Source of the DNA: an uncultured Clostridia bacterium
GTDB lineage: Bacteria; Bacillota; Clostridia; TANB77; CAG-508
Assembly (NCBI GenBank): GCA_934120135.1
Contig: CAKOTK010000004.1
Span: forward strand, 57,862-121,861
Length of the DNA stretch: 64,000 nt
Direction of reading: 5' to 3'
Shown: piece by piece, positions 1-64,000 of the stretch
Layout of the letters: each line of letters opens with the position of its first letter
Position numbering within the stretch: the first letter of the stretch is position 1
The notes under the pieces: model-generated
Told to the model about the DNA's origin: nothing
Databases searched by the model: none
Seen by the model: the letters and a program-made list of their open reading frames with translations, nothing else
Program-made: the position numbers and the translations under genes

Positions 1-2351
1 ACGATCCTTCATTAAAAAAATGGTATGGATTAATTGAATTTCCATATCCTTCTGGTCAAGGATTACATGTTGGTCATCCACGTAGCTATACTGCATTAGA
101 TATTATTGCTAGAAAGAAAAGAATGGAAGGATATAACGTATTATATCCAATTGGATTTGATGCATTTGGATTACCAGCTGAAAACTATGCTATTAAAAAT
201 CATGTTCATCCTAAAATCACAACTGAAAAAAATGTTGATCATTTTAGAGAGCAATTAAAAGCATTAGGTTTTTCATTTGACTGGTCTAGAGAAGTTAATA
301 CAACAGATCCTAATTATTATAAATGGACACAATGGATTTTTATTCAATTATATAAACACGGCTTAGCATACAAAGCCACAATGCCTATCAACTTTTGTAC
401 TGGTTGTAAAGTAGGCCTAGCAAACGAAGAAGTTGTTAATGGTGTTTGTGAAAGATGTGGAAGTCCAGTTGTTCAAAAAGAAAAAAGCCAATGGATGTTA
501 AAAATTACAGAATATGCTCAAAGATTAATTGACGACTTAGATGATGTTGATTATTTAGATAAAATCAAAGCACAACAAAAAAACTGGATTGGTCGTAGTG
601 AGGGTGCTGAGGTTAAATTTAAACTTGCAAATCATGATAAAGAATTAGTTGTATATACAACAAGACCTGACACATTATTTGGTGCAACATATATGGTAGT
701 TGCTCCTGAACACCCTATCATTAAAGAATTAGAAAGTGAAATTACTAACTTAGACGAAGTAAAAGAATATCAAAGACAAGCTAGTTTAAAATCTGATTTT
801 GAACGTGCTGAGTTAAATAAAGAAAAAACAGGTGTTGAAATTAAAGGTATTAGAGCAATCAATCCTTTAACAAATACAGAAATTCCAATTTGGGTTTCAG
901 ACTATGTTTTAATTACTTATGGTACTGGTGCAATTATGGCTGTTCCTGCTCATGATACAAGAGACTGGGAATTCGCTAAAAAGTTCGATTTACCTATTAT
1001 TCAAGTAATTGAATCTGCAAATGAAAATACTGTTTGTGATATTGATAAAGAAGCTTTTACAGATGTTGCAAGTGGTAAACTTATTAATTCAGGATTTTTA
1101 AATGGATTAGAAGTAAAAGAAGCTATCAAAAAGGTTATTGATTACTTAGAGGAAAATAAAATTGGAACTAGAAAAGTAAATTACAAATTACGTGATTGGG
1201 TATTTTCAAGACAACGTTATTGGGGCGAACCAATTCCTATGGTTTATTGTGAGAAATGTGGTTGGGTTCCACTTCCAGAAGAAGAGCTTCCTCTATGCTT
1301 ACCAGATATCGAAGATTATGAACCAAGTGAAAACGGTGAATCACCTTTGGCTAAACATACTGACTGGGTTAATACAACTTGTCCTCATTGTGGTGGAAAA
1401 GCGAAACGTGAAACAGATACAATGCCTCAATGGGCTGGTTCTTCTTGGTATTATCTAAGATATATTGATCCACATAATGATAAAGCTTTAGCTTCTAAAG
1501 AAGCTCTAGAATATTGGAGTCCAGTTGACTGGTATAATGGTGGTATGGAACATACTACACTTCACTTATTATACTCAAGATTTTGGCATAAATTTTTATA
1601 TGATATTGGTGTTGTGCCAACTAAAGAGCCTTATCAAAAACGTACTTCACATGGTATGATTTTAGGTTCAAATGGAGAAAAAATGTCAAAATCAAAAGGT
1701 AATGTTATAAACCCTGACGATATTGTTGAAGAGTTTGGTGCAGATACCTTCCGTGTTTATGAAATGTTTATGGGACCATTTGATCAAACAGCTCCATGGT
1801 CTATGGAAAGTATTCGTGGATGTAATAAGTTCTTAGACAGAGTATGGAATATGCAAGAATTTTTAGTTGATGGAGATAGTTATTCACCTGAATTTGAAAA
1901 AATGATGCATAAAGCTATTAAAAAGGTTTCTTCTGACATTGAAGAAATGAAATTTAATACAGCAGTTTCTACATTTATGACTATGACAAATGAATTTTAT
2001 AAATTAAAGAGAATAAACAAAGCAGAATACAAAACATTCTTGCAATTGTTAAATCCTTTTGCTCCACATATGACTGAAGAATTATTTGAGAAAATTGGTG
2101 CAAAAGACACAATAGCAAATACTCTATGGCCAACTTACGATGAAGCTAAAACTATTGATGATGAAATTGAAATTCCAGTTCAAGTTAATGGAAAAGTAAA
2201 AGCTACAGTATCTATTACTTTAGATACTGACGAGGCAATTGTAAAAGAAAAAGTTCATGAAAATCAATCAGTAAAAAATGCAATTAGTGATAAAAACATT
2301 GTTAAAGAAATTTATGTAAAAAATAAAATTTATAACATTGTTGTTAAATAG
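1..2351 (+). CDS. leuS: leucyl-tRNA synthetase, 5' end outside window
   Basis: Window opens in-frame with the ORF; upstream residues include HVGHP (HIGH motif). Class I LeuS editing and KMSKS (KMSKSKGN) regions present. Confidence 0.95.
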
Positions 2352-2357
2352 ACATAA

Positions 2358-2388
2358 CAAAAAAACCACCAGAACGGTGGTTTTTTTG
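2358..2388 (+). terminator. rho-independent terminator after leuS
   Basis: aaaaaaCCACCagaacGGTGGttttttt: GC stem plus T-tract 7 nt after the stop. Confidence 0.8.
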
Positions 2389-2395
2389 TTTGGAG

Positions 2396-2788
2396 TTACA
2401 TCATATTTTCATAATACAAAATCGGTGATTTGGAATTGCAAAGTTCTTCAATTTGATAAAATTTTGCTTCTTGAAGACTTCTGAAGACTTCTCTCCAGTC
2501 CTCACTTACCAAGATTATGGCAAGTGTTTGATTCAGCTTAACTGAATCCACTTTGTTGGGCTTTCTGTTTTTGCCTGTCCCAGAGCAAACTCTAATTTGC
2601 TCTATTTTGCCCAAGATTGCCGCCGCATCTGCAACAGATAAGTTTGTCATCCGTTGTAGCTGTTCAGCTTCATCAATTTCGACTTTAAAAGTCTTATTTT
2701 CAAATTGATCAAGATCTTTAAAATAGATTTTGTCGTTGTCAAAAATCAACATAAAATTGAATTCAGCTGAATAACTTCTAATAGACAT
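2396..2788 (-). CDS. hypothetical 130-aa protein, GC-richer than flanks
   Basis: ORF with SD GGAGG 6 nt before the ATG (track used an upstream TTG). About 40% GC against ~28% locally. No family recognised. Confidence 0.5.
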   Translation of the reverse strand: MSIRSYSAEFNFMLIFDNDKIYFKDLDQFENKTFKVEIDEAEQLQRMTNLSVADAAAILGKIEQIRVCSGTGKNRKPNKVDSVKLNQTLAIILVSEDWREVFRSLQEAKFYQIEELCNSKSPILYYENMM

Positions 2789-2882
2789 ACTAACCTCCAA
2801 ATTTTAATAGCCCTTTGGCTAAGATACTTATATTATAATACTTTTTACACATTATGTCAATTTATATTGTTTTGTTACATAT

Positions 2883-2941
2883 TTGTAATAAAAGTGTAAT
2901 ATGCTTGTAATATTATTTTGTAATATTATGTTGTATAATTG
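2883..2941. promoter_or_regulatory. four or five direct repeats of TTGTAATAT(T), ending in a TATAAT box
   Basis: ttgtaataaaag / tgtaatatgc / ttgtaatattatt / ttgtaatattatg / ttgtataatt, in the divergent intergenic region upstream of the 2976 gene. Confidence 0.35.
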
Positions 2942-2975
2942 TAAAAGGAAATTACTAAGGAGAAACATTTTATAA

Positions 2976-4055
2976 ATGAACGTTGAAGCTGAATTAAGAA
3001 AAGATGGAATTGAAATTATTGGAAGACTGGATACTTTGAGTGTAAATTCTATTTCTAGAAATGCTGCCGAAAAAATTTGCAAAGCATTTCCTAGAGCTCA
3101 TTTCGATTATGGTCAATTATTTATTGAGTTTTCTAGAACGCCAATGTATATAGCTAAAATGCCCGAAGGATATGCTGAAGCAACTTACTTTTATAAAAAT
3201 TCATCTATATATTTTAAGGCAGGTGTGCCTTTAAAAGATTTAGAAAAATTTGCTATTCATGAACTTATTCATCATATTCAAGAGGTAAAAGATACTAAAG
3301 GAAATTTATATCGTTTAGGTTTATGCGAATATGGCGAATTTAAGACATATGGAATGGCTTTAAATGAAGGAGCTGTTCAGTTAGCAGCATCTAAAATTTT
3401 AGAGCAAAAAGAAACTGTTGTAAAATATTATGACATTTCACTTCCTACTAATAGTCCGAATTGCTATCCACTTTTGTGTAATTTGGTAAATCAATTAGCA
3501 TATTTAGTAGGTGAACATGCATTATTTGAAAGTACACTTTTTAGTACTGATCAATTTAAATTAGATTTAATAAAGTTATGTGGCAAAAAGAATTTCTTCA
3601 ATATTCAAAACTGCTTAGACAAAGTATTAAATATTGAAGAAAAAATAGTTTTCTTAAATAATGAATTATTAGAAGATGCTTTATCAGATGAAAAAGCTCA
3701 AAAAATTGCTTTTAAAATTGGTAAACTAAAAGCTGAACTGAAAAATACATTTATTCAAACTCAAAATTTAATTTATAGTTCATATTTCGATAATGAACTT
3801 AATAGAATAACAACTACTGAAGAAATTGAAATTTATCGTACTAGATTATATGATTACAAGAATTACATTGGAATTACCGAAAACTACAGTGACTTTAATA
3901 ACTATTATCTTGACAAAATGATAGCTTTAGATGATAGATACGAAGCTATTTTAAATAATGTTGCGTTAGTAGTTGTAAAAGAAAATACAATTTCTAAAAT
4001 GTTTAAAAGAATTAAAAATATATTTAATTTAAGTAAAAGTTTCGAGCGAGATTAA
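2976..4055 (+). CDS. zincin-like metallopeptidase-domain protein (HEIxH plus downstream Glu; ImmA/IrrE-like N-terminal domain) with long helical C-terminal region
   Basis: AIHELIHHIQE at aa 93-103 and NEG at ~130-132 fit a gluzincin/COG2856-like arrangement. Sits directly upstream of an HTH_XRE gene. Confidence 0.5.
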   Translation: MNVEAELRKDGIEIIGRLDTLSVNSISRNAAEKICKAFPRAHFDYGQLFIEFSRTPMYIAKMPEGYAEATYFYKNSSIYFKAGVPLKDLEKFAIHELIHHIQEVKDTKGNLYRLGLCEYGEFKTYGMALNEGAVQLAASKILEQKETVVKYYDISLPTNSPNCYPLLCNLVNQLAYLVGEHALFESTLFSTDQFKLDLIKLCGKKNFFNIQNCLDKVLNIEEKIVFLNNELLEDALSDEKAQKIAFKIGKLKAELKNTFIQTQNLIYSSYFDNELNRITTTEEIEIYRTRLYDYKNYIGITENYSDFNNYYLDKMIALDDRYEAILNNVALVVVKENTISKMFKRIKNIFNLSKSFERD

Positions 4056-4116
4056 GGTATTTGTAAGTAACTTATTTTCTAATACTATTTATATTAAAAT
4101 TTACTAGGGTGAGTTT

Positions 4117-4335
4117 ATGGTAAATTTTAATATAGAAGAATTACTTAAAAATAAGGGTAAAACTAAATATTGGCTTTGCAAAAATATGAATATAACTACT
4201 AGAAATTTAAATCGAATAATAAATGGAGAAACAACTTCTATTTCATTTAAATACATTGAAGATTTGTGTAATTTTTTAGATTGCAAAATAGAAGATTTGA
4301 TTTCGGTAGATAATGATAATGATAAAACAGCATAA
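4117..4335 (+). CDS. XRE-family helix-turn-helix transcriptional regulator (72 aa)
   Basis: KYWLCKNMNITTRNLNRIINGETTSISFKYIEDLCNFLDCKIEDL is a classic Cro/C1 HTH. Confidence 0.8.
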   Translation: MVNFNIEELLKNKGKTKYWLCKNMNITTRNLNRIINGETTSISFKYIEDLCNFLDCKIEDLISVDNDNDKTA

Positions 4336-4370
4336 AAGTTGGAAATTTTACAATTCCAACTTTTATTTTG
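4335..4370. terminator. bidirectional terminator hairpin between HTH gene and gltD-like gene
   Basis: aaagttggaa...ttccaacttt stem followed by ttatttt. Confidence 0.6.
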
Positions 4371-5625
4371 TTTCTAGGTATTCTATTATTTTATTTGCAA
4401 CTTTTCTGCCATCACTTGCTGCCCAAGCTACAGTCGAATTTTGTCCTACTATATCTCCACCTGCAAATACTTTCTTATGTGAGGTTTGATTGTTTTCATT
4501 TACTTGTACATATTTTTTTGATGTAGTTTCAATATTGCATTTTTCTATTATATCTTTATCAACTTTTCCACCAACTGCCATAACTACGTAATCCATGTCC
4601 ATTATGTAATTGCTGTTTTCAATATTTACAGGAGACATTCTTGTTTCTCCTTCTTTTTGTACTAATTCTGTTTTTATACATTCTATCTGTTCAACCTTAT
4701 CTTTGCCTAATATTTTTACAATATTATTTAAAAATAAAAACTCAACACCTTCTTGTTTTGCATCTTCAATTTCCTTTGCTTCTGCTGGCATTTCTGCTTC
4801 TGACCTTCTATATATTACAACTACTTCTTTAGCTCCCATTCTTTTAATTGTTCTTGCACAGTCCATTGCAACATTTCCACCACCAATAATTGCAACTTTT
4901 TTATTTGTATAATCAGGATGATTTTGATTTTCTAATAATGAATTACCACCATATACTCCTTCTAGTTCTTCACCTTCAATAGCCATCTTTCTTGGCACAT
5001 TTGCTCCTATTGATAAATATATTGCGTCATATTCTTTTTCTAAATCAGCTAGTTCTAAGCTCTTTCCTAACTCTTTTTCACATTGTACCTTTACGCCAAT
5101 TGCTAAGATTTGCTCAATAGTTTTTTCTACAATTTCATTTGATAGTCTAAACTCTGGTATTCCCCTTTTTAAAATTCCACCTAAATCTTTTTGTTTTTCA
5201 TAAATTGTTACTTGGTATCCTTTTTTTCTAAGAAATGCAGCAGCTGTTAATCCTGATGGACCTCCACCAATAACTGCTACTTTTTCATTTTTTTCTTGAA
5301 TATTTTCACTATAGTTTAATAAGTTACTTGAATTATTTAATGCCCAATCTCCAACATATGCCTCTATTTCTCCAATTGAAACTGGATCTGACTTAATGCC
5401 TCTAACACATTTTCCTTGGCATTGTTTTTGGTGTGGACATATTCTGCCACATATTGATGGCATAACGGTAGTATCGCACAATATTTTATATGCTTCTTCT
5501 AAATTATCTTCTTTTACTTTTTGAATAAAAGCTGGAATATTATTTCCAAGTGGACATCCTATCCTACATTGTGGATTTTTGCAATTTAAGCAATATTCAG
5601 CTTTTTGTTTTATATTATTTTCCAT
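4363..5625 (-). CDS. GltD-family NAD(P)H-dependent FAD/Fe-S oxidoreductase (glutamate synthase small-chain-like)
   Basis: Two Cys clusters (CLNCKNPQCRIGCP, CGRICPHQKQCQGKC) and two dinucleotide-binding motifs (VAVIGGGPSG, VAIIGGGNVAMD). Confidence 0.8.
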   Translation of the reverse strand: MENNIKQKAEYCLNCKNPQCRIGCPLGNNIPAFIQKVKEDNLEEAYKILCDTTVMPSICGRICPHQKQCQGKCVRGIKSDPVSIGEIEAYVGDWALNNSSNLLNYSENIQEKNEKVAVIGGGPSGLTAAAFLRKKGYQVTIYEKQKDLGGILKRGIPEFRLSNEIVEKTIEQILAIGVKVQCEKELGKSLELADLEKEYDAIYLSIGANVPRKMAIEGEELEGVYGGNSLLENQNHPDYTNKKVAIIGGGNVAMDCARTIKRMGAKEVVVIYRRSEAEMPAEAKEIEDAKQEGVEFLFLNNIVKILGKDKVEQIECIKTELVQKEGETRMSPVNIENSNYIMDMDYVVMAVGGKVDKDIIEKCNIETTSKKYVQVNENNQTSHKKVFAGGDIVGQNSTVAWAASDGRKVANKIIEYLETK

Positions 5626-6187
5626 CTTCTACCCCTGATTTATTAAAAAATTTCACAACTTCTTTTAAATCTTTCCAAAACTCAATCTTCTTATTTTCGT
5701 CTCTAAGTAATGCAGCAGGATGCCAAGTAGGCATATACATTATTCCTTTTTGTTCTATCCATTTTCCTCTACTAGCTGTAATAGAATACTCTTTTCCTAA
5801 TACATTCTTTAAAGCTGTACTTCCTAAAAGAACTATTACCTTAGGTTTTACAAGAATTACTTGGTTGCGCAAATAATTTAAGCATGCTTCTGCTTCCTCT
5901 TGTTCTGGCACTCTATTTGCAGGTGGTCTGCATTTAACTATATTTGTTATATAAACTTCTTGTCTTTTTATTCCCAAACCTTGAAACGCTTTATTCATAA
6001 GTTGCCCTGCTTTTCCCACAAAAGGAAGTCCCTGAGTATCTTCGTCTGCACCAGGTCCTTCTCCTATAAACATTAAATCTGCTTGTTTGTTTCCCTCTCC
6101 AAAAACAATGCTTTTCCTTGTTGAACATAATTTACATCTATTACAATTTTTTATACTATTTTCTAAATCTTCCCAATTATCGTACAT
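5615..6187 (-). CDS. udg: uracil-DNA glycosylase, family 4 (Fe-S type)
   Basis: GEGPGADEDTQGLPFVGKAGQLL motif and N-terminal CxxC pair. Confidence 0.85.
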   Translation of the reverse strand: MYDNWEDLENSIKNCNRCKLCSTRKSIVFGEGNKQADLMFIGEGPGADEDTQGLPFVGKAGQLMNKAFQGLGIKRQEVYITNIVKCRPPANRVPEQEEAEACLNYLRNQVILVKPKVIVLLGSTALKNVLGKEYSITASRGKWIEQKGIMYMPTWHPAALLRDENKKIEFWKDLKEVVKFFNKSGVEDGK

Positions 6188-6214
6188 TTTTTATTTCCTT
6201 ATTTTTTATATCTG

Positions 6215-6243
6215 TTGACAATATTATAAAATATATGTATAAT
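6215..6243 (+). promoter_or_regulatory. consensus sigma-A promoter (TTGACA-17-TATAAT) firing into cassette 1
   Basis: TTGACA 6215-6220 and TATAAT 6238-6243. Predicted +1 falls on the ATAGG of the left inverted repeat (6248). Confidence 0.7.
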
Positions 6244-6248
6244 AAATA

Positions 6249-6352
6249 TAGGAAATGAATATCCGCAATAAATGCGGTTACCACTACATATAGTATAACA
6301 ACACATTCGCAAATTGGTAAATAGGAGAATGTGTTGTTATTTTATTCCTTAT
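6249..6352 (+). ncRNA. candidate ~100-nt antisense/antitoxin sRNA of cassette 1
   Basis: Starts at the consensus promoter and ends at hairpin AACAACACATTC..GAATGTGTTGTT plus ATTTTATT. Its 3' end overlaps the convergent small ORF. Confidence 0.45.
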
Positions 6353-6455
6353 CTATTATCATATTTACATATTTTATGTATAAAATCGTCAATAAGGCTA
6401 CGTTTATAGTTATAGAGGTCATAAGGGCTATTACTAAAAATAGTATCAAACTCAT
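6342..6455 (-). CDS. unannotated 37-aa hydrophobic peptide MSLILFLVIALMTSITINVALLTILYIKYVNMIIDKE (type I toxin-like)
   Basis: SD GAGGTGG 8 nt upstream of the ATG. Single transmembrane helix plus charged tail. Below the 60-aa cutoff of the ORF track. Confidence 0.6.
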   Translation of the reverse strand: MSLILFLVIALMTSITINVALLTILYIKYVNMIIDKE

Positions 6456-6537
6456 AAACACCACCTCACTTTCTGATAACTAATGTTATCAAGTGTAGTG
6501 GCAACACATACTACTATGTTCATTTCCTATATTAGTT

Positions 6538-6566
6538 AGTATAATATATCCATTTATAAAAGTCAA
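6538..6566 (-). promoter_or_regulatory. near-consensus promoter (TTGACT-17-TATACT) for the cassette-1 peptide mRNA
   Basis: Minus-strand reading. +1 falls on the right inverted repeat ATAGGAAATGAA (6519-6530). Confidence 0.6.
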
Positions 6567-6591
6567 TATAATTCAAACATTTTTTCGCATT

Positions 6592-7503
6592 TTATTTTAC
6601 ACAATCTTCCAGTAATTCTATCTTGTTTTCTAAATTAGTATCAATCTTTGCCATTGTTCCAATTGGTATAACAGTTTTCTTATCTATATGCCCAAAATTA
6701 TTAGATTTTATTATTGGAAAACTATATTCTCCATCTAAAGTATCTAACAAAATTTTCTCTATACTTACTGCCCCATCATAGTTGCCAAGCCAGATTCCTT
6801 TTATTTTGTCAAATACTCCATTTTGTTTCATATGATAAAAATAATTGCTAACTAATTCTGGTGGTGTCTCTACAAATAGTTCTTCTAAAAATAGTATTTT
6901 ATCTGTAAAATCAATACTATATTTTCCACATACCATTTCATTTACCAAGCTTAAATTACCACCAACTAAAATTCCTTTTGCCTTTCCCTCTTTAATTGTA
7001 ACATATTCATCATCTGCTTGTCCAAGGCTCAAGCCACCTTCCACAAACCTTTTCATTACTTCTTCATATCCATATTGTGTTTGCCATGAAGTTAATGCTT
7101 TAAATGTTGGTCCATGAAATGTTACTAATCCAGTTTTAGCATATATTGCATTTAATAATGATGTTGAATCACTAAATCCACATATTATTTTTGGATGATA
7201 TTTTATTGTATCATAATCTAAATAGTCAAATGTAGAGTTTGAATTAAATCCTCCTGATATGCAGAATATAGCCTTTATTTCGTTGTTCTGAAACATACAA
7301 TTTATATCCTCTGCTTTTTGCTTTGCTGTTGCTGAGTATCCTAATTTATTTGATACTGCATTTGGTGCAAATTCAATTTTAAATCCTGCACTTTCCATAA
7401 GCATTATCGAATTATTTATTGTTTCTAAATCTTCTTTTAGTACAGGGCTTGATGGTGCTATTAATCCAATAGTATCACCTTTTTTTAGTTTTTCAGGAAT
7501 CAT
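6592..7503 (-). CDS. ldcA: LD-carboxypeptidase (peptidase S66)
   Basis: GFSDSTSL serine-nucleophile motif; length and domain order typical of LdcA. Confidence 0.8.
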   Translation of the reverse strand: MIPEKLKKGDTIGLIAPSSPVLKEDLETINNSIMLMESAGFKIEFAPNAVSNKLGYSATAKQKAEDINCMFQNNEIKAIFCISGGFNSNSTFDYLDYDTIKYHPKIICGFSDSTSLLNAIYAKTGLVTFHGPTFKALTSWQTQYGYEEVMKRFVEGGLSLGQADDEYVTIKEGKAKGILVGGNLSLVNEMVCGKYSIDFTDKILFLEELFVETPPELVSNYFYHMKQNGVFDKIKGIWLGNYDGAVSIEKILLDTLDGEYSFPIIKSNNFGHIDKKTVIPIGTMAKIDTNLENKIELLEDCVK

Positions 7504-7512
7504 AATTACCTC

Positions 7513-8307
7513 CTATTTTAATGCTATTATTGCTCCATTCACTCCAAAGCTTTTTCCATCTGCTCTATATGAATGAAATTCATTTGAATGACACATTGTA
7601 CAAATATTACTGTCTATTATATTTTCTTCTTTTAAGCCTATATTTTTTAATAACTCTATGTTAATTTTTGCTGTATCAATATAGTATTTTTGCTTATCTT
7701 CTTTTTTGTCCCCTAGTTTAATTATTTCGTCAATGTTTTTTAACTCTTTGTATTTATTATAAAATAAGTCTTTTACATCTTCATCAACTTCAAAACAGCA
7801 TTGTCTTATGCTTGGACATATACAACATATAATGTCTTCAGGATTGCTCTGATATTCAGTTATCATCTTTTCTATTGCTTTTACTATTATTCCTTTTAAA
7901 GTACCTTTCCAGCCCGAATGAATACTTCCTATATCCTTCTTTACTGGATCATATAAAAGCATTGAAATGCAGTCTGCAGAAGTTGTAAGTAATGCAATAT
8001 CTTTTTTATCAGTTACTATTCCATCAACATCTTTTAGTTCATCAGTTGTTTTTACTTCATCGACTTTTTCTACTATATCTGTATGTGTTTGATATGGTCT
8101 TACAATTTGTGCATTTTCTAAATCTAGACTCTTTAATATTTTATCACAACTTTGCTTAAAAAAGTCACGATTTTTTATTTGAAAATTCAACTGATTATTA
8201 TTTCGCATTGTATAACAATGTGTTATCTCTGGATATTCTAATAATCTTTTAAATTGAATATATTCAACTCCATCTTTATTTTGATAAATTATATTTTCCA
8301 CGTGCAA
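7513..8307 (-). CDS. pgeF: YfiH/PgeF-family protein (DUF152, Cu-oxidase_4)
   Basis: TSADC and HSGWKGT motifs. Confidence 0.8.
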   Translation of the reverse strand: MHVENIIYQNKDGVEYIQFKRLLEYPEITHCYTMRNNNQLNFQIKNRDFFKQSCDKILKSLDLENAQIVRPYQTHTDIVEKVDEVKTTDELKDVDGIVTDKKDIALLTTSADCISMLLYDPVKKDIGSIHSGWKGTLKGIIVKAIEKMITEYQSNPEDIICCICPSIRQCCFEVDEDVKDLFYNKYKELKNIDEIIKLGDKKEDKQKYYIDTAKINIELLKNIGLKEENIIDSNICTMCHSNEFHSYRADGKSFGVNGAIIALK

Positions 8308-8333
8308 TTTATTTCCTCTCTATAAAGTTATTC

Positions 8334-8363
8334 TTGACAAATTTTAATCAATTGTTATATAAT
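8334..8363 (+). promoter_or_regulatory. consensus promoter (TTGACA-18-TATAAT) firing into cassette 2
   Basis: TTGACA 8334-8339 and TATAAT 8358-8363. +1 falls near the ATAGG of the left inverted repeat (8368). Confidence 0.65.
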
Positions 8364-8369
8364 AATAAT

Positions 8370-8456
8370 AGGAAATGAAAAACCACAAACGTGGTTTGCC
8401 ATATAAAATGCAAAAAGCGCATCTACAACGGTCAAATTACAGATGCGTTTTTTTTA
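8370..8456 (+). ncRNA. candidate ~87-nt antisense/antitoxin sRNA of cassette 2
   Basis: 5' hairpin AAACCACaaacGTGGTTT. Terminates at bidirectional terminator GCGCATCT..AGATGCG plus T8 (8417-8456). Confidence 0.45.
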
Positions 8457-8461
8457 TTGGT

Positions 8462-8584
8462 TTATTTCTGTTTACTCAAAATTACAGCTAATACTATAAT
8501 TAAGGCAAACGTAATGATAGTTACTCCAATTAAAGAATAATATAATATGTATATTGTTGCAATTAATGATTGTATTTCTACCAT
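8462..8584 (-). CDS. unannotated 40-aa hydrophobic peptide MVEIQSLIATIYILYYSLIGVTIITFALIIVLAVILSKQK (type I toxin-like)
   Basis: Perfect SD AAGGAGGTG 7 nt upstream. The SD can pair with an upstream CCUCC (anti-SD hairpin). Followed by the bidirectional terminator. Confidence 0.6.
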   Translation of the reverse strand: MVEIQSLIATIYILYYSLIGVTIITFALIIVLAVILSKQK

Positions 8585-8669
8585 ACGCCTCACCTCCTTG
8601 TAGGAGGCAAACCACATCTGTCTTTTTCATTTCCTATAATTATATAGTACAACATTTACTTATAAATGT

Positions 8670-11600
8670 CTAGCGAACATTTGAAATTTTTTCCAATACT
8701 TTTTCTTTATTAACATTTGGTATGTAGTTATAATTATTTTTTGTAGTTTGATTAAACTGACAAATCGCCTTATAACTACAATATTCGCAAGGTGTTTTCT
8801 TATCCCTAGTTCTATAATATGGCTCAATTCCAATGTTTCCATTTAAAATTTCTTCTGAAATTTGTTTTATAATTTTTTCCATATAATTTTGCAAGTTTTC
8901 AAATTGTTTTCTATTTAATGTATTTGGTTTGTCACTAACTTCTCCATCTTTGCCTATATATGCTGGTACAACATTAGAACTACCAGATACTAAATTTGTG
9001 TCCATTTTTCTTACAATATTACTATCTGCAAGTATAAGCCCTTGCATTTTAAATTGTTTTCTTAGTTCTTCTGTAATTTCTTCATCTGTCATATTTGGAT
9101 TTGCATTTAATACTGGATCTATTAAGTTAAAATATAATGCCCCTGCTGGTGTTACCTCTTCGTTTTCACAAGCTGCATCCAAATATGTTAATAATTGAAG
9201 TTGCAAACCTGCATACACTTCATTTAAATTTATATTTTTTATTGATGATTTATAATCTATTATTCTAATATAATTTCCATCTGCAGTTTTTGCTATATCT
9301 AATCTGTCAATTTTTCCAATTATCTCAACCTTTTTACCATCTTTTAATTCATATATAATTGGCTCATATTGGCCACCTTGTTTAAATTCAAGTTCATGTC
9401 CTAGCACTTCAAAGTCACTATATTTTAAACTATCTACAATATATTTCATAGATTTTGTAATTACTTTTTTTAACCTTTGAGCTAATATTCTGTATTTTGG
9501 AATACTATTAAATATATCATATTTTTTTAATGTTAGTTTTTCCTCAACAATATTTTCTGTAATTTGTTTTATTTGTTCTTCTTCAATATTTTTTACAGAT
9601 ATGTTTAATTCATCTAATATTTCAAAAAAGCTGTCTATTACTTCATGCATTAAATTTCCTGTATCAACAGCCTCAACATTAAAGCTATCTTTTTCTTTTA
9701 ATTTTAGTCCGTATTTTAAATAATATGAAAAAGCACAAGCTTGATATTGTTCTAGCCTTGACACACTTGTTTTTAAAGTATTACCATATAATTTTTCTAA
9801 TTTATTCTGCTTTAATTTTTCTGGCTCATTTTTATATTGTAAAGCTTTTATTGCTGACTCTAATTTTGTTTTATAATTAGCTTTATAATAATTGTATACA
9901 TCAAACCAAATAGGTTCTATTTCCTCACCCTGTGTAAAATTTCTCAAATTTACTAATAATTCATCAAATGTAGTTTTAGAAAGTAATACTTCACTTTTTC
10001 TTTCTATTACATCACTTTGTTCTTTTATATTAGGAAATATTCTTTTAATTTTATTTATTAATATTGATGCTCTTAAAGATTTTCCTTCTGCATCTGATGA
10101 AGCATAAGATAAATAAAGTTTTTCTTCTGCTGTTGTAAATGCCTTGTAAATATTAAAATTGTCGTCATAAATTTGCTCTATTGTTCCTTTTGCAAGTTCT
10201 ATTCCTTGCTCTTTTAATATATTTCTATCTTTATCATCTAAAAATCCTTCATCTTTTTGTATACTTGGAAAACTTCCATCATTTAGACCTATAATAAATA
10301 CTGCCTTTACTTTATGTGATCTTGAACGGTCTACATCTCCTACCATTACTTGATCTGCAGTTGCAGGAATTGTACCTAAGTCACTTTGATTAAAGCCCAT
10401 TTTTAATATTTTTGCATATCTATCAAAAGTTATATTTTTATTTCCTAAAACTAATACTATTTCATCAAATAAATCGGTTAAAATTTTAATACTTAATTCA
10501 TATTGTTTTGCAATTTCTAGTTCATTATTTTGTTTCAATTCCTCAATTTTTTGTTCTAGCTTTTCATATATATTATTTTGAACTAAAAATTCATATAATC
10601 CAGTTGTTATTTCTTTTACTGTTTTTAATCCTGCTAACTGTTTTTTGAATTTCAAAAGAGGTTCTACAACTTTATCTCTTGCATATACTATTTGCTTTTG
10701 TTGCTCTTCTGTTTCATTATAAAAACTCCACTCTTTTGCATACCATTTACTTCCTTTTATGCCCCATTTTAAGCAATAATTTTCTAATACAGCTATTTCT
10801 TGTGTATCTAAATCTAATAATCCTGTTTTTATATAACCAAAAACAGATTCATAAGACCAGTTCTTTGCAAATATCTCTAGTAAAGATAGTACATATCTTA
10901 CTAAAATATTGCTTCCTAGGTCTTTTTTCTCATCTATAAAAACTGGTATATTATATTGCTCAAAAATTGCTTTGCATAAACTTGAATATGTATCTATATT
11001 TTTTGTAATTACAGCCATTTCTTCATATTTGTAGCCTTGTTTTGCAAGTTTTGTTATTTGTATTGCAACATTTTCTATTTCAGAATATGGATTACTTGCT
11101 AAAAATATAGATAAGTTCTCATTTTGTTTATCGTATTTTTTATAAAAAGGGGATGCCATATTTTCTGCTAGATGTTGTAATTCTTCAGTTTTAAATCTGT
11201 ATGGCGTATTTAGAAAAATTGGTTTTTCTACTTCTATTTGCTCTTGGTTTGCAATTTCTAAAATCCTTTTTACTGTTTGCTTATTGCTATAAAATGTGTC
11301 TATATCAGCATTTGTGTTTTCTTGTAAATTATCTGCACAAATTGTTATTGTAATTTTGTGTGATATTTTCATAAGTTTTCTTAAAATTTCATATTCTTGT
11401 AAAGTGAAACCTGCAAATTCGTCAATATATATATCACAGTTTTTAAATTCATTTGACTCTTCTAACTCTTCTGCCAAAAGAGTTAATCCATCATTTTCAT
11501 CAATATATTGGTTTTGAATTGAATTATTATATAAATCATATAAATTTGTAATATCTTCAAGCTTTTTTTGTAGGTATTTATCTTGAGTATTTTTAGTAAC

Positions 11601-12032
11601 TTCTTTTAATGTATCTAGCTGAACTTGGTGTTTTTTTAGCTCAGTTAATTGCCTTGCTATCATCTCTACATTTTCATCTGATTTACCTAAAAATGAGAAC
11701 TTATTATTTTCTGTTAGTAAAATATGGTCTATAAGCATTGCTTTGCCTGAACCAGATAAATTTATTCTTGTTTTTTTGCCTACTTCTCCTAAAATTCTAT
11801 ATGCCATACGTGCAAACGTAATTACTTCTGCTGAAATCATGCTTTGTGAAGAAGATGTTTCAAGTAATTTTTGCTCTGCTGTATATGAAAATTGCTCTGG
11901 TGTAATTACTTTTATTTTGTATGGACTTTTTTGTTTTATTTGTTCATTTATTTGGTTAAAAATATATGTACTTTTTCCTGTACCTGATGTTCCATATACA
12001 ATTTGAATACTCAAAACTCTCTCCCCTTTCAA
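8670..12032 (-). CDS. addB: ATP-dependent helicase/nuclease subunit B (AddB/RexB)
   Basis: N-terminal GTSGTGKST P-loop, DEFAGFTLQE, GRIDRLD, DYKSS, and C-terminal Fe-S nuclease motif KTPCEYCSYKAICQF. A likely alternative start is TTG at 12014 with SD GGGGAGAG. Confidence 0.85.
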   Translation of the reverse strand: MKGERVLSIQIVYGTSGTGKSTYIFNQINEQIKQKSPYKIKVITPEQFSYTAEQKLLETSSSQSMISAEVITFARMAYRILGEVGKKTRINLSGSGKAMLIDHILLTENNKFSFLGKSDENVEMIARQLTELKKHQVQLDTLKEVTKNTQDKYLQKKLEDITNLYDLYNNSIQNQYIDENDGLTLLAEELEESNEFKNCDIYIDEFAGFTLQEYEILRKLMKISHKITITICADNLQENTNADIDTFYSNKQTVKRILEIANQEQIEVEKPIFLNTPYRFKTEELQHLAENMASPFYKKYDKQNENLSIFLASNPYSEIENVAIQITKLAKQGYKYEEMAVITKNIDTYSSLCKAIFEQYNIPVFIDEKKDLGSNILVRYVLSLLEIFAKNWSYESVFGYIKTGLLDLDTQEIAVLENYCLKWGIKGSKWYAKEWSFYNETEEQQKQIVYARDKVVEPLLKFKKQLAGLKTVKEITTGLYEFLVQNNIYEKLEQKIEELKQNNELEIAKQYELSIKILTDLFDEIVLVLGNKNITFDRYAKILKMGFNQSDLGTIPATADQVMVGDVDRSRSHKVKAVFIIGLNDGSFPSIQKDEGFLDDKDRNILKEQGIELAKGTIEQIYDDNFNIYKAFTTAEEKLYLSYASSDAEGKSLRASILINKIKRIFPNIKEQSDVIERKSEVLLSKTTFDELLVNLRNFTQGEEIEPIWFDVYNYYKANYKTKLESAIKALQYKNEPEKLKQNKLEKLYGNTLKTSVSRLEQYQACAFSYYLKYGLKLKEKDSFNVEAVDTGNLMHEVIDSFFEILDELNISVKNIEEEQIKQITENIVEEKLTLKKYDIFNSIPKYRILAQRLKKVITKSMKYIVDSLKYSDFEVLGHELEFKQGGQYEPIIYELKDGKKVEIIGKIDRLDIAKTADGNYIRIIDYKSSIKNINLNEVYAGLQLQLLTYLDAACENEEVTPAGALYFNLIDPVLNANPNMTDEEITEELRKQFKMQGLILADSNIVRKMDTNLVSGSSNVVPAYIGKDGEVSDKPNTLNRKQFENLQNYMEKIIKQISEEILNGNIGIEPYYRTRDKKTPCEYCSYKAICQFNQTTKNNYNYIPNVNKEKVLEKISNVR

Positions 12033-12081
12033 TTTGCAAAAATCATTTACTGTTCAAAAAAGAATTATTAGTTGACTAGGC

Positions 12082-12145
12082 AGACTTTATTTGAAAGGCA
12101 AGTGCGCATACATATTGTATGTAACCGCGTTTCAAATAAAGTCTA
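12082..12145. repeat. conserved ~64-nt long hairpin element, copy 1
   Basis: AGACTTTATTTGAAA-GGCAAGTGCGCATAC-atatt-GTATGTAACCGCG-TTTCAAATAAAGTCT: perfect 15-bp outer stem. Second copy at 20703-20766. Confidence 0.7.
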
Positions 12146-12178
12146 ACGACGTCAAATGATGATTATTTTTTAACGTGT

Positions 12179-13042
12179 TTACGCTTCGCGTTTCCAATAG
12201 AATAAATACTGTTGTGCTAGTCCTGCTAAATCTCCATATTTTTCTGTTGCTAATTTTTCTATTTGATCTCTTTTTAGTTTTGTTTCGTCTGGTAATTTAA
12301 AATATAGCTCATTCATAACTCTTCTTACCCACACATCTACTGGAAATACATCTAAACATTTTAATGTCGAAAATAACATTATACAGTCTGCTACCTTAGG
12401 TCCAACTCCTGGTAATGTTAATAAAGTCTCTTTTATTTTTTTGCTATCTGTTTCTTGTTTTAATTTTTCTAAATCTATTTGTTTTGATATAACTAATTTT
12501 GTTGTATCATATATTCTTTTATCTCTAAATCCTAACCCTAATGTTCTTAAGTCTTCTACATTTGCTTTTGACAATTGTTCTGGTGTTGGGAATGTATAAT
12601 ATTCATTTCCTTTCCATTCAATTTTGTTTCCATATCTTCTTGCCATTCTTTCTATTATGCCTTTTATTCTTGGAATGTTATTATTAGCTGATATTATAAA
12701 AGATATAGTTGTTTCCCATAAATCCTGATTTAATAATCTTATTCCGCTTCCATAATCAATGCTATTTTTTAATGGTTCATCTATTTTAGATAGTTTATTT
12801 TTTATATCGTCATAATCTCTATCCAAATCAAAATATTGGGTTACTATTTCTTTTATATCTCCATCACAAATACCATCAAATATAATTTGATGGTTTTGTT
12901 CTTTTACATTTAATACATTATTCTTAAAAACTCCAGTATAGCTTCCGTCTAGCTCTTCGTTCCATCTAAAGCATTGCCCACATTCAAATATGTGCTTCAA
13001 CACAAGGCTTCCGTTGTTTTCTATTTTGTATTGTTGCTCCAT
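12179..13042 (-). CDS. ogg: 8-oxoguanine DNA glycosylase / HhH-GPD family DNA glycosylase
   Basis: LPGVGPKVADCI helix-hairpin-helix and downstream catalytic D (FPVDVW); OGG-like N-terminal domain. Confidence 0.65.
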   Translation of the reverse strand: MEQQYKIENNGSLVLKHIFECGQCFRWNEELDGSYTGVFKNNVLNVKEQNHQIIFDGICDGDIKEIVTQYFDLDRDYDDIKNKLSKIDEPLKNSIDYGSGIRLLNQDLWETTISFIISANNNIPRIKGIIERMARRYGNKIEWKGNEYYTFPTPEQLSKANVEDLRTLGLGFRDKRIYDTTKLVISKQIDLEKLKQETDSKKIKETLLTLPGVGPKVADCIMLFSTLKCLDVFPVDVWVRRVMNELYFKLPDETKLKRDQIEKLATEKYGDLAGLAQQYLFYWKREA

Positions 13043-13054
13043 TTGACTTTCTCC

Positions 13055-14563
13055 TTATTCTGTCTGCCACGTCGCTTGCACCGTTGATATATCAAAATAA
13101 AATTCTACCCCATTAGAAAGATTTTGCACGCCATATTCATTTTGATAATTGTTTTGTATAGCCCTTACTATTGATAATCCTATTCCGCTTCCACTATTTT
13201 CACGATTACGTGAATCATCTACTTTGTAGAATCTTCCCCATATTCTGGTTAAATCTTCCTCAGGTATTTTGTCACCTGTATTAAATACAGTTACTCTTAT
13301 TTTGTCATTTACATTTTGTATAGTTATTTTTATTTGTTTCTCACCATTAACCTCTTTTGCGTGTTTTATCGCATTTGTGAAATAATTAGTCATTACTTGT
13401 TCTATATAAAAATCGTCTGCATACGCATATATAGGTTCCTTTTCGTTAAATATTACTTGAATGTGGTTTTCCTCTAGCATTACATTGCATTTCCTAATAA
13501 CCTCATTTATTAGTTCCACAACATTAAATTTTTCGTCTGTGAATTCACGTTTTCCATATTCAAGCTTCATTAACTCTAGTAATTGTTTTACTAATACATC
13601 CATTTTATTTGACTCATCTAGTATTACTTCTGCATAAAATTTTCTAGACTCATCATCAGTATTTACATTTTCTATTAAGCCTTCTGCATATCCTTGAATT
13701 AACGCAATTGGTGTTTTTAGTTCATGTGATACATCTGATATAAACTGCTTCCTCATTTCATCTATTTTAGATTTTTCTTCAATATCCTTTTCAAGCTCAC
13801 TGTTTGTTTCTCTTAGCTGTTTTATAGTTGCTTCTAGCTTATCTGACATAGTATTTATGTTTCTTCCAAGTTCATTTATTTCATCATCCGAATCATTTAT
13901 TCTATATTTCTGTTCAAAATCAAGTTTAGCCATTTTCTTTGTAATATCATTTAATTGTAAAATTGGTTTTGTAAATTTACGTGATATTACAGATGCCGCA
14001 AAAGCTGATATTAATATAGTTATCACTCCTATTGTGACTAAAGTTGTGTTTGAAATTCTTACACTTTCTTCAATTGGTGCAATAGGAATTCTTATATATA
14101 GGCTATATCCATTGTCTAATTTTCCATATAGCAAAATATAGTTTAAACTATTACTAGTATCATCTATTTTTCTTATAGTCATTTTTTCGTCACTATATAA
14201 TAGATTTTTTCGTTCCTCAAAAGGTGTTTTGGTTTTACTTTCAACGGCTGTTATGTTTGACAAAAAATCCTTATTGGTTGAAAATAAAATCAAATCTGTG
14301 TCTGCTTTTATTAATATGTCAAAATTATTTCTAAATGCTACTTTTTTTAATTCTGTTTCCAAACTTATGTCTAGATTTGGCTCCTCATAATAGTCATTTA
14401 TTTTATTATATAGCTCTTTTATTGTATTTGTTTTACTATATATGTAAAAGTTCTCTAATACTAAACTATTTACAGCTATTAAGCATATTACCAATGTTAT
14501 AACAACTACACAAAGTGTTAGAAATAGCCTAACTCTTACTGATTTTAATTTTTCTTTTAACAT
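13055..14563 (-). CDS. sensor histidine kinase (HAMP-HisKA-HATPase)
   Basis: N-terminal transmembrane segment, H-box SHELKTP, N and G boxes. Confidence 0.85.
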   Translation of the reverse strand: MLKEKLKSVRVRLFLTLCVVVITLVICLIAVNSLVLENFYIYSKTNTIKELYNKINDYYEEPNLDISLETELKKVAFRNNFDILIKADTDLILFSTNKDFLSNITAVESKTKTPFEERKNLLYSDEKMTIRKIDDTSNSLNYILLYGKLDNGYSLYIRIPIAPIEESVRISNTTLVTIGVITILISAFAASVISRKFTKPILQLNDITKKMAKLDFEQKYRINDSDDEINELGRNINTMSDKLEATIKQLRETNSELEKDIEEKSKIDEMRKQFISDVSHELKTPIALIQGYAEGLIENVNTDDESRKFYAEVILDESNKMDVLVKQLLELMKLEYGKREFTDEKFNVVELINEVIRKCNVMLEENHIQVIFNEKEPIYAYADDFYIEQVMTNYFTNAIKHAKEVNGEKQIKITIQNVNDKIRVTVFNTGDKIPEEDLTRIWGRFYKVDDSRNRENSGSGIGLSIVRAIQNNYQNEYGVQNLSNGVEFYFDISTVQATWQTE

Positions 14564-14577
14564 TATTCTACTCCGTT

Positions 14578-15255
14578 TTATTTAACTTCAAATTTGTAGC
14601 CTACGCCTCTCATAGTTTCTATGTACTTACCTTTTTTGCCTAACTTGTGTCTTATTTTCTTTATATGGCTATCAATAGTTCTTGAATCTCCATAATAGTC
14701 ATAATTCCATACATTATTTAATATTTTGTCTCTAGATAATGCAATTCCTTCATTTTCTACTAAGTATTTTAATAATTCATATTCACGAAGGCTCATTTCA
14801 ACTGGTTTATCATCTACCTTAACAGTTCTTCCGTCTGGATCTATCACAATACCGCCGTAGTCTTTTACTTCTGTTTTATCTCCCATAGTTCTTTTTAGTA
14901 TTGCTTCAACTCTTGCTACTAAAATTTTAGGGCTAAATGGTTTTGCTATATATTCGTCTACTCCAAGTTCAAATCCAAATAATTCGTCCTGCTCTTCACC
15001 TCTGGCTGTAAGCATTATAATTGGCACTTTTGAACTTTGTCTTATTTGTCTAAGCACTGACCAACCATCAAGTTTTGGCATCATTACATCTAGTAATATA
15101 AGGTTAATATGGCTTTTGTTTTCTTCATATACTTGAAGTGCTTCTTCTCCATCTCCAGCTTCTAATATACTATAACCTTTTTGTGCCAAAAAGTCTTTTA
15201 TCAATTTTCTCATTCTTGATTCGTCATCTACTACTAAAACGGTAATATTGTTCAT
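14578..15255 (-). CDS. OmpR-family response regulator
   Basis: Receiver domain (VLVVDDE...D) plus winged-helix output domain. Confidence 0.9.
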   Translation of the reverse strand: MNNITVLVVDDESRMRKLIKDFLAQKGYSILEAGDGEEALQVYEENKSHINLILLDVMMPKLDGWSVLRQIRQSSKVPIIMLTARGEEQDELFGFELGVDEYIAKPFSPKILVARVEAILKRTMGDKTEVKDYGGIVIDPDGRTVKVDDKPVEMSLREYELLKYLVENEGIALSRDKILNNVWNYDYYGDSRTIDSHIKKIRHKLGKKGKYIETMRGVGYKFEVK

Positions 15256-15321
15256 GTGTTTTTCCTCCTAAATATTACATAGCTATTATACATTATACAA
15301 AGGTTTTATGTCTAGATTGTG

Positions 15322-15363
15322 AACAAAAAAAGAAAAAATTGCCATTGAAGTTCAATAGCAATT
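15322..15363 (-). terminator. rho-independent terminator after splB
   Basis: On minus strand: AAATTGCTATTGAACTTCAATGGCAATTTTTTCTTTTTTTG. Confidence 0.7.
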
Positions 15364-15379
15364 TCATAATTTATAAAAA

Positions 15380-16420
15380 TTATACTATATATTTAATTTC
15401 ATTATGTTGGAAGTATTTTCTCATTAAGTCCCTTAGAAATATTTCTGCTTCTTGTCTTACGTCTTTGTTATATGTGTATTTTCCTTTTCCTCTGCCTGTC
15501 ATTATTTCTTGATTATATAGACTTGTTTGTTTTGGAAATGCTTCCTGATTTATCATTCTATGCACATAACTATATGTCATAAATATTATTTCAAAAAACA
15601 CATCTTTTTTTACTTGTTCTGATAGATTTTCTGCTAAATATTGAACTAGTTCTGTATATTGCTTTTTCCAGTCTTCTACTAGAATTACAGGTGCTATTAA
15701 AATTCCTAGTTTATATCCTGCATCTTTTAATTTATTTATTGCTCTTACTCTGTTTTCTAATGGCGATGTTCCAATCTCAATTGTTCTAATTATTTCTCTT
15801 GGATTTACACTCATTCTTACTATTACTTTTCCTTTATGGTCTAGTGGTAAAATCGGGTCTACCATATCAAATTTAGTTGGAAATGTTAGTAGTCCTTTTG
15901 GATTATCTTTAAAATTTTCAATTGTCCATACTAAATTATTTGTAATGGTATTTTCCAAAATCAAATCACTGTTACTTCCTATTTCAAAGGTTAAATCTTT
16001 GTCTGCCTCATTTGCTACTTTTATTATTTTTCCTAGCATTTGCTCTCTATTAACAAATAGCCTTAAATATGCACATTTGTTATAGTTACATACTAAATAG
16101 CAGTATAAGCACATTGCTATACAGCCTGACGAAGTATATGGAACTAAAAAGTCTGATGTTTTATGATTTGGCACAAATTTATGTGTTTTTCTAACTCCTA
16201 TTATTAAATTTTGTTTCATTTGTGGAAATTCACTGTTTTGCTTTTTTCTCATTTCTTCTATATTGTTGTGATTTTCTATTTCAATACATTGTATTTTTTT
16301 ATCTCTATATCTTTTTAAAAGTTCTTTTCCTAGTTCATAATTCTCACTTTCTTTTTCGTAATAAACGGCTTTAGGCAAGAACATATTTAAATCACCTCTA
16401 AATATATTCTTGCCTAACAT
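15380..16420 (-). CDS. splB: spore photoproduct lyase (radical SAM)
   Basis: CIAMCLYCY CxxxCxxC motif; overall similarity to SplB, including a conserved GTSPL stretch. Confidence 0.85.
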   Translation of the reverse strand: MLGKNIFRGDLNMFLPKAVYYEKESENYELGKELLKRYRDKKIQCIEIENHNNIEEMRKKQNSEFPQMKQNLIIGVRKTHKFVPNHKTSDFLVPYTSSGCIAMCLYCYLVCNYNKCAYLRLFVNREQMLGKIIKVANEADKDLTFEIGSNSDLILENTITNNLVWTIENFKDNPKGLLTFPTKFDMVDPILPLDHKGKVIVRMSVNPREIIRTIEIGTSPLENRVRAINKLKDAGYKLGILIAPVILVEDWKKQYTELVQYLAENLSEQVKKDVFFEIIFMTYSYVHRMINQEAFPKQTSLYNQEIMTGRGKGKYTYNKDVRQEAEIFLRDLMRKYFQHNEIKYIV

Positions 16421-16427
16421 TTAATGA

Positions 16428-17300
16428 TTATTCAGTTTTTACTAATTTCTCTATTTCTTCTTTTGTTAGTCCTGTCGTTTCAATAATTACTTCCATTTCT
16501 ACTTTTGCTTTTAATAATTTCTTTGCTATTTCTATCTGTTTTTCTCTTGCGCCTTCTTCTTTACCATCCCTTTTTGCTTCATACATTAGTTGAGCATGGT
16601 CCATCCTTTCTAGTTCTGCCTTAAATGCCATTCTTCTTAATATATCATCTTGACTAATTCTATCTAGTTCTTCTTTTGCTTCTTTGATATTTTCATTTTC
16701 TTCCATTATTTTGGTTACCTCCACATCTTCTGGATTTTCCAAAAACATCATCCACTGCAGTGCTCCATTTTCTTTATTTGTTTTATACTCTCTTATTGCT
16801 TTTGGTAGCTCTATTATACAAATCTCAAAATAGCTTGTCAAGATTATACTTTGATATTCTTCTTCTCTTATTTGCCAATTGGTTTGTGCTTTCTTTATCC
16901 CCTTAAATTCTGGTAGTTCTCCATCTACTATTATTATACTTATTGTTCTTCTTAATTTACTATATTCATCACCAACTTTTAAATTTGCACTATACATTTT
17001 TGCCCAATATAGTAAAAATCTTGGCAACATTTTATCATGTGTTGTTAATTGTACTTCTATATCACATTCTATGTTATCATTTATTACTGCTCTTAAGTCT
17101 AGTCTTCCATTCTTGTCATTCTTATTTTCATTTAACAAGTCTTTGCTCTTATCTAATTCTAGTTTATGTATTTTTATTTTTAGTATTTTTTCTAGTAGAT
17201 CTTTTGTAATTTTTTCTTTTCCTCTTGAAAATAAAGTTTGAAATACAACGTCATTTTTTGGTTTTAATATTTCATTATTTCCAATTTCATTTTTTTTCAT
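16428..17300 (-). CDS. Rpn/YhgA-like PD-(D/E)xK nuclease family protein (so-called putative transposase), with DUF4351-like C-terminus
   Basis: NDVVFQTLF N-terminal motif, LDLRAVINDNIECDIEVQ core, charged helical C-terminus. Confidence 0.7.
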   Translation of the reverse strand: MKKNEIGNNEILKPKNDVVFQTLFSRGKEKITKDLLEKILKIKIHKLELDKSKDLLNENKNDKNGRLDLRAVINDNIECDIEVQLTTHDKMLPRFLLYWAKMYSANLKVGDEYSKLRRTISIIIVDGELPEFKGIKKAQTNWQIREEEYQSIILTSYFEICIIELPKAIREYKTNKENGALQWMMFLENPEDVEVTKIMEENENIKEAKEELDRISQDDILRRMAFKAELERMDHAQLMYEAKRDGKEEGAREKQIEIAKKLLKAKVEMEVIIETTGLTKEEIEKLVKTE

Positions 17301-17778
17301 AATTTTTTTCTCCTAAATTTTATATATTTTAGCTACATCTTTTTTATAAAAATACACCTGCCTTTCTTGCTAATTCATATTTTCTTTGTTCGTGGAAATT
17401 TTAAGATTTTAATTTTTTAGATTTAACAGTATCAAAAAACATTAAGAATTTAAAATATTATTGGTTTAAAATAATTTTGATTTTAAATAATACTAATTTA
17501 GAATAATTACATTAAAGTTTAATAATTAGAAACTCCAGATTAAAAAATAATTTAAATATTGTTTTGAAAATAATTATTGCATTGTGTTTGTAAATTTTTC
17601 AAGTTTTACTGCACTCAAAAAATGCAACTAAGTTAGTATTGTTATACTATACTTAATTGCATTTTGCAAGTAAAATCGTATGTCAAATTTCGACATATTT
17701 TGCTATACGGCAATGTTAAGTTACCTTGAGTTGTGCATATTTTCGAAGCAAAATTTACATATAGTGAAGCCACTTATC

Positions 17779-18894
17779 TTATTTTTCAATATATCCACTT
17801 GTTTTTTGAGTATACATTTCGTCTGTTACTGATTTGTATGTTTCTCCTTTGTAGTCGTCTGTGAACCCGTTATATGCTTTATATATTTCACCTGTATCAG
17901 TATTGTAAACTCTTTCATATCCTAATGTTGCGTCACTTTGTTTTTGGCTCATAATATCATATGTTGTTTGTCTGTTTTCCCATGCTTGCATATATGAGTC
18001 AAATGCTGCTTGAATTGAAGCACTTAAAGCTAGAGCTTGTTTTGTTTGTGCGTTTCCATCATCTATTGTCTTTTTTACATAAGCATCACTAAATTCAATT
18101 GAGTTAGCTGATTGTAACAAAATATCTTTGTAGTCTATAAACTCATCTTTTGCTGAAGTTATTGACATTATATCATACACCATATAGTATAGCATATCTG
18201 TTCCACCTTGATATTGGTTTCCAAAATTTACAATAGATGCCATAAACATACCTTCACCTTGTTTATTGTTATCTCCTGTAAATGTAGCTCTTAATACTTT
18301 GCTATCTAATGCAACACTTTTCATAGATGCTTTAGAATCAGATTCTTCTAATTTTGTAAAGTTGTTAAATTTAGGAAAATTAAATGTACTTAATGTTGGT
18401 TCAATTGAATTCATATATGAACCTATCTCACTAAACTTTTTGTAAAATTCTTCTGTTGTTGGCTTTTCCAGAACCACAGCATCCGCAAATACTTTGTATT
18501 GGCTGTTATTTCCACTTAGTTTATAGTAATTTTGCCAAAAAGCTTTTCCTGCTGTGCTCTTTAGTAGTGGTTGCATTTTTAACATTAAAAATATTTGATT
18601 GTTTGTTTCGTTTGGATCATATACTTTAATTGCATAATACATTCCTGTTCCACCTGTTTCAACTTTCCAGCCTTGTGGTTTTTTCATTGAAAATTCTACT
18701 GTTGAGTAATCTTCAAGTGTTAATTGACTTGCTGCATTTGCCACTATTTTAACATTGTTTTGTCCTTTAACTGTTCCTCCATTATTGTTATTTTGCTCTG
18801 TATCGTTATTTCTTGTCATTAGATATCCTCCTCCAAATACAAGTATAAAGACTACTACAATAGCTATTATCCAATTTCTCTTGTTTTTATCCAT
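17779..18894 (-). CDS. hypothetical membrane-anchored protein
   Basis: N-terminal transmembrane helix then a Gly/Asn-rich linker; no family recognised. Confidence 0.5.
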   Translation of the reverse strand: MDKNKRNWIIAIVVVFILVFGGGYLMTRNNDTEQNNNNGGTVKGQNNVKIVANAASQLTLEDYSTVEFSMKKPQGWKVETGGTGMYYAIKVYDPNETNNQIFLMLKMQPLLKSTAGKAFWQNYYKLSGNNSQYKVFADAVVLEKPTTEEFYKKFSEIGSYMNSIEPTLSTFNFPKFNNFTKLEESDSKASMKSVALDSKVLRATFTGDNNKQGEGMFMASIVNFGNQYQGGTDMLYYMVYDIMSITSAKDEFIDYKDILLQSANSIEFSDAYVKKTIDDGNAQTKQALALSASIQAAFDSYMQAWENRQTTYDIMSQKQSDATLGYERVYNTDTGEIYKAYNGFTDDYKGETYKSVTDEMYTQKTSGYIEK

Positions 18895-19022
18895 AGTTAC
18901 CTCTCCTTTTCTTATTTTTTTATTTATTATACTACAATGTCAATATAAAAATCTAGATTTTATATTATTTTTACCAATTTTTCCGTGACTATTCGGTAGT
19001 TGATTTGCAATTAATTAAGCAC

Positions 19023-19697
19023 TTATCCGGCGATAAGTGCTTTTATTTTTATTCCTTGTTCTGAGAACATTTTCTCATGTTCTGTTTCAATGTTTTCCCA
19101 AAAGTCTGGTTCTTTTTGTAAATCTCTTGTCAGTTTTTCAATTTTAAAACCTGCATCTTCAAAGTAATGTATACTTTCTTCAAATAAATTATCGTCATCT
19201 GTTTTAAAATAAATTTTTCCACCATTTTTTAAGAATTCTTTGTAGTGTTCAAGTTGTCTAGTATATGTTAATCTTTTTTTGTGATGTTTGCCTCTTGGCC
19301 AAGGGTTACAGAAATTTATGTATATTCCTTCAATTGAGTCTTGTTTATTTAAAATCAACAAAATTCTTTCAATATCAAAACGAGTAAGTATAATGTTATC
19401 TATATCTCTATTGCCTTGAGTATATACTTCTTCAACTTTTCTTTTTGCTAAACCTAGCATTGGATCTACTAAATCAATTGCCAAATAGTTATTTTCCGGA
19501 TGTAAAAAAGCTTTTTGTGATATGAAGCCACCTTTTCCACATCCTAGCTCAACAAATAAAGGTTGGTCTGGTCTTATATATTCATTCTTCCAGTTTCCTA
19601 TTATTTCTTCTGGATGTTCTCTATAAAATTTACTTTCTTCTAGTTCTTTTCTAGCCCATGGCTTATATCTAATTCTCAATGTTTTCTCCTTTAACAA
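19023..19697 (-). CDS. trmB: tRNA (guanine-N7)-methyltransferase
   Basis: GCGKGGF SAM-binding motif and NPWP motif. Confidence 0.85.
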   Translation of the reverse strand: MLKEKTLRIRYKPWARKELEESKFYREHPEEIIGNWKNEYIRPDQPLFVELGCGKGGFISQKAFLHPENNYLAIDLVDPMLGLAKRKVEEVYTQGNRDIDNIILTRFDIERILLILNKQDSIEGIYINFCNPWPRGKHHKKRLTYTRQLEHYKEFLKNGGKIYFKTDDDNLFEESIHYFEDAGFKIEKLTRDLQKEPDFWENIETEHEKMFSEQGIKIKALIAG

Positions 19698-19720
19698 AAT
19701 GTCAGTTAGAGTTATAAACT

Positions 19721-20590
19721 CTAAACTGACAAAAATTTACTTTCTAATTCTGCATTATGATATATTTTTATTGCTTTTGGTATGATTTTTATTTCAAATT
19801 TTGTATTTTCTATTGTTTCTCCATCAACATTAAATCTAATTGGTTCTTCTGATGTTACTGTAATGTTGTTTGTTTTAAAATGATTTGTTCTTTTATCTTG
19901 TTCAAGTTTTCCTTTTTTCAATTTCAAAAGTAGATTTATAATTGATGGTAACCTTAGTTTATTTATATAATATACATCAAAATAGTTATCCTCTAAACTT
20001 GCTTTTGGAGATATATTATAGCCTCCACCATAATATCTACCATTACAAATACTAAGTATTGTAAAGTTTCCTTTTTCATCTTTTTCTTGTGATTTGAAGT
20101 GTATTTGTTTAAATTTAAAATGTGTAAAAGTGTATAAAATACTTGCTGTATATAGATTTTTTACTTTAACATTTTTCTTTTTCATTAAAGGTACATTGTT
20201 GGCAACTTCTGCATCAATTCCAACACATGCAATATTTAAAAAATATTTTCCATTTATTACACCAACATCTGATTCTATTTCTGTTTTGCCAAGCTCTTTT
20301 ACTGTACGATAAAAGTCATTACCTGAACCTGCTGGTATTATACCAATTTTGTTTTTTGTTCCTACTACTCCATTTAGCACCTCAGATAATGTTCCATCTC
20401 CACCCACAGCATATATAATGTTTTCTTCGTCTTTATAGCTTTGTGCTAATCTAGTAGCATCTCCTTGCGCCAAAGTATAGCATACTTCATATTCTATATG
20501 TTCTTGTTTACATACTTTTTCAATATTTCCTATTATTTTCATTGCATTACCTTTTGCTGACTCAGGATTAACTATAAATATATACTTCAT
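19721..20590 (-). CDS. diacylglycerol/lipid kinase catalytic-domain protein (DagK/YegS family)
   Basis: GGDGT motif; domain length. Confidence 0.8.
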   Translation of the reverse strand: MKYIFIVNPESAKGNAMKIIGNIEKVCKQEHIEYEVCYTLAQGDATRLAQSYKDEENIIYAVGGDGTLSEVLNGVVGTKNKIGIIPAGSGNDFYRTVKELGKTEIESDVGVINGKYFLNIACVGIDAEVANNVPLMKKKNVKVKNLYTASILYTFTHFKFKQIHFKSQEKDEKGNFTILSICNGRYYGGGYNISPKASLEDNYFDVYYINKLRLPSIINLLLKLKKGKLEQDKRTNHFKTNNITVTSEEPIRFNVDGETIENTKFEIKIIPKAIKIYHNAELESKFLSV

Positions 20591-20624
20591 TTCTTGTTTC
20601 GTCCCTTCTCTATATTCCTAATCC

Positions 20625-20651
20625 AGTTGAGAAAGAATTAAATTTTGGCAA
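20625..20651. promoter_or_regulatory. 27-nt motif AGTTGAGAAAGAATTAAATTTTGGCAA (copy 1), 35 nt upstream of the dagK-like start
   Basis: 25/27 identical to 43575-43601. Partial palindrome centred on AATTAAATT. Confidence 0.4.
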
Positions 20652-20702
20652 TCACTGATGCTGTTAAGGCTTTGCCTGTTACAGCATCAGTATGCAAAGC
20701 TG

Positions 20703-20766
20703 AAAATTTTATTTAAAAGGCAAGGGCGCATACGTGGTGTATGTAACCGCGTTTTAAATGAAATTT
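20703..20766. repeat. conserved ~64-nt long hairpin element, copy 2
   Basis: AAAATTTTATTTAAAA-GGCAAGGGCGCATAC-gtggt-GTATGTAACCGCG-TTTTAAATGAAATTT. Relative to copy 1, outer-stem changes are compensatory and the inner loop differs. Confidence 0.7.
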
Positions 20767-20785
20767 GACGCAGCAAAAATTGTAA

Positions 20786-21365
20786 TTATTTTTCAACTAA
20801 TAACTTAGTTATTTCTTCGGTTAGTACTGTGTTTGCTTCTGTAGTATCCATATTCGTCACATCTATTGGTTCTCCAAATTCTATTGTCAAACCTCCAAAT
20901 GGTCTGTATTTTCCTGTAATTGCAAATGGTATTATTTTTGCATTTGTTTTTTTAGCTAATAATGTAGTTCCTTTTCTTAATGGTAAAAGTAATTGGTCTG
21001 TTTTATTTCTAGTTCCTTCTGGGAATATACCTATCGATTTCTCTTCTTTTAGCAAGTTTATTGCATTTTCAAAAGATTCCTTATGCAATTTTCCTACATG
21101 TACTGGCAATACTCCGCAAACTTTTGAAAAATGGCCCCAATATGCTATTTGTATATACATCTTTTATGAAAAAGTGTATTACTCTCCTAGTACAGCTTCC
21201 TACTAATACCGGGTCTGGATATGCTTTATGATTTCCTGCCAAAATTATTGGTCCCTCTTTTGGTATTGCTTGTTTATTTATTACTTTAGGTTGATATATA
21301 ATTTTTAATAATACTATTGCTAGTGGTCTTAGAAATTTGTAATTCCACTCTGGTACTTTTTTCAT
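20786..21365 (-). pseudogene. plsC: 1-acyl-sn-glycerol-3-phosphate acyltransferase, split by a +1 frameshift
   Basis: N-terminal ORF carries NHxxxxD (AGNHKAYPD); C-terminal ORF carries FPEGTR. The frames join at the T4 run 21162-21165. Confidence 0.7.
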
Positions 21366-21381
21366 TTATACATCCCTTTCA

Positions 21382-22587
21382 CTAATCATTACTACACATA
21401 TGCTTTCTTGTAACTTCAAGTAGGTCTAAAGGTGTGAAACCTACTATTTGAATTTTTGAACGGTCTTTTTTCACATGTTCTTCTAGTATTTCTAATATTT
21501 TTTGTTTTGTTTCCTTTTTCTCCATATCTATGTAGTCTATAATTATAATTCCGCCGATGTCTCTTAATCGTAGCTGTTTTGCAATTTCAATAGTTGCTTC
21601 TCTATTAACTGTAAATACTGTTTGTTCTAAATCTTTGCTACCTACATATTTGCCTGAATTCACATCAATTGCTGTTAATGCTTCTGTTTTATCAATAGTT
21701 ATAAAACCTCCACATTTTAGCCAGATTTTACGATTATTTGATTTTTCTATTTGGTCTTCTATATCATATATATTTAGCACATTTTCATTTTGTTTTAACT
21801 CTAATTTTACCTTTGATTCAAGGCCTGTATCTTGCAAAAACTTTTGAACATATTTATTTATTTCTAAATTGTTAGTTATTATTCTTTGTAAATCTTGGTC
21901 AATAATATCAATTAATATTTTTTCCACAATTCCATTGTTTGAATATAGAGCTACTGGATTAAAGTTGCTTGATTTTTCAAGAGTTTTAGCCTTTTTTATT
22001 ATTTCGTTATATTGTTGTATAACTCCCTCTATATCTTTTTGTATTAGTTCTTTTTCTTTACCTTCTGCTGAAGTTCTTATAATAAGTCCAAAGCCTTGTG
22101 GTAATACACTTTTGGCTAAGTCTGTAAGTCTTTTTCTTTCCTGGTCTTTTTCTATCTTTTTAGAAATTGTAATGAATTCTGAGTTTGGCATTAACACTAC
22201 AAATCTGCCTGGAATAGTAACATGTGTAGAAACTCTTGCGCCTTTTTTATTTGTGCTGTCTCTTTTTACTTGCACTAATATTGGCATTCCTGTGTGTATA
22301 TAATTTTTTATATCATATTTGCTTAATGTTTCGTTTTTGTTACCTGTTTCATTACTTACTTTTGGAATAATATCTTTTATATGTATAAAAGTATTTTTTT
22401 CTACTCCAATATCAACAAAAGCAGCTTGCATACCAACTAATACATTTTCTACTTTTCCTAAATATATATTTCCTTCTAGCCTTTTTTGCTCTGGTCTTTC
22501 TTCGTATTTTTCAACTAATTTTCCGTTTTCTACTAAAGCAACTATTTTATTGTTTTGCTTGTCCTGACTAATTATTACCTCTTGCAT
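21382..22587 (-). CDS. rng: ribonuclease E/G family protein
   Basis: S1 domain plus DVNSGK and DIGGIIIIDYIDM catalytic motifs. Confidence 0.8.
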   Translation of the reverse strand: MQEVIISQDKQNNKIVALVENGKLVEKYEERPEQKRLEGNIYLGKVENVLVGMQAAFVDIGVEKNTFIHIKDIIPKVSNETGNKNETLSKYDIKNYIHTGMPILVQVKRDSTNKKGARVSTHVTIPGRFVVLMPNSEFITISKKIEKDQERKRLTDLAKSVLPQGFGLIIRTSAEGKEKELIQKDIEGVIQQYNEIIKKAKTLEKSSNFNPVALYSNNGIVEKILIDIIDQDLQRIITNNLEINKYVQKFLQDTGLESKVKLELKQNENVLNIYDIEDQIEKSNNRKIWLKCGGFITIDKTEALTAIDVNSGKYVGSKDLEQTVFTVNREATIEIAKQLRLRDIGGIIIIDYIDMEKKETKQKILEILEEHVKKDRSKIQIVGFTPLDLLEVTRKHMCSND

Positions 22588-22607
22588 ACTTTCCCTTTCT
22601 ATAGCTG

Positions 22608-23165
22608 TTAATTAAACTTATTCATTGTATTATCTATTCCATGTTCAATATAATAAATAGTTGCATCTGCTGCCCTATTTATTCCCACTTCTAATGCTTT
22701 ATATTTTTCTTCGTCTAATTTTCCTATAACATAATCAATTGCATCATATTCATCCACTGGCTTACCAATTCCAACTCTAATTCTCGGAAAATCTTCTGAT
22801 ACAAGTTCATGTACTACTGACTTTGCACCATTATGTGTTCCTGGTCCGCCTTTTTTTCTTATTTTGATACTTCCTACGGAAACATCCATATCGTCATATA
22901 TAACTATTACATTCTCTAGTGGTATCTTATAAAAGTCTACAAATGGTTTTATAGATTGTCCACTTAGATTCATATATGTTTGTGGCTTTAATAAAATAAC
23001 TTTTTCGTCTTTTATAATTCCGCTTCCATATAAACCATTAAATTTTGTTCTTGAAATATCAATTTCACATTTTTTTGCTATTTTGTTAATTACATCAAAT
23101 CCCATATTATGCCTTGTATAACTATACTCTGGCTCAGGATTTCCTAGTCCTACTATTAAATACAT
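22608..23165 (-). CDS. pth: peptidyl-tRNA hydrolase
   Basis: MYLIVGLGNPEPEYSYTRHNMGF N-terminus. Confidence 0.9.
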   Translation of the reverse strand: MYLIVGLGNPEPEYSYTRHNMGFDVINKIAKKCEIDISRTKFNGLYGSGIIKDEKVILLKPQTYMNLSGQSIKPFVDFYKIPLENVIVIYDDMDVSVGSIKIRKKGGPGTHNGAKSVVHELVSEDFPRIRVGIGKPVDEYDAIDYVIGKLDEEKYKALEVGINRAADATIYYIEHGIDNTMNKFN

Positions 23166-23178
23166 TTAATTTTCCTCT

Positions 23179-23640
23179 TTAATTTAATATCATTTCATAA
23201 TATCTAGCATGTGTTGTAGAATTTCTTAGTTCTTCTTTTTCAACAAATCCATTTTTCAAATAAAAATTTATTGCTCTACCTAGGCTTTCATAAGTGCCTA
23301 ATTGTAATTTTTCTAAATTTAAAGTTTGAACTGCAAATCCAAACACTTCGTTTAATAACTGCTTTGCTAATCCTTTGCCTCTATATTCTATATCACAACA
23401 AACATTTTCAATTCTGCCAACACTGTCTTCCAACTTCTTAAGCATCATTGTCGCTAGTATTTTGCCTTCTTGCTCTATATACCATATGTATAAATTCTCG
23501 TCATTGTAGTTTTTCTCTAAATAGTTTTTGCTAAAAACTTCAAAGCCGATTTTCTACAACCATAACTTGATTAGTTAAACTTTTTATTGCTTTTTCTAAC
23601 TCAGCATTTTCTTCATATCTTTTTACAATATAGTTCTCCA
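23179..23640 (-). pseudogene. GNAT N-acetyltransferase with a frameshift in an A/T4 run
   Basis: N-terminal 33 codons (MENYIVKRYEEN...) are in a different frame from the downstream GNAT core (RGKGLAKQLL). The frames meet at the T4 run 23550-23553. Confidence 0.6.
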
Positions 23641-23668
23641 TTTATTACCTCATCCCTTTTTACATATT

Positions 23669-25288
23669 TTAGTGTACTAAATTAAATCTATAATTTTTTT
23701 CATGTTTTTTACTTAATTTTTTTATTTCTTCTAAAGTTCTTTTTGAATTATTATGATCTAAATAATGAAATGTGTTTTCTATAGTGTTTTTATATTTTTC
23801 TTCTATTTGGCAATTATTTTTTATGTAAAAAATAATTTTGTTTACTATATCGTCTTCATCTTTAATCAATTCTCCAAATCCATCTTTTCCATAGTCAAAA
23901 TAGCCTCTATTATAATGTGCTGTAAAGAATTTTTCTTGGTCAAATTGATAATATATAATTGGTTTTTGTAAAAATGCTACATCAAAATGTGTGCTTGAAT
24001 AGTCTGTAATAAATAATGCACATTCTTTAAATAATGTAGAGTATCTTATATCTTTGGTTGATAAAACCTCTACGTTTTCATTTTGTAAATTTAAAAAGCT
24101 TTGCTTATATTTTTCTGATGCTGGATGTAACAAAAACTGAATTTTGTATCCATATTTTTTTATTTCATCTAATATTTCTTTTTTGTTTAATAAGCTTTGA
24201 TATTTTTTATAAAACTCTGACTCCTCTAGTGAGTTTCCTTTGTCATTTGTGTATTCTACATTTTCTAAAAACGCTCTCCAAGTAGGTGCTATTAAAATTA
24301 TCTTTTTTCTTTCATCTTTTAGCCTATCAAACCTAGCAAGTCCAGTACATACAATTGCATTTTTATCGTACATATAGTTTTGCTCTACGTCCTCATATTC
24401 TGGCTTTGTAGTTGTAACAAATAAATCTGCTATAATGTGCTCTCTGTTCAAAAAGTTATGAACATCGTTCATTATAACTCCATGTTGCAAAAATACAAAT
24501 TGTTTATTTATTTTATCTTTATAAACTGACATTTCTTGTTCATTAAATGGGTTAAATACTCTGTCATAATAACTAGCATGTGATGACATTATCATTTTGC
24601 TATTTATGTATTTTAATTTGTGCTTTAAAGACCCATATTTTAGCACTTTTCCGGCTTTGCTAATATCTTTAAAATTAGGAGAATTTTTATCTAACACGAA
24701 ATACGTGTATTTACTGAAATTTTTATCTTCCTGATTTATGTATCTAAACAATTGCTCTGCATTATCGTCTCCATACATAATTCTGTCATTTAATAAATAA
24801 TATTTTTCTCCTGTTTTAAACAAATTTAGAATATACCATTTGTGATATAATTTTCTAGCTTTAAATATCTTAGATAATTCATATTTAAATTTTTCAAATG
24901 CTTTGTATTTTGTTACAGTAAATGTTGCTGTTTCGCCGTCTATAGCTAGAGTATAGCCTTTTGTAAAAATTTTATATGGTATTTCTAGTTCATTTATTTT
25001 TTGGTCTTTGTTGTCTAAGAATTCCACATCCTCAAACTTTTGGTTATTATCTTCTAAGATAAATTTGTATATATTTTCAGTGTCAATTTTTATATTTAAA
25101 GTAAGTTTATTATAATTCACTTCTTGTGAAAATGAATATGTTTGAACATCAAAATTATAGTTTTGATGTTCAGTTTTTAAATATGCTTTTATATTATGAA
25201 TTTCATTATTTGTTTTATATAAAATCTCAATGTTTGCAATTCTATCTTCAACAATTTTAACATTAACTAAATTAACACTTTTTTTCAT
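23669..25288 (-). CDS. CDP-glycerol glycerophosphotransferase family protein (TagB/TagF-like)
   Basis: C-terminal LQHG...APTWR motifs. Confidence 0.75.
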   Translation of the reverse strand: MKKSVNLVNVKIVEDRIANIEILYKTNNEIHNIKAYLKTEHQNYNFDVQTYSFSQEVNYNKLTLNIKIDTENIYKFILEDNNQKFEDVEFLDNKDQKINELEIPYKIFTKGYTLAIDGETATFTVTKYKAFEKFKYELSKIFKARKLYHKWYILNLFKTGEKYYLLNDRIMYGDDNAEQLFRYINQEDKNFSKYTYFVLDKNSPNFKDISKAGKVLKYGSLKHKLKYINSKMIMSSHASYYDRVFNPFNEQEMSVYKDKINKQFVFLQHGVIMNDVHNFLNREHIIADLFVTTTKPEYEDVEQNYMYDKNAIVCTGLARFDRLKDERKKIILIAPTWRAFLENVEYTNDKGNSLEESEFYKKYQSLLNKKEILDEIKKYGYKIQFLLHPASEKYKQSFLNLQNENVEVLSTKDIRYSTLFKECALFITDYSSTHFDVAFLQKPIIYYQFDQEKFFTAHYNRGYFDYGKDGFGELIKDEDDIVNKIIFYIKNNCQIEEKYKNTIENTFHYLDHNNSKRTLEEIKKLSKKHEKNYRFNLVH

Positions 25289-25303
25289 AAATACAATTTT
25301 CCT

Positions 25304-26539
25304 TTATATTTCTGATTTTAGCTTGTCCCAAATCTCATTTGTTTTTAAATATTCATTATAATGTTTTTTTACATTTTTGTCATACTTAGTTAAGTCTTCT
25401 AGCAATACATTACAATCTTCATTTTCAAATAATTTATTTACTTCTATAATTCCTGTTTTTAATTTTTCGTATGTCTCTTGAATTTTCTCTTTATATGTTT
25501 CTTTATGTGTTATGTATTGAAATAGTGGTTTATATTTAATCCATCCTCTTGAAGCTTGGATAAATCTCTTAGCAATTTGTTCATCTTCAACTTTTATTTT
25601 TCTTAAAGTTTTGGGGTATTTTCCTCTTAATATATTTGTATATTTTAAAAATCCATCATGAAAATGATAAACAGGTACTCTTACTACCTTTGAGTCATTT
25701 AGTTTAGTAGAAAAGAATGTATCTTCTCCTCTTGCACCTTCTGGGTTATAGAATGCTGGTATTTTATCAATATGTTTTAGGTTTAAACATAAGGTAGAAC
25801 CTGCAACCCATTTCCCTATTCCATCACTTTCAAGTTCATATGCTCCTTCTCCATTACTAATTTCATTATTTGCATATGTAACTCCATTATATTTTGTAAA
25901 TTTTTCTTTTATCGAATCCCATGAAATGATGTCATTACTAATTGCTTCTATGTATTGTCTAAATAAGCTTTCGTCAACATCTTCATTTAGTTCTACATAT
26001 GGAATAGGTGATATATATCCACAATGATACCCTATTGTTACATCTGCATCTTGTATATAGTTATAATGCATACGCACATTGTCTTGTTGTTTCCATGTAA
26101 TTTCTTTTGCGCCTTCATCTTTTATACAAGCTACAGGATATTCGTCATCATCCCAAAATAGTAAATAGTCCATACCTCTTAATAATGCATAATACATTAA
26201 AGTGTTTCTGCCTTTGGCATGTCCATGTCCAAAAAACAACTCTGCTTCTTCCTTAGTTAGCCTTTCTCTTCCTATTAACCTTTTTTTCATTTCTTCAATG
26301 TCTTCTGGAGTAATATATTTAATTTTTATATCTTTATACACATTCGGCATTAAGCCATAAAAATCAACCCTTGTTGTATATTGATATCCTAAATCAAATA
26401 AAACAAAGGCTGTTAGTTCAACTTTGTCATCTAAATCTTTAAATTGGTTTACTAATTGTTCATAAGTATTGTTTATTACTTTACATACATTAGGTCTTCC
26501 TGTTACAAAACCCAACCCAAATTGAATCGTCTTGCCCAT
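25304..26539 (-). CDS. hypothetical protein, possibly glycosyl/phosphotransferase-like (DDDEYP, GARGED motifs)
   Basis: Lies in the cell-wall polymer cluster; family not recognised. Confidence 0.4.
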   Translation of the reverse strand: MGKTIQFGLGFVTGRPNVCKVINNTYEQLVNQFKDLDDKVELTAFVLFDLGYQYTTRVDFYGLMPNVYKDIKIKYITPEDIEEMKKRLIGRERLTKEEAELFFGHGHAKGRNTLMYYALLRGMDYLLFWDDDEYPVACIKDEGAKEITWKQQDNVRMHYNYIQDADVTIGYHCGYISPIPYVELNEDVDESLFRQYIEAISNDIISWDSIKEKFTKYNGVTYANNEISNGEGAYELESDGIGKWVAGSTLCLNLKHIDKIPAFYNPEGARGEDTFFSTKLNDSKVVRVPVYHFHDGFLKYTNILRGKYPKTLRKIKVEDEQIAKRFIQASRGWIKYKPLFQYITHKETYKEKIQETYEKLKTGIIEVNKLFENEDCNVLLEDLTKYDKNVKKHYNEYLKTNEIWDKLKSEI

Positions 26540-26678
26540 GCTTTTCTCCTTAACATTTGTACTATTAAATCACAAAATCTAACTATAAAATTATATCATA
26601 TTTTGCGTTTTGTGTCAATTTCTAGTTTTTGTTGATTTATAGCACTTTGTAGGTACTTTAGCATTGATTTTTTAAGCT

Positions 26679-27554
26679 TTAATTATTTAATTCATAAATT
26701 AAATTTTCATAAGCTTTGTGTGACAGTTCATTGTTGTATTTTTCGTCAACATATTTTTCTAATATCCAGTTATGTATCGCTCCTTCATATTCATTTATTT
26801 TAATTTCAGACAGTTTCTGCTGTAATATATGTACATCCGGATTTAAAATATCATTTGTTCCTGTATACACAACTATATTCTTTAGATTTTCTAGCTTTCC
26901 ATAAATTGGGCTTACTAGATAATTTGTTGTATTTTCTTCTGTTTTTGCATAAACTATTCCCACTATTTTTAGAATGTTTTTGTTTAATTTTGTGTCTCTT
27001 TTTTGAACTTCATCTATTTCTTTATTCGACATAGTTACATCTAACCATGGCGAAATTAGAATTGTTTTGCTTGGTTGTCCAAGCTTGTCTTCTGCTATTT
27101 TTTGTACAAGTGATAGACTCATTCCTGCTCCTGCTGAGTCTCCCATTAGTATTAAGTTTTCTTGTTTGACTTTTTCTAATATTTTTTCATATAGTGGTAA
27201 AACCATATTAAATGCATCTTCATAGTTATACTGTGGTGCTAGTGGATAATCTGGCACTATTATAGTAGCATTTGTGTCTTTTATTATTTCATTGAAAAAT
27301 AGCCAATGTTCCTGTTCGATTTCTCCAACATAAGCTCCACCGTGTAAATACAATATTACTTTATTTGATTTCTCAGTCTTTGGTGTAAGAACAAATACTT
27401 TTCTTTGCGCAAATTTTTCTTCAGCTATATTATAGTTCTTCTCTTCACTTGGCTTAGCTTCTATATTTCCATTAAACCAATAAATTGCTCCAATTATCGC
27501 TCCCAGTAATATAGCTATAAATATTATTACAATTATTTTTATTACTTTCTTCAT
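26679..27554 (-). CDS. alpha/beta-hydrolase fold esterase/lipase (HGGA, GDSAGA motifs), membrane anchored
   Basis: HGGAY oxyanion motif and GDSAG nucleophile elbow. Confidence 0.75.
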   Translation of the reverse strand: MKKVIKIIVIIFIAILLGAIIGAIYWFNGNIEAKPSEEKNYNIAEEKFAQRKVFVLTPKTEKSNKVILYLHGGAYVGEIEQEHWLFFNEIIKDTNATIIVPDYPLAPQYNYEDAFNMVLPLYEKILEKVKQENLILMGDSAGAGMSLSLVQKIAEDKLGQPSKTILISPWLDVTMSNKEIDEVQKRDTKLNKNILKIVGIVYAKTEENTTNYLVSPIYGKLENLKNIVVYTGTNDILNPDVHILQQKLSEIKINEYEGAIHNWILEKYVDEKYNNELSHKAYENLIYELNN

Positions 27555-27573
27555 ATTCTGCTTCCTAACTATC

Positions 27574-28968
27574 TTATATGTGGAATTTTCTTTTAAACGT
27601 CTCCTTAAATGTCACTCCATTTTTTACTTTTTGTTTTCTTTGTTTAATCATATTCATTAGTGGTGAACTATCAATTTTAGGATATAACTCATTTGCCTCT
27701 TTTGCATAAATGTCATTTGTTATAATCTCAGTTTTAATTCCTTGCTTTTCTAAGAATTCTGCAAAGCTTTTTTCAATATCATTTTCCTGTAAAATAGATC
27801 CCACTGAAAATACTATGTTGTCTTTATATGAGCATATTGTACATTTTATTTTTTCTGCTTTTTCTGGTGCAATTATAAAAAAGAAATTTTGTATATATTG
27901 CTCATATTCTGGCAGAAAGTTCACTTTTCCTAAATTTGAAAATGTTGTGGTTGTGTATTTTTGTATTTCTCCATATACTAATTTTAATATCAATTTTTTT
28001 ATAAAAAGTGGTATTATTCTTATAAGTATTTGATTTCCCAGTTTAACATTATGTGCCATAGTTTTAGCTAAGCTTTCTTTTTGTAGGTTATCGTGGAAGA
28101 ATTCTCTTACATATTCTAATATTGCTTCAAAATTATTCAAATCTATTTTTTCTGCTTTTGCAACAACAGTCATATATGTAAAAAAGTTTGTTATTGTATT
28201 AGACGGAAAAAATTTTTTCAAATTTACTGGTATACATACTTTTATACTCTTTTTATCTTTAGTGTTCTTTTGTTGTTGATATATGCAATATATCAGCACA
28301 GCTGTAAAATACTCAGTTACTGTAACCTTTAAACTTCTACATGTTTTAATTATTGGTTTTAAGTCTATAAATACTTGAGTAGTTCCTGCTTGATATGGCA
28401 ACAGCTTCTTACCTTTTAAAATATACGCTCTTCCTGTATTATCTTTGAAATGTAGACTTTTGTCATAATTTTTCAAATAACTATCTTCTATGTCTTGCAC
28501 TTGTAGCTGTATTTGTTTTGCTGAAAATTTTTCATTAAAATCATGACATAAATTCAAATATTCATATACTATTGTTTTTACAAATTCTGTAGCTGTTGTG
28601 CCATCTGTTAAGGCGTGAAACACTTCTACATTTATTTTGTTGTTGTAATAAGAAACTCTAAATAAGTATCCATTATTTGTCCTATAACCTATATATCTAC
28701 AAGGATACCTATCCTCTGGATATACTATAATTTCTCTATTGTTTTCCTCTAAATAATACCAAAAAAATCCTGTTCTTAGTCTAACTTTAAAGTTTGCAAA
28801 AGTAGATAAGGCTTTTTCTGTTGCCTTTTTTAATTTTTTTGGATCTATTGTTTCTGTTAACACAACAGATACACGAAATATTGTGCTAAATTTTTTTGTT
28901 GATATTATCGGAAATAATTTTGCTGAATTATCTAATTTTCTCCATTTTACCTTTTGATTATTACTCAT
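27574..28968 (-). CDS. HxxxD-motif acyltransferase (condensation / WS-DGAT / alcohol acetyltransferase-like)
   Basis: FHALTDG motif at ~aa 117. Confidence 0.5.
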   Translation of the reverse strand: MSNNQKVKWRKLDNSAKLFPIISTKKFSTIFRVSVVLTETIDPKKLKKATEKALSTFANFKVRLRTGFFWYYLEENNREIIVYPEDRYPCRYIGYRTNNGYLFRVSYYNNKINVEVFHALTDGTTATEFVKTIVYEYLNLCHDFNEKFSAKQIQLQVQDIEDSYLKNYDKSLHFKDNTGRAYILKGKKLLPYQAGTTQVFIDLKPIIKTCRSLKVTVTEYFTAVLIYCIYQQQKNTKDKKSIKVCIPVNLKKFFPSNTITNFFTYMTVVAKAEKIDLNNFEAILEYVREFFHDNLQKESLAKTMAHNVKLGNQILIRIIPLFIKKLILKLVYGEIQKYTTTTFSNLGKVNFLPEYEQYIQNFFFIIAPEKAEKIKCTICSYKDNIVFSVGSILQENDIEKSFAEFLEKQGIKTEIITNDIYAKEANELYPKIDSSPLMNMIKQRKQKVKNGVTFKETFKRKFHI

Positions 28969-28978
28969 AAAATCCCCT

Positions 28979-29704
28979 TTAAAATAGCTCTTCTAATTTG
29001 TATTCTTTTTCTAATTTATCATTTAGATATAGCTTTGTAACTAGTTCTAATTCTTTTAAGCTTTCATCTGAAATGTTAAATGAAAATATTTTTTTAGCAT
29101 CTGCTAATACTATATATTGGATTGCAGTTCTAGTTGAATCTGATATTTGTATTGCACTTTTGTCTATTTTACCACAAGCTGTGCATTTCAAACAATTATC
29201 TTTTAAGCTAAAATAGTTCAATTCTTCTTGAACTTTGCAATTGCCACATTTTCTTATCTCTGGCATAAAACCAAGTAAACAACAAAGTCTTAGTTTAAAT
29301 ACTGATATTACGAAGTCCAAGTTTTTTTCTTCTTCTGATATCATGTATAAAGTGTTTAAGTATAATTGCAAAATTTTATATGTATTTTGATTTTCATCTG
29401 TTACATCATTTATTATTTTTGTAATGTATGAGGCATATTTAAGCTTGTCTAAATCTGTGCGAATATTATAAAAAACTTCAATTGTGTCACATGAATTCAT
29501 ATGATAACTGTTACTACTTTGATATAGCAAATATTCTCCAAAGCACAAAAATTGAGTGCCTGACATTAAAAGGCTTTTTGGTCTTCTAGCCCCTTTTGCC
29601 GCACACCCAATTTTACCATTTGGAGTAAGTATAGTTACCATTTTATCAAAATCATTCATATTACTTTCTGAAAGGATTATCCCCTTCGTTTTTAATATTC
29701 CCAT
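28979..29704 (-). CDS. recO: DNA repair protein RecO
   Basis: N-terminal OB-fold region (KGIILSESNMNDFDKMVTILT) and C-terminal Cys4 zinc motif. Confidence 0.85.
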   Translation of the reverse strand: MGILKTKGIILSESNMNDFDKMVTILTPNGKIGCAAKGARRPKSLLMSGTQFLCFGEYLLYQSSNSYHMNSCDTIEVFYNIRTDLDKLKYASYITKIINDVTDENQNTYKILQLYLNTLYMISEEEKNLDFVISVFKLRLCCLLGFMPEIRKCGNCKVQEELNYFSLKDNCLKCTACGKIDKSAIQISDSTRTAIQYIVLADAKKIFSFNISDESLKELELVTKLYLNDKLEKEYKLEELF

Positions 29705-29849
29705 ATTGTGTTTCCTCTACATTTTTAGCTATATCTTGCTTTGCATTTTTTTCTATATTTTCTACTTGCATTAGTTCCATAAATGTGTCAATGTTTCCTG
29801 TTTGTTTAAAAGTATTCCATGCTAGGTCTTTAATTTGTTTTTCCATCAT
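29661..29849 (-). CDS. yqzL: YqzL-family small protein
   Basis: LAWNTFKQTGNIDTFMEL matches the YqzL core. Conserved position between era and recO. Confidence 0.6.
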   Translation of the reverse strand: MMEKQIKDLAWNTFKQTGNIDTFMELMQVENIEKNAKQDIAKNVEETQYGNIKNEGDNPFRK

Positions 29850-29936
29850 TTACACATCATCTCCTATTCTAGAAGTTTTACTTCTAACTTTATCTTTCGC
29901 TTCTTTTTAAATTTTATACTGGTATAATTTGTAAAA

Positions 29937-30842
29937 CTAGTCTGTATTTTTAAATAGTTTTACAAATTTATCATTATTTATCCAGTCTTCACGTACTTTT
30001 ACCCACAATTGCAAATTAACTTTATCTTGTAATTCTTTTTCTAAATCTTCTCTTGCATAAGTTCCAATTTTTTTAAGCATAGCACCATTTTTTCCAATGA
30101 TTATACCTTTGTGTGAATCTCTTAAGCAATAAATTGTAGCTTCTATATTGAAAATTGGCTCATTATCTCTTGTTTTGCCTCTTTTCATTTTTTCAACTTC
30201 TACAAATATTCCGTGTGGTACTTCATCTTGTAAAAGTTTTAGGGCTTTTTCACGAATAGTTTCAGAAGCTATATCTCTTAAAGTTTGGTCTGTATATTCA
30301 TCTATATCATAATATGCAGGACCTTCTTTAAGGTTCTTTTCTATTTCTTCAAGTATAACTTCTGTGTCTTTTGCTTTTAAAGCAGAAATTGGAATAATAG
30401 CTTTGAAATTATACTCATCTTTAAATGCTTCTATTAGTTTAAAAACTTGCTCTTTTTTAACCAAATCGATTTTGTTTATTATCAAAATTGTATTAGCTTT
30501 TGCTTCTTTAATTTTGTCTAAAATCATTTGGTCACCTTTGCCAATTCCATCTGAAGTAGCTTCCACAACAAATAAAAGCACATCTGCATCTGGAATACTG
30601 CCCCAAGCTGTGTCATTCATAGTGTTACCTAATTTTGATTTTGGTTTATGAATTCCTGGTGTATCTGTGAATATTATTTGTGAGTTTTTTCTATTTACTA
30701 TTGCTTTAATTGCTGTTCTTGTGGTTTGTGGTTTATTAACAACTACAGCTACTTTTTGACCAACCATATCATTTAATATGCTTGATTTTCCGACATTTGT
30801 TCTTCCAACAATTGCTACAAATCCTGATTTAAATTTTTCCAT
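29937..30842 (-). CDS. era: GTPase Era
   Basis: GRTNVGKSS G1 motif and KH domain. Confidence 0.95.
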   Translation of the reverse strand: MEKFKSGFVAIVGRTNVGKSSILNDMVGQKVAVVVNKPQTTRTAIKAIVNRKNSQIIFTDTPGIHKPKSKLGNTMNDTAWGSIPDADVLLFVVEATSDGIGKGDQMILDKIKEAKANTILIINKIDLVKKEQVFKLIEAFKDEYNFKAIIPISALKAKDTEVILEEIEKNLKEGPAYYDIDEYTDQTLRDIASETIREKALKLLQDEVPHGIFVEVEKMKRGKTRDNEPIFNIEATIYCLRDSHKGIIIGKNGAMLKKIGTYAREDLEKELQDKVNLQLWVKVREDWINNDKFVKLFKNTD

Positions 30843-30887
30843 ATCTTCTCCTAATTATATTTTAATATTTATATTTTTTAGCTTAGA

Positions 30888-31113
30888 AATTATATGTATC
30901 ACTTGCAACTGTCAGACTGCACTGCGAAAGAAATTGTATTATTCGGCTCGTAGCGCCCTCAGTACAACCGAGATTCCCTACTCGCCTCAAAACAATTTCT
31001 AATACTCGTTCCGCATAGACGAAGTTGCCTGCGTTCTACATATAATTTCTAGGTTGCAAAGTAATATAATTTTAAAATCGTATGTGTATTAGTTGCAAGT
31101 GATACATATAATT
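30888..31113. repeat. 24-bp perfect inverted repeats (AAATTATATGTATCACTTGCAACT / AGTTGCAAGTGATACATATAATTT) flanking a 178-bp GC-richer core
   Basis: Exact reverse complements at 30888-30911 and 31090-31113. A partial third copy (ACATATAATTT..TTGCAA) lies at ~31037-31067. Confidence 0.6.
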
Positions 31114-31202
31114 TTTATGTTAAAAATAATACAACTTCTAGGATAATACTTAATTTAATATTTATTATGCAAAAATTATATTACTATTATAATACAAATT
31201 TT

Positions 31203-31240
31203 GTAGAAAAATGTAAACAAATTTACACTTTTTTTCTACT
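31203..31240. terminator. hairpin terminator at the hydA 3' end (T-tract on plus strand)
   Basis: GTAGAAAAATGTAAA..TTTACACTTTTTTTCTAC followed by TATTTTT. Confidence 0.5.
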
Positions 31241-31244
31241 ATTT

Positions 31245-33026
31245 TTACTTGACAAATCTATATTTTTCTTTTTTAGAATAATGAGTATGTAATAATTTAT
31301 GAGCTAATTCTCCATTAGGTTCGCCTAAAAATTCTTTGTAAACCTGCTTCAACACAGGATTCTCATGTGATTTTCTAATCACACTTTTTTCATCAATTGA
31401 ATACATTGCTTCAGCACGTTTTTTATGTATATCAACCTCTTCTTGAATTTTAGCATTTTTTATAGGTTGACCTCCACCTGTAATACATCCACCTGGGCAA
31501 GTCATAATTTCAACAAATTGATAATCTGCTTTACCAGATTTTATCTCTTCCATAATAGTTTGTGCATTTGCTAATCCATGTGCTACTGCAACTTTTACTT
31601 TTTTATCTCCAATCTCTATTTCGGCTCTTTTTATTCCACTTTCTCCTCTTACTTGTTCAAATGCAATTTTATCTAAAGGTTTTCCTGTTACAATTTCAGA
31701 AACACTTCTAAGAGCCGCTTCCATAACTCCACCAGTCACTCCAAAAATAGCTGCTGCACCGGTTGCTTCTCCCATTGGATCATCAAATTTAACATCTTCT
31801 AGATTTACAAAATCTATTTTAGCTTGTTTAATCATTCTTGCAAGTTCTCTTGTAGTAATAACTGCATCAACATCTTGCTTCATTTCTTCTCTTTGTCTTT
31901 CATATTTTTTTGCAATACATGGCATTACAGATACTACAAATATTTTACTTGAATCTAATCCTTCTTTTTCGGCATAATATGTTTTTAATAATGCTCCAAA
32001 CATTTCATGTGGTGATTTGCAACTAGATAAATGTCCTATATTTTCTGGATAATTCATTTCAATATATTTTACCCAGCCAGGGCAACACGAAGTTATCATT
32101 GGTAAATTATCATTATTTTGTAGTCTTTTTATGAATTCTGTTCCTTCTTCAACAATTGTAAAATCTGCCCCAGTATTTGTGTCAAATACTTTATCAAATC
32201 CCATTTGTTTTAATGCATTTACCATTTTTCCTTCTACATTTGTGCCTATTGGCATTCCAAATTCTTCTCCTAATGCAACTCTTACAGAAGGAGCTGTTTG
32301 CACTATTACATATGTATTTTTATCATTTATTTTGTCCCATACAATTTGTGTAGAGTCTTTTTCCCTTAAGGCTCCTGTTGGACATACTTCTATACATTGT
32401 CCACAAAAAGTACAATTTACATCATTTAAACTGTTGTGTCCAGCTGTTGAAACACATGAATTAAATCCTCTTTCTGTTACACCTATAGCACCTATTTTTT
32501 GTACTTTATTGCACATTGAAACACATCTTCTACATAATATGCATTTATTAGGGTCACGTACAATAGATGGAGATTTATCGTCTATTTGATATGTGTTTTT
32601 TGTTCCATCATATACAGTTTTTTCTTTATCAAATTGGTTTATAAGGTCTTGTAATTCACAATTTTCTTTTCTTACACAATTATCACAGTCTTGATGATGG
32701 TTAGATAGTATTAAGTCTAACATAGTTTTTCTAGCTTCTAAAACTTCTGGTGTTTTGGTATGTACAACCATCCCCTCTTCTACCTTTTGAATACAAGAAG
32801 TAGCAAAGCCTCTTTTACTTTCCACTTCTACAAGGCACATTCTACAATCTCCAATTTCATTTATTTCTTTTAGATAGCATAATGTTGGAATATCTATGCC
32901 TAATTTTGCTGCAGCTTGTAAAATTGTTGTACCTTCTGGTACTTCTATGTTTCTACCATCTATTGTTAGATTTATCATATCTATTATCCTTCCTATAGGT
33001 ATATTAAGTTGAAATCTATTTTTCAA
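31245..33026 (-). CDS. hydA: [FeFe]-hydrogenase catalytic subunit
   Basis: H-cluster motifs TSCCPGW, MPCIAKKYE and EIMTCPGGCITGGGQP; N-terminal 2Fe-2S and 4Fe-4S domains. Confidence 0.9.
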   Translation of the reverse strand: MKNRFQLNIPIGRIIDMINLTIDGRNIEVPEGTTILQAAAKLGIDIPTLCYLKEINEIGDCRMCLVEVESKRGFATSCIQKVEEGMVVHTKTPEVLEARKTMLDLILSNHHQDCDNCVRKENCELQDLINQFDKEKTVYDGTKNTYQIDDKSPSIVRDPNKCILCRRCVSMCNKVQKIGAIGVTERGFNSCVSTAGHNSLNDVNCTFCGQCIEVCPTGALREKDSTQIVWDKINDKNTYVIVQTAPSVRVALGEEFGMPIGTNVEGKMVNALKQMGFDKVFDTNTGADFTIVEEGTEFIKRLQNNDNLPMITSCCPGWVKYIEMNYPENIGHLSSCKSPHEMFGALLKTYYAEKEGLDSSKIFVVSVMPCIAKKYERQREEMKQDVDAVITTRELARMIKQAKIDFVNLEDVKFDDPMGEATGAAAIFGVTGGVMEAALRSVSEIVTGKPLDKIAFEQVRGESGIKRAEIEIGDKKVKVAVAHGLANAQTIMEEIKSGKADYQFVEIMTCPGGCITGGGQPIKNAKIQEEVDIHKKRAEAMYSIDEKSVIRKSHENPVLKQVYKEFLGEPNGELAHKLLHTHYSKKEKYRFVK

Positions 33027-33033
33027 CCACTTC

Positions 33034-33600
33034 CTATTTTACGTTTTTATTTTTAATATACTCTCTTCCTTGAAATTCTTCTCTTAAAATGTCCATCATT
33101 ACTGCATCATAGTATTTTCCATTTACAAATTTGCCTTGTCTTTCTCTTCCCATTTCTTTAAATCCGCATTTTTTGTAACATGCTTTTGCTCTTTCATTAC
33201 AATCTAAAACAGTAAGGTTAATACTATTTAAGTTCATGTAGTTGAAACCAAAATCTAGAATTAAATTGATAGCTTCTGCTCCATAGCCTTTGCTTCTGTA
33301 CTCACTTCTGCCTATAAAAATTCCTAAAGTTGCTTTACTATCTGTTCTATCAATTTTTTCTAGTGAAACTGTACCAACCATAACATCATCTTTCAAATCA
33401 ACAATTACAAATGTTGATTCTGGATTTGCATTCTTTTCTAAAAATTCTTTTTCTCCACTCAAGCTTATCATTTGAGCAGTTCTTCCAATATAATCAGTTA
33501 CTTCAAAATCATTCATCCATTCTGTAAATTGTTCCACATCTTCTGCATTTCTTGGAGACAAATATATTCTCTCTCCAACCAATTTTTTAAAATATTTCAT
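33034..33600 (-). CDS. GNAT N-acetyltransferase (RimJ/RimL-like)
   Basis: Acetyltransf_3-like fold; GYGAEAI motif. Confidence 0.8.
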   Translation of the reverse strand: MKYFKKLVGERIYLSPRNAEDVEQFTEWMNDFEVTDYIGRTAQMISLSGEKEFLEKNANPESTFVIVDLKDDVMVGTVSLEKIDRTDSKATLGIFIGRSEYRSKGYGAEAINLILDFGFNYMNLNSINLTVLDCNERAKACYKKCGFKEMGRERQGKFVNGKYYDAVMMDILREEFQGREYIKNKNVK

Positions 33601-33809
33601 AACTTCCTCCTTTTTTTATTTCTCACAAATTTTCAAAAATTTCCTTGTATATCTTTAAATTTTCAAAAGAATAGTTTTTAGTATTCTTAATTTCAATTTA
33701 AAGTAGTATATTACGAGGAAAACCAGCAAAAAATCTTGAAACTATACGAGTGTATGTTGAAAGATTTTTTGCGCAGTTTGACAAAGTAAGATGCTGCTTT
33801 AAATTGAAA

Positions 33810-35666
33810 TTAGCCTATAGCGTGGAAAGGACAAACACTTAAGCAAGTCCCACACTTAATACACTTCTCCTCGTTAATATGATGTGTTTTACCTGGCTCT
33901 CCTGTAATTGCTCCAACTGGACAATTACGACTACATTTTGTACATCCTCTACACTTTTCAGGATCAATTTGTATTTTTGCTAATGCTTTACATTCTCCTG
34001 TTCTGCATTTTTTCTCTTCTATATGCTCTAGGTATTCTTCTCTAAAATACTTTAGTGTTGAAATTACTGGATTTGGTGCTGACTGTCCTAATCCGCATAC
34101 TGAAGTTTTTGGTATAATTTTCGCTAATTCTTCTAATTTTTCTAAATCTTGCTCTGTAGCTTCTCCATTAGTTATTTTCTCTAGTATTTCAAGCATTCTT
34201 TTAGTTCCAATTCTGCATGGCGTACACTTTCCACAAGACTCATCTACAGTGAATTCTAAGTAAAACTTAGCAATGTTCACCATACATTTTGTATCATCCA
34301 TTACTATAAGTCCTCCTGAACCCATCATTGAGCCTATTTGTTTTAATGATTCATAATCTATTGGTGTATCTAAATGCTCTTTTGGAATACATCCACCTGA
34401 TGGACCGCCAGTTTGTGCAGCTTTAAACTCTCTGTTGTTTGGTATTCCTCCACCAATATCATAAACAATTTCTCTTAAGGTTGTTCCCATTGGAACCTCA
34501 ACTAACCCAATATTTACAACATTTCCACCTAACGCAAATACTTTTGTTCCTTTTGAGGTTTCTGTCCCAATACTTGAATACCATTCTGCTCCATTTAATA
34601 TTATTCTCGTTATATTCGCATAAGTTTCAACATTATTTATTAATGTTGGTTTACCCCATAAACCTGAATTTGCAGGATATGGTGGTTTTAATCTTGGTTG
34701 ACCACGTTTTCCTTCAATAGATTCTAAAAGTGCTGTTTCTTCTCCACATACAAATGCTCCTGCACCTAATCTAATATCTACATCAAAGCTGAAGTCTGTT
34801 CCAAATATATTTTTTCCAAGTAGCCCATAATCTCTTGCTTGTTTTATTGCTACTCTAAATCTATCTACTGCAATTGGATATTCAGCTCTTACATAAATAT
34901 ACCCTTGATTTGCTCCAATTGCATAACCGGCAATTATCATTGCCTCTAATACAGAATGTGGATCTCCTTCTAAAATACTTCTGTCCATAAATGCACCTGG
35001 GTCACCTTCGTCTGCATTACATACCACATATTTTTGTTCTGATTCTACTGCCTTAGTTAATGCCCATTTCTTACCTGTCGGAAATCCTGCTCCACCTCTT
35101 CCTCTTAGTCCAGAATCTTCTATTGTTTTAATTACTTCATCTGGTATCATTTCTAAAAGTACTTTTTCTAATGCTTTGTATCCATCAAAAGCTATGTATT
35201 CATCAATATTTTCAGGGTCAATTTTCCCACTGTTTTGAAGAGCAATTCTTTTTTGTTTTTTATAAAAAGTCAAGTCGTCTAGTTTGTTTACTCTAGTTCC
35301 ATCAATGTCTTTGCATAATAGTCTTTCAACTATTTCACCATCTATAATGTGCTTTTGTATAATTTCTTCACAGTCTTCTGGCTTTACCATTGCATAAAAT
35401 GTGTCTTCTGGTCTAATGATTACTATTGGTCCTTTGGCACATAACCCAAAACATCCTGTTTGAATTACACGTACATTTTCTAAATTTTTTTCTTTTACTA
35501 TTCTTTTAAAATTTTCTATAACTTGTGTAGATTTTGAAGATGTACATCCTGTTCCATGGCATACTAAAATATGTTTTTCTCTTCCTCCAACTGATGTATC
35601 TACTCTAATATTTAGTTCTTTTCGCTTTTCTTCTCTTATTTTTCTTATCTCTTCTAAAGTTTTCAA
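33810..35666 (-). CDS. hydB: NADH-binding hydrogenase subunit (NuoF-like, HydB/HndC)
   Basis: Thioredoxin-like 2Fe-2S N-terminus, NuoF FMN/NAD core, two C-terminal 4Fe-4S ferredoxin motifs. Confidence 0.9.
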   Translation of the reverse strand: MKTLEEIRKIREEKRKELNIRVDTSVGGREKHILVCHGTGCTSSKSTQVIENFKRIVKEKNLENVRVIQTGCFGLCAKGPIVIIRPEDTFYAMVKPEDCEEIIQKHIIDGEIVERLLCKDIDGTRVNKLDDLTFYKKQKRIALQNSGKIDPENIDEYIAFDGYKALEKVLLEMIPDEVIKTIEDSGLRGRGGAGFPTGKKWALTKAVESEQKYVVCNADEGDPGAFMDRSILEGDPHSVLEAMIIAGYAIGANQGYIYVRAEYPIAVDRFRVAIKQARDYGLLGKNIFGTDFSFDVDIRLGAGAFVCGEETALLESIEGKRGQPRLKPPYPANSGLWGKPTLINNVETYANITRIILNGAEWYSSIGTETSKGTKVFALGGNVVNIGLVEVPMGTTLREIVYDIGGGIPNNREFKAAQTGGPSGGCIPKEHLDTPIDYESLKQIGSMMGSGGLIVMDDTKCMVNIAKFYLEFTVDESCGKCTPCRIGTKRMLEILEKITNGEATEQDLEKLEELAKIIPKTSVCGLGQSAPNPVISTLKYFREEYLEHIEEKKCRTGECKALAKIQIDPEKCRGCTKCSRNCPVGAITGEPGKTHHINEEKCIKCGTCLSVCPFHAIG

Positions 35667-35681
35667 ATCATTACTCCTTTC

Positions 35682-36158
35682 CTATTTGGTCATCAATTCA
35701 TCTAAAACTTCATCAAGTTTTTTTACAGTAGCTCTTCCATAAACTTCTCCATTCACGGTAAATACTGGTGCTATTCCACATGCACCTAAACAACGAGTGC
35801 TATCAATTGAAAACTTTCCGTCTTCTGTTGTTTCTCCTTCTTTAATGCCTAATCTTTCTTTTAATCTATTCATTAGTTTCTCTGAACCTTTTACAAAACA
35901 TGCTGTTCCTAAGCATACTGAAATTGCATATTTTCCCTTTGGTTTTAATGTGAATCTAGAATAAAAAGTAATTACTCCATAAATTTCTGCCATTGGAATG
36001 TTTAAGTATTCTGATATTTCATTTTGTGCAATTTGTGGAATATATCCATATTTTACTTGCACATCATTTAATATTGGTACTAAATTATCTTTGGCAGTTG
36101 TATATTGCTCTAGAATTTTTTTTACTTCTTGCTTTAATTTTTGTTCTACACAATTCAT
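35682..36158 (-). CDS. hydC: NuoE-like 2Fe-2S hydrogenase subunit (HydC/HndA)
   Basis: Thioredoxin-like [2Fe-2S] Cys pattern. Confidence 0.85.
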   Translation of the reverse strand: MNCVEQKLKQEVKKILEQYTTAKDNLVPILNDVQVKYGYIPQIAQNEISEYLNIPMAEIYGVITFYSRFTLKPKGKYAISVCLGTACFVKGSEKLMNRLKERLGIKEGETTEDGKFSIDSTRCLGACGIAPVFTVNGEVYGRATVKKLDEVLDELMTK

Positions 36159-36291
36159 TGGATAAAAGTCCCCCCTTGTATATTTGTATTTTACTTTTAC
36201 GAGTTTATTATATCAAACCGTTAGTTTTTATACAACAAAATACGACAAAAAAAATGAATGATAACAAATCATCCATTTTTTGAATTTTAAC

Positions 36292-38349
36292 TTACATATC
36301 TACACCTATTAAACTTGGATAGCCATTATTCTTTGATGGGTTTAGTTCCCATACTGGTGTTTCTTGGTCTGCGTTTAATAAGGCTAGGAATTCTTCCTTT
36401 TTCATTTCTGTTTCCGATTTTCTTTCTCCTGCTACCGCTAGTTCTTCACTTGTTGTAGGTATTCCTGCTATATAATAATTGTTTTTTATTGTAAAAGTTT
36501 TTGATAATAATCCTATTACTCCTCCTACATATGTTGCATTTTTGCCCTCTGTTTCTATTTTTCCTATATTATAGTTATTAGAAATTGTTCCACTTGTTTG
36601 GTTAGAACTCATCCATCCTATAATTCCTCCTAAATATTGAATCTCCCATTCTGAATATTCCGAAGATTTTTCTGGAATTATACTACCTATGTTATAGCAG
36701 TTTTTTATTGTGGATTCATACTTATTTAATACTGATCCACAAATTCCCCCTAACTGTTCCACCCCTTTTACTTCTCCACTGTTATAACATTGCTCTATTA
36801 TTCCATTTAATCCTCCTACTATTCCTCCAATTTGAGCAAGTCCATTTATACCTCCAACATTAATACACTTTATTATGATGCTATTTTGAAGAACTTCTCC
36901 TGCTATTCCTCCTGCTCGTGATCTTTTTGCATTTATTATACCTTTATTTATACTGTTTTCTACTATTTTTCCTAGAAAACCACCTACTATTCCTCCACAA
37001 TTGGACAACGTATTACCATCATAAATTCCCCCATAAATTGTTCCCAAGTTAATACAGTTTTGTATTTTTTCCCCTTCGCTTCCTCCAATTATTCCTCCTG
37101 TATCAATTCCTCTACCAGTTATTATGCTTTTATTGGTGCAATTTATTACATCTCCAGCATCCACCCATCCTGCTATTCCTCCTACAAATCCATTGCCTTT
37201 CTCAATTCCTCCTGTTATTTTTCCGTCATTTACACAATCTTCTATCTTTTTTCCTGTAAATCTTCCTGCTATTCCTCCTACGGATTGTTCTTCCCCATAC
37301 ACATCCCCAAAATTAGTACAATCTTTTATTTTCTCTCCTACAAATATTCCAACTATTCCTCCTAGTCTAGTTCCTTTAGATTTCACATTTCCTATATTTT
37401 TACAATTTTCTATTTGTGTTCCTGTAAATTGTCCTACTATTCCTCCTACCGTTCTTCCATTTGTTCCTTCTCCAGTACTAACTACATTAGTCCCTATATT
37501 GTCACAATTAATTATACTGCCTTCACGCAATGCTGCTACTATTCCTCCTACACATTCGCCACTTGCTTCTATGTAGCTATCTACTATGGTTAAATTTTGA
37601 ATTGTATCTGAGTTTCCAAATATACCTGCAAATTTTCCATCTTTTTTTACATATATTCCTCTTACTGTATGATTGTTTCCTTCAAATGTTCCTGTAAATT
37701 TTCCTGCATTGTCTATTCCTATTGGGTCCCATGCTGTTCCTGCTGTTAGTACTCCATCTTTTTGTCTTGCTCCCATGTCTATATTGTTTTCTAAGTATAC
37801 TATTGTACTATCTGTTATCTCTAAACCTTCTTTTTCTTCATCTGTTAATTTTCCATTTACAAACTCTTCAAAGTATTTCATCTCCTCTGGTGTGTATATA
37901 TGCCAATTTTTGCTTTCATCTGCTGTTGGTTTACTCTTACTTGTTCCATCCCATATATCTGCTTTTCCATCTATTATATCTCCATTGTCATATACTGTTA
38001 CTGTTGCTTCCTCTCTTGTTACATAGCATGTGTCTTCTATGCTTCCTATTGTTTCTACTGTTCTATCTCCACTTATCCCATTTTCTAAGCTTTCCTTTAA
38101 ACTTTCTAATGGCAAACCTGACATTTTATTTACATTTCTTGCTTGGATTACTATTCCTATTTCTTCTTTTAAGCTTGATAAATTTGTTACCTTTTGTGCA
38201 TCTCGTACTTTCGCTATTATTCCATCATTTCCAAATAGCACGCTTATGCTTACTCCTGCTAAGATTAAGAGTACCACAATAGTTACTACTAGAGCAATTA
38301 GTGTAATACCTTTTGGGTTTAAATAGTTTCTTTTCATTTTATCTGTCAT
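36292..38349 (-). CDS. pilin-like N-terminal anchor fused to GLUG-motif beta-helical repeat protein (685 aa)
   Basis: N-terminus KRNYLNPKG/ITLIALVVTIVVLLILAG resembles a class III (prepilin) signal but lacks Glu+5. More than 12 repeats of ~23-25 aa ending GGIVG/GGIAG with N-C-x-N spacing. Confidence 0.6.
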   Translation of the reverse strand: MTDKMKRNYLNPKGITLIALVVTIVVLLILAGVSISVLFGNDGIIAKVRDAQKVTNLSSLKEEIGIVIQARNVNKMSGLPLESLKESLENGISGDRTVETIGSIEDTCYVTREEATVTVYDNGDIIDGKADIWDGTSKSKPTADESKNWHIYTPEEMKYFEEFVNGKLTDEEKEGLEITDSTIVYLENNIDMGARQKDGVLTAGTAWDPIGIDNAGKFTGTFEGNNHTVRGIYVKKDGKFAGIFGNSDTIQNLTIVDSYIEASGECVGGIVAALREGSIINCDNIGTNVVSTGEGTNGRTVGGIVGQFTGTQIENCKNIGNVKSKGTRLGGIVGIFVGEKIKDCTNFGDVYGEEQSVGGIAGRFTGKKIEDCVNDGKITGGIEKGNGFVGGIAGWVDAGDVINCTNKSIITGRGIDTGGIIGGSEGEKIQNCINLGTIYGGIYDGNTLSNCGGIVGGFLGKIVENSINKGIINAKRSRAGGIAGEVLQNSIIIKCINVGGINGLAQIGGIVGGLNGIIEQCYNSGEVKGVEQLGGICGSVLNKYESTIKNCYNIGSIIPEKSSEYSEWEIQYLGGIIGWMSSNQTSGTISNNYNIGKIETEGKNATYVGGVIGLLSKTFTIKNNYYIAGIPTTSEELAVAGERKSETEMKKEEFLALLNADQETPVWELNPSKNNGYPSLIGVDM

Positions 38350-38429
38350 TATATTTTGTACCCCTTTCCTTTTTTCTTTTGATTTTTTGTGATAATATAA
38401 CTCTTTTTCATGTTTGCAATAACATTTAA

Positions 38430-39515
38430 TTATTCAAAACTAATTTTGCTATCTATTGGGCAGATTTGAATAAAAGTCTTTCCGTCGTTTACTTTTATTT
38501 CGTTTCCTTCTAGGTCTTTATATACTGTTTGGCTACTTCTTGAAGTTTTGTAGCATTTAATTGGTATATATTTTCCATTTGTAATGTAATAGCCATCTAA
38601 AGTTTTTACATTATCTAATGTTTGTCTTCCTTTTCCACTTCCATCATCTAAAGTAGTATTTTTACATTTTGTTATAATAATATTTTTAGTTTTTACTGTA
38701 TTTTTTGTATTCCAGTCTGTTTGTTTTTTATCTCTTGAATATCTGACATATTCTTTGCTCTCTTCGTCATATTCATATCTTACTGTATTGTAATATGAAT
38801 ATGGAATTGTTACTGTATTTGCTAGATTCGTAATCTTTCCTTCTGTTTCACCTTCTACTGGTTCTTCTCTTTCATCTGGTAAATTTACTTCGTCAACTAC
38901 ATAGTTAAGTACTGTTTTTTTGCTAGTTGTAGTTCTAAATTCTTTGTTTTCAATAAGTTTTGTTAGCTTAGCTGTTGAAGTTACAGCATTATGTGGAGCA
39001 TATCTACTGCTGTCTCTCCAAAAGTCTGTTGCGCTTTCATATATTCCATTTATATCATCTACTTTTAATTTTGTAATGTCTGATTTTGCTTGTGGACTTT
39101 GTCCATAATGAACACAAATAGCATCATTTTCTAGTACATAATCTAGGTAGTAATGTCTAGCACTTCTTAATGGTCCAATTTTGCTTATATCTTTATTTTT
39201 AATTACTGCCATTAATCTGGTTTCTCCACCTTCAACAATCATTTCATATACTAGGTCTGCTTGTTCCAAACCTGCTTGTGGCATTGCATTTATATTATTA
39301 TCTATCATAAATGCAAGTGGTCTTTCTGTTCCTGCAAAAGTTTTTGGTTTTAATTCTTCCTTTGGAGCTTCTGTTTTTGTTGTATTTTCTGTACTTCCAA
39401 CTTCTTGGCTATTTTTAAATTTTTCAATTCCTAGCCATACACTTACTGCTAATATCGCTAATAACAATAATACGATTATTGGTTTTGCACTTTTTTTAGA
39501 TTTTTTTCTTGCCAT
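38430..39515 (-). CDS. DUF3048-family (YerB-like) lipoprotein/secreted protein
   Basis: YEMIVEGGETRLMAV motif. Likely start MARKKSKKSAK followed by a transmembrane/signal segment. Confidence 0.7.
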   Translation of the reverse strand: MARKKSKKSAKPIIVLLLLAILAVSVWLGIEKFKNSQEVGSTENTTKTEAPKEELKPKTFAGTERPLAFMIDNNINAMPQAGLEQADLVYEMIVEGGETRLMAVIKNKDISKIGPLRSARHYYLDYVLENDAICVHYGQSPQAKSDITKLKVDDINGIYESATDFWRDSSRYAPHNAVTSTAKLTKLIENKEFRTTTSKKTVLNYVVDEVNLPDEREEPVEGETEGKITNLANTVTIPYSYYNTVRYEYDEESKEYVRYSRDKKQTDWNTKNTVKTKNIIITKCKNTTLDDGSGKGRQTLDNVKTLDGYYITNGKYIPIKCYKTSRSSQTVYKDLEGNEIKVNDGKTFIQICPIDSKISFE

Positions 39516-39532
39516 TTGAAAACATCTCCTTT

Positions 39533-40270
39533 TTAAACAATTGCCATTGCTATTCCATATAGAACAAGTACTAATACAGTGGCAAAGCATCCACTAAATA
39601 TTACTTCTGATAATTTATGTTCTTTTGCAGCAATTCTACTCTCGGCTAGTAAAATAGCAGTTACTAATGATAACATTAAAATTACTATGTTATCTGTCAA
39701 TAGCCAAATCAAAGTATTTGCAGCAAATCCAATAGCTGCATGCCCACTTGGAACAAATTTTGAATTTAATCCTTTATGTTTATTAGATTTTGCATAAGCA
39801 ACTAAAGCTAATGCTGCAATCATTACAATTACCATAATTGAAAAAGATAAATGTACTGGATTGCTTGTTACATTTTTTAAAAATGCTAAACCTATATCTG
39901 CAATTTTATCAAAGAATAAGAAGTATGCTACTATTATTGCATTTATGGTTGTTATTACTACTCCTCCTGCTGCAACGTCTTTAGCTATTTTTGCTTTTGG
40001 ATGATATACATCAACATATAAGTCTACAACTGTTTCAATTGCTGTATTTACCATTTCTGCAAATATTATAAGCACTATGGTAAATAAAAAACATAAAAAT
40101 TCTGCACGGTTTAAATTAAAGAATAAGCTAACAATTACTACAATTACTGCAATTATTAATTGTTTTTGTATATTGCCTTGTGTGGTTGTTGCATATATTA
40201 TTCCATTAAATGCATTTTTCCAAGCATCTATAAAATTATGATTTTTTAGTTCCTTGTTTTCTTTTTTCAT
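39533..40270 (-). CDS. dgkA: diacylglycerol/undecaprenol kinase DgkA fused to a PAP2 phosphatase domain
   Basis: N-terminal half carries DgkA motifs (EMVNTAIE, HPKAKIAKD). C-terminal half carries PAP2 PSGH and SRIAAKEH motifs. Confidence 0.7.
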   Translation of the reverse strand: MKKENKELKNHNFIDAWKNAFNGIIYATTTQGNIQKQLIIAVIVVIVSLFFNLNRAEFLCFLFTIVLIIFAEMVNTAIETVVDLYVDVYHPKAKIAKDVAAGGVVITTINAIIVAYFLFFDKIADIGLAFLKNVTSNPVHLSFSIMVIVMIAALALVAYAKSNKHKGLNSKFVPSGHAAIGFAANTLIWLLTDNIVILMLSLVTAILLAESRIAAKEHKLSEVIFSGCFATVLVLVLYGIAMAIV

Positions 40271-40767
40271 TATTCTCCCCTTGTTATATTTAATTGAGAA
40301 AGAACATTCTCCTCTTTTTCCCTCATTTGAGCTTTTTCCTCTTCCTCCATATGGTCATAGCCTCTTAAGTGATAAAATCCATGAACAAGCATATATGCAA
40401 ATTCTCTTTCAAAACTATGTCCATATTCTTTTGCTTGTTCTTCTACTCTTTCAATAGAAATTATGATATCACCCATTATATCTTGTAATGTTTCTACTTG
40501 AGTGTCAGCTGTTTGGTCAACAAGTTTGTCCAACTCATCTTTTTCAAACATAGGAAAAGAAAGTACATCTGTCTCTTTATCTATGTTTCTATATTCTTTA
40601 TTTATTTCACGTATGTTTTTAGGATTTGTTAATGTAACACAAATATATAAAGAGGTAGGATTTATATGCTCTACCTCAAAACATTTTTGTATTACTTTTT
40701 CAATTATAGCTTCTAGCTTTTCATTTTGTTTAATATCTTTCCAAACAATTTCTGTTACTGAATTCAT
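40270..40767 (-). CDS. ybeY: rRNA maturation endoribonuclease YbeY
   Basis: HGFYHLRGYDH zinc-binding motif. Confidence 0.9.
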   Translation of the reverse strand: MNSVTEIVWKDIKQNEKLEAIIEKVIQKCFEVEHINPTSLYICVTLTNPKNIREINKEYRNIDKETDVLSFPMFEKDELDKLVDQTADTQVETLQDIMGDIIISIERVEEQAKEYGHSFEREFAYMLVHGFYHLRGYDHMEEEEKAQMREKEENVLSQLNITRGE

Positions 40768-40789
40768 TATATTTTCCTTCTATTTAAAA

Positions 40790-42052
40790 TTATGCATTAA
40801 CAACCTTTTTAGGTCTACCTCTTCTTTTGACTTTTTTAGGCCCTTTAGTATATGTACCCTCTGAGCTAAATGCATTTTTCAAGTTTTTCATAGCATCTAA
40901 TTCTACTAATTTTGCACAGTAAAATTGAATGATTTTGTAATATCTATTTGGCTCTTTTCTTAATTTTTTCAAATCGTTTCTTAAGAATAAAACTTGCTTA
41001 TCTTTAGAATAATCAATATAATTTTTCTCTTTTCCTTTTTGAATTGATTGATATTGTTTGTAAAAATCTTTATATTCTTCTCTTTCAGCTGGTTTTTCCC
41101 AGTATACTTTAGTAGATTGTAATTTTACATTATATTCTTCTATTAAAGTAATAAGTAAAGAATATGCTTTTTCTTGTTTTCTAACTACTTTTGTATCTAC
41201 TATTAAACTTCTAACATCATTTAATAATTTTTCATAACATTGTTCTGCAACTATAAGTGGTAAACTATGTGTAAATAGTTTTCTACTTAAACTTAGTAAT
41301 ATCATATTTTTTTCAATAGTATCATTTTGATCTAATTTACCAACTGTGAATCTTTCAAAACTTTGATAATCTTCAAGTATTTCCTTATATACTTTGTTTT
41401 CTGGATCCTGTTTCATTTTTAATGGTAAGATATTTTCAATATATCTTTCTAATGTGTCAAATATTTTGTTATATACTTCATCTTTAGCTCCTGGAGTTAA
41501 ATTATCTGCAAGTTTAATTGAATAATGTTTTAATAAACCTTTATATAATGATTCCATTTGAGAAACATATAATGTTTGGTATCTTTGTAATAGCTGTTCT
41601 TTATTAAGACTATCAACAGTTTCATAGTCTAAGTTTAATAAATACATTTGTTTTTTATACTTGTATTCCAAATATTCTGTTTCTTTTAAGTGAACAACTG
41701 AATAATACTCAGATAATGCATTTTTTTCAAAATCACTCGCTACATCATTTTTTACTTTTTTATAAATAGAATCCATAATATATTTATCTATTGATTCTAA
41801 GTATAACGCATAAATGTCTTCAAACTTTTTTTCAATTGCTTCTTGTTTTTCTTGGTTTTGAATATCCTCGCTTGCTTTATATGCTTCATAAGCTTTTAGA
41901 GCATTGTTTCTTTTAATTGAAATTAACATTCCATTGATTCCAATTTTTGTTGGAGTTAGTATTTTAGTAATTGTGTTACTAATTTTTGAAAAAAATGTTT
42001 TTTCTTGGTATATTCTCAAACTTCTTTCTTCCATGGCATCTGTTCCTTTCAA
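40790..42052 (-). CDS. hypothetical 420-aa helical protein with C-terminal AT-hook (KRRGRPKK)
   Basis: ATGA overlap with the yqfD stop; RGRP core flanked by basic residues at the C-terminus. Confidence 0.5.
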   Translation of the reverse strand: MKGTDAMEERSLRIYQEKTFFSKISNTITKILTPTKIGINGMLISIKRNNALKAYEAYKASEDIQNQEKQEAIEKKFEDIYALYLESIDKYIMDSIYKKVKNDVASDFEKNALSEYYSVVHLKETEYLEYKYKKQMYLLNLDYETVDSLNKEQLLQRYQTLYVSQMESLYKGLLKHYSIKLADNLTPGAKDEVYNKIFDTLERYIENILPLKMKQDPENKVYKEILEDYQSFERFTVGKLDQNDTIEKNMILLSLSRKLFTHSLPLIVAEQCYEKLLNDVRSLIVDTKVVRKQEKAYSLLITLIEEYNVKLQSTKVYWEKPAEREEYKDFYKQYQSIQKGKEKNYIDYSKDKQVLFLRNDLKKLRKEPNRYYKIIQFYCAKLVELDAMKNLKNAFSSEGTYTKGPKKVKRRGRPKKVVNA

Positions 42053-43230
42053 AATACTATTTTTTCTTTTGTCCCAATACTTTCAAGTACTTCGTAAATA
42101 ACTTCAAATTCAATATTTGCTCCTATTTGTTCTGCATTTATTTTTTTATTTGTTACTTGTTTTCCTTCTATTTGCTCTTTTAGGCTCTCGTCAGCTTGTG
42201 CTATTCCAAGCTCTTTTGCTTCTTCTATACTATATGTAATTTCTTGTTCTTCATACTCTTGGTATGTCTTTTGGTGTATTTCTATTGGCAAATAAAAATC
42301 TGAAAATAGTTTTAGTTTTTTACTCGTCTCTATTGTATCATAATTTTGAAATTTTGGAACCCCTTTTGGCAAATTTATTTCAAAATTATTTATCTTTACG
42401 GAATATTTATTTTCCTCCTTGCCTGTTTTTATTTTTTTAGTCTGTTTTAAAGGCACACTTACCTTTTGAGAATACCATACTTTTGCCTGAACTTCACCAT
42501 TTGCATGCACATATCGAATTCCTGTGAACTGACCTTCAAGCCACCCTTGTATTAGCACAGTTCCTTTTGTAACTATGTCTCCTTCTTTTACTACGGCTGT
42601 GCCATTTTGAGCATTTATCTTTACTATCATTGCATCTTTTGTTGCAACAATATTACAATACTCCTCTTCTTTGATTATATCGGGTTTCAAATCTGCTTCT
42701 ACTATTTTTACAATTGCATTTGTCCCTTTTATCTCTATTCCCATCCATGCTAAATCACTTCTTTTTAATCGTATTTTATCAATTATATTTTTAGTGTTTA
42801 AATTTGTTTTAGATGTTCCAACTTTAAAATTATCATCTGCTAAATCCTTAATGATTTCTTCTGCTGAAATCTTATTATTTCCTGTCACTTCAATATTCCA
42901 TATAAAGTTTGATAATGCAATAACTGCAATTATTAAAAGTATAAAAAATATAGCGAAGATTTTTCTTTTTTTGTATTTATGTAATATAAATGGTATTCCT
43001 CTTTTCTTTTGTATTTTCACTCTACATTTAGTTTTTTTAGCTATTTCTTTTATTCTTTTAAAATCTCTAATTCCAATATTCACTCTTATAATTGTGGAGT
43101 GTTTTCTTTTCATATTCCACAAAAATATTTTTTTACTATTGCAAATATTTATAAAACGTTCTATAAAATATCCTTCTACTTCGATATTTACATATCCTAA
43201 AATGTAAGCTAATAGTATTTTAAAATACAA
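42049..43230 (-). CDS. yqfD: sporulation protein YqfD
   Basis: Size ~390 aa, N-terminal transmembrane segment, immediately downstream of yqfC. Confidence 0.75.
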   Translation of the reverse strand: MYFKILLAYILGYVNIEVEGYFIERFINICNSKKIFLWNMKRKHSTIIRVNIGIRDFKRIKEIAKKTKCRVKIQKKRGIPFILHKYKKRKIFAIFFILLIIAVIALSNFIWNIEVTGNNKISAEEIIKDLADDNFKVGTSKTNLNTKNIIDKIRLKRSDLAWMGIEIKGTNAIVKIVEADLKPDIIKEEEYCNIVATKDAMIVKINAQNGTAVVKEGDIVTKGTVLIQGWLEGQFTGIRYVHANGEVQAKVWYSQKVSVPLKQTKKIKTGKEENKYSVKINNFEINLPKGVPKFQNYDTIETSKKLKLFSDFYLPIEIHQKTYQEYEEQEITYSIEEAKELGIAQADESLKEQIEGKQVTNKKINAEQIGANIEFEVIYEVLESIGTKEKIVF

Positions 43231-43241
43231 ACTTTTCCCTC

Positions 43242-43544
43242 CTATTCTTCATCTGTAATTGTTTCAAAATCAATGCTTTCTATTTTTCCAGTAACTAATA
43301 AATCGTCTGTTGTCATTTCTTCTAAGTATAAGTCATATCCATTTATGTTTAGAATTCCAATATGTGTACTAATTCTAATATAAAAATCTTGATATTCTAA
43401 TATTCCTTTATAGTTTTCAATTAACATTTGTTTAAAACCTATTACTGTTATTTTCGGTAAGTTGGTTGATATTTCTTGAGGAATTTCTAATAAACGATTT
43501 ATTCTACTTTGTATACTTTTATTTTTCTTAGATGCTTTTCGCAA
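43242..43544 (-). CDS. yqfC: sporulation protein YqfC (YabP/YqfC family)
   Basis: ITVIGFKQMLIENYKGILEYQD matches the YabP/YqfC core. Probable TTG start with SD GGAGA. Confidence 0.75.
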   Translation of the reverse strand: MRKASKKNKSIQSRINRLLEIPQEISTNLPKITVIGFKQMLIENYKGILEYQDFYIRISTHIGILNINGYDLYLEEMTTDDLLVTGKIESIDFETITDEE

Positions 43545-43574
43545 ACTCTCATCTCCCTTATGCTATTTCTATAT

Positions 43575-43601
43575 AGTTGTCAAAGAATTAAATTTTGGCA
43601 A
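43575..43601. promoter_or_regulatory. 27-nt motif AGTTGTCAAAGAATTAAATTTTGGCAA (copy 2), 31 nt upstream of the yqfC start
   Basis: 25/27 identical to 20625-20651. Confidence 0.4.
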
Positions 43602-43605
43602 CTGA

Positions 43606-44410
43606 TTATCTCTGAAAATCGTCTAAAGTTTTAAACTCATACCCCATCTTTTTAATTTCCTTAATACAATAATCTAAAATATTGCTATTGTCTTTTGAAG
43701 TTGCATGTAGTAATATAACTGCTCCGAGGATGTATGTTATTTAAAACCATCTTTTTGCCATAATCTTCTCTACCTTGTTTATTTTCGTCCCAATCATCAT
43801 AAGCAAAACTCCACATAACTGTTTTATAGCCTAATGTATTAGTATATGCTACAGTTCTTTCACTATATTCTCCTTTTGGTGGACGAATGTATTTCATTTC
43901 ATAATTAAATTTTTGATAAACTGCTGTATGCAAATCCATTACTTCTTTTTGTATTTGTTCATTTGTTAAATCTGGCATACTTTTATGATTTACTGTATGA
44001 TTTCCAACAGTATGACCCTCATCTATCATTTGCTTTACTAAGTCTGATGCAGTATTCAAATAATGAGCCGTTATAAAGAATGTAGCAGGAACTTGATTTT
44101 CCTTTAATATTGCTAGTATTTTAGGTGTATAACCTGCTTCATATCCATTGTCAAAAGTAAGATAAACATATTTTGAATTTTTATTTCCCATAGCAATTCC
44201 TTCATATGTATCTATTATTTTTTTATTTACACTTCCTAAATCTGGTTGTTCATTATTTTTAGATCTTTTTATTCCCCAACCAATTCTTTTTTCGCTAACT
44301 GAACTTGCACTTGTTTCTGTCGTATTGTTTGTATTAATTACGGAAATTGAAAAAATAAATACTAATAAAATTGATGATATAACTATAAGAAAATTTGACT
44401 TTTTTTTCAT
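43606..44410 (-). pseudogene. polysaccharide deacetylase (NodB homology) with a frameshift near the C-terminus
   Basis: LTFDNGYE and GNHTVNH NodB motifs. After HP the frame switches; the canonical tail GAVILLHATSKDN...GYEFKTLDDFQR is in the +1 frame (shift ~43724-43729). Start at M33 of the track ORF (SD AGAGGGA). Confidence 0.65.
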
Positions 44411-44623
44411 CCTATCCCTCTTTCCTTTTAATAACAATGCTTTCATTTTTTTCGACATTTTATAAGTTTTTGCAAAATTATTCTTGACAATATTGTTTAT
44501 TTGCATTATATTTATATAGGCAATTGGAAAAAAATGGGTAATTTTATTTTGTTTTGTCGAATTACCATTGCACGTTTTTGTTGTGTTAATTTATATTTAT
44601 TATATTATACGGGGGAAAAATAT

Positions 44624-45370
44624 ATGTTAGATTTTGTATTATGTGATGATAATTTTAACGCTTTAACAAGATTAGAAAAGATGCTAGAATCTTTATTTAT
44701 TGAGTGTAAAATTAACGCGCGTATTGCATTAAGTACAACAAATCCTGAGGAGTTAACTGAGTTTGTAAAAGTTAACAAGGTTAATGTTGTATTTTTAGAT
44801 ATTGATTTAAAATCTAACATTACTGGGCTAGATTTAGCTGATATTATCCGTAAAAAGGATAAAAACATTTATATTATCTTTACAACTGGTCATTTAGAAT
44901 ATGGTTTAATGGCATATAAGTATAAAACTTTTGATTATATACCCAAACCAATAACTGTAGAGAGATTAAAAGATACTATAAGTAGGTTGGTCGAAGATTT
45001 TTCGGGTTCTGAACCCAAGTTTGTAAGACTTGATAATAATAGGACTATTATCAAGCAAGATAAGATTTTGTATATTCAAAAAGAGGGGATGAAAACTATC
45101 TTTTATACTGATACAAGAGAATATGAGACTTATAGTTCTTTTAAAGTTATAATGTTACAATTGCCAGACACTTTTATACAATGCCATAAATCATATATCG
45201 TTAATACTAAAAAAATAACTAGTGTAGACTTTTCTAACAATGTTATTTTTCTAAATGATAATGAGGACTATAAATGCTTTATAGGTCCTAAATATAAAAA
45301 TAAAATTATGGAGGTTTTTAATTATGAAAATTTTTCAAACAATTTGGACAGCAATGACGACACAGAATGA
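44624..45370 (+). CDS. LytTR-family response regulator (AgrA-like)
   Basis: Receiver domain (LDFVLCDDN...D) plus LytTR DNA-binding domain. Start at M42 of the track ORF, SD GGGGGAAAAA. Confidence 0.8.
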   Translation: MLDFVLCDDNFNALTRLEKMLESLFIECKINARIALSTTNPEELTEFVKVNKVNVVFLDIDLKSNITGLDLADIIRKKDKNIYIIFTTGHLEYGLMAYKYKTFDYIPKPITVERLKDTISRLVEDFSGSEPKFVRLDNNRTIIKQDKILYIQKEGMKTIFYTDTREYETYSSFKVIMLQLPDTFIQCHKSYIVNTKKITSVDFSNNVIFLNDNEDYKCFIGPKYKNKIMEVFNYENFSNNLDSNDDTE

Positions 45371-46679
45371 AATCGCTTTAAGTATTGTAGGATTTTTATC
45401 TTGTTTTATTGATACTTTCGTGAATATGTTATTATTTACCACTATCTTAAATATAAACGCTACAAAGAAATCAAAAATTATTTATGTCATAGTTATGGGA
45501 ATAATAGCAATTCTATCTAGAAGTCTTATTCCTGATCCCTATGGTACATTTTTTAATATGCTTATTATTATATTTATAATTAAATTCATATTGAAGACAA
45601 GTTGGTTAAAATCTTTTTTATCTGAATTTATCGTAATAAGCACAAGTTCTTTAATGGAAATATTCTTTTTTAATTTTTATACAGAAATATGTAAAATACC
45701 ATATGATTTATTAATGTATACTCCTATATATAGATTATTATCTACTCTTTTAATATATTTGTTCATCTACATTATATACAAAATTATAAAATATTTTAAA
45801 TTTTATATAAAATTGGAAAACATGACCAAAAAGAATAAATACTTATTTATAACTAATGCTATATTAGGAATTATTGCAATGAGTACACAGTTCTATCTAC
45901 TTTCTGTTTATAGTGGTAATATGCCAATTATTATAACAATTACTAGTATACTAAGTCTATTAGCATATTTCGTTATTAGTATATATAGCTTATTAAGTAC
46001 AGGTAAACTAGATACTACCACTAGAGATTTAGAAGAAGCACAATTGTATAACAAAACATTAACAATTTTACATGACAGCATCAGAGGCTTTAAACATGAT
46101 TTTCATAATATTGTTCAAAGTATTGGTGGTTATGCAGATAGAGGTGACTTAGAAGGATTACGTGTTTATTACAGACAACTTCTACAAGATTGTGGACGTA
46201 CTAATAATTTAACTGCCCTAAATCCAGAAGTTATTAATAATCCTGCTATATACAATGTCCTAGCCACTAAATATCATAAAGCTGATGAAATTGGTGTTCA
46301 AATAAATTTAGGTATTTTTATAGATTTAAATGAAATTGAAAAATATATGAAAATTTATGAATTTACCAGAATATTAGGTATACTTTTAGATAATGCTATT
46401 GAAGCTGCTTCTGAATGTGAAAATAAAGTAATTCATGTAAGTTTTAGAAAAGAACAAAATCGTAGAAGATTACTTGTAATAATTGATAATACATATAAAA
46501 ATAAAGATATAAATGTAGATAAAATTTATGAAAAGGATTTTTCAACTAAATCTAAAAATACTAATAGCGGACTTGGTTTGTGGGAAGTCAGACAAATATT
46601 AAAGAAAAATAATAATTTGAATTTATATACTACTAAAAGTGAAGAGTTCTTTTCACAACAATTTGAAATATATTATTAA
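45324..46679 (+). CDS. AgrC/ComD-like HPK10 sensor histidine kinase
   Basis: Six to seven transmembrane helices; H-box FKHDFHN; N-box NAIEAAS; G-box GLGLWEV. Confidence 0.8.
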   Translation: MKIFQTIWTAMTTQNEIALSIVGFLSCFIDTFVNMLLFTTILNINATKKSKIIYVIVMGIIAILSRSLIPDPYGTFFNMLIIIFIIKFILKTSWLKSFLSEFIVISTSSLMEIFFFNFYTEICKIPYDLLMYTPIYRLLSTLLIYLFIYIIYKIIKYFKFYIKLENMTKKNKYLFITNAILGIIAMSTQFYLLSVYSGNMPIIITITSILSLLAYFVISIYSLLSTGKLDTTTRDLEEAQLYNKTLTILHDSIRGFKHDFHNIVQSIGGYADRGDLEGLRVYYRQLLQDCGRTNNLTALNPEVINNPAIYNVLATKYHKADEIGVQINLGIFIDLNEIEKYMKIYEFTRILGILLDNAIEAASECENKVIHVSFRKEQNRRRLLVIIDNTYKNKDINVDKIYEKDFSTKSKNTNSGLGLWEVRQILKKNNNLNLYTTKSEEFFSQQFEIYY

Positions 46680-46685
46680 AAAAGT

Positions 46686-46740
46686 AAATACAAAGAGGTA
46701 TCTTGATTTAAGATACCTCTTTGTATTTGTTTTGTCGTTT
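46686..46740. terminator. bidirectional terminator between the convergent kinase and agrBD units
   Basis: 19-bp stem AAATACAAAGAGGTATCTT / AAGATACCTCTTTGTATTT with T-tracts on both sides. Confidence 0.8.
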
Positions 46741-46772
46741 TAAGGAAATATTTATATTTATTTATATTATAA

Positions 46773-46892
46773 TTAATCTTTTTTGATTAATGATGCTGGC
46801 ATTGTTGGTTGATGTAATAATCCTAATACCCAACATGCTGTATTTGTAGATCTTGCGTATTTTTCTGCAACTTTAGCTAATAGTTTTAACAT
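46773..46892 (-). CDS. agrD: unannotated AgrD-like autoinducing-peptide precursor (39 aa) MLKLLAKVAEKYARSTNTACWVLGLLHQPTMPASLIKKD
   Basis: SD AGGAGG 7 nt upstream. Single Cys then HQP and a charged tail, as in clostridial AgrD. Immediately downstream of agrB. Confidence 0.7.
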   Translation of the reverse strand: MLKLLAKVAEKYARSTNTACWVLGLLHQPTMPASLIKKD

Positions 46893-46955
46893 TTTTATTC
46901 CTCCTTATATTATTATTTTTATATCATAAACATTGCCGGCCAATGTATTATAATC

Positions 46956-47576
46956 TTAAATTGTTTCCTCTGTATATACTTTGTAGCCATGTTTGTTATT
47001 TGTTATTTTATATGAAATAGGTAATACTGTTAGGTTTTGCAAAAACATTGCATAAATTATCATGTATGAAAATTGTTTGTATGGGTTAAATATTATTATT
47101 GATAATAAAACTACTAATGATATATATGACTTAATTTTTTTAGATTTTATTTCTTTTTTGCTCAAAATAGGCATATTTTCTGTGTCTGCAGGTGCATATT
47201 TAGCAATTATAATAATACTAAATATTGTTATCAACCCTGCTAATATATAAAGAATATTTTTATCTGATATTAAAATATATTTTGATAATATAATTGGTAA
47301 TAAATATAAAACAGATGTTGTAATCATACAACCTAAATGTGTTTTTAAATGAAAACCACCTGTAAAACTTCTATAAGGTGCTATTAAGAAAAATAATAAT
47401 AAAGTTTGCCATCCCATATTTAATAAAAATCCTATAATGAATAATATTAAAATTTTAGGTAATTCTCCAAAAATTAATCTTACACCAAAGTTAATAATTA
47501 ATTCTCTTTCCTCATCTATGTCTGTAACCTTTGATTTAATTTTTTCAGTTATCAAATCACAAAATTTATCAATCAT
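46956..47576 (-). CDS. agrB: accessory gene regulator B (AgrD-processing membrane peptidase)
   Basis: Polytopic membrane protein with RSFTGGFHLKTHLGC (conserved His/Cys pair). Confidence 0.8.
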   Translation of the reverse strand: MIDKFCDLITEKIKSKVTDIDEERELIINFGVRLIFGELPKILILFIIGFLLNMGWQTLLLFFLIAPYRSFTGGFHLKTHLGCMITTSVLYLLPIILSKYILISDKNILYILAGLITIFSIIIIAKYAPADTENMPILSKKEIKSKKIKSYISLVVLLSIIIFNPYKQFSYMIIYAMFLQNLTVLPISYKITNNKHGYKVYTEETI

Positions 47577-47742
47577 TTTCTTACCTCGTTCTTTGTTATC
47601 TGTATTTTATATTTTTTAAACGCAAAAATAAAAAAACTTTATAAAGATATAAAAATTGTGTGCGAAATTTGTCGTTTTTTGTTTTAGTCACAATTTTTGT
47701 ATTTTCATAAAGTTTAGTTTAATTTTACAAATATATAATGTT

Positions 47743-48429
47743 TCATAATTGAATATCTTTTAGTATTGCCCAACTTCCAAGCATTTGAGGTACATCTTTA
47801 AATTCCATTAGTTCATTTGTAATAGGATGATATAGTTTTAATTCATATGCCCAAAGTGCAATTTGTTTTCCATGACCTCTTCCACCATATTTTTGGTCTC
47901 CATATATGCTATGGTCTCTACTAGATAATTGCACCCTAATCTGGTGATGTCTTCCTGTATGCAAGTTTATTTTTAAAACTGATAAGTTTAATTCTTCATC
48001 ATATTTTAAAACTTCATAATCTAATATGGCTGATTTGCTATTCTTAGTTCCTTCTTTCACAACTTTGCTCATATTAGTTCTCTCATTTTTTAGTAAATAG
48101 TCTTGTAATGTTCCTTTTGAGCTTTCCATCTTTCCATTTACTATTACTAAATATGTTTTTTGAAATTGTTTTTCTCTTACTTGATTACTTAGTCTTCCTG
48201 CTGCTTTCGAAGTTTTAGCAAATACCATTACTCCACCAACAGGCCTATCTAATCTATGTACTAATCCTAAATACACATTTCCTGGTTTGTTATACTTTTC
48301 TTTTAAATATGCTTTTATTATTGTAAGCATATCAACATCACCTGTTTTATCTGCCTGTGATGGTATGTTTACTGGTTTTTCTACTACTATTATATGGTTA
48401 TCTTCAAATATTACTTTTAAATTCTGCAT
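47743..48429 (-). CDS. RluA-family pseudouridine synthase
   Basis: VHRLDRPVGG catalytic Asp motif. Confidence 0.8.
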   Translation of the reverse strand: MQNLKVIFEDNHIIVVEKPVNIPSQADKTGDVDMLTIIKAYLKEKYNKPGNVYLGLVHRLDRPVGGVMVFAKTSKAAGRLSNQVREKQFQKTYLVIVNGKMESSKGTLQDYLLKNERTNMSKVVKEGTKNSKSAILDYEVLKYDEELNLSVLKINLHTGRHHQIRVQLSSRDHSIYGDQKYGGRGHGKQIALWAYELKLYHPITNELMEFKDVPQMLGSWAILKDIQL

Positions 48430-49293
48430 TTAATTCTCCCATCTTCCATAAATACCACATGGTAAAATCATTTTTGAGTTAGTCATAGGCAGACCTATTT
48501 CTCCATTTGATACTTTTCCTTTATATTTCTTTGATATTGTAAGCTCTAAAATATTTTGTAAAACTGTACTTGATATTCCTGTTGTATATGAATTGATTAA
48601 GAAAAATAGTGGTTTGTCTGATAATACTTGTGCACATAAATTTACAAGCTCTGGTAAGTTCTCTTCAAATTTCCACACTTCTCCATTTGCGCCTCTTCCA
48701 TAAGATGGTGGGTCCATAATTATTGCATCATATTTGTTGCCTCTACGAATTTCTCTATTTACAAATTTAATAACATCATCAACTATATATCTAACTGGTC
48801 TGTCTTGTAAGCCTGAAGCTTGTATATTTTCTTTTGCCCATGCTACCATACCTTTTGAACTATCTACATGACAAACTTGAGCACCAGCATAACTACATGC
48901 TACTGTTGCTCCTCCTGTATATGCAAATAGGTTTAATACTTTTATTTCTCTATTTGCTTTTTGAATTTTTTCTATCATCCAGTCCCAATTAACTGCTTGT
49001 TCTGGAAATAAACCAGTGTGTTTAAATCCCATTGGCTTTATATTAAATGTTAAATTTTTGTATTTGACTTGCCATGCATCTGGCATTTTTTTATTGTATT
49101 CCCAGTTTCCACCACCTGTTGAACTTCTGTGGTATTTAGCATTAACATTTTTCCACTTTTCTGGAAAACTTTTTTGTGTCCATATTATTTGTGGGTCTGG
49201 TCTTACTAAAATAACATTTTTCCATCGCTCTAGTTTTTCACCATTTGCCATGTCTAATATTTCGTAATCTTGCCAATCTTTTGCTACATTCAT
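48430..49293 (-). CDS. class I SAM-dependent RNA methyltransferase (RlmI/YwbD-like)
   Basis: DPPSYG motif and Rossmann-fold signatures. Confidence 0.7.
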   Translation of the reverse strand: MNVAKDWQDYEILDMANGEKLERWKNVILVRPDPQIIWTQKSFPEKWKNVNAKYHRSSTGGGNWEYNKKMPDAWQVKYKNLTFNIKPMGFKHTGLFPEQAVNWDWMIEKIQKANREIKVLNLFAYTGGATVACSYAGAQVCHVDSSKGMVAWAKENIQASGLQDRPVRYIVDDVIKFVNREIRRGNKYDAIIMDPPSYGRGANGEVWKFEENLPELVNLCAQVLSDKPLFFLINSYTTGISSTVLQNILELTISKKYKGKVSNGEIGLPMTNSKMILPCGIYGRWEN

Positions 49294-49327
49294 TTCTAAA
49301 TATCCTTCCTCTTCTCCATATATAATA

Positions 49328-49540
49328 TTACATAGTTCCAGTTAAAATATGTATAAAATTTATAACCAACATCACATCCATAACTACAAATGTTAAAAAT
49401 ATAGCACATGCAGTTACTGCTAATTTATGTTTTTTTATTTTTTGTATAAATCTACTTGTCCATTTTAATGACCCCAAATTTAAAGTATTACTACTTTCAT
49501 CATAACGTATATTTAAAATTAAATCTTTTGTGTACTCCAT
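49328..49540 (-). CDS. hypothetical small membrane protein (~70 aa)
   Basis: SD AGGAGG upstream of the internal ATG (MEYTKDL...); C-terminal transmembrane helix. Confidence 0.45.
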   Translation of the reverse strand: MEYTKDLILNIRYDESSNTLNLGSLKWTSRFIQKIKKHKLAVTACAIFLTFVVMDVMLVINFIHILTGTM

Positions 49541-49627
49541 AAAATAAAATCCTCCTAATATATTTTCTAATAATATATATTCACATATTCGGATTTTATG
49601 ATAAAAATCGTAACACAAATTATTACA

Positions 49628-51421
49628 TTATTCGCTTAATTTCTGCTTTATGCTTTTAGCTAAATTCTCTGTAATTCCTGATACCTCTGTCAATTCTTCT
49701 ATACTAGCATTTTGTATGTTGTTTATAGTTTTAAATTTCTTTAATAAAGCTTTTTTCTTTGCTTCTCCTATTCCGTCTATTTCGTCTAAAACTGAATGTG
49801 TTGTTTGTTTATCTCTTAATTGTCTATGATAATTTATTGCAGTATCATGTATGTTATCTTGAAAATTTGTAATTACTTTCATTAAATTTTCAGATAATTC
49901 AAATTCATTTTTATTTTCGTCTATAAGAGCTCTAGTACTATGTTTATCATCTTTTACCATTCCATATACAGGTATAGATAAGCCAAGTTCTTTAATAGCT
50001 TGTTTTGTTGCTCTTATTTGTGTAATTCCACCATCTGCAAATATCACATCTGGAAAGTCTCCAAATGCTCCATTTGGATTATCTATAGAATGGAGCAATC
50101 TTCTTTTTACTACCTCTTGCATACATTTTGGGTCATCTTGACCTACCACTGTCTTTATTTTAAATTTTCTTGATAAATTCTTTTTTATCTCTCCATCTTT
50201 TAGTACACACATTGATGCAACCATAAATTGCCCTGATAAATTTGATATATCATATCCTTCAATCTTTCTGGGCAATTTATCTAATTTTAGCACTTCTTTT
50301 AATTCATTTACAACACTATATTTTTCCTTTTCTTTATTCATTATAGTAATTTCAGCATTGTTTTCTGCCATTTCAACTAGTCTTAGTTTTTCGCCCTTTT
50401 GAGGTACTTTTATTTCTACCTTATGGCTTGAATTTTCTGAAAGCAATTGCTCTAATATTTCTTTATCTTCAATCACTTCTTTTATCATAATTTTATTTGG
50501 TAAAAATACATCATTTATATAATATTGTTTAATAAAACTTGATAAAATTTCTGCATCTGATTCATCTTGTAATCCTTCAAAAAAGTAATGATGTCTTTCT
50601 ATCATTTTACTATTACGAATTAAAAATATTTCAACACATATTTGAGTTTGTCCTTTAGCTATACCTATTACATCAATATTATGTTCTGATATATTAGAAA
50701 CCTTTTGTCTTTCTTCTGTAATTCTTTGAATAGCATATTTTTTATCTCTTAACTCTGCCGCTTTCTCAAACTCCAACTTATCTGCCGCTTCTTTAATATC
50801 TTTATCAAGCTCTTTCATTATTTGGTTTGTATTACCTTCTAATAGGCTAATAATTTGATTTATTTCTTTTCTATAATCTTCTTTTGAAATTTTACCAATA
50901 CAAGGTCCAGAGCATTTTTTAATATGATAATTTAAACATGCTCTACCTTTATATTTAAATGTTTTACATTGTCTAATTTTATATTTTGAATTTATAAAAT
51001 CTAGCATTGCTTTTGCACTGCCACTATTTGCATATGGTCCAAAATATCTTGCACCATCATTTAGTATTCTTCTAGTTAAGTATATGTTTGGGAATTCTAA
51101 TTTTGTGTTTATTTTAATATATGGGTATGTTTTGTCATCTTTTAATAAAACATTGAATTTTGGCATATTCTTTTTTATTAAGTTACACTCTAAAATAAGT
51201 GCCTCTGATTCATTATCTGTAACAATATATTCAAAGTGGTCTATTAAAGACACCATATTTTCAATTCTTTTTGTTTTATTGTTTTTTCTAAAATATTGCC
51301 TTACCCTGTTTTTTAGAGAAATTGCTTTACCAACATATATAATCTTATCATCTTTGTCATGCATAATATATACGCCTGGTTTGCTAGGCAACTTTTTTAG
51401 TTCCTCTTCTATATTAAACAC
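49628..51421 (-). CDS. uvrC: excinuclease ABC subunit C
   Basis: GIY-YIG N-terminus (PGVYIMHDKDDKIIYVGKA), UvrBC-interaction region, C-terminal helix-hairpin-helix. Confidence 0.95.
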   Translation of the reverse strand: MFNIEEELKKLPSKPGVYIMHDKDDKIIYVGKAISLKNRVRQYFRKNNKTKRIENMVSLIDHFEYIVTDNESEALILECNLIKKNMPKFNVLLKDDKTYPYIKINTKLEFPNIYLTRRILNDGARYFGPYANSGSAKAMLDFINSKYKIRQCKTFKYKGRACLNYHIKKCSGPCIGKISKEDYRKEINQIISLLEGNTNQIMKELDKDIKEAADKLEFEKAAELRDKKYAIQRITEERQKVSNISEHNIDVIGIAKGQTQICVEIFLIRNSKMIERHHYFFEGLQDESDAEILSSFIKQYYINDVFLPNKIMIKEVIEDKEILEQLLSENSSHKVEIKVPQKGEKLRLVEMAENNAEITIMNKEKEKYSVVNELKEVLKLDKLPRKIEGYDISNLSGQFMVASMCVLKDGEIKKNLSRKFKIKTVVGQDDPKCMQEVVKRRLLHSIDNPNGAFGDFPDVIFADGGITQIRATKQAIKELGLSIPVYGMVKDDKHSTRALIDENKNEFELSENLMKVITNFQDNIHDTAINYHRQLRDKQTTHSVLDEIDGIGEAKKKALLKKFKTINNIQNASIEELTEVSGITENLAKSIKQKLSE

Positions 51422-51534
51422 CTTTAGTTTTCCCCCTTAGCATAATATATATTGTAGCATATTTTGCTGCATTTTACAAGGTAAACTCAAGGTTCTATTC
51501 CTTAAAGAATTTTTACTTTTTATAATAATTATTT

Positions 51535-52092
51535 CTATCTATTTTCAATATAGTATTTAAGTATTTCTCTATCTCTATAATTCATAAACTTTGTTCTATA
51601 TATACTGTCATAATCAGAAGCTTTAAGTTGACTTTCACATTCTATAATTTTATTCAAAGCCTCCTCAGGTGTAAGCCAAATAACTAATCCTCCCTCATCT
51701 ATCTCTTTTTGTGTCATTTTGGTATTTTTTGTGTCATTTTTCACATCACATCTAAATACATAGGATATCTGTTGAAAATTTTCTTGAGATTTTAGTTCTC
51801 TTGTTATTCCTAATAATAATATATTATTGACTTCACATCCAACTTCTTCTAAAACTTCTCTTTCAAATGCTTTCTCTGAAGTCTCACCTTGCTCTACTCC
51901 ACCACCAGGCAATTTATATTCATTTTTTGCTTTCTTAAAAAATACAGCTATAGTTCCATCTTGCTTTTTTACAATTCCTCTTGCACCATACCTTATTTTT
52001 GGATTATCAAAAGGAATTGATTCAATTCCAAACGTATCATCTGTTATTTCTGTTATAATATTCATATTACCTCCCTCATATTTTAATATCAA
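51535..52092 (-). CDS. NUDIX hydrolase
   Basis: Nudix box GGGVEQGETSEKAFEREVLEEVG. Confidence 0.85.
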   Translation of the reverse strand: MILKYEGGNMNIITEITDDTFGIESIPFDNPKIRYGARGIVKKQDGTIAVFFKKAKNEYKLPGGGVEQGETSEKAFEREVLEEVGCEVNNILLLGITRELKSQENFQQISYVFRCDVKNDTKNTKMTQKEIDEGGLVIWLTPEEALNKIIECESQLKASDYDSIYRTKFMNYRDREILKYYIENR

Positions 52093-53491
52093 AATTAACT
52101 ATACTATTTTTTCTACTCATAATTTCATATGCTTTTTCTGTTATTTCTATACTTGTTTTGTGTTCTAACAAATCCGAACTGTCATCTATATTAAGTAGAA
52201 AATTTATAAAACAATTTTCTCTTGCTTTTTCGTTATATCCGTTAAAATATTTTTTATCTTTTTCAGATAATGTTGCAATGTCTAATGTTTCAAATATTTT
52301 GCCTCCAATAAGTTGACTATTTCTAAATACATATATATCAAAATGTTCTACACTTCCCACACCATTATTAAGTATTTGGTCTCTATCTTTTACTTCATAA
52401 GCCTGATAACTATGAACTTGTATATTCATAAGTGGTCCAACTTGTACATTAAGTCTTTCGTGTCTCACTCTACCATTTCCCTTATATGTATCTTTAGGTA
52501 ATTCACACCAAGCTCTTCTACTAAATCCTGATTGCATTAAATTTATAGAACAGTTAGTAATTAATTTTTCATCTTGTTTAAAATTAATTATTGAATGAAA
52601 ATCTATTTCACCAAAGTCTATAAATTTTTCTTTGTTTTCTATATATTTTTCAAATCTATTAGTTTTTAATATTCTCTTATAATCATAATTGTTAAAAGTA
52701 TTAAAAAAATCTACCGGATTATATGTAGAAACAAACATTTCCGCATTATTTATTTGCTTTCCCTTAGTTTCACGGTTTACTTCCATAAGCCAAGCCATTA
52801 AATCTATAAAGTGATATCCACTGTGAAAAAGTTTTCCGTATCCATATTTGTATGGATGATTTTCTCTCTCTAGAAATTCTGAAGGCATATTCCACATTCC
52901 GTCATTATGATATATATCTATATATGTAATTGGTATATTATACTCTCTTACCACTTGTTCTAATAAACGTTTCACATATAAATACCCTTCATGAAATCTT
53001 CTTTGACATTGTATTTTGAAGCTTATTTTATCTTTTTTCTTTTTATACATTTGACATAAAATATCATATTCTTCTTTAATTTTTAATGCTTGTTTTGTAT
53101 CACAGTTAACATTAATTGGAGCTGTAATTGGTTTATCCATTAATATGTTTATGTCATTTTCAAGAAAAAATTTAGCATATGCAAAATGCGATTTCGGCTC
53201 TGTTGATATTATAGCATATTTTATGTTCTTTTGTAGAATCAACTCTTGTATTTCTTTCTTGTCTTCACTTGTAAGTTCTAGGTTATCTCTTTTGTAGTCA
53301 TCCAACAAGTATAAATCTACCGACCTAAAATCGTTTTCTTCCAAGTAACTCTCTATTTCTCTTCTTTTGCTTTTCAAGTCTACTATAACTTTTGGACTCA
53401 TTCTGTATTTTTTAAATAAATTCATATAAATTCTTTTAGCATGAGGTCCTAGTCCAACAAGTATAATACTATAGTCGTTAAATTCATTCAT
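52076..53491 (-). CDS. Gfo/Idh/MocA-family NAD(P)-dependent oxidoreductase (471 aa)
   Basis: N-terminal Rossmann fold (IILVGLGPHAKRI) and EPK..DKP motif. Overlaps the NUDIX gene by 17 nt. Confidence 0.65.
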   Translation of the reverse strand: MNEFNDYSIILVGLGPHAKRIYMNLFKKYRMSPKVIVDLKSKRREIESYLEENDFRSVDLYLLDDYKRDNLELTSEDKKEIQELILQKNIKYAIISTEPKSHFAYAKFFLENDINILMDKPITAPINVNCDTKQALKIKEEYDILCQMYKKKKDKISFKIQCQRRFHEGYLYVKRLLEQVVREYNIPITYIDIYHNDGMWNMPSEFLERENHPYKYGYGKLFHSGYHFIDLMAWLMEVNRETKGKQINNAEMFVSTYNPVDFFNTFNNYDYKRILKTNRFEKYIENKEKFIDFGEIDFHSIINFKQDEKLITNCSINLMQSGFSRRAWCELPKDTYKGNGRVRHERLNVQVGPLMNIQVHSYQAYEVKDRDQILNNGVGSVEHFDIYVFRNSQLIGGKIFETLDIATLSEKDKKYFNGYNEKARENCFINFLLNIDDSSDLLEHKTSIEITEKAYEIMSRKNSIVNFDIKI

Positions 53492-53588
53492 ACGAGTATC
53501 CTCCCTTGCAAAAACTCTATAGCAGTATTATATTAGCAATATTCCTTAAATACAAATACAAATATTTTATATATTATATAAGTGAAAT

Positions 53589-53623
53589 TTATATCAAAAA
53601 AGAAAATGCCATTTGGCATTTTC
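53589..53623 (-). terminator. rho-independent terminator after the CYTH gene
   Basis: On minus strand: AAAATGCC-aaat-GGCATTTT followed by CTTTTTTG. Confidence 0.6.
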
Positions 53624-53632
53624 AAATCTTAA

Positions 53633-54211
53633 TTATTTTACATCTAAAAAATTATTAATTGTATTATTTAATATTTCATTAAATTTTGGATCTTTTGCTT
53701 TTTCTTTAAATATATCTCCATATAATTTTTCCGGCTTGCTATTTATTCCTATTCTTTTTAAATATTCATCTAAATCTTTGAATTCATATTCTTCTTTTAA
53801 TTCAAACTCAACAAAGTTTCCCAGTATCTCTAGCTCATCTATATATACCTTTGCAACATCAATCTCTCTTACTTCTCTAATTCTATTTATATACAAATAT
53901 GGCTGTAATCCAATATTCTTTAAAAAATCATACCCATCTTTCATTGTAGGAATTACAATTTTGGACTCACTCCAAGAATTATCATCTAATCTTCTTTTAG
54001 ATTCAATTATACATTTACTTGATTTATTTCTAAGGCGAATAATGTATCCGAGTTTTTCTAATGAATCAAATCCATATTGTCCCATGCATAAATCTACACA
54101 TTGAGTTGCTTTTTCTATTGGACAAGATGAATTTATAATTCTATTTTTAATTTCTTCATCTATTTTATATCTAATTTCTCTTTCTATTTCTGTTCCACCT
54201 GACATATACAT
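53633..54211 (-). CDS. CYTH-domain protein (CyaB/thiamine-triphosphatase-like triphosphate tunnel metalloenzyme)
   Basis: EIEREIRYKI N-terminal motif, IRLR, and ExE (VEFELK) motifs. Overlaps the 3' end of the upstream gene. Confidence 0.75.
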   Translation of the reverse strand: MYMSGGTEIEREIRYKIDEEIKNRIINSSCPIEKATQCVDLCMGQYGFDSLEKLGYIIRLRNKSSKCIIESKRRLDDNSWSESKIVIPTMKDGYDFLKNIGLQPYLYINRIREVREIDVAKVYIDELEILGNFVEFELKEEYEFKDLDEYLKRIGINSKPEKLYGDIFKEKAKDPKFNEILNNTINNFLDVK

Positions 54212-56019
54212 CTGCCTCCCATTTCTTCGTAGACTTTTTTTATTTTACTTGCAAGTTCATTATCATCTCTCTCTTTTATAGAATAATACAAATCTATAGT
54301 ATCATTTGTAGCTCTACATAAATTAACTTTTCCATCTTGACTAATATATAAATCATTATGTTCCCTACAAAGTTCAGTTTTATCATTCTGTTCAGATATA
54401 ATACTACAAGTACATCTTTGTAAAAAGATGTTGTGAATTCCGTTAGAAAATAATTTTTTTCTAAAACTATCTTTTATATTCTTATACCCCATTTGTTTGA
54501 TTAAAGGCTCTATTTTATATATACTTGTATAATATTTTGAATTTTTTGGATATACCTCTACAATTTTCAAATCTGCTTTTATTGAAGAAGCAAAGCCTAC
54601 CAATTCTTGTATAGAATTATAATTATCATTTATTCCCCTTAATAATGTTGTATTTATGCTTATTTTTAATGTTGGATATTTAAACCTCATTTTTTTAACT
54701 GCAGAAACCACTTTTTCATATGAATTTTCAACAGTAGAAATACTCTGATATTTATTTTTATCAAAACTATGTAAAGAAATATTAAGCTTGTCTACCATTT
54801 CCCCTATCCACATATTATCTTCTAAAAGATATCCATTGGTAGTTACTTTTATATTGGCTCCATGTTTCTTTAAGTTGGTAATTATTTCTTTTAAGTTTTC
54901 CTTTAATAGTGGCTCTCCCCCTGTTAATTGAACTGTTTTTATTCCATATCTATTGTTTAGTACACTATACATGTATTCAATATCATCTGGTGTCATAAGA
55001 GATTCCTTCTTAGTTTTTATTCCTTCTTTATGACAAAACTCACAATTATACACACAGTCTTGTAATAATATTAAGCGGATTGTTTTTTGCTTAAGACTAT
55101 TTAACATATTAGCTTTTTCTTTAACTATTTCTACAAATTTTTTAGGTGCACTTGTTAGGAATTCTTTAATATATACTATACCAATTTTAGTTTTTGGTAA
55201 TTCTTCTTTTATTGGTATTTCTATAAGTTCACCTGATTGTAACTTATCCATAACAGACATCTTGGTAAAATACCCTATTCCCAGTCCCTTTTTTACAAGA
55301 TCCAACATTACTTCTGTTGTTGCAACTTCAATGTTAGGTTCAAATATCTCTAGAGACCCTCCTAATATATTATCCAGAGCTTTTCTTGTACTTGTTTTAG
55401 CTTGTTGTAACAGCAAAGGATATTGTGATAGTTCATTTATGCTTATGGCTTTACTATTACTTATTAACTTTGCATACTTATTACTAGCTACGAAACAATT
55501 ATCTACCTCTATTAAATCATCCACCACAATGTCTTCTCGTGAACTTTCTATTGGATAGCTATCTATTATTACATCCAGCTCTCTTTTTTCTAACATATCA
55601 ACCATTTCTGTAGTTGATCTATTAACAATAGAAAATTTTATTCCTGGATAGTTTTTATTAAAAGCTTCTATTATATCTGAAACTAAAAAGATACAAATAT
55701 GCGTCGGTACTCCTATTCTAACTTCTCCTTTTAATAAATCATTTGAATCATTTAGAACTTTAAATCCAGTTTTTATTGTATTGTATGCATTTTCCATATA
55801 ATACATAAGTTTCTGAGCATCAGCAGTAAGTTCAACACCTTTTGCTGTACGGTTAAACAATTTACATTCCAATCTGTCCTCTAATATTTTTATATTACGA
55901 CTGACAGCCGGTTGTGATACATACAACATGTCTGCCGCTTTAGATATGCTACCAGATTTTGCCACAGCTACAAATGATTTACATAGATTCAAATCTATAT
56001 TATTTAATTCTTCCATCAT
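54184..56019 (-). CDS. LysR-type transcriptional regulator fused to a MoaA/viperin-like radical-SAM domain (611 aa)
   Basis: aa 1-~300: LysR HTH (SISKAADMLYVSQPAVSRNIKILE) plus substrate-binding domain. aa ~305-611: CVYNCEFCH (CxxxCxxC), TGGEPLL, and MoaA-like C-terminus with additional Cys and a DGKVNLC motif. Confidence 0.7.
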   Translation of the reverse strand: MMEELNNIDLNLCKSFVAVAKSGSISKAADMLYVSQPAVSRNIKILEDRLECKLFNRTAKGVELTADAQKLMYYMENAYNTIKTGFKVLNDSNDLLKGEVRIGVPTHICIFLVSDIIEAFNKNYPGIKFSIVNRSTTEMVDMLEKRELDVIIDSYPIESSREDIVVDDLIEVDNCFVASNKYAKLISNSKAISINELSQYPLLLQQAKTSTRKALDNILGGSLEIFEPNIEVATTEVMLDLVKKGLGIGYFTKMSVMDKLQSGELIEIPIKEELPKTKIGIVYIKEFLTSAPKKFVEIVKEKANMLNSLKQKTIRLILLQDCVYNCEFCHKEGIKTKKESLMTPDDIEYMYSVLNNRYGIKTVQLTGGEPLLKENLKEIITNLKKHGANIKVTTNGYLLEDNMWIGEMVDKLNISLHSFDKNKYQSISTVENSYEKVVSAVKKMRFKYPTLKISINTTLLRGINDNYNSIQELVGFASSIKADLKIVEVYPKNSKYYTSIYKIEPLIKQMGYKNIKDSFRKKLFSNGIHNIFLQRCTCSIISEQNDKTELCREHNDLYISQDGKVNLCRATNDTIDLYYSIKERDDNELASKIKKVYEEMGGRCICQVEQK

Positions 56020-56124
56020 CTGTCTCCTATTTATAAATTTTATTTATGTTGTTGTTTTGCATTATATCATATTTTTATTTTGCTTTCAATATATATTACT
56101 TATTGTGATATAAAAAAATAAAAT

Positions 56125-56153
56125 TTGACACATTTTGCATTTTATAGTAATAT
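56125..56153 (+). promoter_or_regulatory. sigma-A promoter for glmS (TTGACA-17-TAATAT)
   Basis: TTGACA 56125-56130, TAATAT 56148-56153; gives a ~240-nt leader. Confidence 0.6.
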
Positions 56154-56204
56154 ATTAGCACTAGGAATACAAATTAAAAAAATATCCTTTAGGAGGGTTG
56201 TATA

Positions 56205-56385
56205 TATTTAGCGCCAGGACAGTGTTTATACACTGTTGACGAGGTTAGAGCTTATCGAAAGATTCGGCGGATGGCTCTATGGCATGCGTTACTGCCATTA
56301 CATATTAACAAAAAAATTATAGTGATATAATATAACAAATTTAATATGAGTGCGCTTTAATTTGTATGCCTTACTTTAAATTTTA
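56205..56385 (+). ncRNA. glmS ribozyme: glmS ribozyme (GlcN6P-dependent self-cleaving riboswitch)
   Basis: Core AGCGCCAGGAC...GACGAGG...TATCGAAAGATTCGGCGGATG matches the glmS ribozyme P1-P2.2 consensus; located in the glmS 5' UTR. Confidence 0.8.
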
Positions 56386-56401
56386 AGGAGGTATATTTTT
56401 T

Positions 56402-58234
56402 ATGTGTGGCATTATAGGTTATATAGGAGACAAAAAAGCCACTCCAGTTTTAATAAATGGTTTATTATGTTTAGAATACCGAGGTTATGACTCTGCTGGT
56501 ATTGCTGTTATTGAAGACGGCAAAATTACTGTAATGAAAGATAAAGGAAGAGTTGCAAATTTAGAAGCAATTGATGGTATAAATGATTTAAAATCTACTA
56601 TTGGTATTGCACATACAAGATGGGCAACTCATGGAAAACCTGCAAAAGAAAATTCTCATCCTCATATGGATAATAGCGGTGAATTTGTAGTTGTGCACAA
56701 TGGTATTATTGAAAATTACCATGAATTAAAAGAATTTTTAGCTTCTAAAGGATATTACTTTTTATCCCAAACAGACACAGAAATAATTCCTAATTTGATT
56801 CATTACTATTACACAAATGGAATAAATGATGATGACAAATTCTTAAGAGCCGTAAAATCTGCAGTCGATGATTTAAAAGGAAGTTATGCACTAGAAATTA
56901 TTTCTAACTTACATCCTGATAGAGTTATTGTAGTTAGAAAAGATAGTCCTTTAGTTTTAGGAAAAGGAAATGGTGAAAACTTTATTGCATCAGATATTCC
57001 TGCTGTTTTAAAATATACAAAGGAATTTTATTTGTTAGATGACCAAGAGTATGCAGTTGTTTATAAAGACCATATAGATTTTTATGATAATAGCTTAACT
57101 TCTCATAGCAAAGCTATTAAGAATATTGAATGGGATGCTACTGCAGCAGAGAAAAATGGCTATGAAGATTATATGTTAAAAGAAATATTTGAACAACCAA
57201 CTGCAATTCGTGAGACCATTGGTTCTAGATTTAAACTTGGAGAAAAATGCAGTTTTGATGACATAGACATTTCAAAAGAATATTTAGAGAAAATAAATAA
57301 GATATATATTGTTGCTTGTGGTACAGCTATGCATGCAGGTTTAGTCGGAAAAAATGCAATTGAAAAACTTTGCAAAATTCCTACTGTAGTTGATATTGCA
57401 TCTGAGTTCCGTTATCGTGACCCAATTATAGATGATAAAACACTTTGTATCTATATTAGTCAATCTGGCGAAACTGCTGATACAATTGCAGCTTTAAAAC
57501 TTGCTAAGGCTAAAGGTGCTAAAACATTAGCTGTTTCAAATGTAATTGGAAGTTCAATTACTCGTGAGGCTGATTATACAATATATACTCATGCCGGTCC
57601 TGAAATTGCTGTTGCTTCTACAAAAGCATATACTTCACAAGTTGTGTTAATGGTAATTTTAGCTATGTATTTTGCTGAAGTTTTAGGATCATATGATGGA
57701 ATTGAAAAATTAAAAGCTGATATTTTAGATTTACCTGCTAAAGTTGAAGCCATGTTAGATGAAACAGATGCTATTAAAGAGTTTGCTAACAAAGTATATA
57801 CTGAGCATGATATGTACTTTTTAGGTAGAGGTACTGATTACAATGTTGCAATGGAAGGTTCTTTAAAATTAAAAGAAATTTCATATATTCATTCTGAGGC
57901 ATATGCTTCTGGCGAATTAAAACATGGACCTATTGCTTTAATTGAAAATGGTATAACTGTAATTAGTATTTTAACAGATCCTAATTTAGTTGAAAAATCT
58001 ATTAGCAATATTCAAGAAGTTATAACAAGAGGTGCTAAAACTTTAGTCGTTACAAATCAAAAGTTATCAAATAGTTCATTTAATTATGTTATAAATATAC
58101 CTGAAACTAATAGCCTTATCTCACCTATCCTTTCTGTTATTCCACTTCAATTGCTTTCCTACTACATTGCTAAAAATAAAGGATTAGATGTTGATAAACC
58201 AAGAAACTTGGCTAAATCAGTTACAGTTGAATAA
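56402..58234 (+). CDS. glmS: glutamine--fructose-6-phosphate aminotransferase
   Basis: MCGIIGY N-terminal nucleophile, two SIS domains, C-terminal KSVTVE. Confidence 0.95.
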   Translation: MCGIIGYIGDKKATPVLINGLLCLEYRGYDSAGIAVIEDGKITVMKDKGRVANLEAIDGINDLKSTIGIAHTRWATHGKPAKENSHPHMDNSGEFVVVHNGIIENYHELKEFLASKGYYFLSQTDTEIIPNLIHYYYTNGINDDDKFLRAVKSAVDDLKGSYALEIISNLHPDRVIVVRKDSPLVLGKGNGENFIASDIPAVLKYTKEFYLLDDQEYAVVYKDHIDFYDNSLTSHSKAIKNIEWDATAAEKNGYEDYMLKEIFEQPTAIRETIGSRFKLGEKCSFDDIDISKEYLEKINKIYIVACGTAMHAGLVGKNAIEKLCKIPTVVDIASEFRYRDPIIDDKTLCIYISQSGETADTIAALKLAKAKGAKTLAVSNVIGSSITREADYTIYTHAGPEIAVASTKAYTSQVVLMVILAMYFAEVLGSYDGIEKLKADILDLPAKVEAMLDETDAIKEFANKVYTEHDMYFLGRGTDYNVAMEGSLKLKEISYIHSEAYASGELKHGPIALIENGITVISILTDPNLVEKSISNIQEVITRGAKTLVVTNQKLSNSSFNYVINIPETNSLISPILSVIPLQLLSYYIAKNKGLDVDKPRNLAKSVTVE

Positions 58235-58245
58235 TATTATAATTT

Positions 58246-58354
58246 GTGCCAATGGGGACGGAGAATTTTGGCACCTAATTACACCCAATTATGGCTAACA
58301 AAACAAAGTCATAATTGGGTGCTTTTTGACCCCGTCCCCAAAGTCACCTTTTTT
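58246..58354. other. nested/pseudoknotted hairpin set in the glmS-bofA convergent intergenic region (bidirectional terminator)
   Basis: GTGCCAA/TTGGCAC, CACCCAATTATG/CATAATTGGGTG (12 bp) and GGGGACGG/CCGTCCCC pair across the region; T6 at 58349-58354. Confidence 0.5.
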
Positions 58355-58613
58355 AGATGAATAGTTTTAGTATGATTAGCAGTATTGCCCCAGGAATTCC
58401 TAAAAGTCCTACTAATACTGCTGTTACAACATTTAATCCTATATGAAATCCCCAAGCTGAACCTATTAAGTTTATTATAAATATTAGCAATCCTCCTAAA
58501 ACAGAGTTTACTATTAATTTAAACAATGCTTTTAATGGAACTGAAAATATTTTTCCAATAATACACAAAACTACTATACATCCTAAAATAACTAAAGCAT
58601 TAGAAAAATCCAA
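58353..58613 (-). CDS. bofA: sigma-K processing regulatory protein BofA
   Basis: GFHIGLNVVTAVLVGLLGIPGAILLII matches the BofA C-terminal region. Confidence 0.8.
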   Translation of the reverse strand: MDFSNALVILGCIVVLCIIGKIFSVPLKALFKLIVNSVLGGLLIFIINLIGSAWGFHIGLNVVTAVLVGLLGIPGAILLIILKLFI

Positions 58614-58667
58614 CTTTTATCACCATTCCTTTAGTAATATGTATGATAAAAATTGGACAAATATTAC

Positions 58668-58994
58668 TTATCCTACTTGATTTTTTTTGAAATAAATTTC
58701 TTCTATCATATTTAATGATAATCCCCTATCTCTTGCTTTATTTACTAAAAAATCTACTTTACTTTTACTAGCTTTAATTTGATATACATAATAGTCCACT
58801 AAGCCTTCTTCTGCTGTTTCAAAATTTTTAGTTGCTAAATTTAATTCTTTTTTTGCTTTTATTAAACTCATTATAAGTTCTACTTTTTTGTCTTCATCAG
58901 TCTTGTCTTTTATATTTGTTTCTTTTTGATATTCTTCAAACATTACTTGTCTCCTTTTGGGTTTCTCATAAACATTATATACACTAATTTCCAA
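58668..58994 (-). CDS. yaaL: YaaL-family (DUF2508) protein
   Basis: Size and charged helical sequence; conserved position upstream of bofA. Confidence 0.6.
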   Translation of the reverse strand: MEISVYNVYEKPKRRQVMFEEYQKETNIKDKTDEDKKVELIMSLIKAKKELNLATKNFETAEEGLVDYYVYQIKASKSKVDFLVNKARDRGLSLNMIEEIYFKKNQVG

Positions 58995-59080
58995 TTTATG
59001 CGTTATGCTCTAAGAAATATTGATTTTTCCAAAATGTTTTGCTATAATAAATTGGTAATTTATATTATAGAGGTAAAGTT

Positions 59081-60367
59081 ATGATAGATATTAAATTTTT
59101 AAGAGAAAATCCAGATGTAGTTAAAGAAAATATTAAGAAGAAATTTCAAGATTACAAATTACCATTAGTTGACGAAGTTCTTGAATTAGATGCTAAAAAT
59201 CGTGAAGCAAAATTAAATGGTGATGAGTTAAGAAGTAAAAGAAATTCATTAAGTAGTGAAATTGGTAACTTAATGAGACAAGGTAAAAAAGATGAGGCAG
59301 AGAGTATAAAGGCTGAGGTTCAAGAAATTAACAATAAATTACTTGAAAACGAGAAACTTGAAGAGGAATATTCTGCTAAAATTCAAGAGAAAATGATGAA
59401 AATTCCTAATATTATTCATGAGTCTGTTCCAGTTGGTAAAGATGATAGTGAAAATGTTGAGATTCAAAAGTTTGGAGAACCAGTTGTTCCAAGTTATGAA
59501 ATTCCATATCATACAGATATTATGGAAGCATTTGAAGGCATTGACTTAGATGCTGCTCGTAGAGTTGCTGGTAATGGATTCTATTATTTAATGGGTGATA
59601 TTGCTAGACTTCATTCTGCAGTTATTTCTTATGCTAGGGATTTTATGATAAATAAAGGTTTTACTTACTGTGTTCCACCTTTTATGATTCGTAGCAGTGT
59701 AGTAACTGGTGTTATGAGCTTTGAAGAAATGGACGCAATGATGTATAAAATAGAAGGAGAAGATTTATATTTAATTGGTACAAGTGAACATTCTATGATT
59801 GGTAAATTTAAAGACCAAATTCTTCAAAAGGATAAAGTTCCTTATACAATGACTTCATATTCTCCTTGTTTTAGAAAAGAAAAAGGTGCACATGGTATCG
59901 AAGAACGTGGTGTTTACCGTATTCATCAATTTGAAAAACAAGAAATGATTGTTGTTTGTGAGCCTGAAGATAGCTGGAATTGGTATGATAAACTATGGTC
60001 ATATACAGTTGAATTATTTAGAAGTATAGATATTCCAGTTCGTACTCTTGAATGTTGTAGTGGTGATTTAGCTGACCTAAAAGCAAAAAGCTGTGATGTC
60101 GAGGCTTGGAGCCCTAGACAACAAAAATACTTTGAGGTTGGTAGTTGTTCTAACTTAACTGATGCTCAAGCTAGACGTTTAGGTATTAGAATTAAAGGTG
60201 AAAAACAAAATTATTATGCTCACACATTAAATAATACTGTTGTTGCTCCACCTCGTATGTTAATTGCCTTACTTGAGAATAATTATCAAGAAGACGGAAG
60301 TGTTAAAATTCCTGAAGTTTTATGGCCATATATGGGTGGAACTAAGGTTTTAAAACCAATTAAATAA
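59081..60367 (+). CDS. serS: seryl-tRNA synthetase
   Basis: N-terminal coiled-coil arm and class II motifs (FRKEKGAHG..RGVYRIHQFEKQE). Confidence 0.9.
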   Translation: MIDIKFLRENPDVVKENIKKKFQDYKLPLVDEVLELDAKNREAKLNGDELRSKRNSLSSEIGNLMRQGKKDEAESIKAEVQEINNKLLENEKLEEEYSAKIQEKMMKIPNIIHESVPVGKDDSENVEIQKFGEPVVPSYEIPYHTDIMEAFEGIDLDAARRVAGNGFYYLMGDIARLHSAVISYARDFMINKGFTYCVPPFMIRSSVVTGVMSFEEMDAMMYKIEGEDLYLIGTSEHSMIGKFKDQILQKDKVPYTMTSYSPCFRKEKGAHGIEERGVYRIHQFEKQEMIVVCEPEDSWNWYDKLWSYTVELFRSIDIPVRTLECCSGDLADLKAKSCDVEAWSPRQQKYFEVGSCSNLTDAQARRLGIRIKGEKQNYYAHTLNNTVVAPPRMLIALLENNYQEDGSVKIPEVLWPYMGGTKVLKPIK

Positions 60368-60389
60368 CCTTATTGAAAGTAGGTGCAAA

Positions 60390-60971
60390 ATGTTTATTAA
60401 GAATCCTGAATTTAGAATTTCTGCTGTTAGTCCTAAGCAATATCCTGATGATGGATTACCTCAAGTTGTATTGGTTGGAAAGTCTAATGTTGGAAAGTCT
60501 AGTTTTATAAATACATTAGTTAATCGTAAAAAGTTGGCTAGAACTAGTAGTGAACCTGGTAAAACAAGACAAATAAATTTTTATAATATGGACGAAAAGT
60601 TTTATTTAGTTGACTTGCCTGGTTATGGTTTTAGTAAAATGTCTAAGCAAGAACAAGCAAAAGTTGGAACTTTTATTGAAGAATACTTACAAAAAAGTAA
60701 AAACATTGCTTTAATAGTATTTTTAATAGATATTAGACATGACCCCACTTCTAATGATAAACTTATGTATGATTATATTTTCAAAACTAATTTACCTTGT
60801 ATTGTAATCGCAAATAAAGCTGATAAGATTGCAATCACAAAGGTTGATGACGCAGTAATTAATTTACAAAATATCTTAAATCCATTAAAAGATATTGCAT
60901 TTCTTCCATGTTCTAGTGAGAGAAAAGTTTATACAGATAAAGTTTGGGAAGAAATAGAAAAATATATATAG
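60390..60971 (+). CDS. engB: ribosome biogenesis GTPase YihA/EngB
   Basis: GKSNVGKSS, DLPGYG, NKADK motifs. Confidence 0.9.
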   Translation: MFIKNPEFRISAVSPKQYPDDGLPQVVLVGKSNVGKSSFINTLVNRKKLARTSSEPGKTRQINFYNMDEKFYLVDLPGYGFSKMSKQEQAKVGTFIEEYLQKSKNIALIVFLIDIRHDPTSNDKLMYDYIFKTNLPCIVIANKADKIAITKVDDAVINLQNILNPLKDIAFLPCSSERKVYTDKVWEEIEKYI

Positions 60972-60975
60972 TTAA

Positions 60976-61012
60976 AAAATCGACAAGATATGACATATTT
61001 TGTCGATTTTCA
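60976..61012 (+). terminator. rho-independent terminator after engB
   Basis: AAAATCGACAA...TTGTCGATTTT. Confidence 0.8.
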
Positions 61013-61064
61013 TTGACTATTTACTCCTAAAGTATTATAATAAGTTCACGCTCTTAATAAGAGC
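61013..61064 (+). promoter_or_regulatory. consensus promoter TTGACT-17-TATAAT followed by perfect palindrome GCTCTTAATAAGAGC (operator-like)
   Basis: TTGACT 61013-61018, TATAAT 61036-61041, palindrome 61050-61064. Confidence 0.6.
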
Positions 61065-61090
61065 AAATTTTATATTTGGAGGATTTGACT

Positions 61091-61330
61091 ATGAGTAAAC
61101 TGCGGAGCTATGTGATGGTGAGCTTCTCTTCTGAAAAGCTTGCAAAAGCTGCTTTGGTTGCCACAAAATCCAATTTTTATCAGGGTGTTCGTGCCAACGC
61201 ACATGATTTTAATCATGTGAAAGGAAATACTGTATTTTTTATGCGCACTAAGGATAGCGCTCGTGATCATAGAATCCGTGAGTTTTTGATGTCTCAGGAT
61301 GGGGCCCTGCCCTATTTGTGTCACATCTAA
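61091..61330 (+). CDS. hypothetical 79-aa protein, strongly GC-anomalous (~44% GC)
   Basis: SD GGAGG 8 nt before the ATG. Codon usage (CTG, GTG, AGC, CGT) is atypical for the window. Confidence 0.55.
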   Translation: MSKLRSYVMVSFSSEKLAKAALVATKSNFYQGVRANAHDFNHVKGNTVFFMRTKDSARDHRIREFLMSQDGALPYLCHI

Positions 61331-61347
61331 GTCGAATAACCTTTTAA

Positions 61348-61385
61348 AGAGGGTGGTTTTTAATAAACCACCCTCTAAGTTTTTT
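61348..61385. terminator. bidirectional terminator
   Basis: AGAGGGTGGTTT-ttaat-AAACCACCCTCT perfect 12-bp stem plus AAGTTTTTT. Confidence 0.85.
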
Positions 61386-61560
61386 AACTTTCTTTTTTAG
61401 TTATTGCTTTCAATGCTTTAGGACGTTCTAAAACAACTACATGTCCACATCCTAAACACTTCATTTTAAAATCAACACCAACTCTAGTCAATTCCCATAG
61501 TTTACTTCCACAAGGATGTTGTTTTTTTGTTCTAACAATATCGCCTACATTATATTCCAT
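61384..61560 (-). CDS. unannotated DUF951-family small protein (58 aa) MEYNVGDIVRTKKQHPCGSKLWELTRVGVDFKMKCLGCGHVVVLERPKALKAITKKES
   Basis: SD AAGGAG upstream; GDIV..KK.HPCGS..WE..R.G.D.K.KC.GCGH matches the DUF951 pattern. Below the ORF-track cutoff. Confidence 0.7.
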   Translation of the reverse strand: MEYNVGDIVRTKKQHPCGSKLWELTRVGVDFKMKCLGCGHVVVLERPKALKAITKKES

Positions 61561-61577
61561 AGGAACTCACTCCTTTT

Positions 61578-63230
61578 TTATTTTTCAATTATATTTTTAA
61601 ATCTTTTTTCTACACTTTCTTTTCCTAATACTTGCATAATTTCATATAAGTCTGGTGTTTGTTGTCTCCCTGTTAATGAAACTCTTAATACTGTACTAAC
61701 ATCGCCAACATGTGCTTTCCATTTTTCAGGTTCTTGTTTGAACATTTTTACTTCTCTTGCATATCCTAGTTCTTCTGATAAATCTTTTATTTTATCAAAC
61801 CATGTTTGTTTATCATCATTTATGTTAAAATATTTTTCTAGATATAATGATAATATTTTTTTGATTTCTTCTTTATCATTTATTTTAGCATATTCAAAGT
61901 TATTGTCTAAGCTAAAGAATTTCTCATCATACATATAGTAAATTGCATTTTTTATTTCTGCCCATTTAGCTATATCTTTTCTAGGTTTAGCTGTTCCTCT
62001 TTCAATTCCAAATACTTTTAAAGCATATTCTTTATCCTGTAACATTTCCTCAAGTTCTTTGTCATAACGTTTTGCCCAATTTAAAGAATCTTCATATACT
62101 CTTTCTTTAGAATATGTAGATATAACATTTTTTGATATGTCTAATAATTTTATCATATCAAAAATTGCTCCACTTACACTCATTTTGTTAAGTTCAAATT
62201 CAAATTCTGATATATCTTTATCTGGATTTGATCTTTTCCATGTTTCAAAGTTTGAATTTGCTATATTTAATAAATATTGATATACAGCTTCTGCTGGTAT
62301 ACCTTCTTCATGATAGTAACTAACTGCTGCTTCTGGGTCTTTACGTTTACTAATTTTACGTTTTTTGCCTTCATCATCTTTTAATATTGCTGATGTATGT
62401 GCATATTTAGGTACTGCAAATCCTAATGCCTTAAATAACTCTAAATGAAGTGGTACTGAAGATAACCATTCGTCAGCACGAATTACATGTGTAACTCTCA
62501 TTAAGTGGTCATCAACAGCGTGTGCAAAGTGGTATGTTGGTAATCCATCAGCTTTTATAATAACTATATCTTGATCATTTTCTGGGAATTCAACATTTCC
62601 TTTTATTACATCATGATGTCTGATTTTTCTTTCTTCATTTCCCATAGATTTAAATCTAACAATATATGGCTCACCAGCTTTTATTTTTTCTGCCGCTTCT
62701 TCTACTGATAAATTACGGTATGTTGCCCATACTCCATAATAACCAGGTTTAATTTTAGCAGCTTCTTGTTTTTTACGCATTTCGTCAAGTTCTTCTGGAG
62801 TTGCAAAACATGGATATGCTCTACCTTGTTCTATTAAATATTTAGCAAAAGCTTGGTATATGTCCTTTCTGGCACTTTGTTTATATGGTCCATAATTACC
62901 TTTTTCTTCAGTTTCATTTATCATACCTTCGTCAAATATAATACCAAAATCTTTAACTGCTTCTACTATTTGTACTACACCATTTTCAATTAACCTTTTT
63001 TGGTCTGTATCTTCTATTCTTAATATACTAACACCTTTAGTTTGTTTTGCAAGTGTTGTACATATAATGCTTTGATATAAACCACCAATATGAACATACC
63101 CTGTTGGGCTTGGTGCAAAACGCACTACCATTGCTCCTTCTGGTAAGTTTCTTTCTGGATATTTTTCCTCATAATATGAAATTGGCTTTGCATTTGGAAA
63201 TATTAAATTTGCTAAATCTTTATAATCCAT
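61578..63230 (-). CDS. gltX: glutamyl-tRNA synthetase
   Basis: HIGG and KISKR (KMSKS-type) class I motifs. Confidence 0.9.
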   Translation of the reverse strand: MDYKDLANLIFPNAKPISYYEEKYPERNLPEGAMVVRFAPSPTGYVHIGGLYQSIICTTLAKQTKGVSILRIEDTDQKRLIENGVVQIVEAVKDFGIIFDEGMINETEEKGNYGPYKQSARKDIYQAFAKYLIEQGRAYPCFATPEELDEMRKKQEAAKIKPGYYGVWATYRNLSVEEAAEKIKAGEPYIVRFKSMGNEERKIRHHDVIKGNVEFPENDQDIVIIKADGLPTYHFAHAVDDHLMRVTHVIRADEWLSSVPLHLELFKALGFAVPKYAHTSAILKDDEGKKRKISKRKDPEAAVSYYHEEGIPAEAVYQYLLNIANSNFETWKRSNPDKDISEFEFELNKMSVSGAIFDMIKLLDISKNVISTYSKERVYEDSLNWAKRYDKELEEMLQDKEYALKVFGIERGTAKPRKDIAKWAEIKNAIYYMYDEKFFSLDNNFEYAKINDKEEIKKILSLYLEKYFNINDDKQTWFDKIKDLSEELGYAREVKMFKQEPEKWKAHVGDVSTVLRVSLTGRQQTPDLYEIMQVLGKESVEKRFKNIIEK

Positions 63231-63285
63231 TTTTCTCTTCCCCTTTTCAAAATAATTTAATTCTAAATGTTTAATTTTGAAATAA

Positions 63286-64000
63286 TTAAACTTCGGTAAT
63301 AATTGGTAAAATCATAGGATTTCTCTTTGTCTTTTCAAATATATAATCTCTTAAAGTATCTTTTAGGTTTGATTTTATTGTTGACCAGTCTGTAATATGA
63401 CCATCTTCACATTTTCTTACTTCTTCATAAATTACTCTTTTAATGTCATCCATTAAGTTTTCTGATTCTCTAACATATACGAACCCTCTTGATACTACAT
63501 CTGGTTCTGATACTATTTCTCCTGTGTCTGAATCCATTGCAACAACTATAACTATTAATCCATCTTGTGATAAGTGTTGTCTGTCACGAAGTACTATGTT
63601 TCCAACGTCTCCAACACCTAGTCCATCTACTAAAACTTTTCCATTTGGTACTGAAGTAGTAAGTGTCGCTTCATTTTCGTTTAACTCTAATATTCTACCA
63701 TTTGTCATCATAAATATATTTTTAGCTTCTATTCCTAGTTTTTTAGCTGTTTCTGCATGTGCTCTAAGTTGTCTATATTCACCATGTACTGGTATAAAGA
63801 ATTTTGGTTTTGCTAAAGTAATTATCAATTTTTGTTCTTCTTGACATGCGTGACCTGATACGTGTACATCTTCTAGTGAGCTATATATAACCTCTGCTCC
63901 TATTTTCATAAGGTCATCAATTACTTTTGATACGTATTTTTCATTTCCTGGAATTGGAGTAGCTGATATTATTACCATATCATTTGGAGTTATTGTAACT
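63286..64000 (-). CDS. rnj: ribonuclease J (beta-CASP), 3' portion; 5' end outside window
   Basis: C-terminal beta-CASP and RNase J domain sequence; ORF open to the window edge. Confidence 0.8.
   Translation of the reverse strand, partial: VTITPNDMVIISATPIPGNEKYVSKVIDDLMKIGAEVIYSSLEDVHVSGHACQEEQKLIITLAKPKFFIPVHGEYRQLRAHAETAKKLGIEAKNIFMMTNGRILELNENEATLTTSVPNGKVLVDGLGVGDVGNIVLRDRQHLSQDGLIVIVVAMDSDTGEIVSEPDVVSRGFVYVRESENLMDDIKRVIYEEVRKCEDGHITDWSTIKSNLKDTLRDYIFEKTKRNPMILPIITEV

Follow-up and report, generated by a model that had tools for sequence, protein, structure and literature searches.

A conserved LysR–radical-SAM fusion and its gene cluster: a likely self-regulated system for nucleotide modification in a gut Clostridium

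In a 64,000-nucleotide stretch of DNA from an uncultured gut Clostridium (the window), one gene appears to join a LysR-type regulator to a radical-SAM enzyme beside genes for a CYTH (triphosphate-tunnel) protein, a Gfo/Idh/MocA-like oxidoreductase and a NUDIX hydrolase, which raises the questions of whether the fusion is genuine and what it might do in such company. An ORF re-check returned the four reading frames, all on the minus strand, at the coordinates first reported: the fusion gene at 54184..56019 (611 aa), the CYTH gene at 53633..54211 (192 aa), the Gfo-like gene at 52076..53491 (471 aa) and the NUDIX gene at 51535..52092 (185 aa). The gene overlaps described earlier are present and amount to 28 nt between the 3' end of the fusion gene and the CYTH gene and, provided that the NUDIX gene uses its TTG start, to 17 nt between the Gfo-like and NUDIX genes. 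On one side the locus is flanked by uvrC, genes for an rRNA methyltransferase and a pseudouridine synthase and an agr-like locus, and on the other by glmS, serS, a GTPase gene, gltX and the gene for RNase J; the surroundings consist of housekeeping genes and do not form a defence island. The cluster is conserved and probably self-regulated, and its most likely role is nucleotide modification. A fairly probable form of it is a LysR-autoregulated operon with two promoters, in which the substrate of the radical-SAM enzyme would be a nucleoside triphosphate and later steps would trim phosphates and change the redox state of the sugar.

The original description of a single 611-aa frame running from LysR into radical SAM is borne out by Pfam, which places HTH_1 (aa 10–69), LysR_substrate (aa 95–302) and Radical_SAM (aa 319–467) in one continuous ORF. 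The winged-HTH DNA-binding domain is encoded at 55813..55992 (minus strand; PF00126, 72.9 bits) and retains many invariant residues among 14 orthologues compared, while the effector-binding domain lies at 55114..55737 and the radical-SAM domain (aa 312–611) at 54187..55086, both on the minus strand. A search with the fusion protein matched 326 protein clusters drawn from ENA, Logan, NCBI and JGI assemblies; among the best 120 of them, nearly all are full-length (596–614 aa, 50–100% identity), a handful are truncated and all show the same three domains. No stop codon or frameshift splits the two genes, and the frame is continuous across many independent assemblies. The junction DNA contains neither a homopolymer nor a stop codon, K312 and R315 are conserved at the junction in the orthologue alignment, and the AF2 model (pLDDT 82) predicts with confidence an unbroken helix (aa 290–310) across it. 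An assembly or sequencing error that merged two genes, for which one might cite the separate LysR and radical-SAM ORFs of two related loci (L023 and L025), has next to no probability and is effectively refuted already by more than 100 full-length clusters from independent assemblies in the four data sources, with identities down to 50%, and by the clean, conserved junction. The fusion is real and conserved, a product neither of chance nor of assembly, and literature searches found no LysR–radical-SAM fusion described, in keeping with the initial impression that none was known.

In the enzyme half, the CX3CX2C motif (CVYNCEFC) is encoded at 55033..55056 and GGEP occupies aa 367–370. The C-terminal stretch of cysteines and LYISQDGKVNLC, encoded at 54316..54414, contains C538, C551 and C568, which together with C604 are candidate auxiliary-cluster ligands. 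The best NCBIfam and PDB matches are to MoaA, and the nearest solved relatives (MoaA, AbmM, viperin and BlsE) all act on nucleotides or nucleosides. By sequence comparison, the enzyme half is judged to be complete, a radical-SAM enzyme of the MoaA fold whose family, unnamed and undescribed, is a sister to archaeal MoaA. In some sources, family members carry the label cyclic pyranopterin phosphate synthase, but it is very improbable that the protein is an ordinary GTP 3',8-cyclase for the molybdenum cofactor, fused by chance to a regulator. All three curated MoaA models failed (150, 139 and 124 bits against cut-offs of 325, 231 and 284), Pfam finds no PF06463 (Mob_synth_C) in the fusion protein, the auxiliary CxxC motif and the guanine-contact arginines are not conserved, and true MoaAs form a separate group with lower scores. 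Moreover, no molybdenum-cofactor genes lie within ~10 kb of the locus, and CPR and DPANN organisms are among the hosts of the family. The sequence-only reading, which had set ordinary cofactor synthesis aside, holds on this point and is corrected on two others. The LYISQDGKVNLC segment, taken as the GTP-binding region of MoaA, is homologous to the C-terminal cluster and substrate region of that enzyme, but cannot be read as a GTP site because the guanine-contact arginines and CxxC are not conserved; the CxYxCxFCxH spacing, heard as an echo of viperin, is common to archaeal MoaA and not viperin-specific.

The radical-SAM domain might instead be a non-catalytic module that only modulates LysR through Fe–S/redox sensing or binding of SAM or a nucleotide. 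The junction helix is rigid in the model and compatible with allostery, and in P0212, a distant LysR fusion, both CX3CX2C and GGEP are gone although the remainder of the domain is kept. P0212, however, comes from a single contig, in a different gene context and without the CYTH gene, and it is the sole exception seen to the retention of both motifs in orthologues; the catalytic motifs are all invariant in the window protein and 13 orthologues, and the same residues are invariant in the standalone enzymes of the family. A purely sensory role is accordingly improbable.

A nucleotide substrate is supported for the family because its members are fused to CMP kinase, NUDIX, HD or DegT aminotransferase domains, because the nearest solved relatives share such substrates, and because nucleotide kinases and similar genes are its neighbours and the arginine equivalent to MoaA R17, a triphosphate contact, is invariant. 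Among these neighbours are guanylate kinase, AAA_28 kinases, PfkB, a kinase–PRTase fusion, Ham1, NT5C and acetate kinase. The modified-nucleotide pathway first proposed for this locus gains support from these fusions and structural relatives; its chemistry and role, as well as substrate, product and Fe–S cluster content, we infer from homology and context.

The partner proteins contain the CYTH, GFO_IDH_MocA and NUDIX Pfam domains, respectively, and their clustering with the fusion recurs in other genomes. A narrow CYTH subfamily always accompanies the fusion, with an orthologous gene beside it in 12 of 12 loci, and this subfamily and the radical-SAM loci occur on the same contigs; its fold matches fit a hydrolase as well as a cyclase. 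The NUDIX protein (PF00293, 54 bits), with an intact Nudix box GGVEQGETSEKAFEREVLEEVGC at aa 64, belongs to a cluster found in 7 of the 12 fusion loci. The Gfo-like protein matches PF01408 in its N-terminal part only (33.5 bits), carries the motifs GLGPHA and DKP and recurs in three operon architectures, with homologues scoring 460 bits in the unfused operon L025 and 402 bits in the Cmk–radical-SAM operon L028. The full set of LysR, radical SAM, CYTH, Gfo-like and NUDIX recurs with LysR fused (the window), adjacent with overlapping stop and start codons (L023 and L025) or divergent (L028, whose LysR is 36% identical to the LysR half of the fusion). The LysR gene of L023 and L025 has an internal frame change near aa 250, so this unfused arrangement may be decaying. 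The position of the locus shifts even between relatives that are 83% identical, and cargo sets differ between lineages, with proteins of ~416 and 439 aa at equivalent positions showing no detectable relation to the Gfo-like protein; what looks like one pathway may therefore be several.

Two promoters are predicted. P1, upstream of the fusion gene at 56061..56089 (minus strand), combines a −35 TTGAAA (56089..56084), a 17 nt spacer and a TG-extended −10 TATAAT (56066..56061); it is the best promoter-like site of the region (11 of 12 matches), and an equivalent extended −10 promoter precedes the fusion gene in every locus examined. Predicted operator site A (56033..56047), a perfect dyad ATAAATAAAATTTAT that matches ATAAA-N5-TTTAT exactly and forms a T-N11-A box, lies in the 5'-UTR between the −10 of P1 and the ribosome-binding site, a placement that suggests autorepression. 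In L011, L012, L013 and the distant L008 the dyad is found again, 24–30 nt ahead of the start codon. The terminator reported after the CYTH gene corresponds to a hairpin with a T-run at 53602..53623 (minus strand), also seen in L012 and L013 (alignment A4).

Downstream lies predicted site B (53578..53592, minus strand; ATAAATTTCACTTAT, one mismatch), whose centre is ~65 bp upstream of the presumed start point of P2; about −65 is the classical recognition-site position of LysR-type regulators. At the corresponding position, L001, L005, L008, L011, L012, L013, L019, L023, L025 and L028 carry an exact dyad; the site is missing in L017. A second, degenerate dyad (53556..53570, minus strand; ATAAAATATTTGTAT) has its centre near −43, overlaps the −35 element of P2 and resembles an activation site; the window, L012 and L013 conserve its one-mismatch form, and L011, L023 and L025 have variants of it. 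P2 itself (53527..53555, minus strand), identified by reading the sequence, has a weak −35 TTGTAT (53555..53550), a 17 nt spacer and a perfect −10 TATAAT (53532..53527), an arrangement conserved in the window, L012, L013, L025 and L005 (alignment A4), and would drive the variable cargo genes, here Gfo-like first and NUDIX second. Support for the operators is positional and comparative: of 12 exact intergenic sites, 11 fall at site A or B (intergenic-only background), while the count in the window, 2 against 1.87 expected, is not above chance. The loci are only partly independent: one clade comprises the window, L011, L012 and L013, another L023 and L025.

Taken together, the proposed operon might work as follows. 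The N-terminal half would be a working LysR-type transcription factor that represses its own promoter and, once a pathway substrate or product has bound to its effector domain, switches on the cargo promoter. The enzyme half would cleave SAM reductively and take a hydrogen from the ribose of a nucleoside di- or triphosphate, which need not be GTP; the product's phosphate chain would be hydrolysed or cyclised by CYTH and NUDIX, and the Gfo-like enzyme would use NAD(P) in a redox reaction at the sugar. The LysR and radical-SAM genes would once have been neighbours, and their fusion would tie regulator to enzyme 1:1, with possible allosteric coupling. Such a pathway could serve to make an antiviral nucleotide or a toxic nucleoside analogue against which the host protects itself, or to salvage or clean up an unusual nucleotide.

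Viperin-like defence, in which an NTP would become a chain-terminating analogue during phage infection, with kinases feeding the enzyme and LysR switching it on, is rather unlikely. The PADLOC pVip models match the radical-SAM core (67–72 bits), but over the shared core alone (positions 2–175 of 257), and family relatives score 52–75 bits against a viperin equivalog cut-off of 180. Family members are fused to or adjoin nucleotide kinases, true viperins likewise have kinase links and, in four instances, a link to a predicted triphosphatase/cyclase domain, and the cargo is modular and the genomic position variable; against this, the C-terminal half is MoaA-like with additional cysteines, the flanks are housekeeping genes and PADLOC gives no meaningful defence match for the three partner proteins. 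The family is also essentially absent from IMG/VR, the sequence of one orthologue is identical across more than 3000 sample blocks, unlike patchy defence genes, and the NMT1-type ABC importer and PRTase in some cargo point to salvage.

Two further end uses are unlikely to a lesser degree. In the first, the radical-SAM and Gfo-like enzymes would modify the sugar of an NTP to give a secreted nucleoside antimetabolite, while CYTH, NUDIX, HD and NT5C proteins detoxify and dephosphorylate, following the logic of ThmABC or of AdgB–E and Pur10–Pur4–Pur7–Pur3. The oxidoreductase and NUDIX of the window fit such gene sets, L021, L008 and L017 combine radical SAM, DegT aminotransferase and NUDIX (L021 with a nucleotidase), and the sugar-ring-modifying AbmM is the second-best PDB sequence match. 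Against it, an exporter is conserved in none of the loci, the hosts are reduced-genome CPR/DPANN organisms and gut Clostridia, not known antibiotic producers, and the likeness to ThmA and Pur10/AdgB is by description, and ThmA is reportedly unrelated to AbmM. In the second, equally placed, LysR would sense an odd base or nucleotide and turn on kinases, NUDIX, Ham1 and importers for salvage or house-cleaning, with the radical-SAM enzyme repairing or converting the compound. LysR regulators most commonly control catabolic or salvage operons that their substrate induces, the cargo includes Ham1/ITPase, NUDIX, a kinase–PRTase fusion and the importer, the small-genome hosts depend on salvage, and housekeeping genes surround the locus; however, no salvage route known to us requires a MoaA-like enzyme, and cargo sets with aminotransferase or oxidoreductase look biosynthetic.

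Among known systems, MoaA (PDB 1tv7/2fb3) differs from the window protein in its auxiliary spacing (C-x2-C-x13-C against C538-x12-C551-x16-C568 plus the extra invariant C604), in the motif (N/T)(R/T)xR-L-T, here N-D-L-(Y/F)-(I/V)-(S/T), and in its partner MoaC, replaced here by CYTH, NUDIX and kinases; the window protein is also fused to a LysR regulator. Viperins and pVips belong to the same part of the superfamily, with a likely shared preference for NTPs and links to nucleotide kinases and a triphosphatase/cyclase-type partner, but viperins have no MoaA-type C-terminal cysteine region. AbmM (albomycin thiosugar; PDB 8wm2) shares the FCHxEG motif. The layout of ThmABC in the 4'-thiothymidine cluster, a radical-SAM enzyme, a nucleoside kinase and an NTPase that confers self-resistance, mirrors by description the radical SAM, kinase and CYTH/NUDIX of this family. 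The AdgB–E and Pur enzymes of 3'-amino-3'-deoxy purine nucleosides follow the same reaction logic on an NTP: the sugar is oxidised, two phosphates come off, a transamination follows and dephosphorylation completes the route. AdgB–E act on GTP, with the two phosphates removed as diphosphate. Their counterparts, as enzyme types only and with the Pfam families to which we take the Pur proteins to belong, are, in the window, the Gfo-like and NUDIX proteins and, in related loci, a DegT aminotransferase, NUDIX and NT5C; those pathways have no radical-SAM enzyme, CYTH or LysR fusion. NadR, BirA and PutA, the 'trigger enzymes', likewise unite DNA binding and catalysis for the regulated pathway in one polypeptide, but none is LysR-type or has a radical-SAM domain. 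Classical LysR regulators differ in that here a 300-aa enzyme follows, joined through a helix that is continuous in the model, and the regulator opens the operon, with divergent transcription only in L028; CbnR, BenM, OxyR and CcmR nevertheless match the N-terminal 300 aa structurally over their full length, and the predicted T-N11-A dyad near −65, second site near −35 and site at the regulator's own promoter reproduce the textbook layout.

The four genes of the cluster lie on the minus strand at the positions assigned to them by the sequence-only reading, the first of them (54184..56019) encoding a protein of 611 residues in which Pfam recognizes HTH_1 (residues 10-69), LysR_substrate (95-302) and Radical_SAM (319-467) domains, as expected from the proposal that one ORF joins a LysR regulator to a radical-SAM enzyme. 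Within this gene, 55033..55056 encodes the CVYNCEFC motif and 54316..54414 a C-terminal stretch that is rich in cysteine and ends in LYISQDGKVNLC. The CYTH gene (53633..54211, 192 residues) does overlap its 3' end, by 28 nt, and the terminator noted after the CYTH gene corresponds to a terminator-like hairpin at 53602..53623 on the same strand. The Gfo-like gene (52076..53491, 471 residues) and the NUDIX gene (51535..52092, 185 residues) follow, and the CYTH, Gfo/Idh/MocA N-terminal and NUDIX domains were found in the respective products.

The LysR-radical-SAM fusion is real. An assembly artefact as the source of the continuous ORF, in a window of about 28% GC, is rejected because the junction DNA contains neither a homopolymer run nor a hidden stop and because full-length homologues recur across the ENA, Logan, NCBI and JGI assemblies. 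When 5.8 billion proteins were searched, 326 clusters matched. Among the best 120, nearly every one is full-length (596-614 residues; a handful are truncated); these 120 range from 100% to 50% identity, contain all three domains and come from these four sources. The window protein shares 99% identity with one from a MAG contig of Hadza-gut origin that carries the label 'uncultured Clostridia bacterium', and the identical sequence of one orthologue (cluster P0067) occurs in more than 3000 sample blocks, mostly from human-gut cohorts. Among the GTDB species representatives the fusion is present in ten genomes, all MAGs of uncultured gut Clostridia except for one labelled Tenericutes. In an alignment of 14 orthologues the two halves are equally conserved (mean column identity of 70%) and the junction residues Lys312 and Arg315 are invariant. 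In the AlphaFold model (pLDDT 82, about 90 for the enzyme half), one confident helix (residues 290-310) connects the LysR domain without a break to the strand that opens the radical-SAM barrel. No paper describing such a fusion, or a radical-SAM-CYTH system, was found in the literature, which agrees with the earlier remark that no LysR-radical-SAM fusion was known.

When 1.84 billion representatives of 50% identity clusters were searched exhaustively with the radical-SAM half alone, about 75 clusters matched at E<1e-30, most of them standalone proteins of around 300 residues with 30-36% identity; standalone members are encoded by Pacearchaeota (DPANN) and Nomurabacteria (CPR). NCBIfam holds no model for this family. 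Its members score 228-374 bits against the family profile, while genuine archaeal MoaAs, containing PF06463, start at 197 bits, and judged by these scores the family is therefore a distinct sister group of archaeal MoaA. By sequence, the closest solved relatives are MoaA (acting on GTP), AbmM (the albomycin thiosugar enzyme), the viperins (NTPs) and BlsE (a cytosine nucleoside). Cys322, Cys326 and Cys329 of the CX3CX2C motif and the Gly367-Gly368-Glu-Pro segment are invariant in the family, so that the motif is kept in the orthologues. The exception is P0212, a distant LysR fusion of 591 residues (locus L032, 3491..5266), the radical-SAM-like half of which lacks both CX3CX2C and GGEP, retains the C-terminal Cys/ND motif and looks like a pseudo-enzyme; with its SAM-cluster motif lost, it shows that the domain may be retained even without catalytic function. 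The gene context of P0212 was tried as a clue and was uninformative, since it is known from a single contig without CYTH, where the next gene encodes an Imp-YgjV membrane protein.

A viperin-like role in antiviral defence is a less likely rival reading. The hallmark of viperins, including the prokaryotic pVips, is the production of 3'-deoxy-3',4'-didehydro-NTPs together with antiviral activity, and true viperins as described share with the present family a linkage to nucleotide kinases, visible here in the CMP kinase-radical-SAM fusions P0128 and P0130 and in guanylate kinase, AAA_28, Cmk and PfkB neighbours. The match to pVip in PADLOC (71.6 bits) is, however, limited to profile positions 2-175 of 257, the CYTH and Gfo-like proteins yielded no meaningful PADLOC match, family relatives reach only 52-75 bits against the viperin model NF038283 (cut-off 180), housekeeping genes flank the locus, and viral contigs contain next to no members of the family. 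The CxYxCxFCxH spacing, previously taken as an echo of viperin, is common to archaeal MoaA and is not diagnostic.

The enzyme half is not a true MoaA. All three equivalog cut-offs are missed (TIGR02668, 150.3 versus 325; NF001199, 138.7 versus 231; TIGR02666, 123.7 versus 284), Mob_synth_C (PF06463) has no Pfam match in the fusion protein, and the auxiliary CxxC is changed. The noted absence of molybdenum cofactor genes also holds: neither MoaC nor other Moco genes occur in the operon or within about 10 kb of it, nor were any found in the 12 related loci. The 'cyclic pyranopterin phosphate synthase' labels given by JGI to P0304, P0323, P0335 and other members, which fail the MoaA criteria, are thus probably mis-annotations. 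A phage origin was dropped, since a scan of viral contigs with the family profile gave one weak match of 23% identity.

The overall MoaA fold is nevertheless present in the radical-SAM half, including the C-terminal extension, and the CX3CX2C, GGEP, TTNG and NxS motifs are common to the family and the archaeal MoaAs when aligned. In MoaA from Staphylococcus aureus, GTP is contacted by Arg17, Arg266 and Arg268 (PDB entries 2fb3 and 2fb2, the latter being the R17/266/268A mutant), Arg17 contacting the triphosphate. The equivalent of Arg17, Arg315, is invariant in the family, but the base-contacting (N/T)(R/T)xR-L-T segment of the Arg266/Arg268 region is replaced by N-D-L-(Y/F)-(I/V)-(S/T), a combination that argues against GTP specificity and not against an NTP substrate. 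The auxiliary-cluster pattern C-x2-C-x13-C of MoaA becomes Cys538-x12-Cys551-x16-Cys568, the second cysteine of the CxxC being His, Tyr or Asn, and an additional invariant cysteine, Cys604, is present. The C-terminal segment read from sequence as the GTP-binding region of MoaA is therefore homologous to that region, but lacks the residues by which MoaA is specific for GTP.

The CYTH protein is the constant partner of the fusion. An orthologue with 33-61% identity is present in all 12 non-redundant fusion loci, directly following or overlapping the fusion gene in eight and closing the operon after inserted cargo genes in four. The NUDIX cluster is found in seven of the 12, and Gfo-like homologues occur in two related loci, so that the gene cluster is indeed conserved elsewhere. 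These CYTH proteins make up a narrow subfamily of 49 clusters (184-201 residues, a few truncated or extended entries excepted), and several of its members lie on the same contigs as radical-SAM genes. When the PDB was searched by sequence with the CYTH protein, no true match came up, so that structure prediction was needed; the CYTH domain and the eight-stranded tunnel fold are present, and the model (pLDDT 90.7) matches small archaeal CyaB-like proteins, inorganic triphosphatases and class IV adenylyl cyclases. Glu10-x-Glu12-x-Arg14 (with Arg for the Lys of ExExK), Lys16, Arg59/Arg61/Lys63, Lys72, Glu82, Arg110/Arg112/Arg115, Asp125 and Glu135-x-Glu137 are invariant. Given the conservation of the catalytic residues and the model matches to triphosphatases and cyclases, the enzyme is probably active, as either a hydrolase or a cyclase; its score against the class IV adenylate cyclase model TIGR00318 is 19.6 bits and does not reach the cut-off of 57.95.

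The remaining genes vary from locus to locus. The window NUDIX protein contains an intact Nudix box (Gx5Ex7REUxEExGU; GGVEQGETSEKAFEREVLEEVGC at residue 64; PF00293, 54.2 bits). Its ORF starts with a TTG that overlaps the Gfo-like gene (52065..52092); the true start is uncertain, and an in-frame ATG nine codons downstream (residue 10) would abolish the overlap. The Gfo-like protein matches PF01408 (33.5 bits, cut-off 24) over residues 76-127 only, with GLGPHA at residue 13 and DKP at residue 119, as against GxGxxG/A and EKP in the Gfo/Idh/MocA family, and its C-terminal portion of about 340 residues has no Pfam match. Homologues were found 3' of CYTH in L025 (460 bits), in an operon with separate LysR and radical-SAM genes, and in L028 (402 bits), in an operon with a radical-SAM enzyme fused to CMP kinase; by sequence, the protein extends beyond the clade of the window. 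BLAST and iterated HMM searches revealed no relation between it and the unknown proteins of 409-444 residues at equivalent positions in L005, L008 and L023. The cargo consists of a kinase-PRTase fusion, Ham1 and an ABC importer in L001; of a radical-SAM-aminotransferase fusion and two NUDIX genes in L008 and L017; and of guanylate kinase, a possible second radical-SAM protein, NUDIX, a second CYTH and an AAA_28 kinase in L005. In L019 (12557..15045), from the 'Tenericutes'-labelled MAG, an FtsJ-like methyltransferase (393 residues) and a second radical-SAM protein (431 residues) lie downstream of the fusion and CYTH genes. Two large serine recombinases directly follow the terminal CYTH gene in L001 (15297..17797) and L018, so that a mobile element adjoins the L001 operon, which belongs to a very common gut species. 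The genomic context differs even between relatives with 83% identity, and the locus thus behaves as an accessory module.

Both the fusions and the neighbours of the radical-SAM family point to nucleotide metabolism. Members are fused to CMP kinase (P0130 and P0128), NUDIX (P0180), HD phosphohydrolase (P0189 and P0318) and DegT-type sugar-nucleotide aminotransferases (P0138 and P0226), and the genes alongside encode guanylate kinase, AAA_28 and cytidylate kinases, PfkB, a P-loop-kinase-PRTase fusion, Ham1/ITPase, NT5C, acetate kinase and additional NUDIX and CYTH proteins. From this context we infer a nucleotide as the family substrate. A paralogous radical-SAM branch is fused to a DegT/PseC-type aminotransferase in L008 (9946..12096), L016 and L017 and adjoins it as a separate gene in L021 (6001..9261), a Pacearchaeota contig; two NUDIX genes follow, in L021 together with an NT5C nucleotidase, and in L008 and L016 this branch shares the operon with the LysR fusion. 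The L028 operon (5300..10733) comprises CYTH, the CMP kinase-radical-SAM fusion, NUDIX, a bona fide acetate kinase (358 bits) and the Gfo-like gene, with LysR divergent, and one may speculate that the acetate kinase supplies the step from NDP to NTP.

The LysR half (HTH_1, 72.9 bits; LysR_substrate, 112.3 bits) displays a full-length LTTR fold, with Foldseek E values of 1e-20 to CcmR, OxyR and CbnR. Whereas a classical LTTR is a standalone protein of about 300 residues, here it forms half of a 611-residue enzyme fusion. Its association with radical-SAM, CYTH and NUDIX/Gfo genes takes three arrangements: fused; adjacent, with overlapping stop and start codons (…TATGAAAAATGA…), in L023 and L025; and divergent, in L028, where an intact LysR protein of 300 residues, 36% identical to the LysR half over 292 residues, faces the CYTH, Cmk-radical-SAM, NUDIX, acetate kinase and Gfo-like genes. 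On these comparative grounds the LysR half is read as the system's own regulator. The LysR gene of L023 and that of L025 both change reading frame around residue 250, at a shared site (~5850..5880; tblastn frames 3 then 1), which could be a shared pseudogenizing mutation, a programmed frameshift or an inherited error.

Candidate operators for this regulator were located at two positions. An alignment of the spacer following CYTH in five loci revealed a conserved block in which an ATAAA-N5-TTTAT dyad, that is a T-N11-A box, precedes a promoter with a 17-nt spacing between -35 and -10, and this block is kept with a different downstream gene (L005) and with an unfused LysR (L025). In the window, a dyad with one mismatch (53578..53592, minus strand) and a second, degenerate one (53556..53570, minus strand) lie near -65 and -43 of the promoter of the cargo genes (-35 TTGTAT, 53555..53550; -10 TATAAT, 53532..53527; minus strand). 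A recognition site near -65 and an activation site nearer the promoter make up the textbook geometry of LysR-activated promoters, to which this layout corresponds, and the poor -35 (3/6) is as expected for an activator-dependent promoter. A perfect dyad, ATAAATAAAATTTAT (56033..56047), is found between the strong promoter of the fusion gene (56061..56089, minus strand) and its ribosome-binding site, a position that suggests autorepression.

The two exact dyads in the window do not exceed the 1.87 expected by chance, and their positions were therefore compared across loci instead. Over 13 loci (194.6 kb), 23 exact dyads were counted, and 15 of them occupy one or other of the two positions: ten precede the cargo promoter and five lie in the 5'-UTR. 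These 15 are spread over about seven lineages, which differ in their N5 spacers. Restricted to intergenic DNA, the figure is 11 of 12, with one dyad in the remaining ~12.6 kb. No dyad was found at the equivalent place in loci without a LysR gene; L017 lacks the dyad at the cargo promoter and L015 stops at the contig edge. Binding of the LysR half at these dyads is thus predicted from position and conservation. The only other exact dyad in the window (47628..47642) lies about 50 nt upstream of agrB (46956..47576, minus strand) and may be a coincidence; the agr-like quorum-sensing locus to which this gene belongs (44501..47576) also encodes a LytTR response regulator (44501..45370) and a GHKL histidine kinase (45324..46679). 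A riboswitch in the CYTH-Gfo spacer was dropped, as Rfam finds no RNA element in the intergenic regions of the operon, and the spacer is accordingly read as operator plus promoter. The only Rfam match in the window is the glmS glucosamine-6-phosphate ribozyme (56199..56358, plus strand, 97.8 bits) upstream of glmS (56402..58234), a gene divergent from the fusion gene, the promoters of both lying in the 56020..56200 spacer.

The observed anatomy, conservation, motifs and operator positions can be arranged into a working scheme, for which we infer catalysis, substrate class, ligand and direction of regulation from homology, context and predicted structure, on which all functional statements rest. 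The fusion and CYTH genes would be transcribed together from the upstream promoter under autoregulation through the 5'-UTR dyad, most transcripts being halted by the hairpin at 53602..53623. With its effector domain occupied, the LysR half would act at the dyad ahead of the internal promoter, switching on the genes for the Gfo-like and NUDIX proteins. The enzyme half would cleave SAM and take a hydrogen atom off the sugar of its substrate, a nucleoside tri- or diphosphate; MoaA abstracts H-3' and viperin H-4'. CYTH and NUDIX would then remove or cyclize phosphates of the product, and the Gfo-like enzyme would carry out a redox step at the sugar.

A bolder and improbable extension would make the LysR-radical-SAM and CYTH core a self-contained signal generator and receiver, its own nucleotide product gating cargo transcription. 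The radical-SAM half and a cyclase-type CYTH would turn an NTP, whether cellular or foreign, into a modified nucleotide, which may be cyclic and would serve as ligand for the LysR effector domain of the same protein, and the gated cargo (pyrophosphatases, kinases, importers or sugar-modifying enzymes) would be interchangeable. If true, the core would exemplify a new class of transcription factor coupled to an enzyme, and its product would be a nucleotide signal that is itself new.

The preferred reading, a nucleotide-modifying operon controlled by its own LysR half, would if true define an unnamed MoaA-fold radical-SAM family across gut Clostridia, CPR bacteria and DPANN archaea, with partners pointing to new nucleotide chemistry, and a rare LysR regulator physically fused to an enzyme of its own operon, with a predicted operator. 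Since one orthologue is identical in thousands of human-gut metagenome samples, the product, be it an antimetabolite, an antiviral nucleotide or a salvage intermediate, could matter for gut ecology, and the modular core-plus-cargo layout would offer a natural set of variants for pathway elucidation.

Enzyme-regulator fusions are already known, as in NadR, BirA and PutA. By analogy, three described systems, ThmABC and AdgB-E among them, appear to work by the same logic as that proposed here. In ThmABC, the 4'-thiothymidine cluster, a radical-SAM enzyme is accompanied by a nucleoside kinase and a nucleoside triphosphatase giving self-resistance (PMC12691670). AdgB-E, homologues of Pur10, Pur4, Pur7 and Pur3, convert GTP to 3'-amino-3'-deoxyguanosine through 3'-oxidation, removal of two phosphates, amination and a final dephosphorylation (PMC9239236). 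Matched by reaction scheme, this route would fit the oxidoreductase and NUDIX protein of the window as well as the aminotransferase, NUDIX and nucleotidase sets of the related loci. Radical-SAM enzymes that modify nucleotides and have a kinase or phosphatase as partner are already known; what is new here is the combination of an enzyme-regulator fusion with a radical-SAM enzyme of the nucleotide-modifying type, together with a predicted operator.
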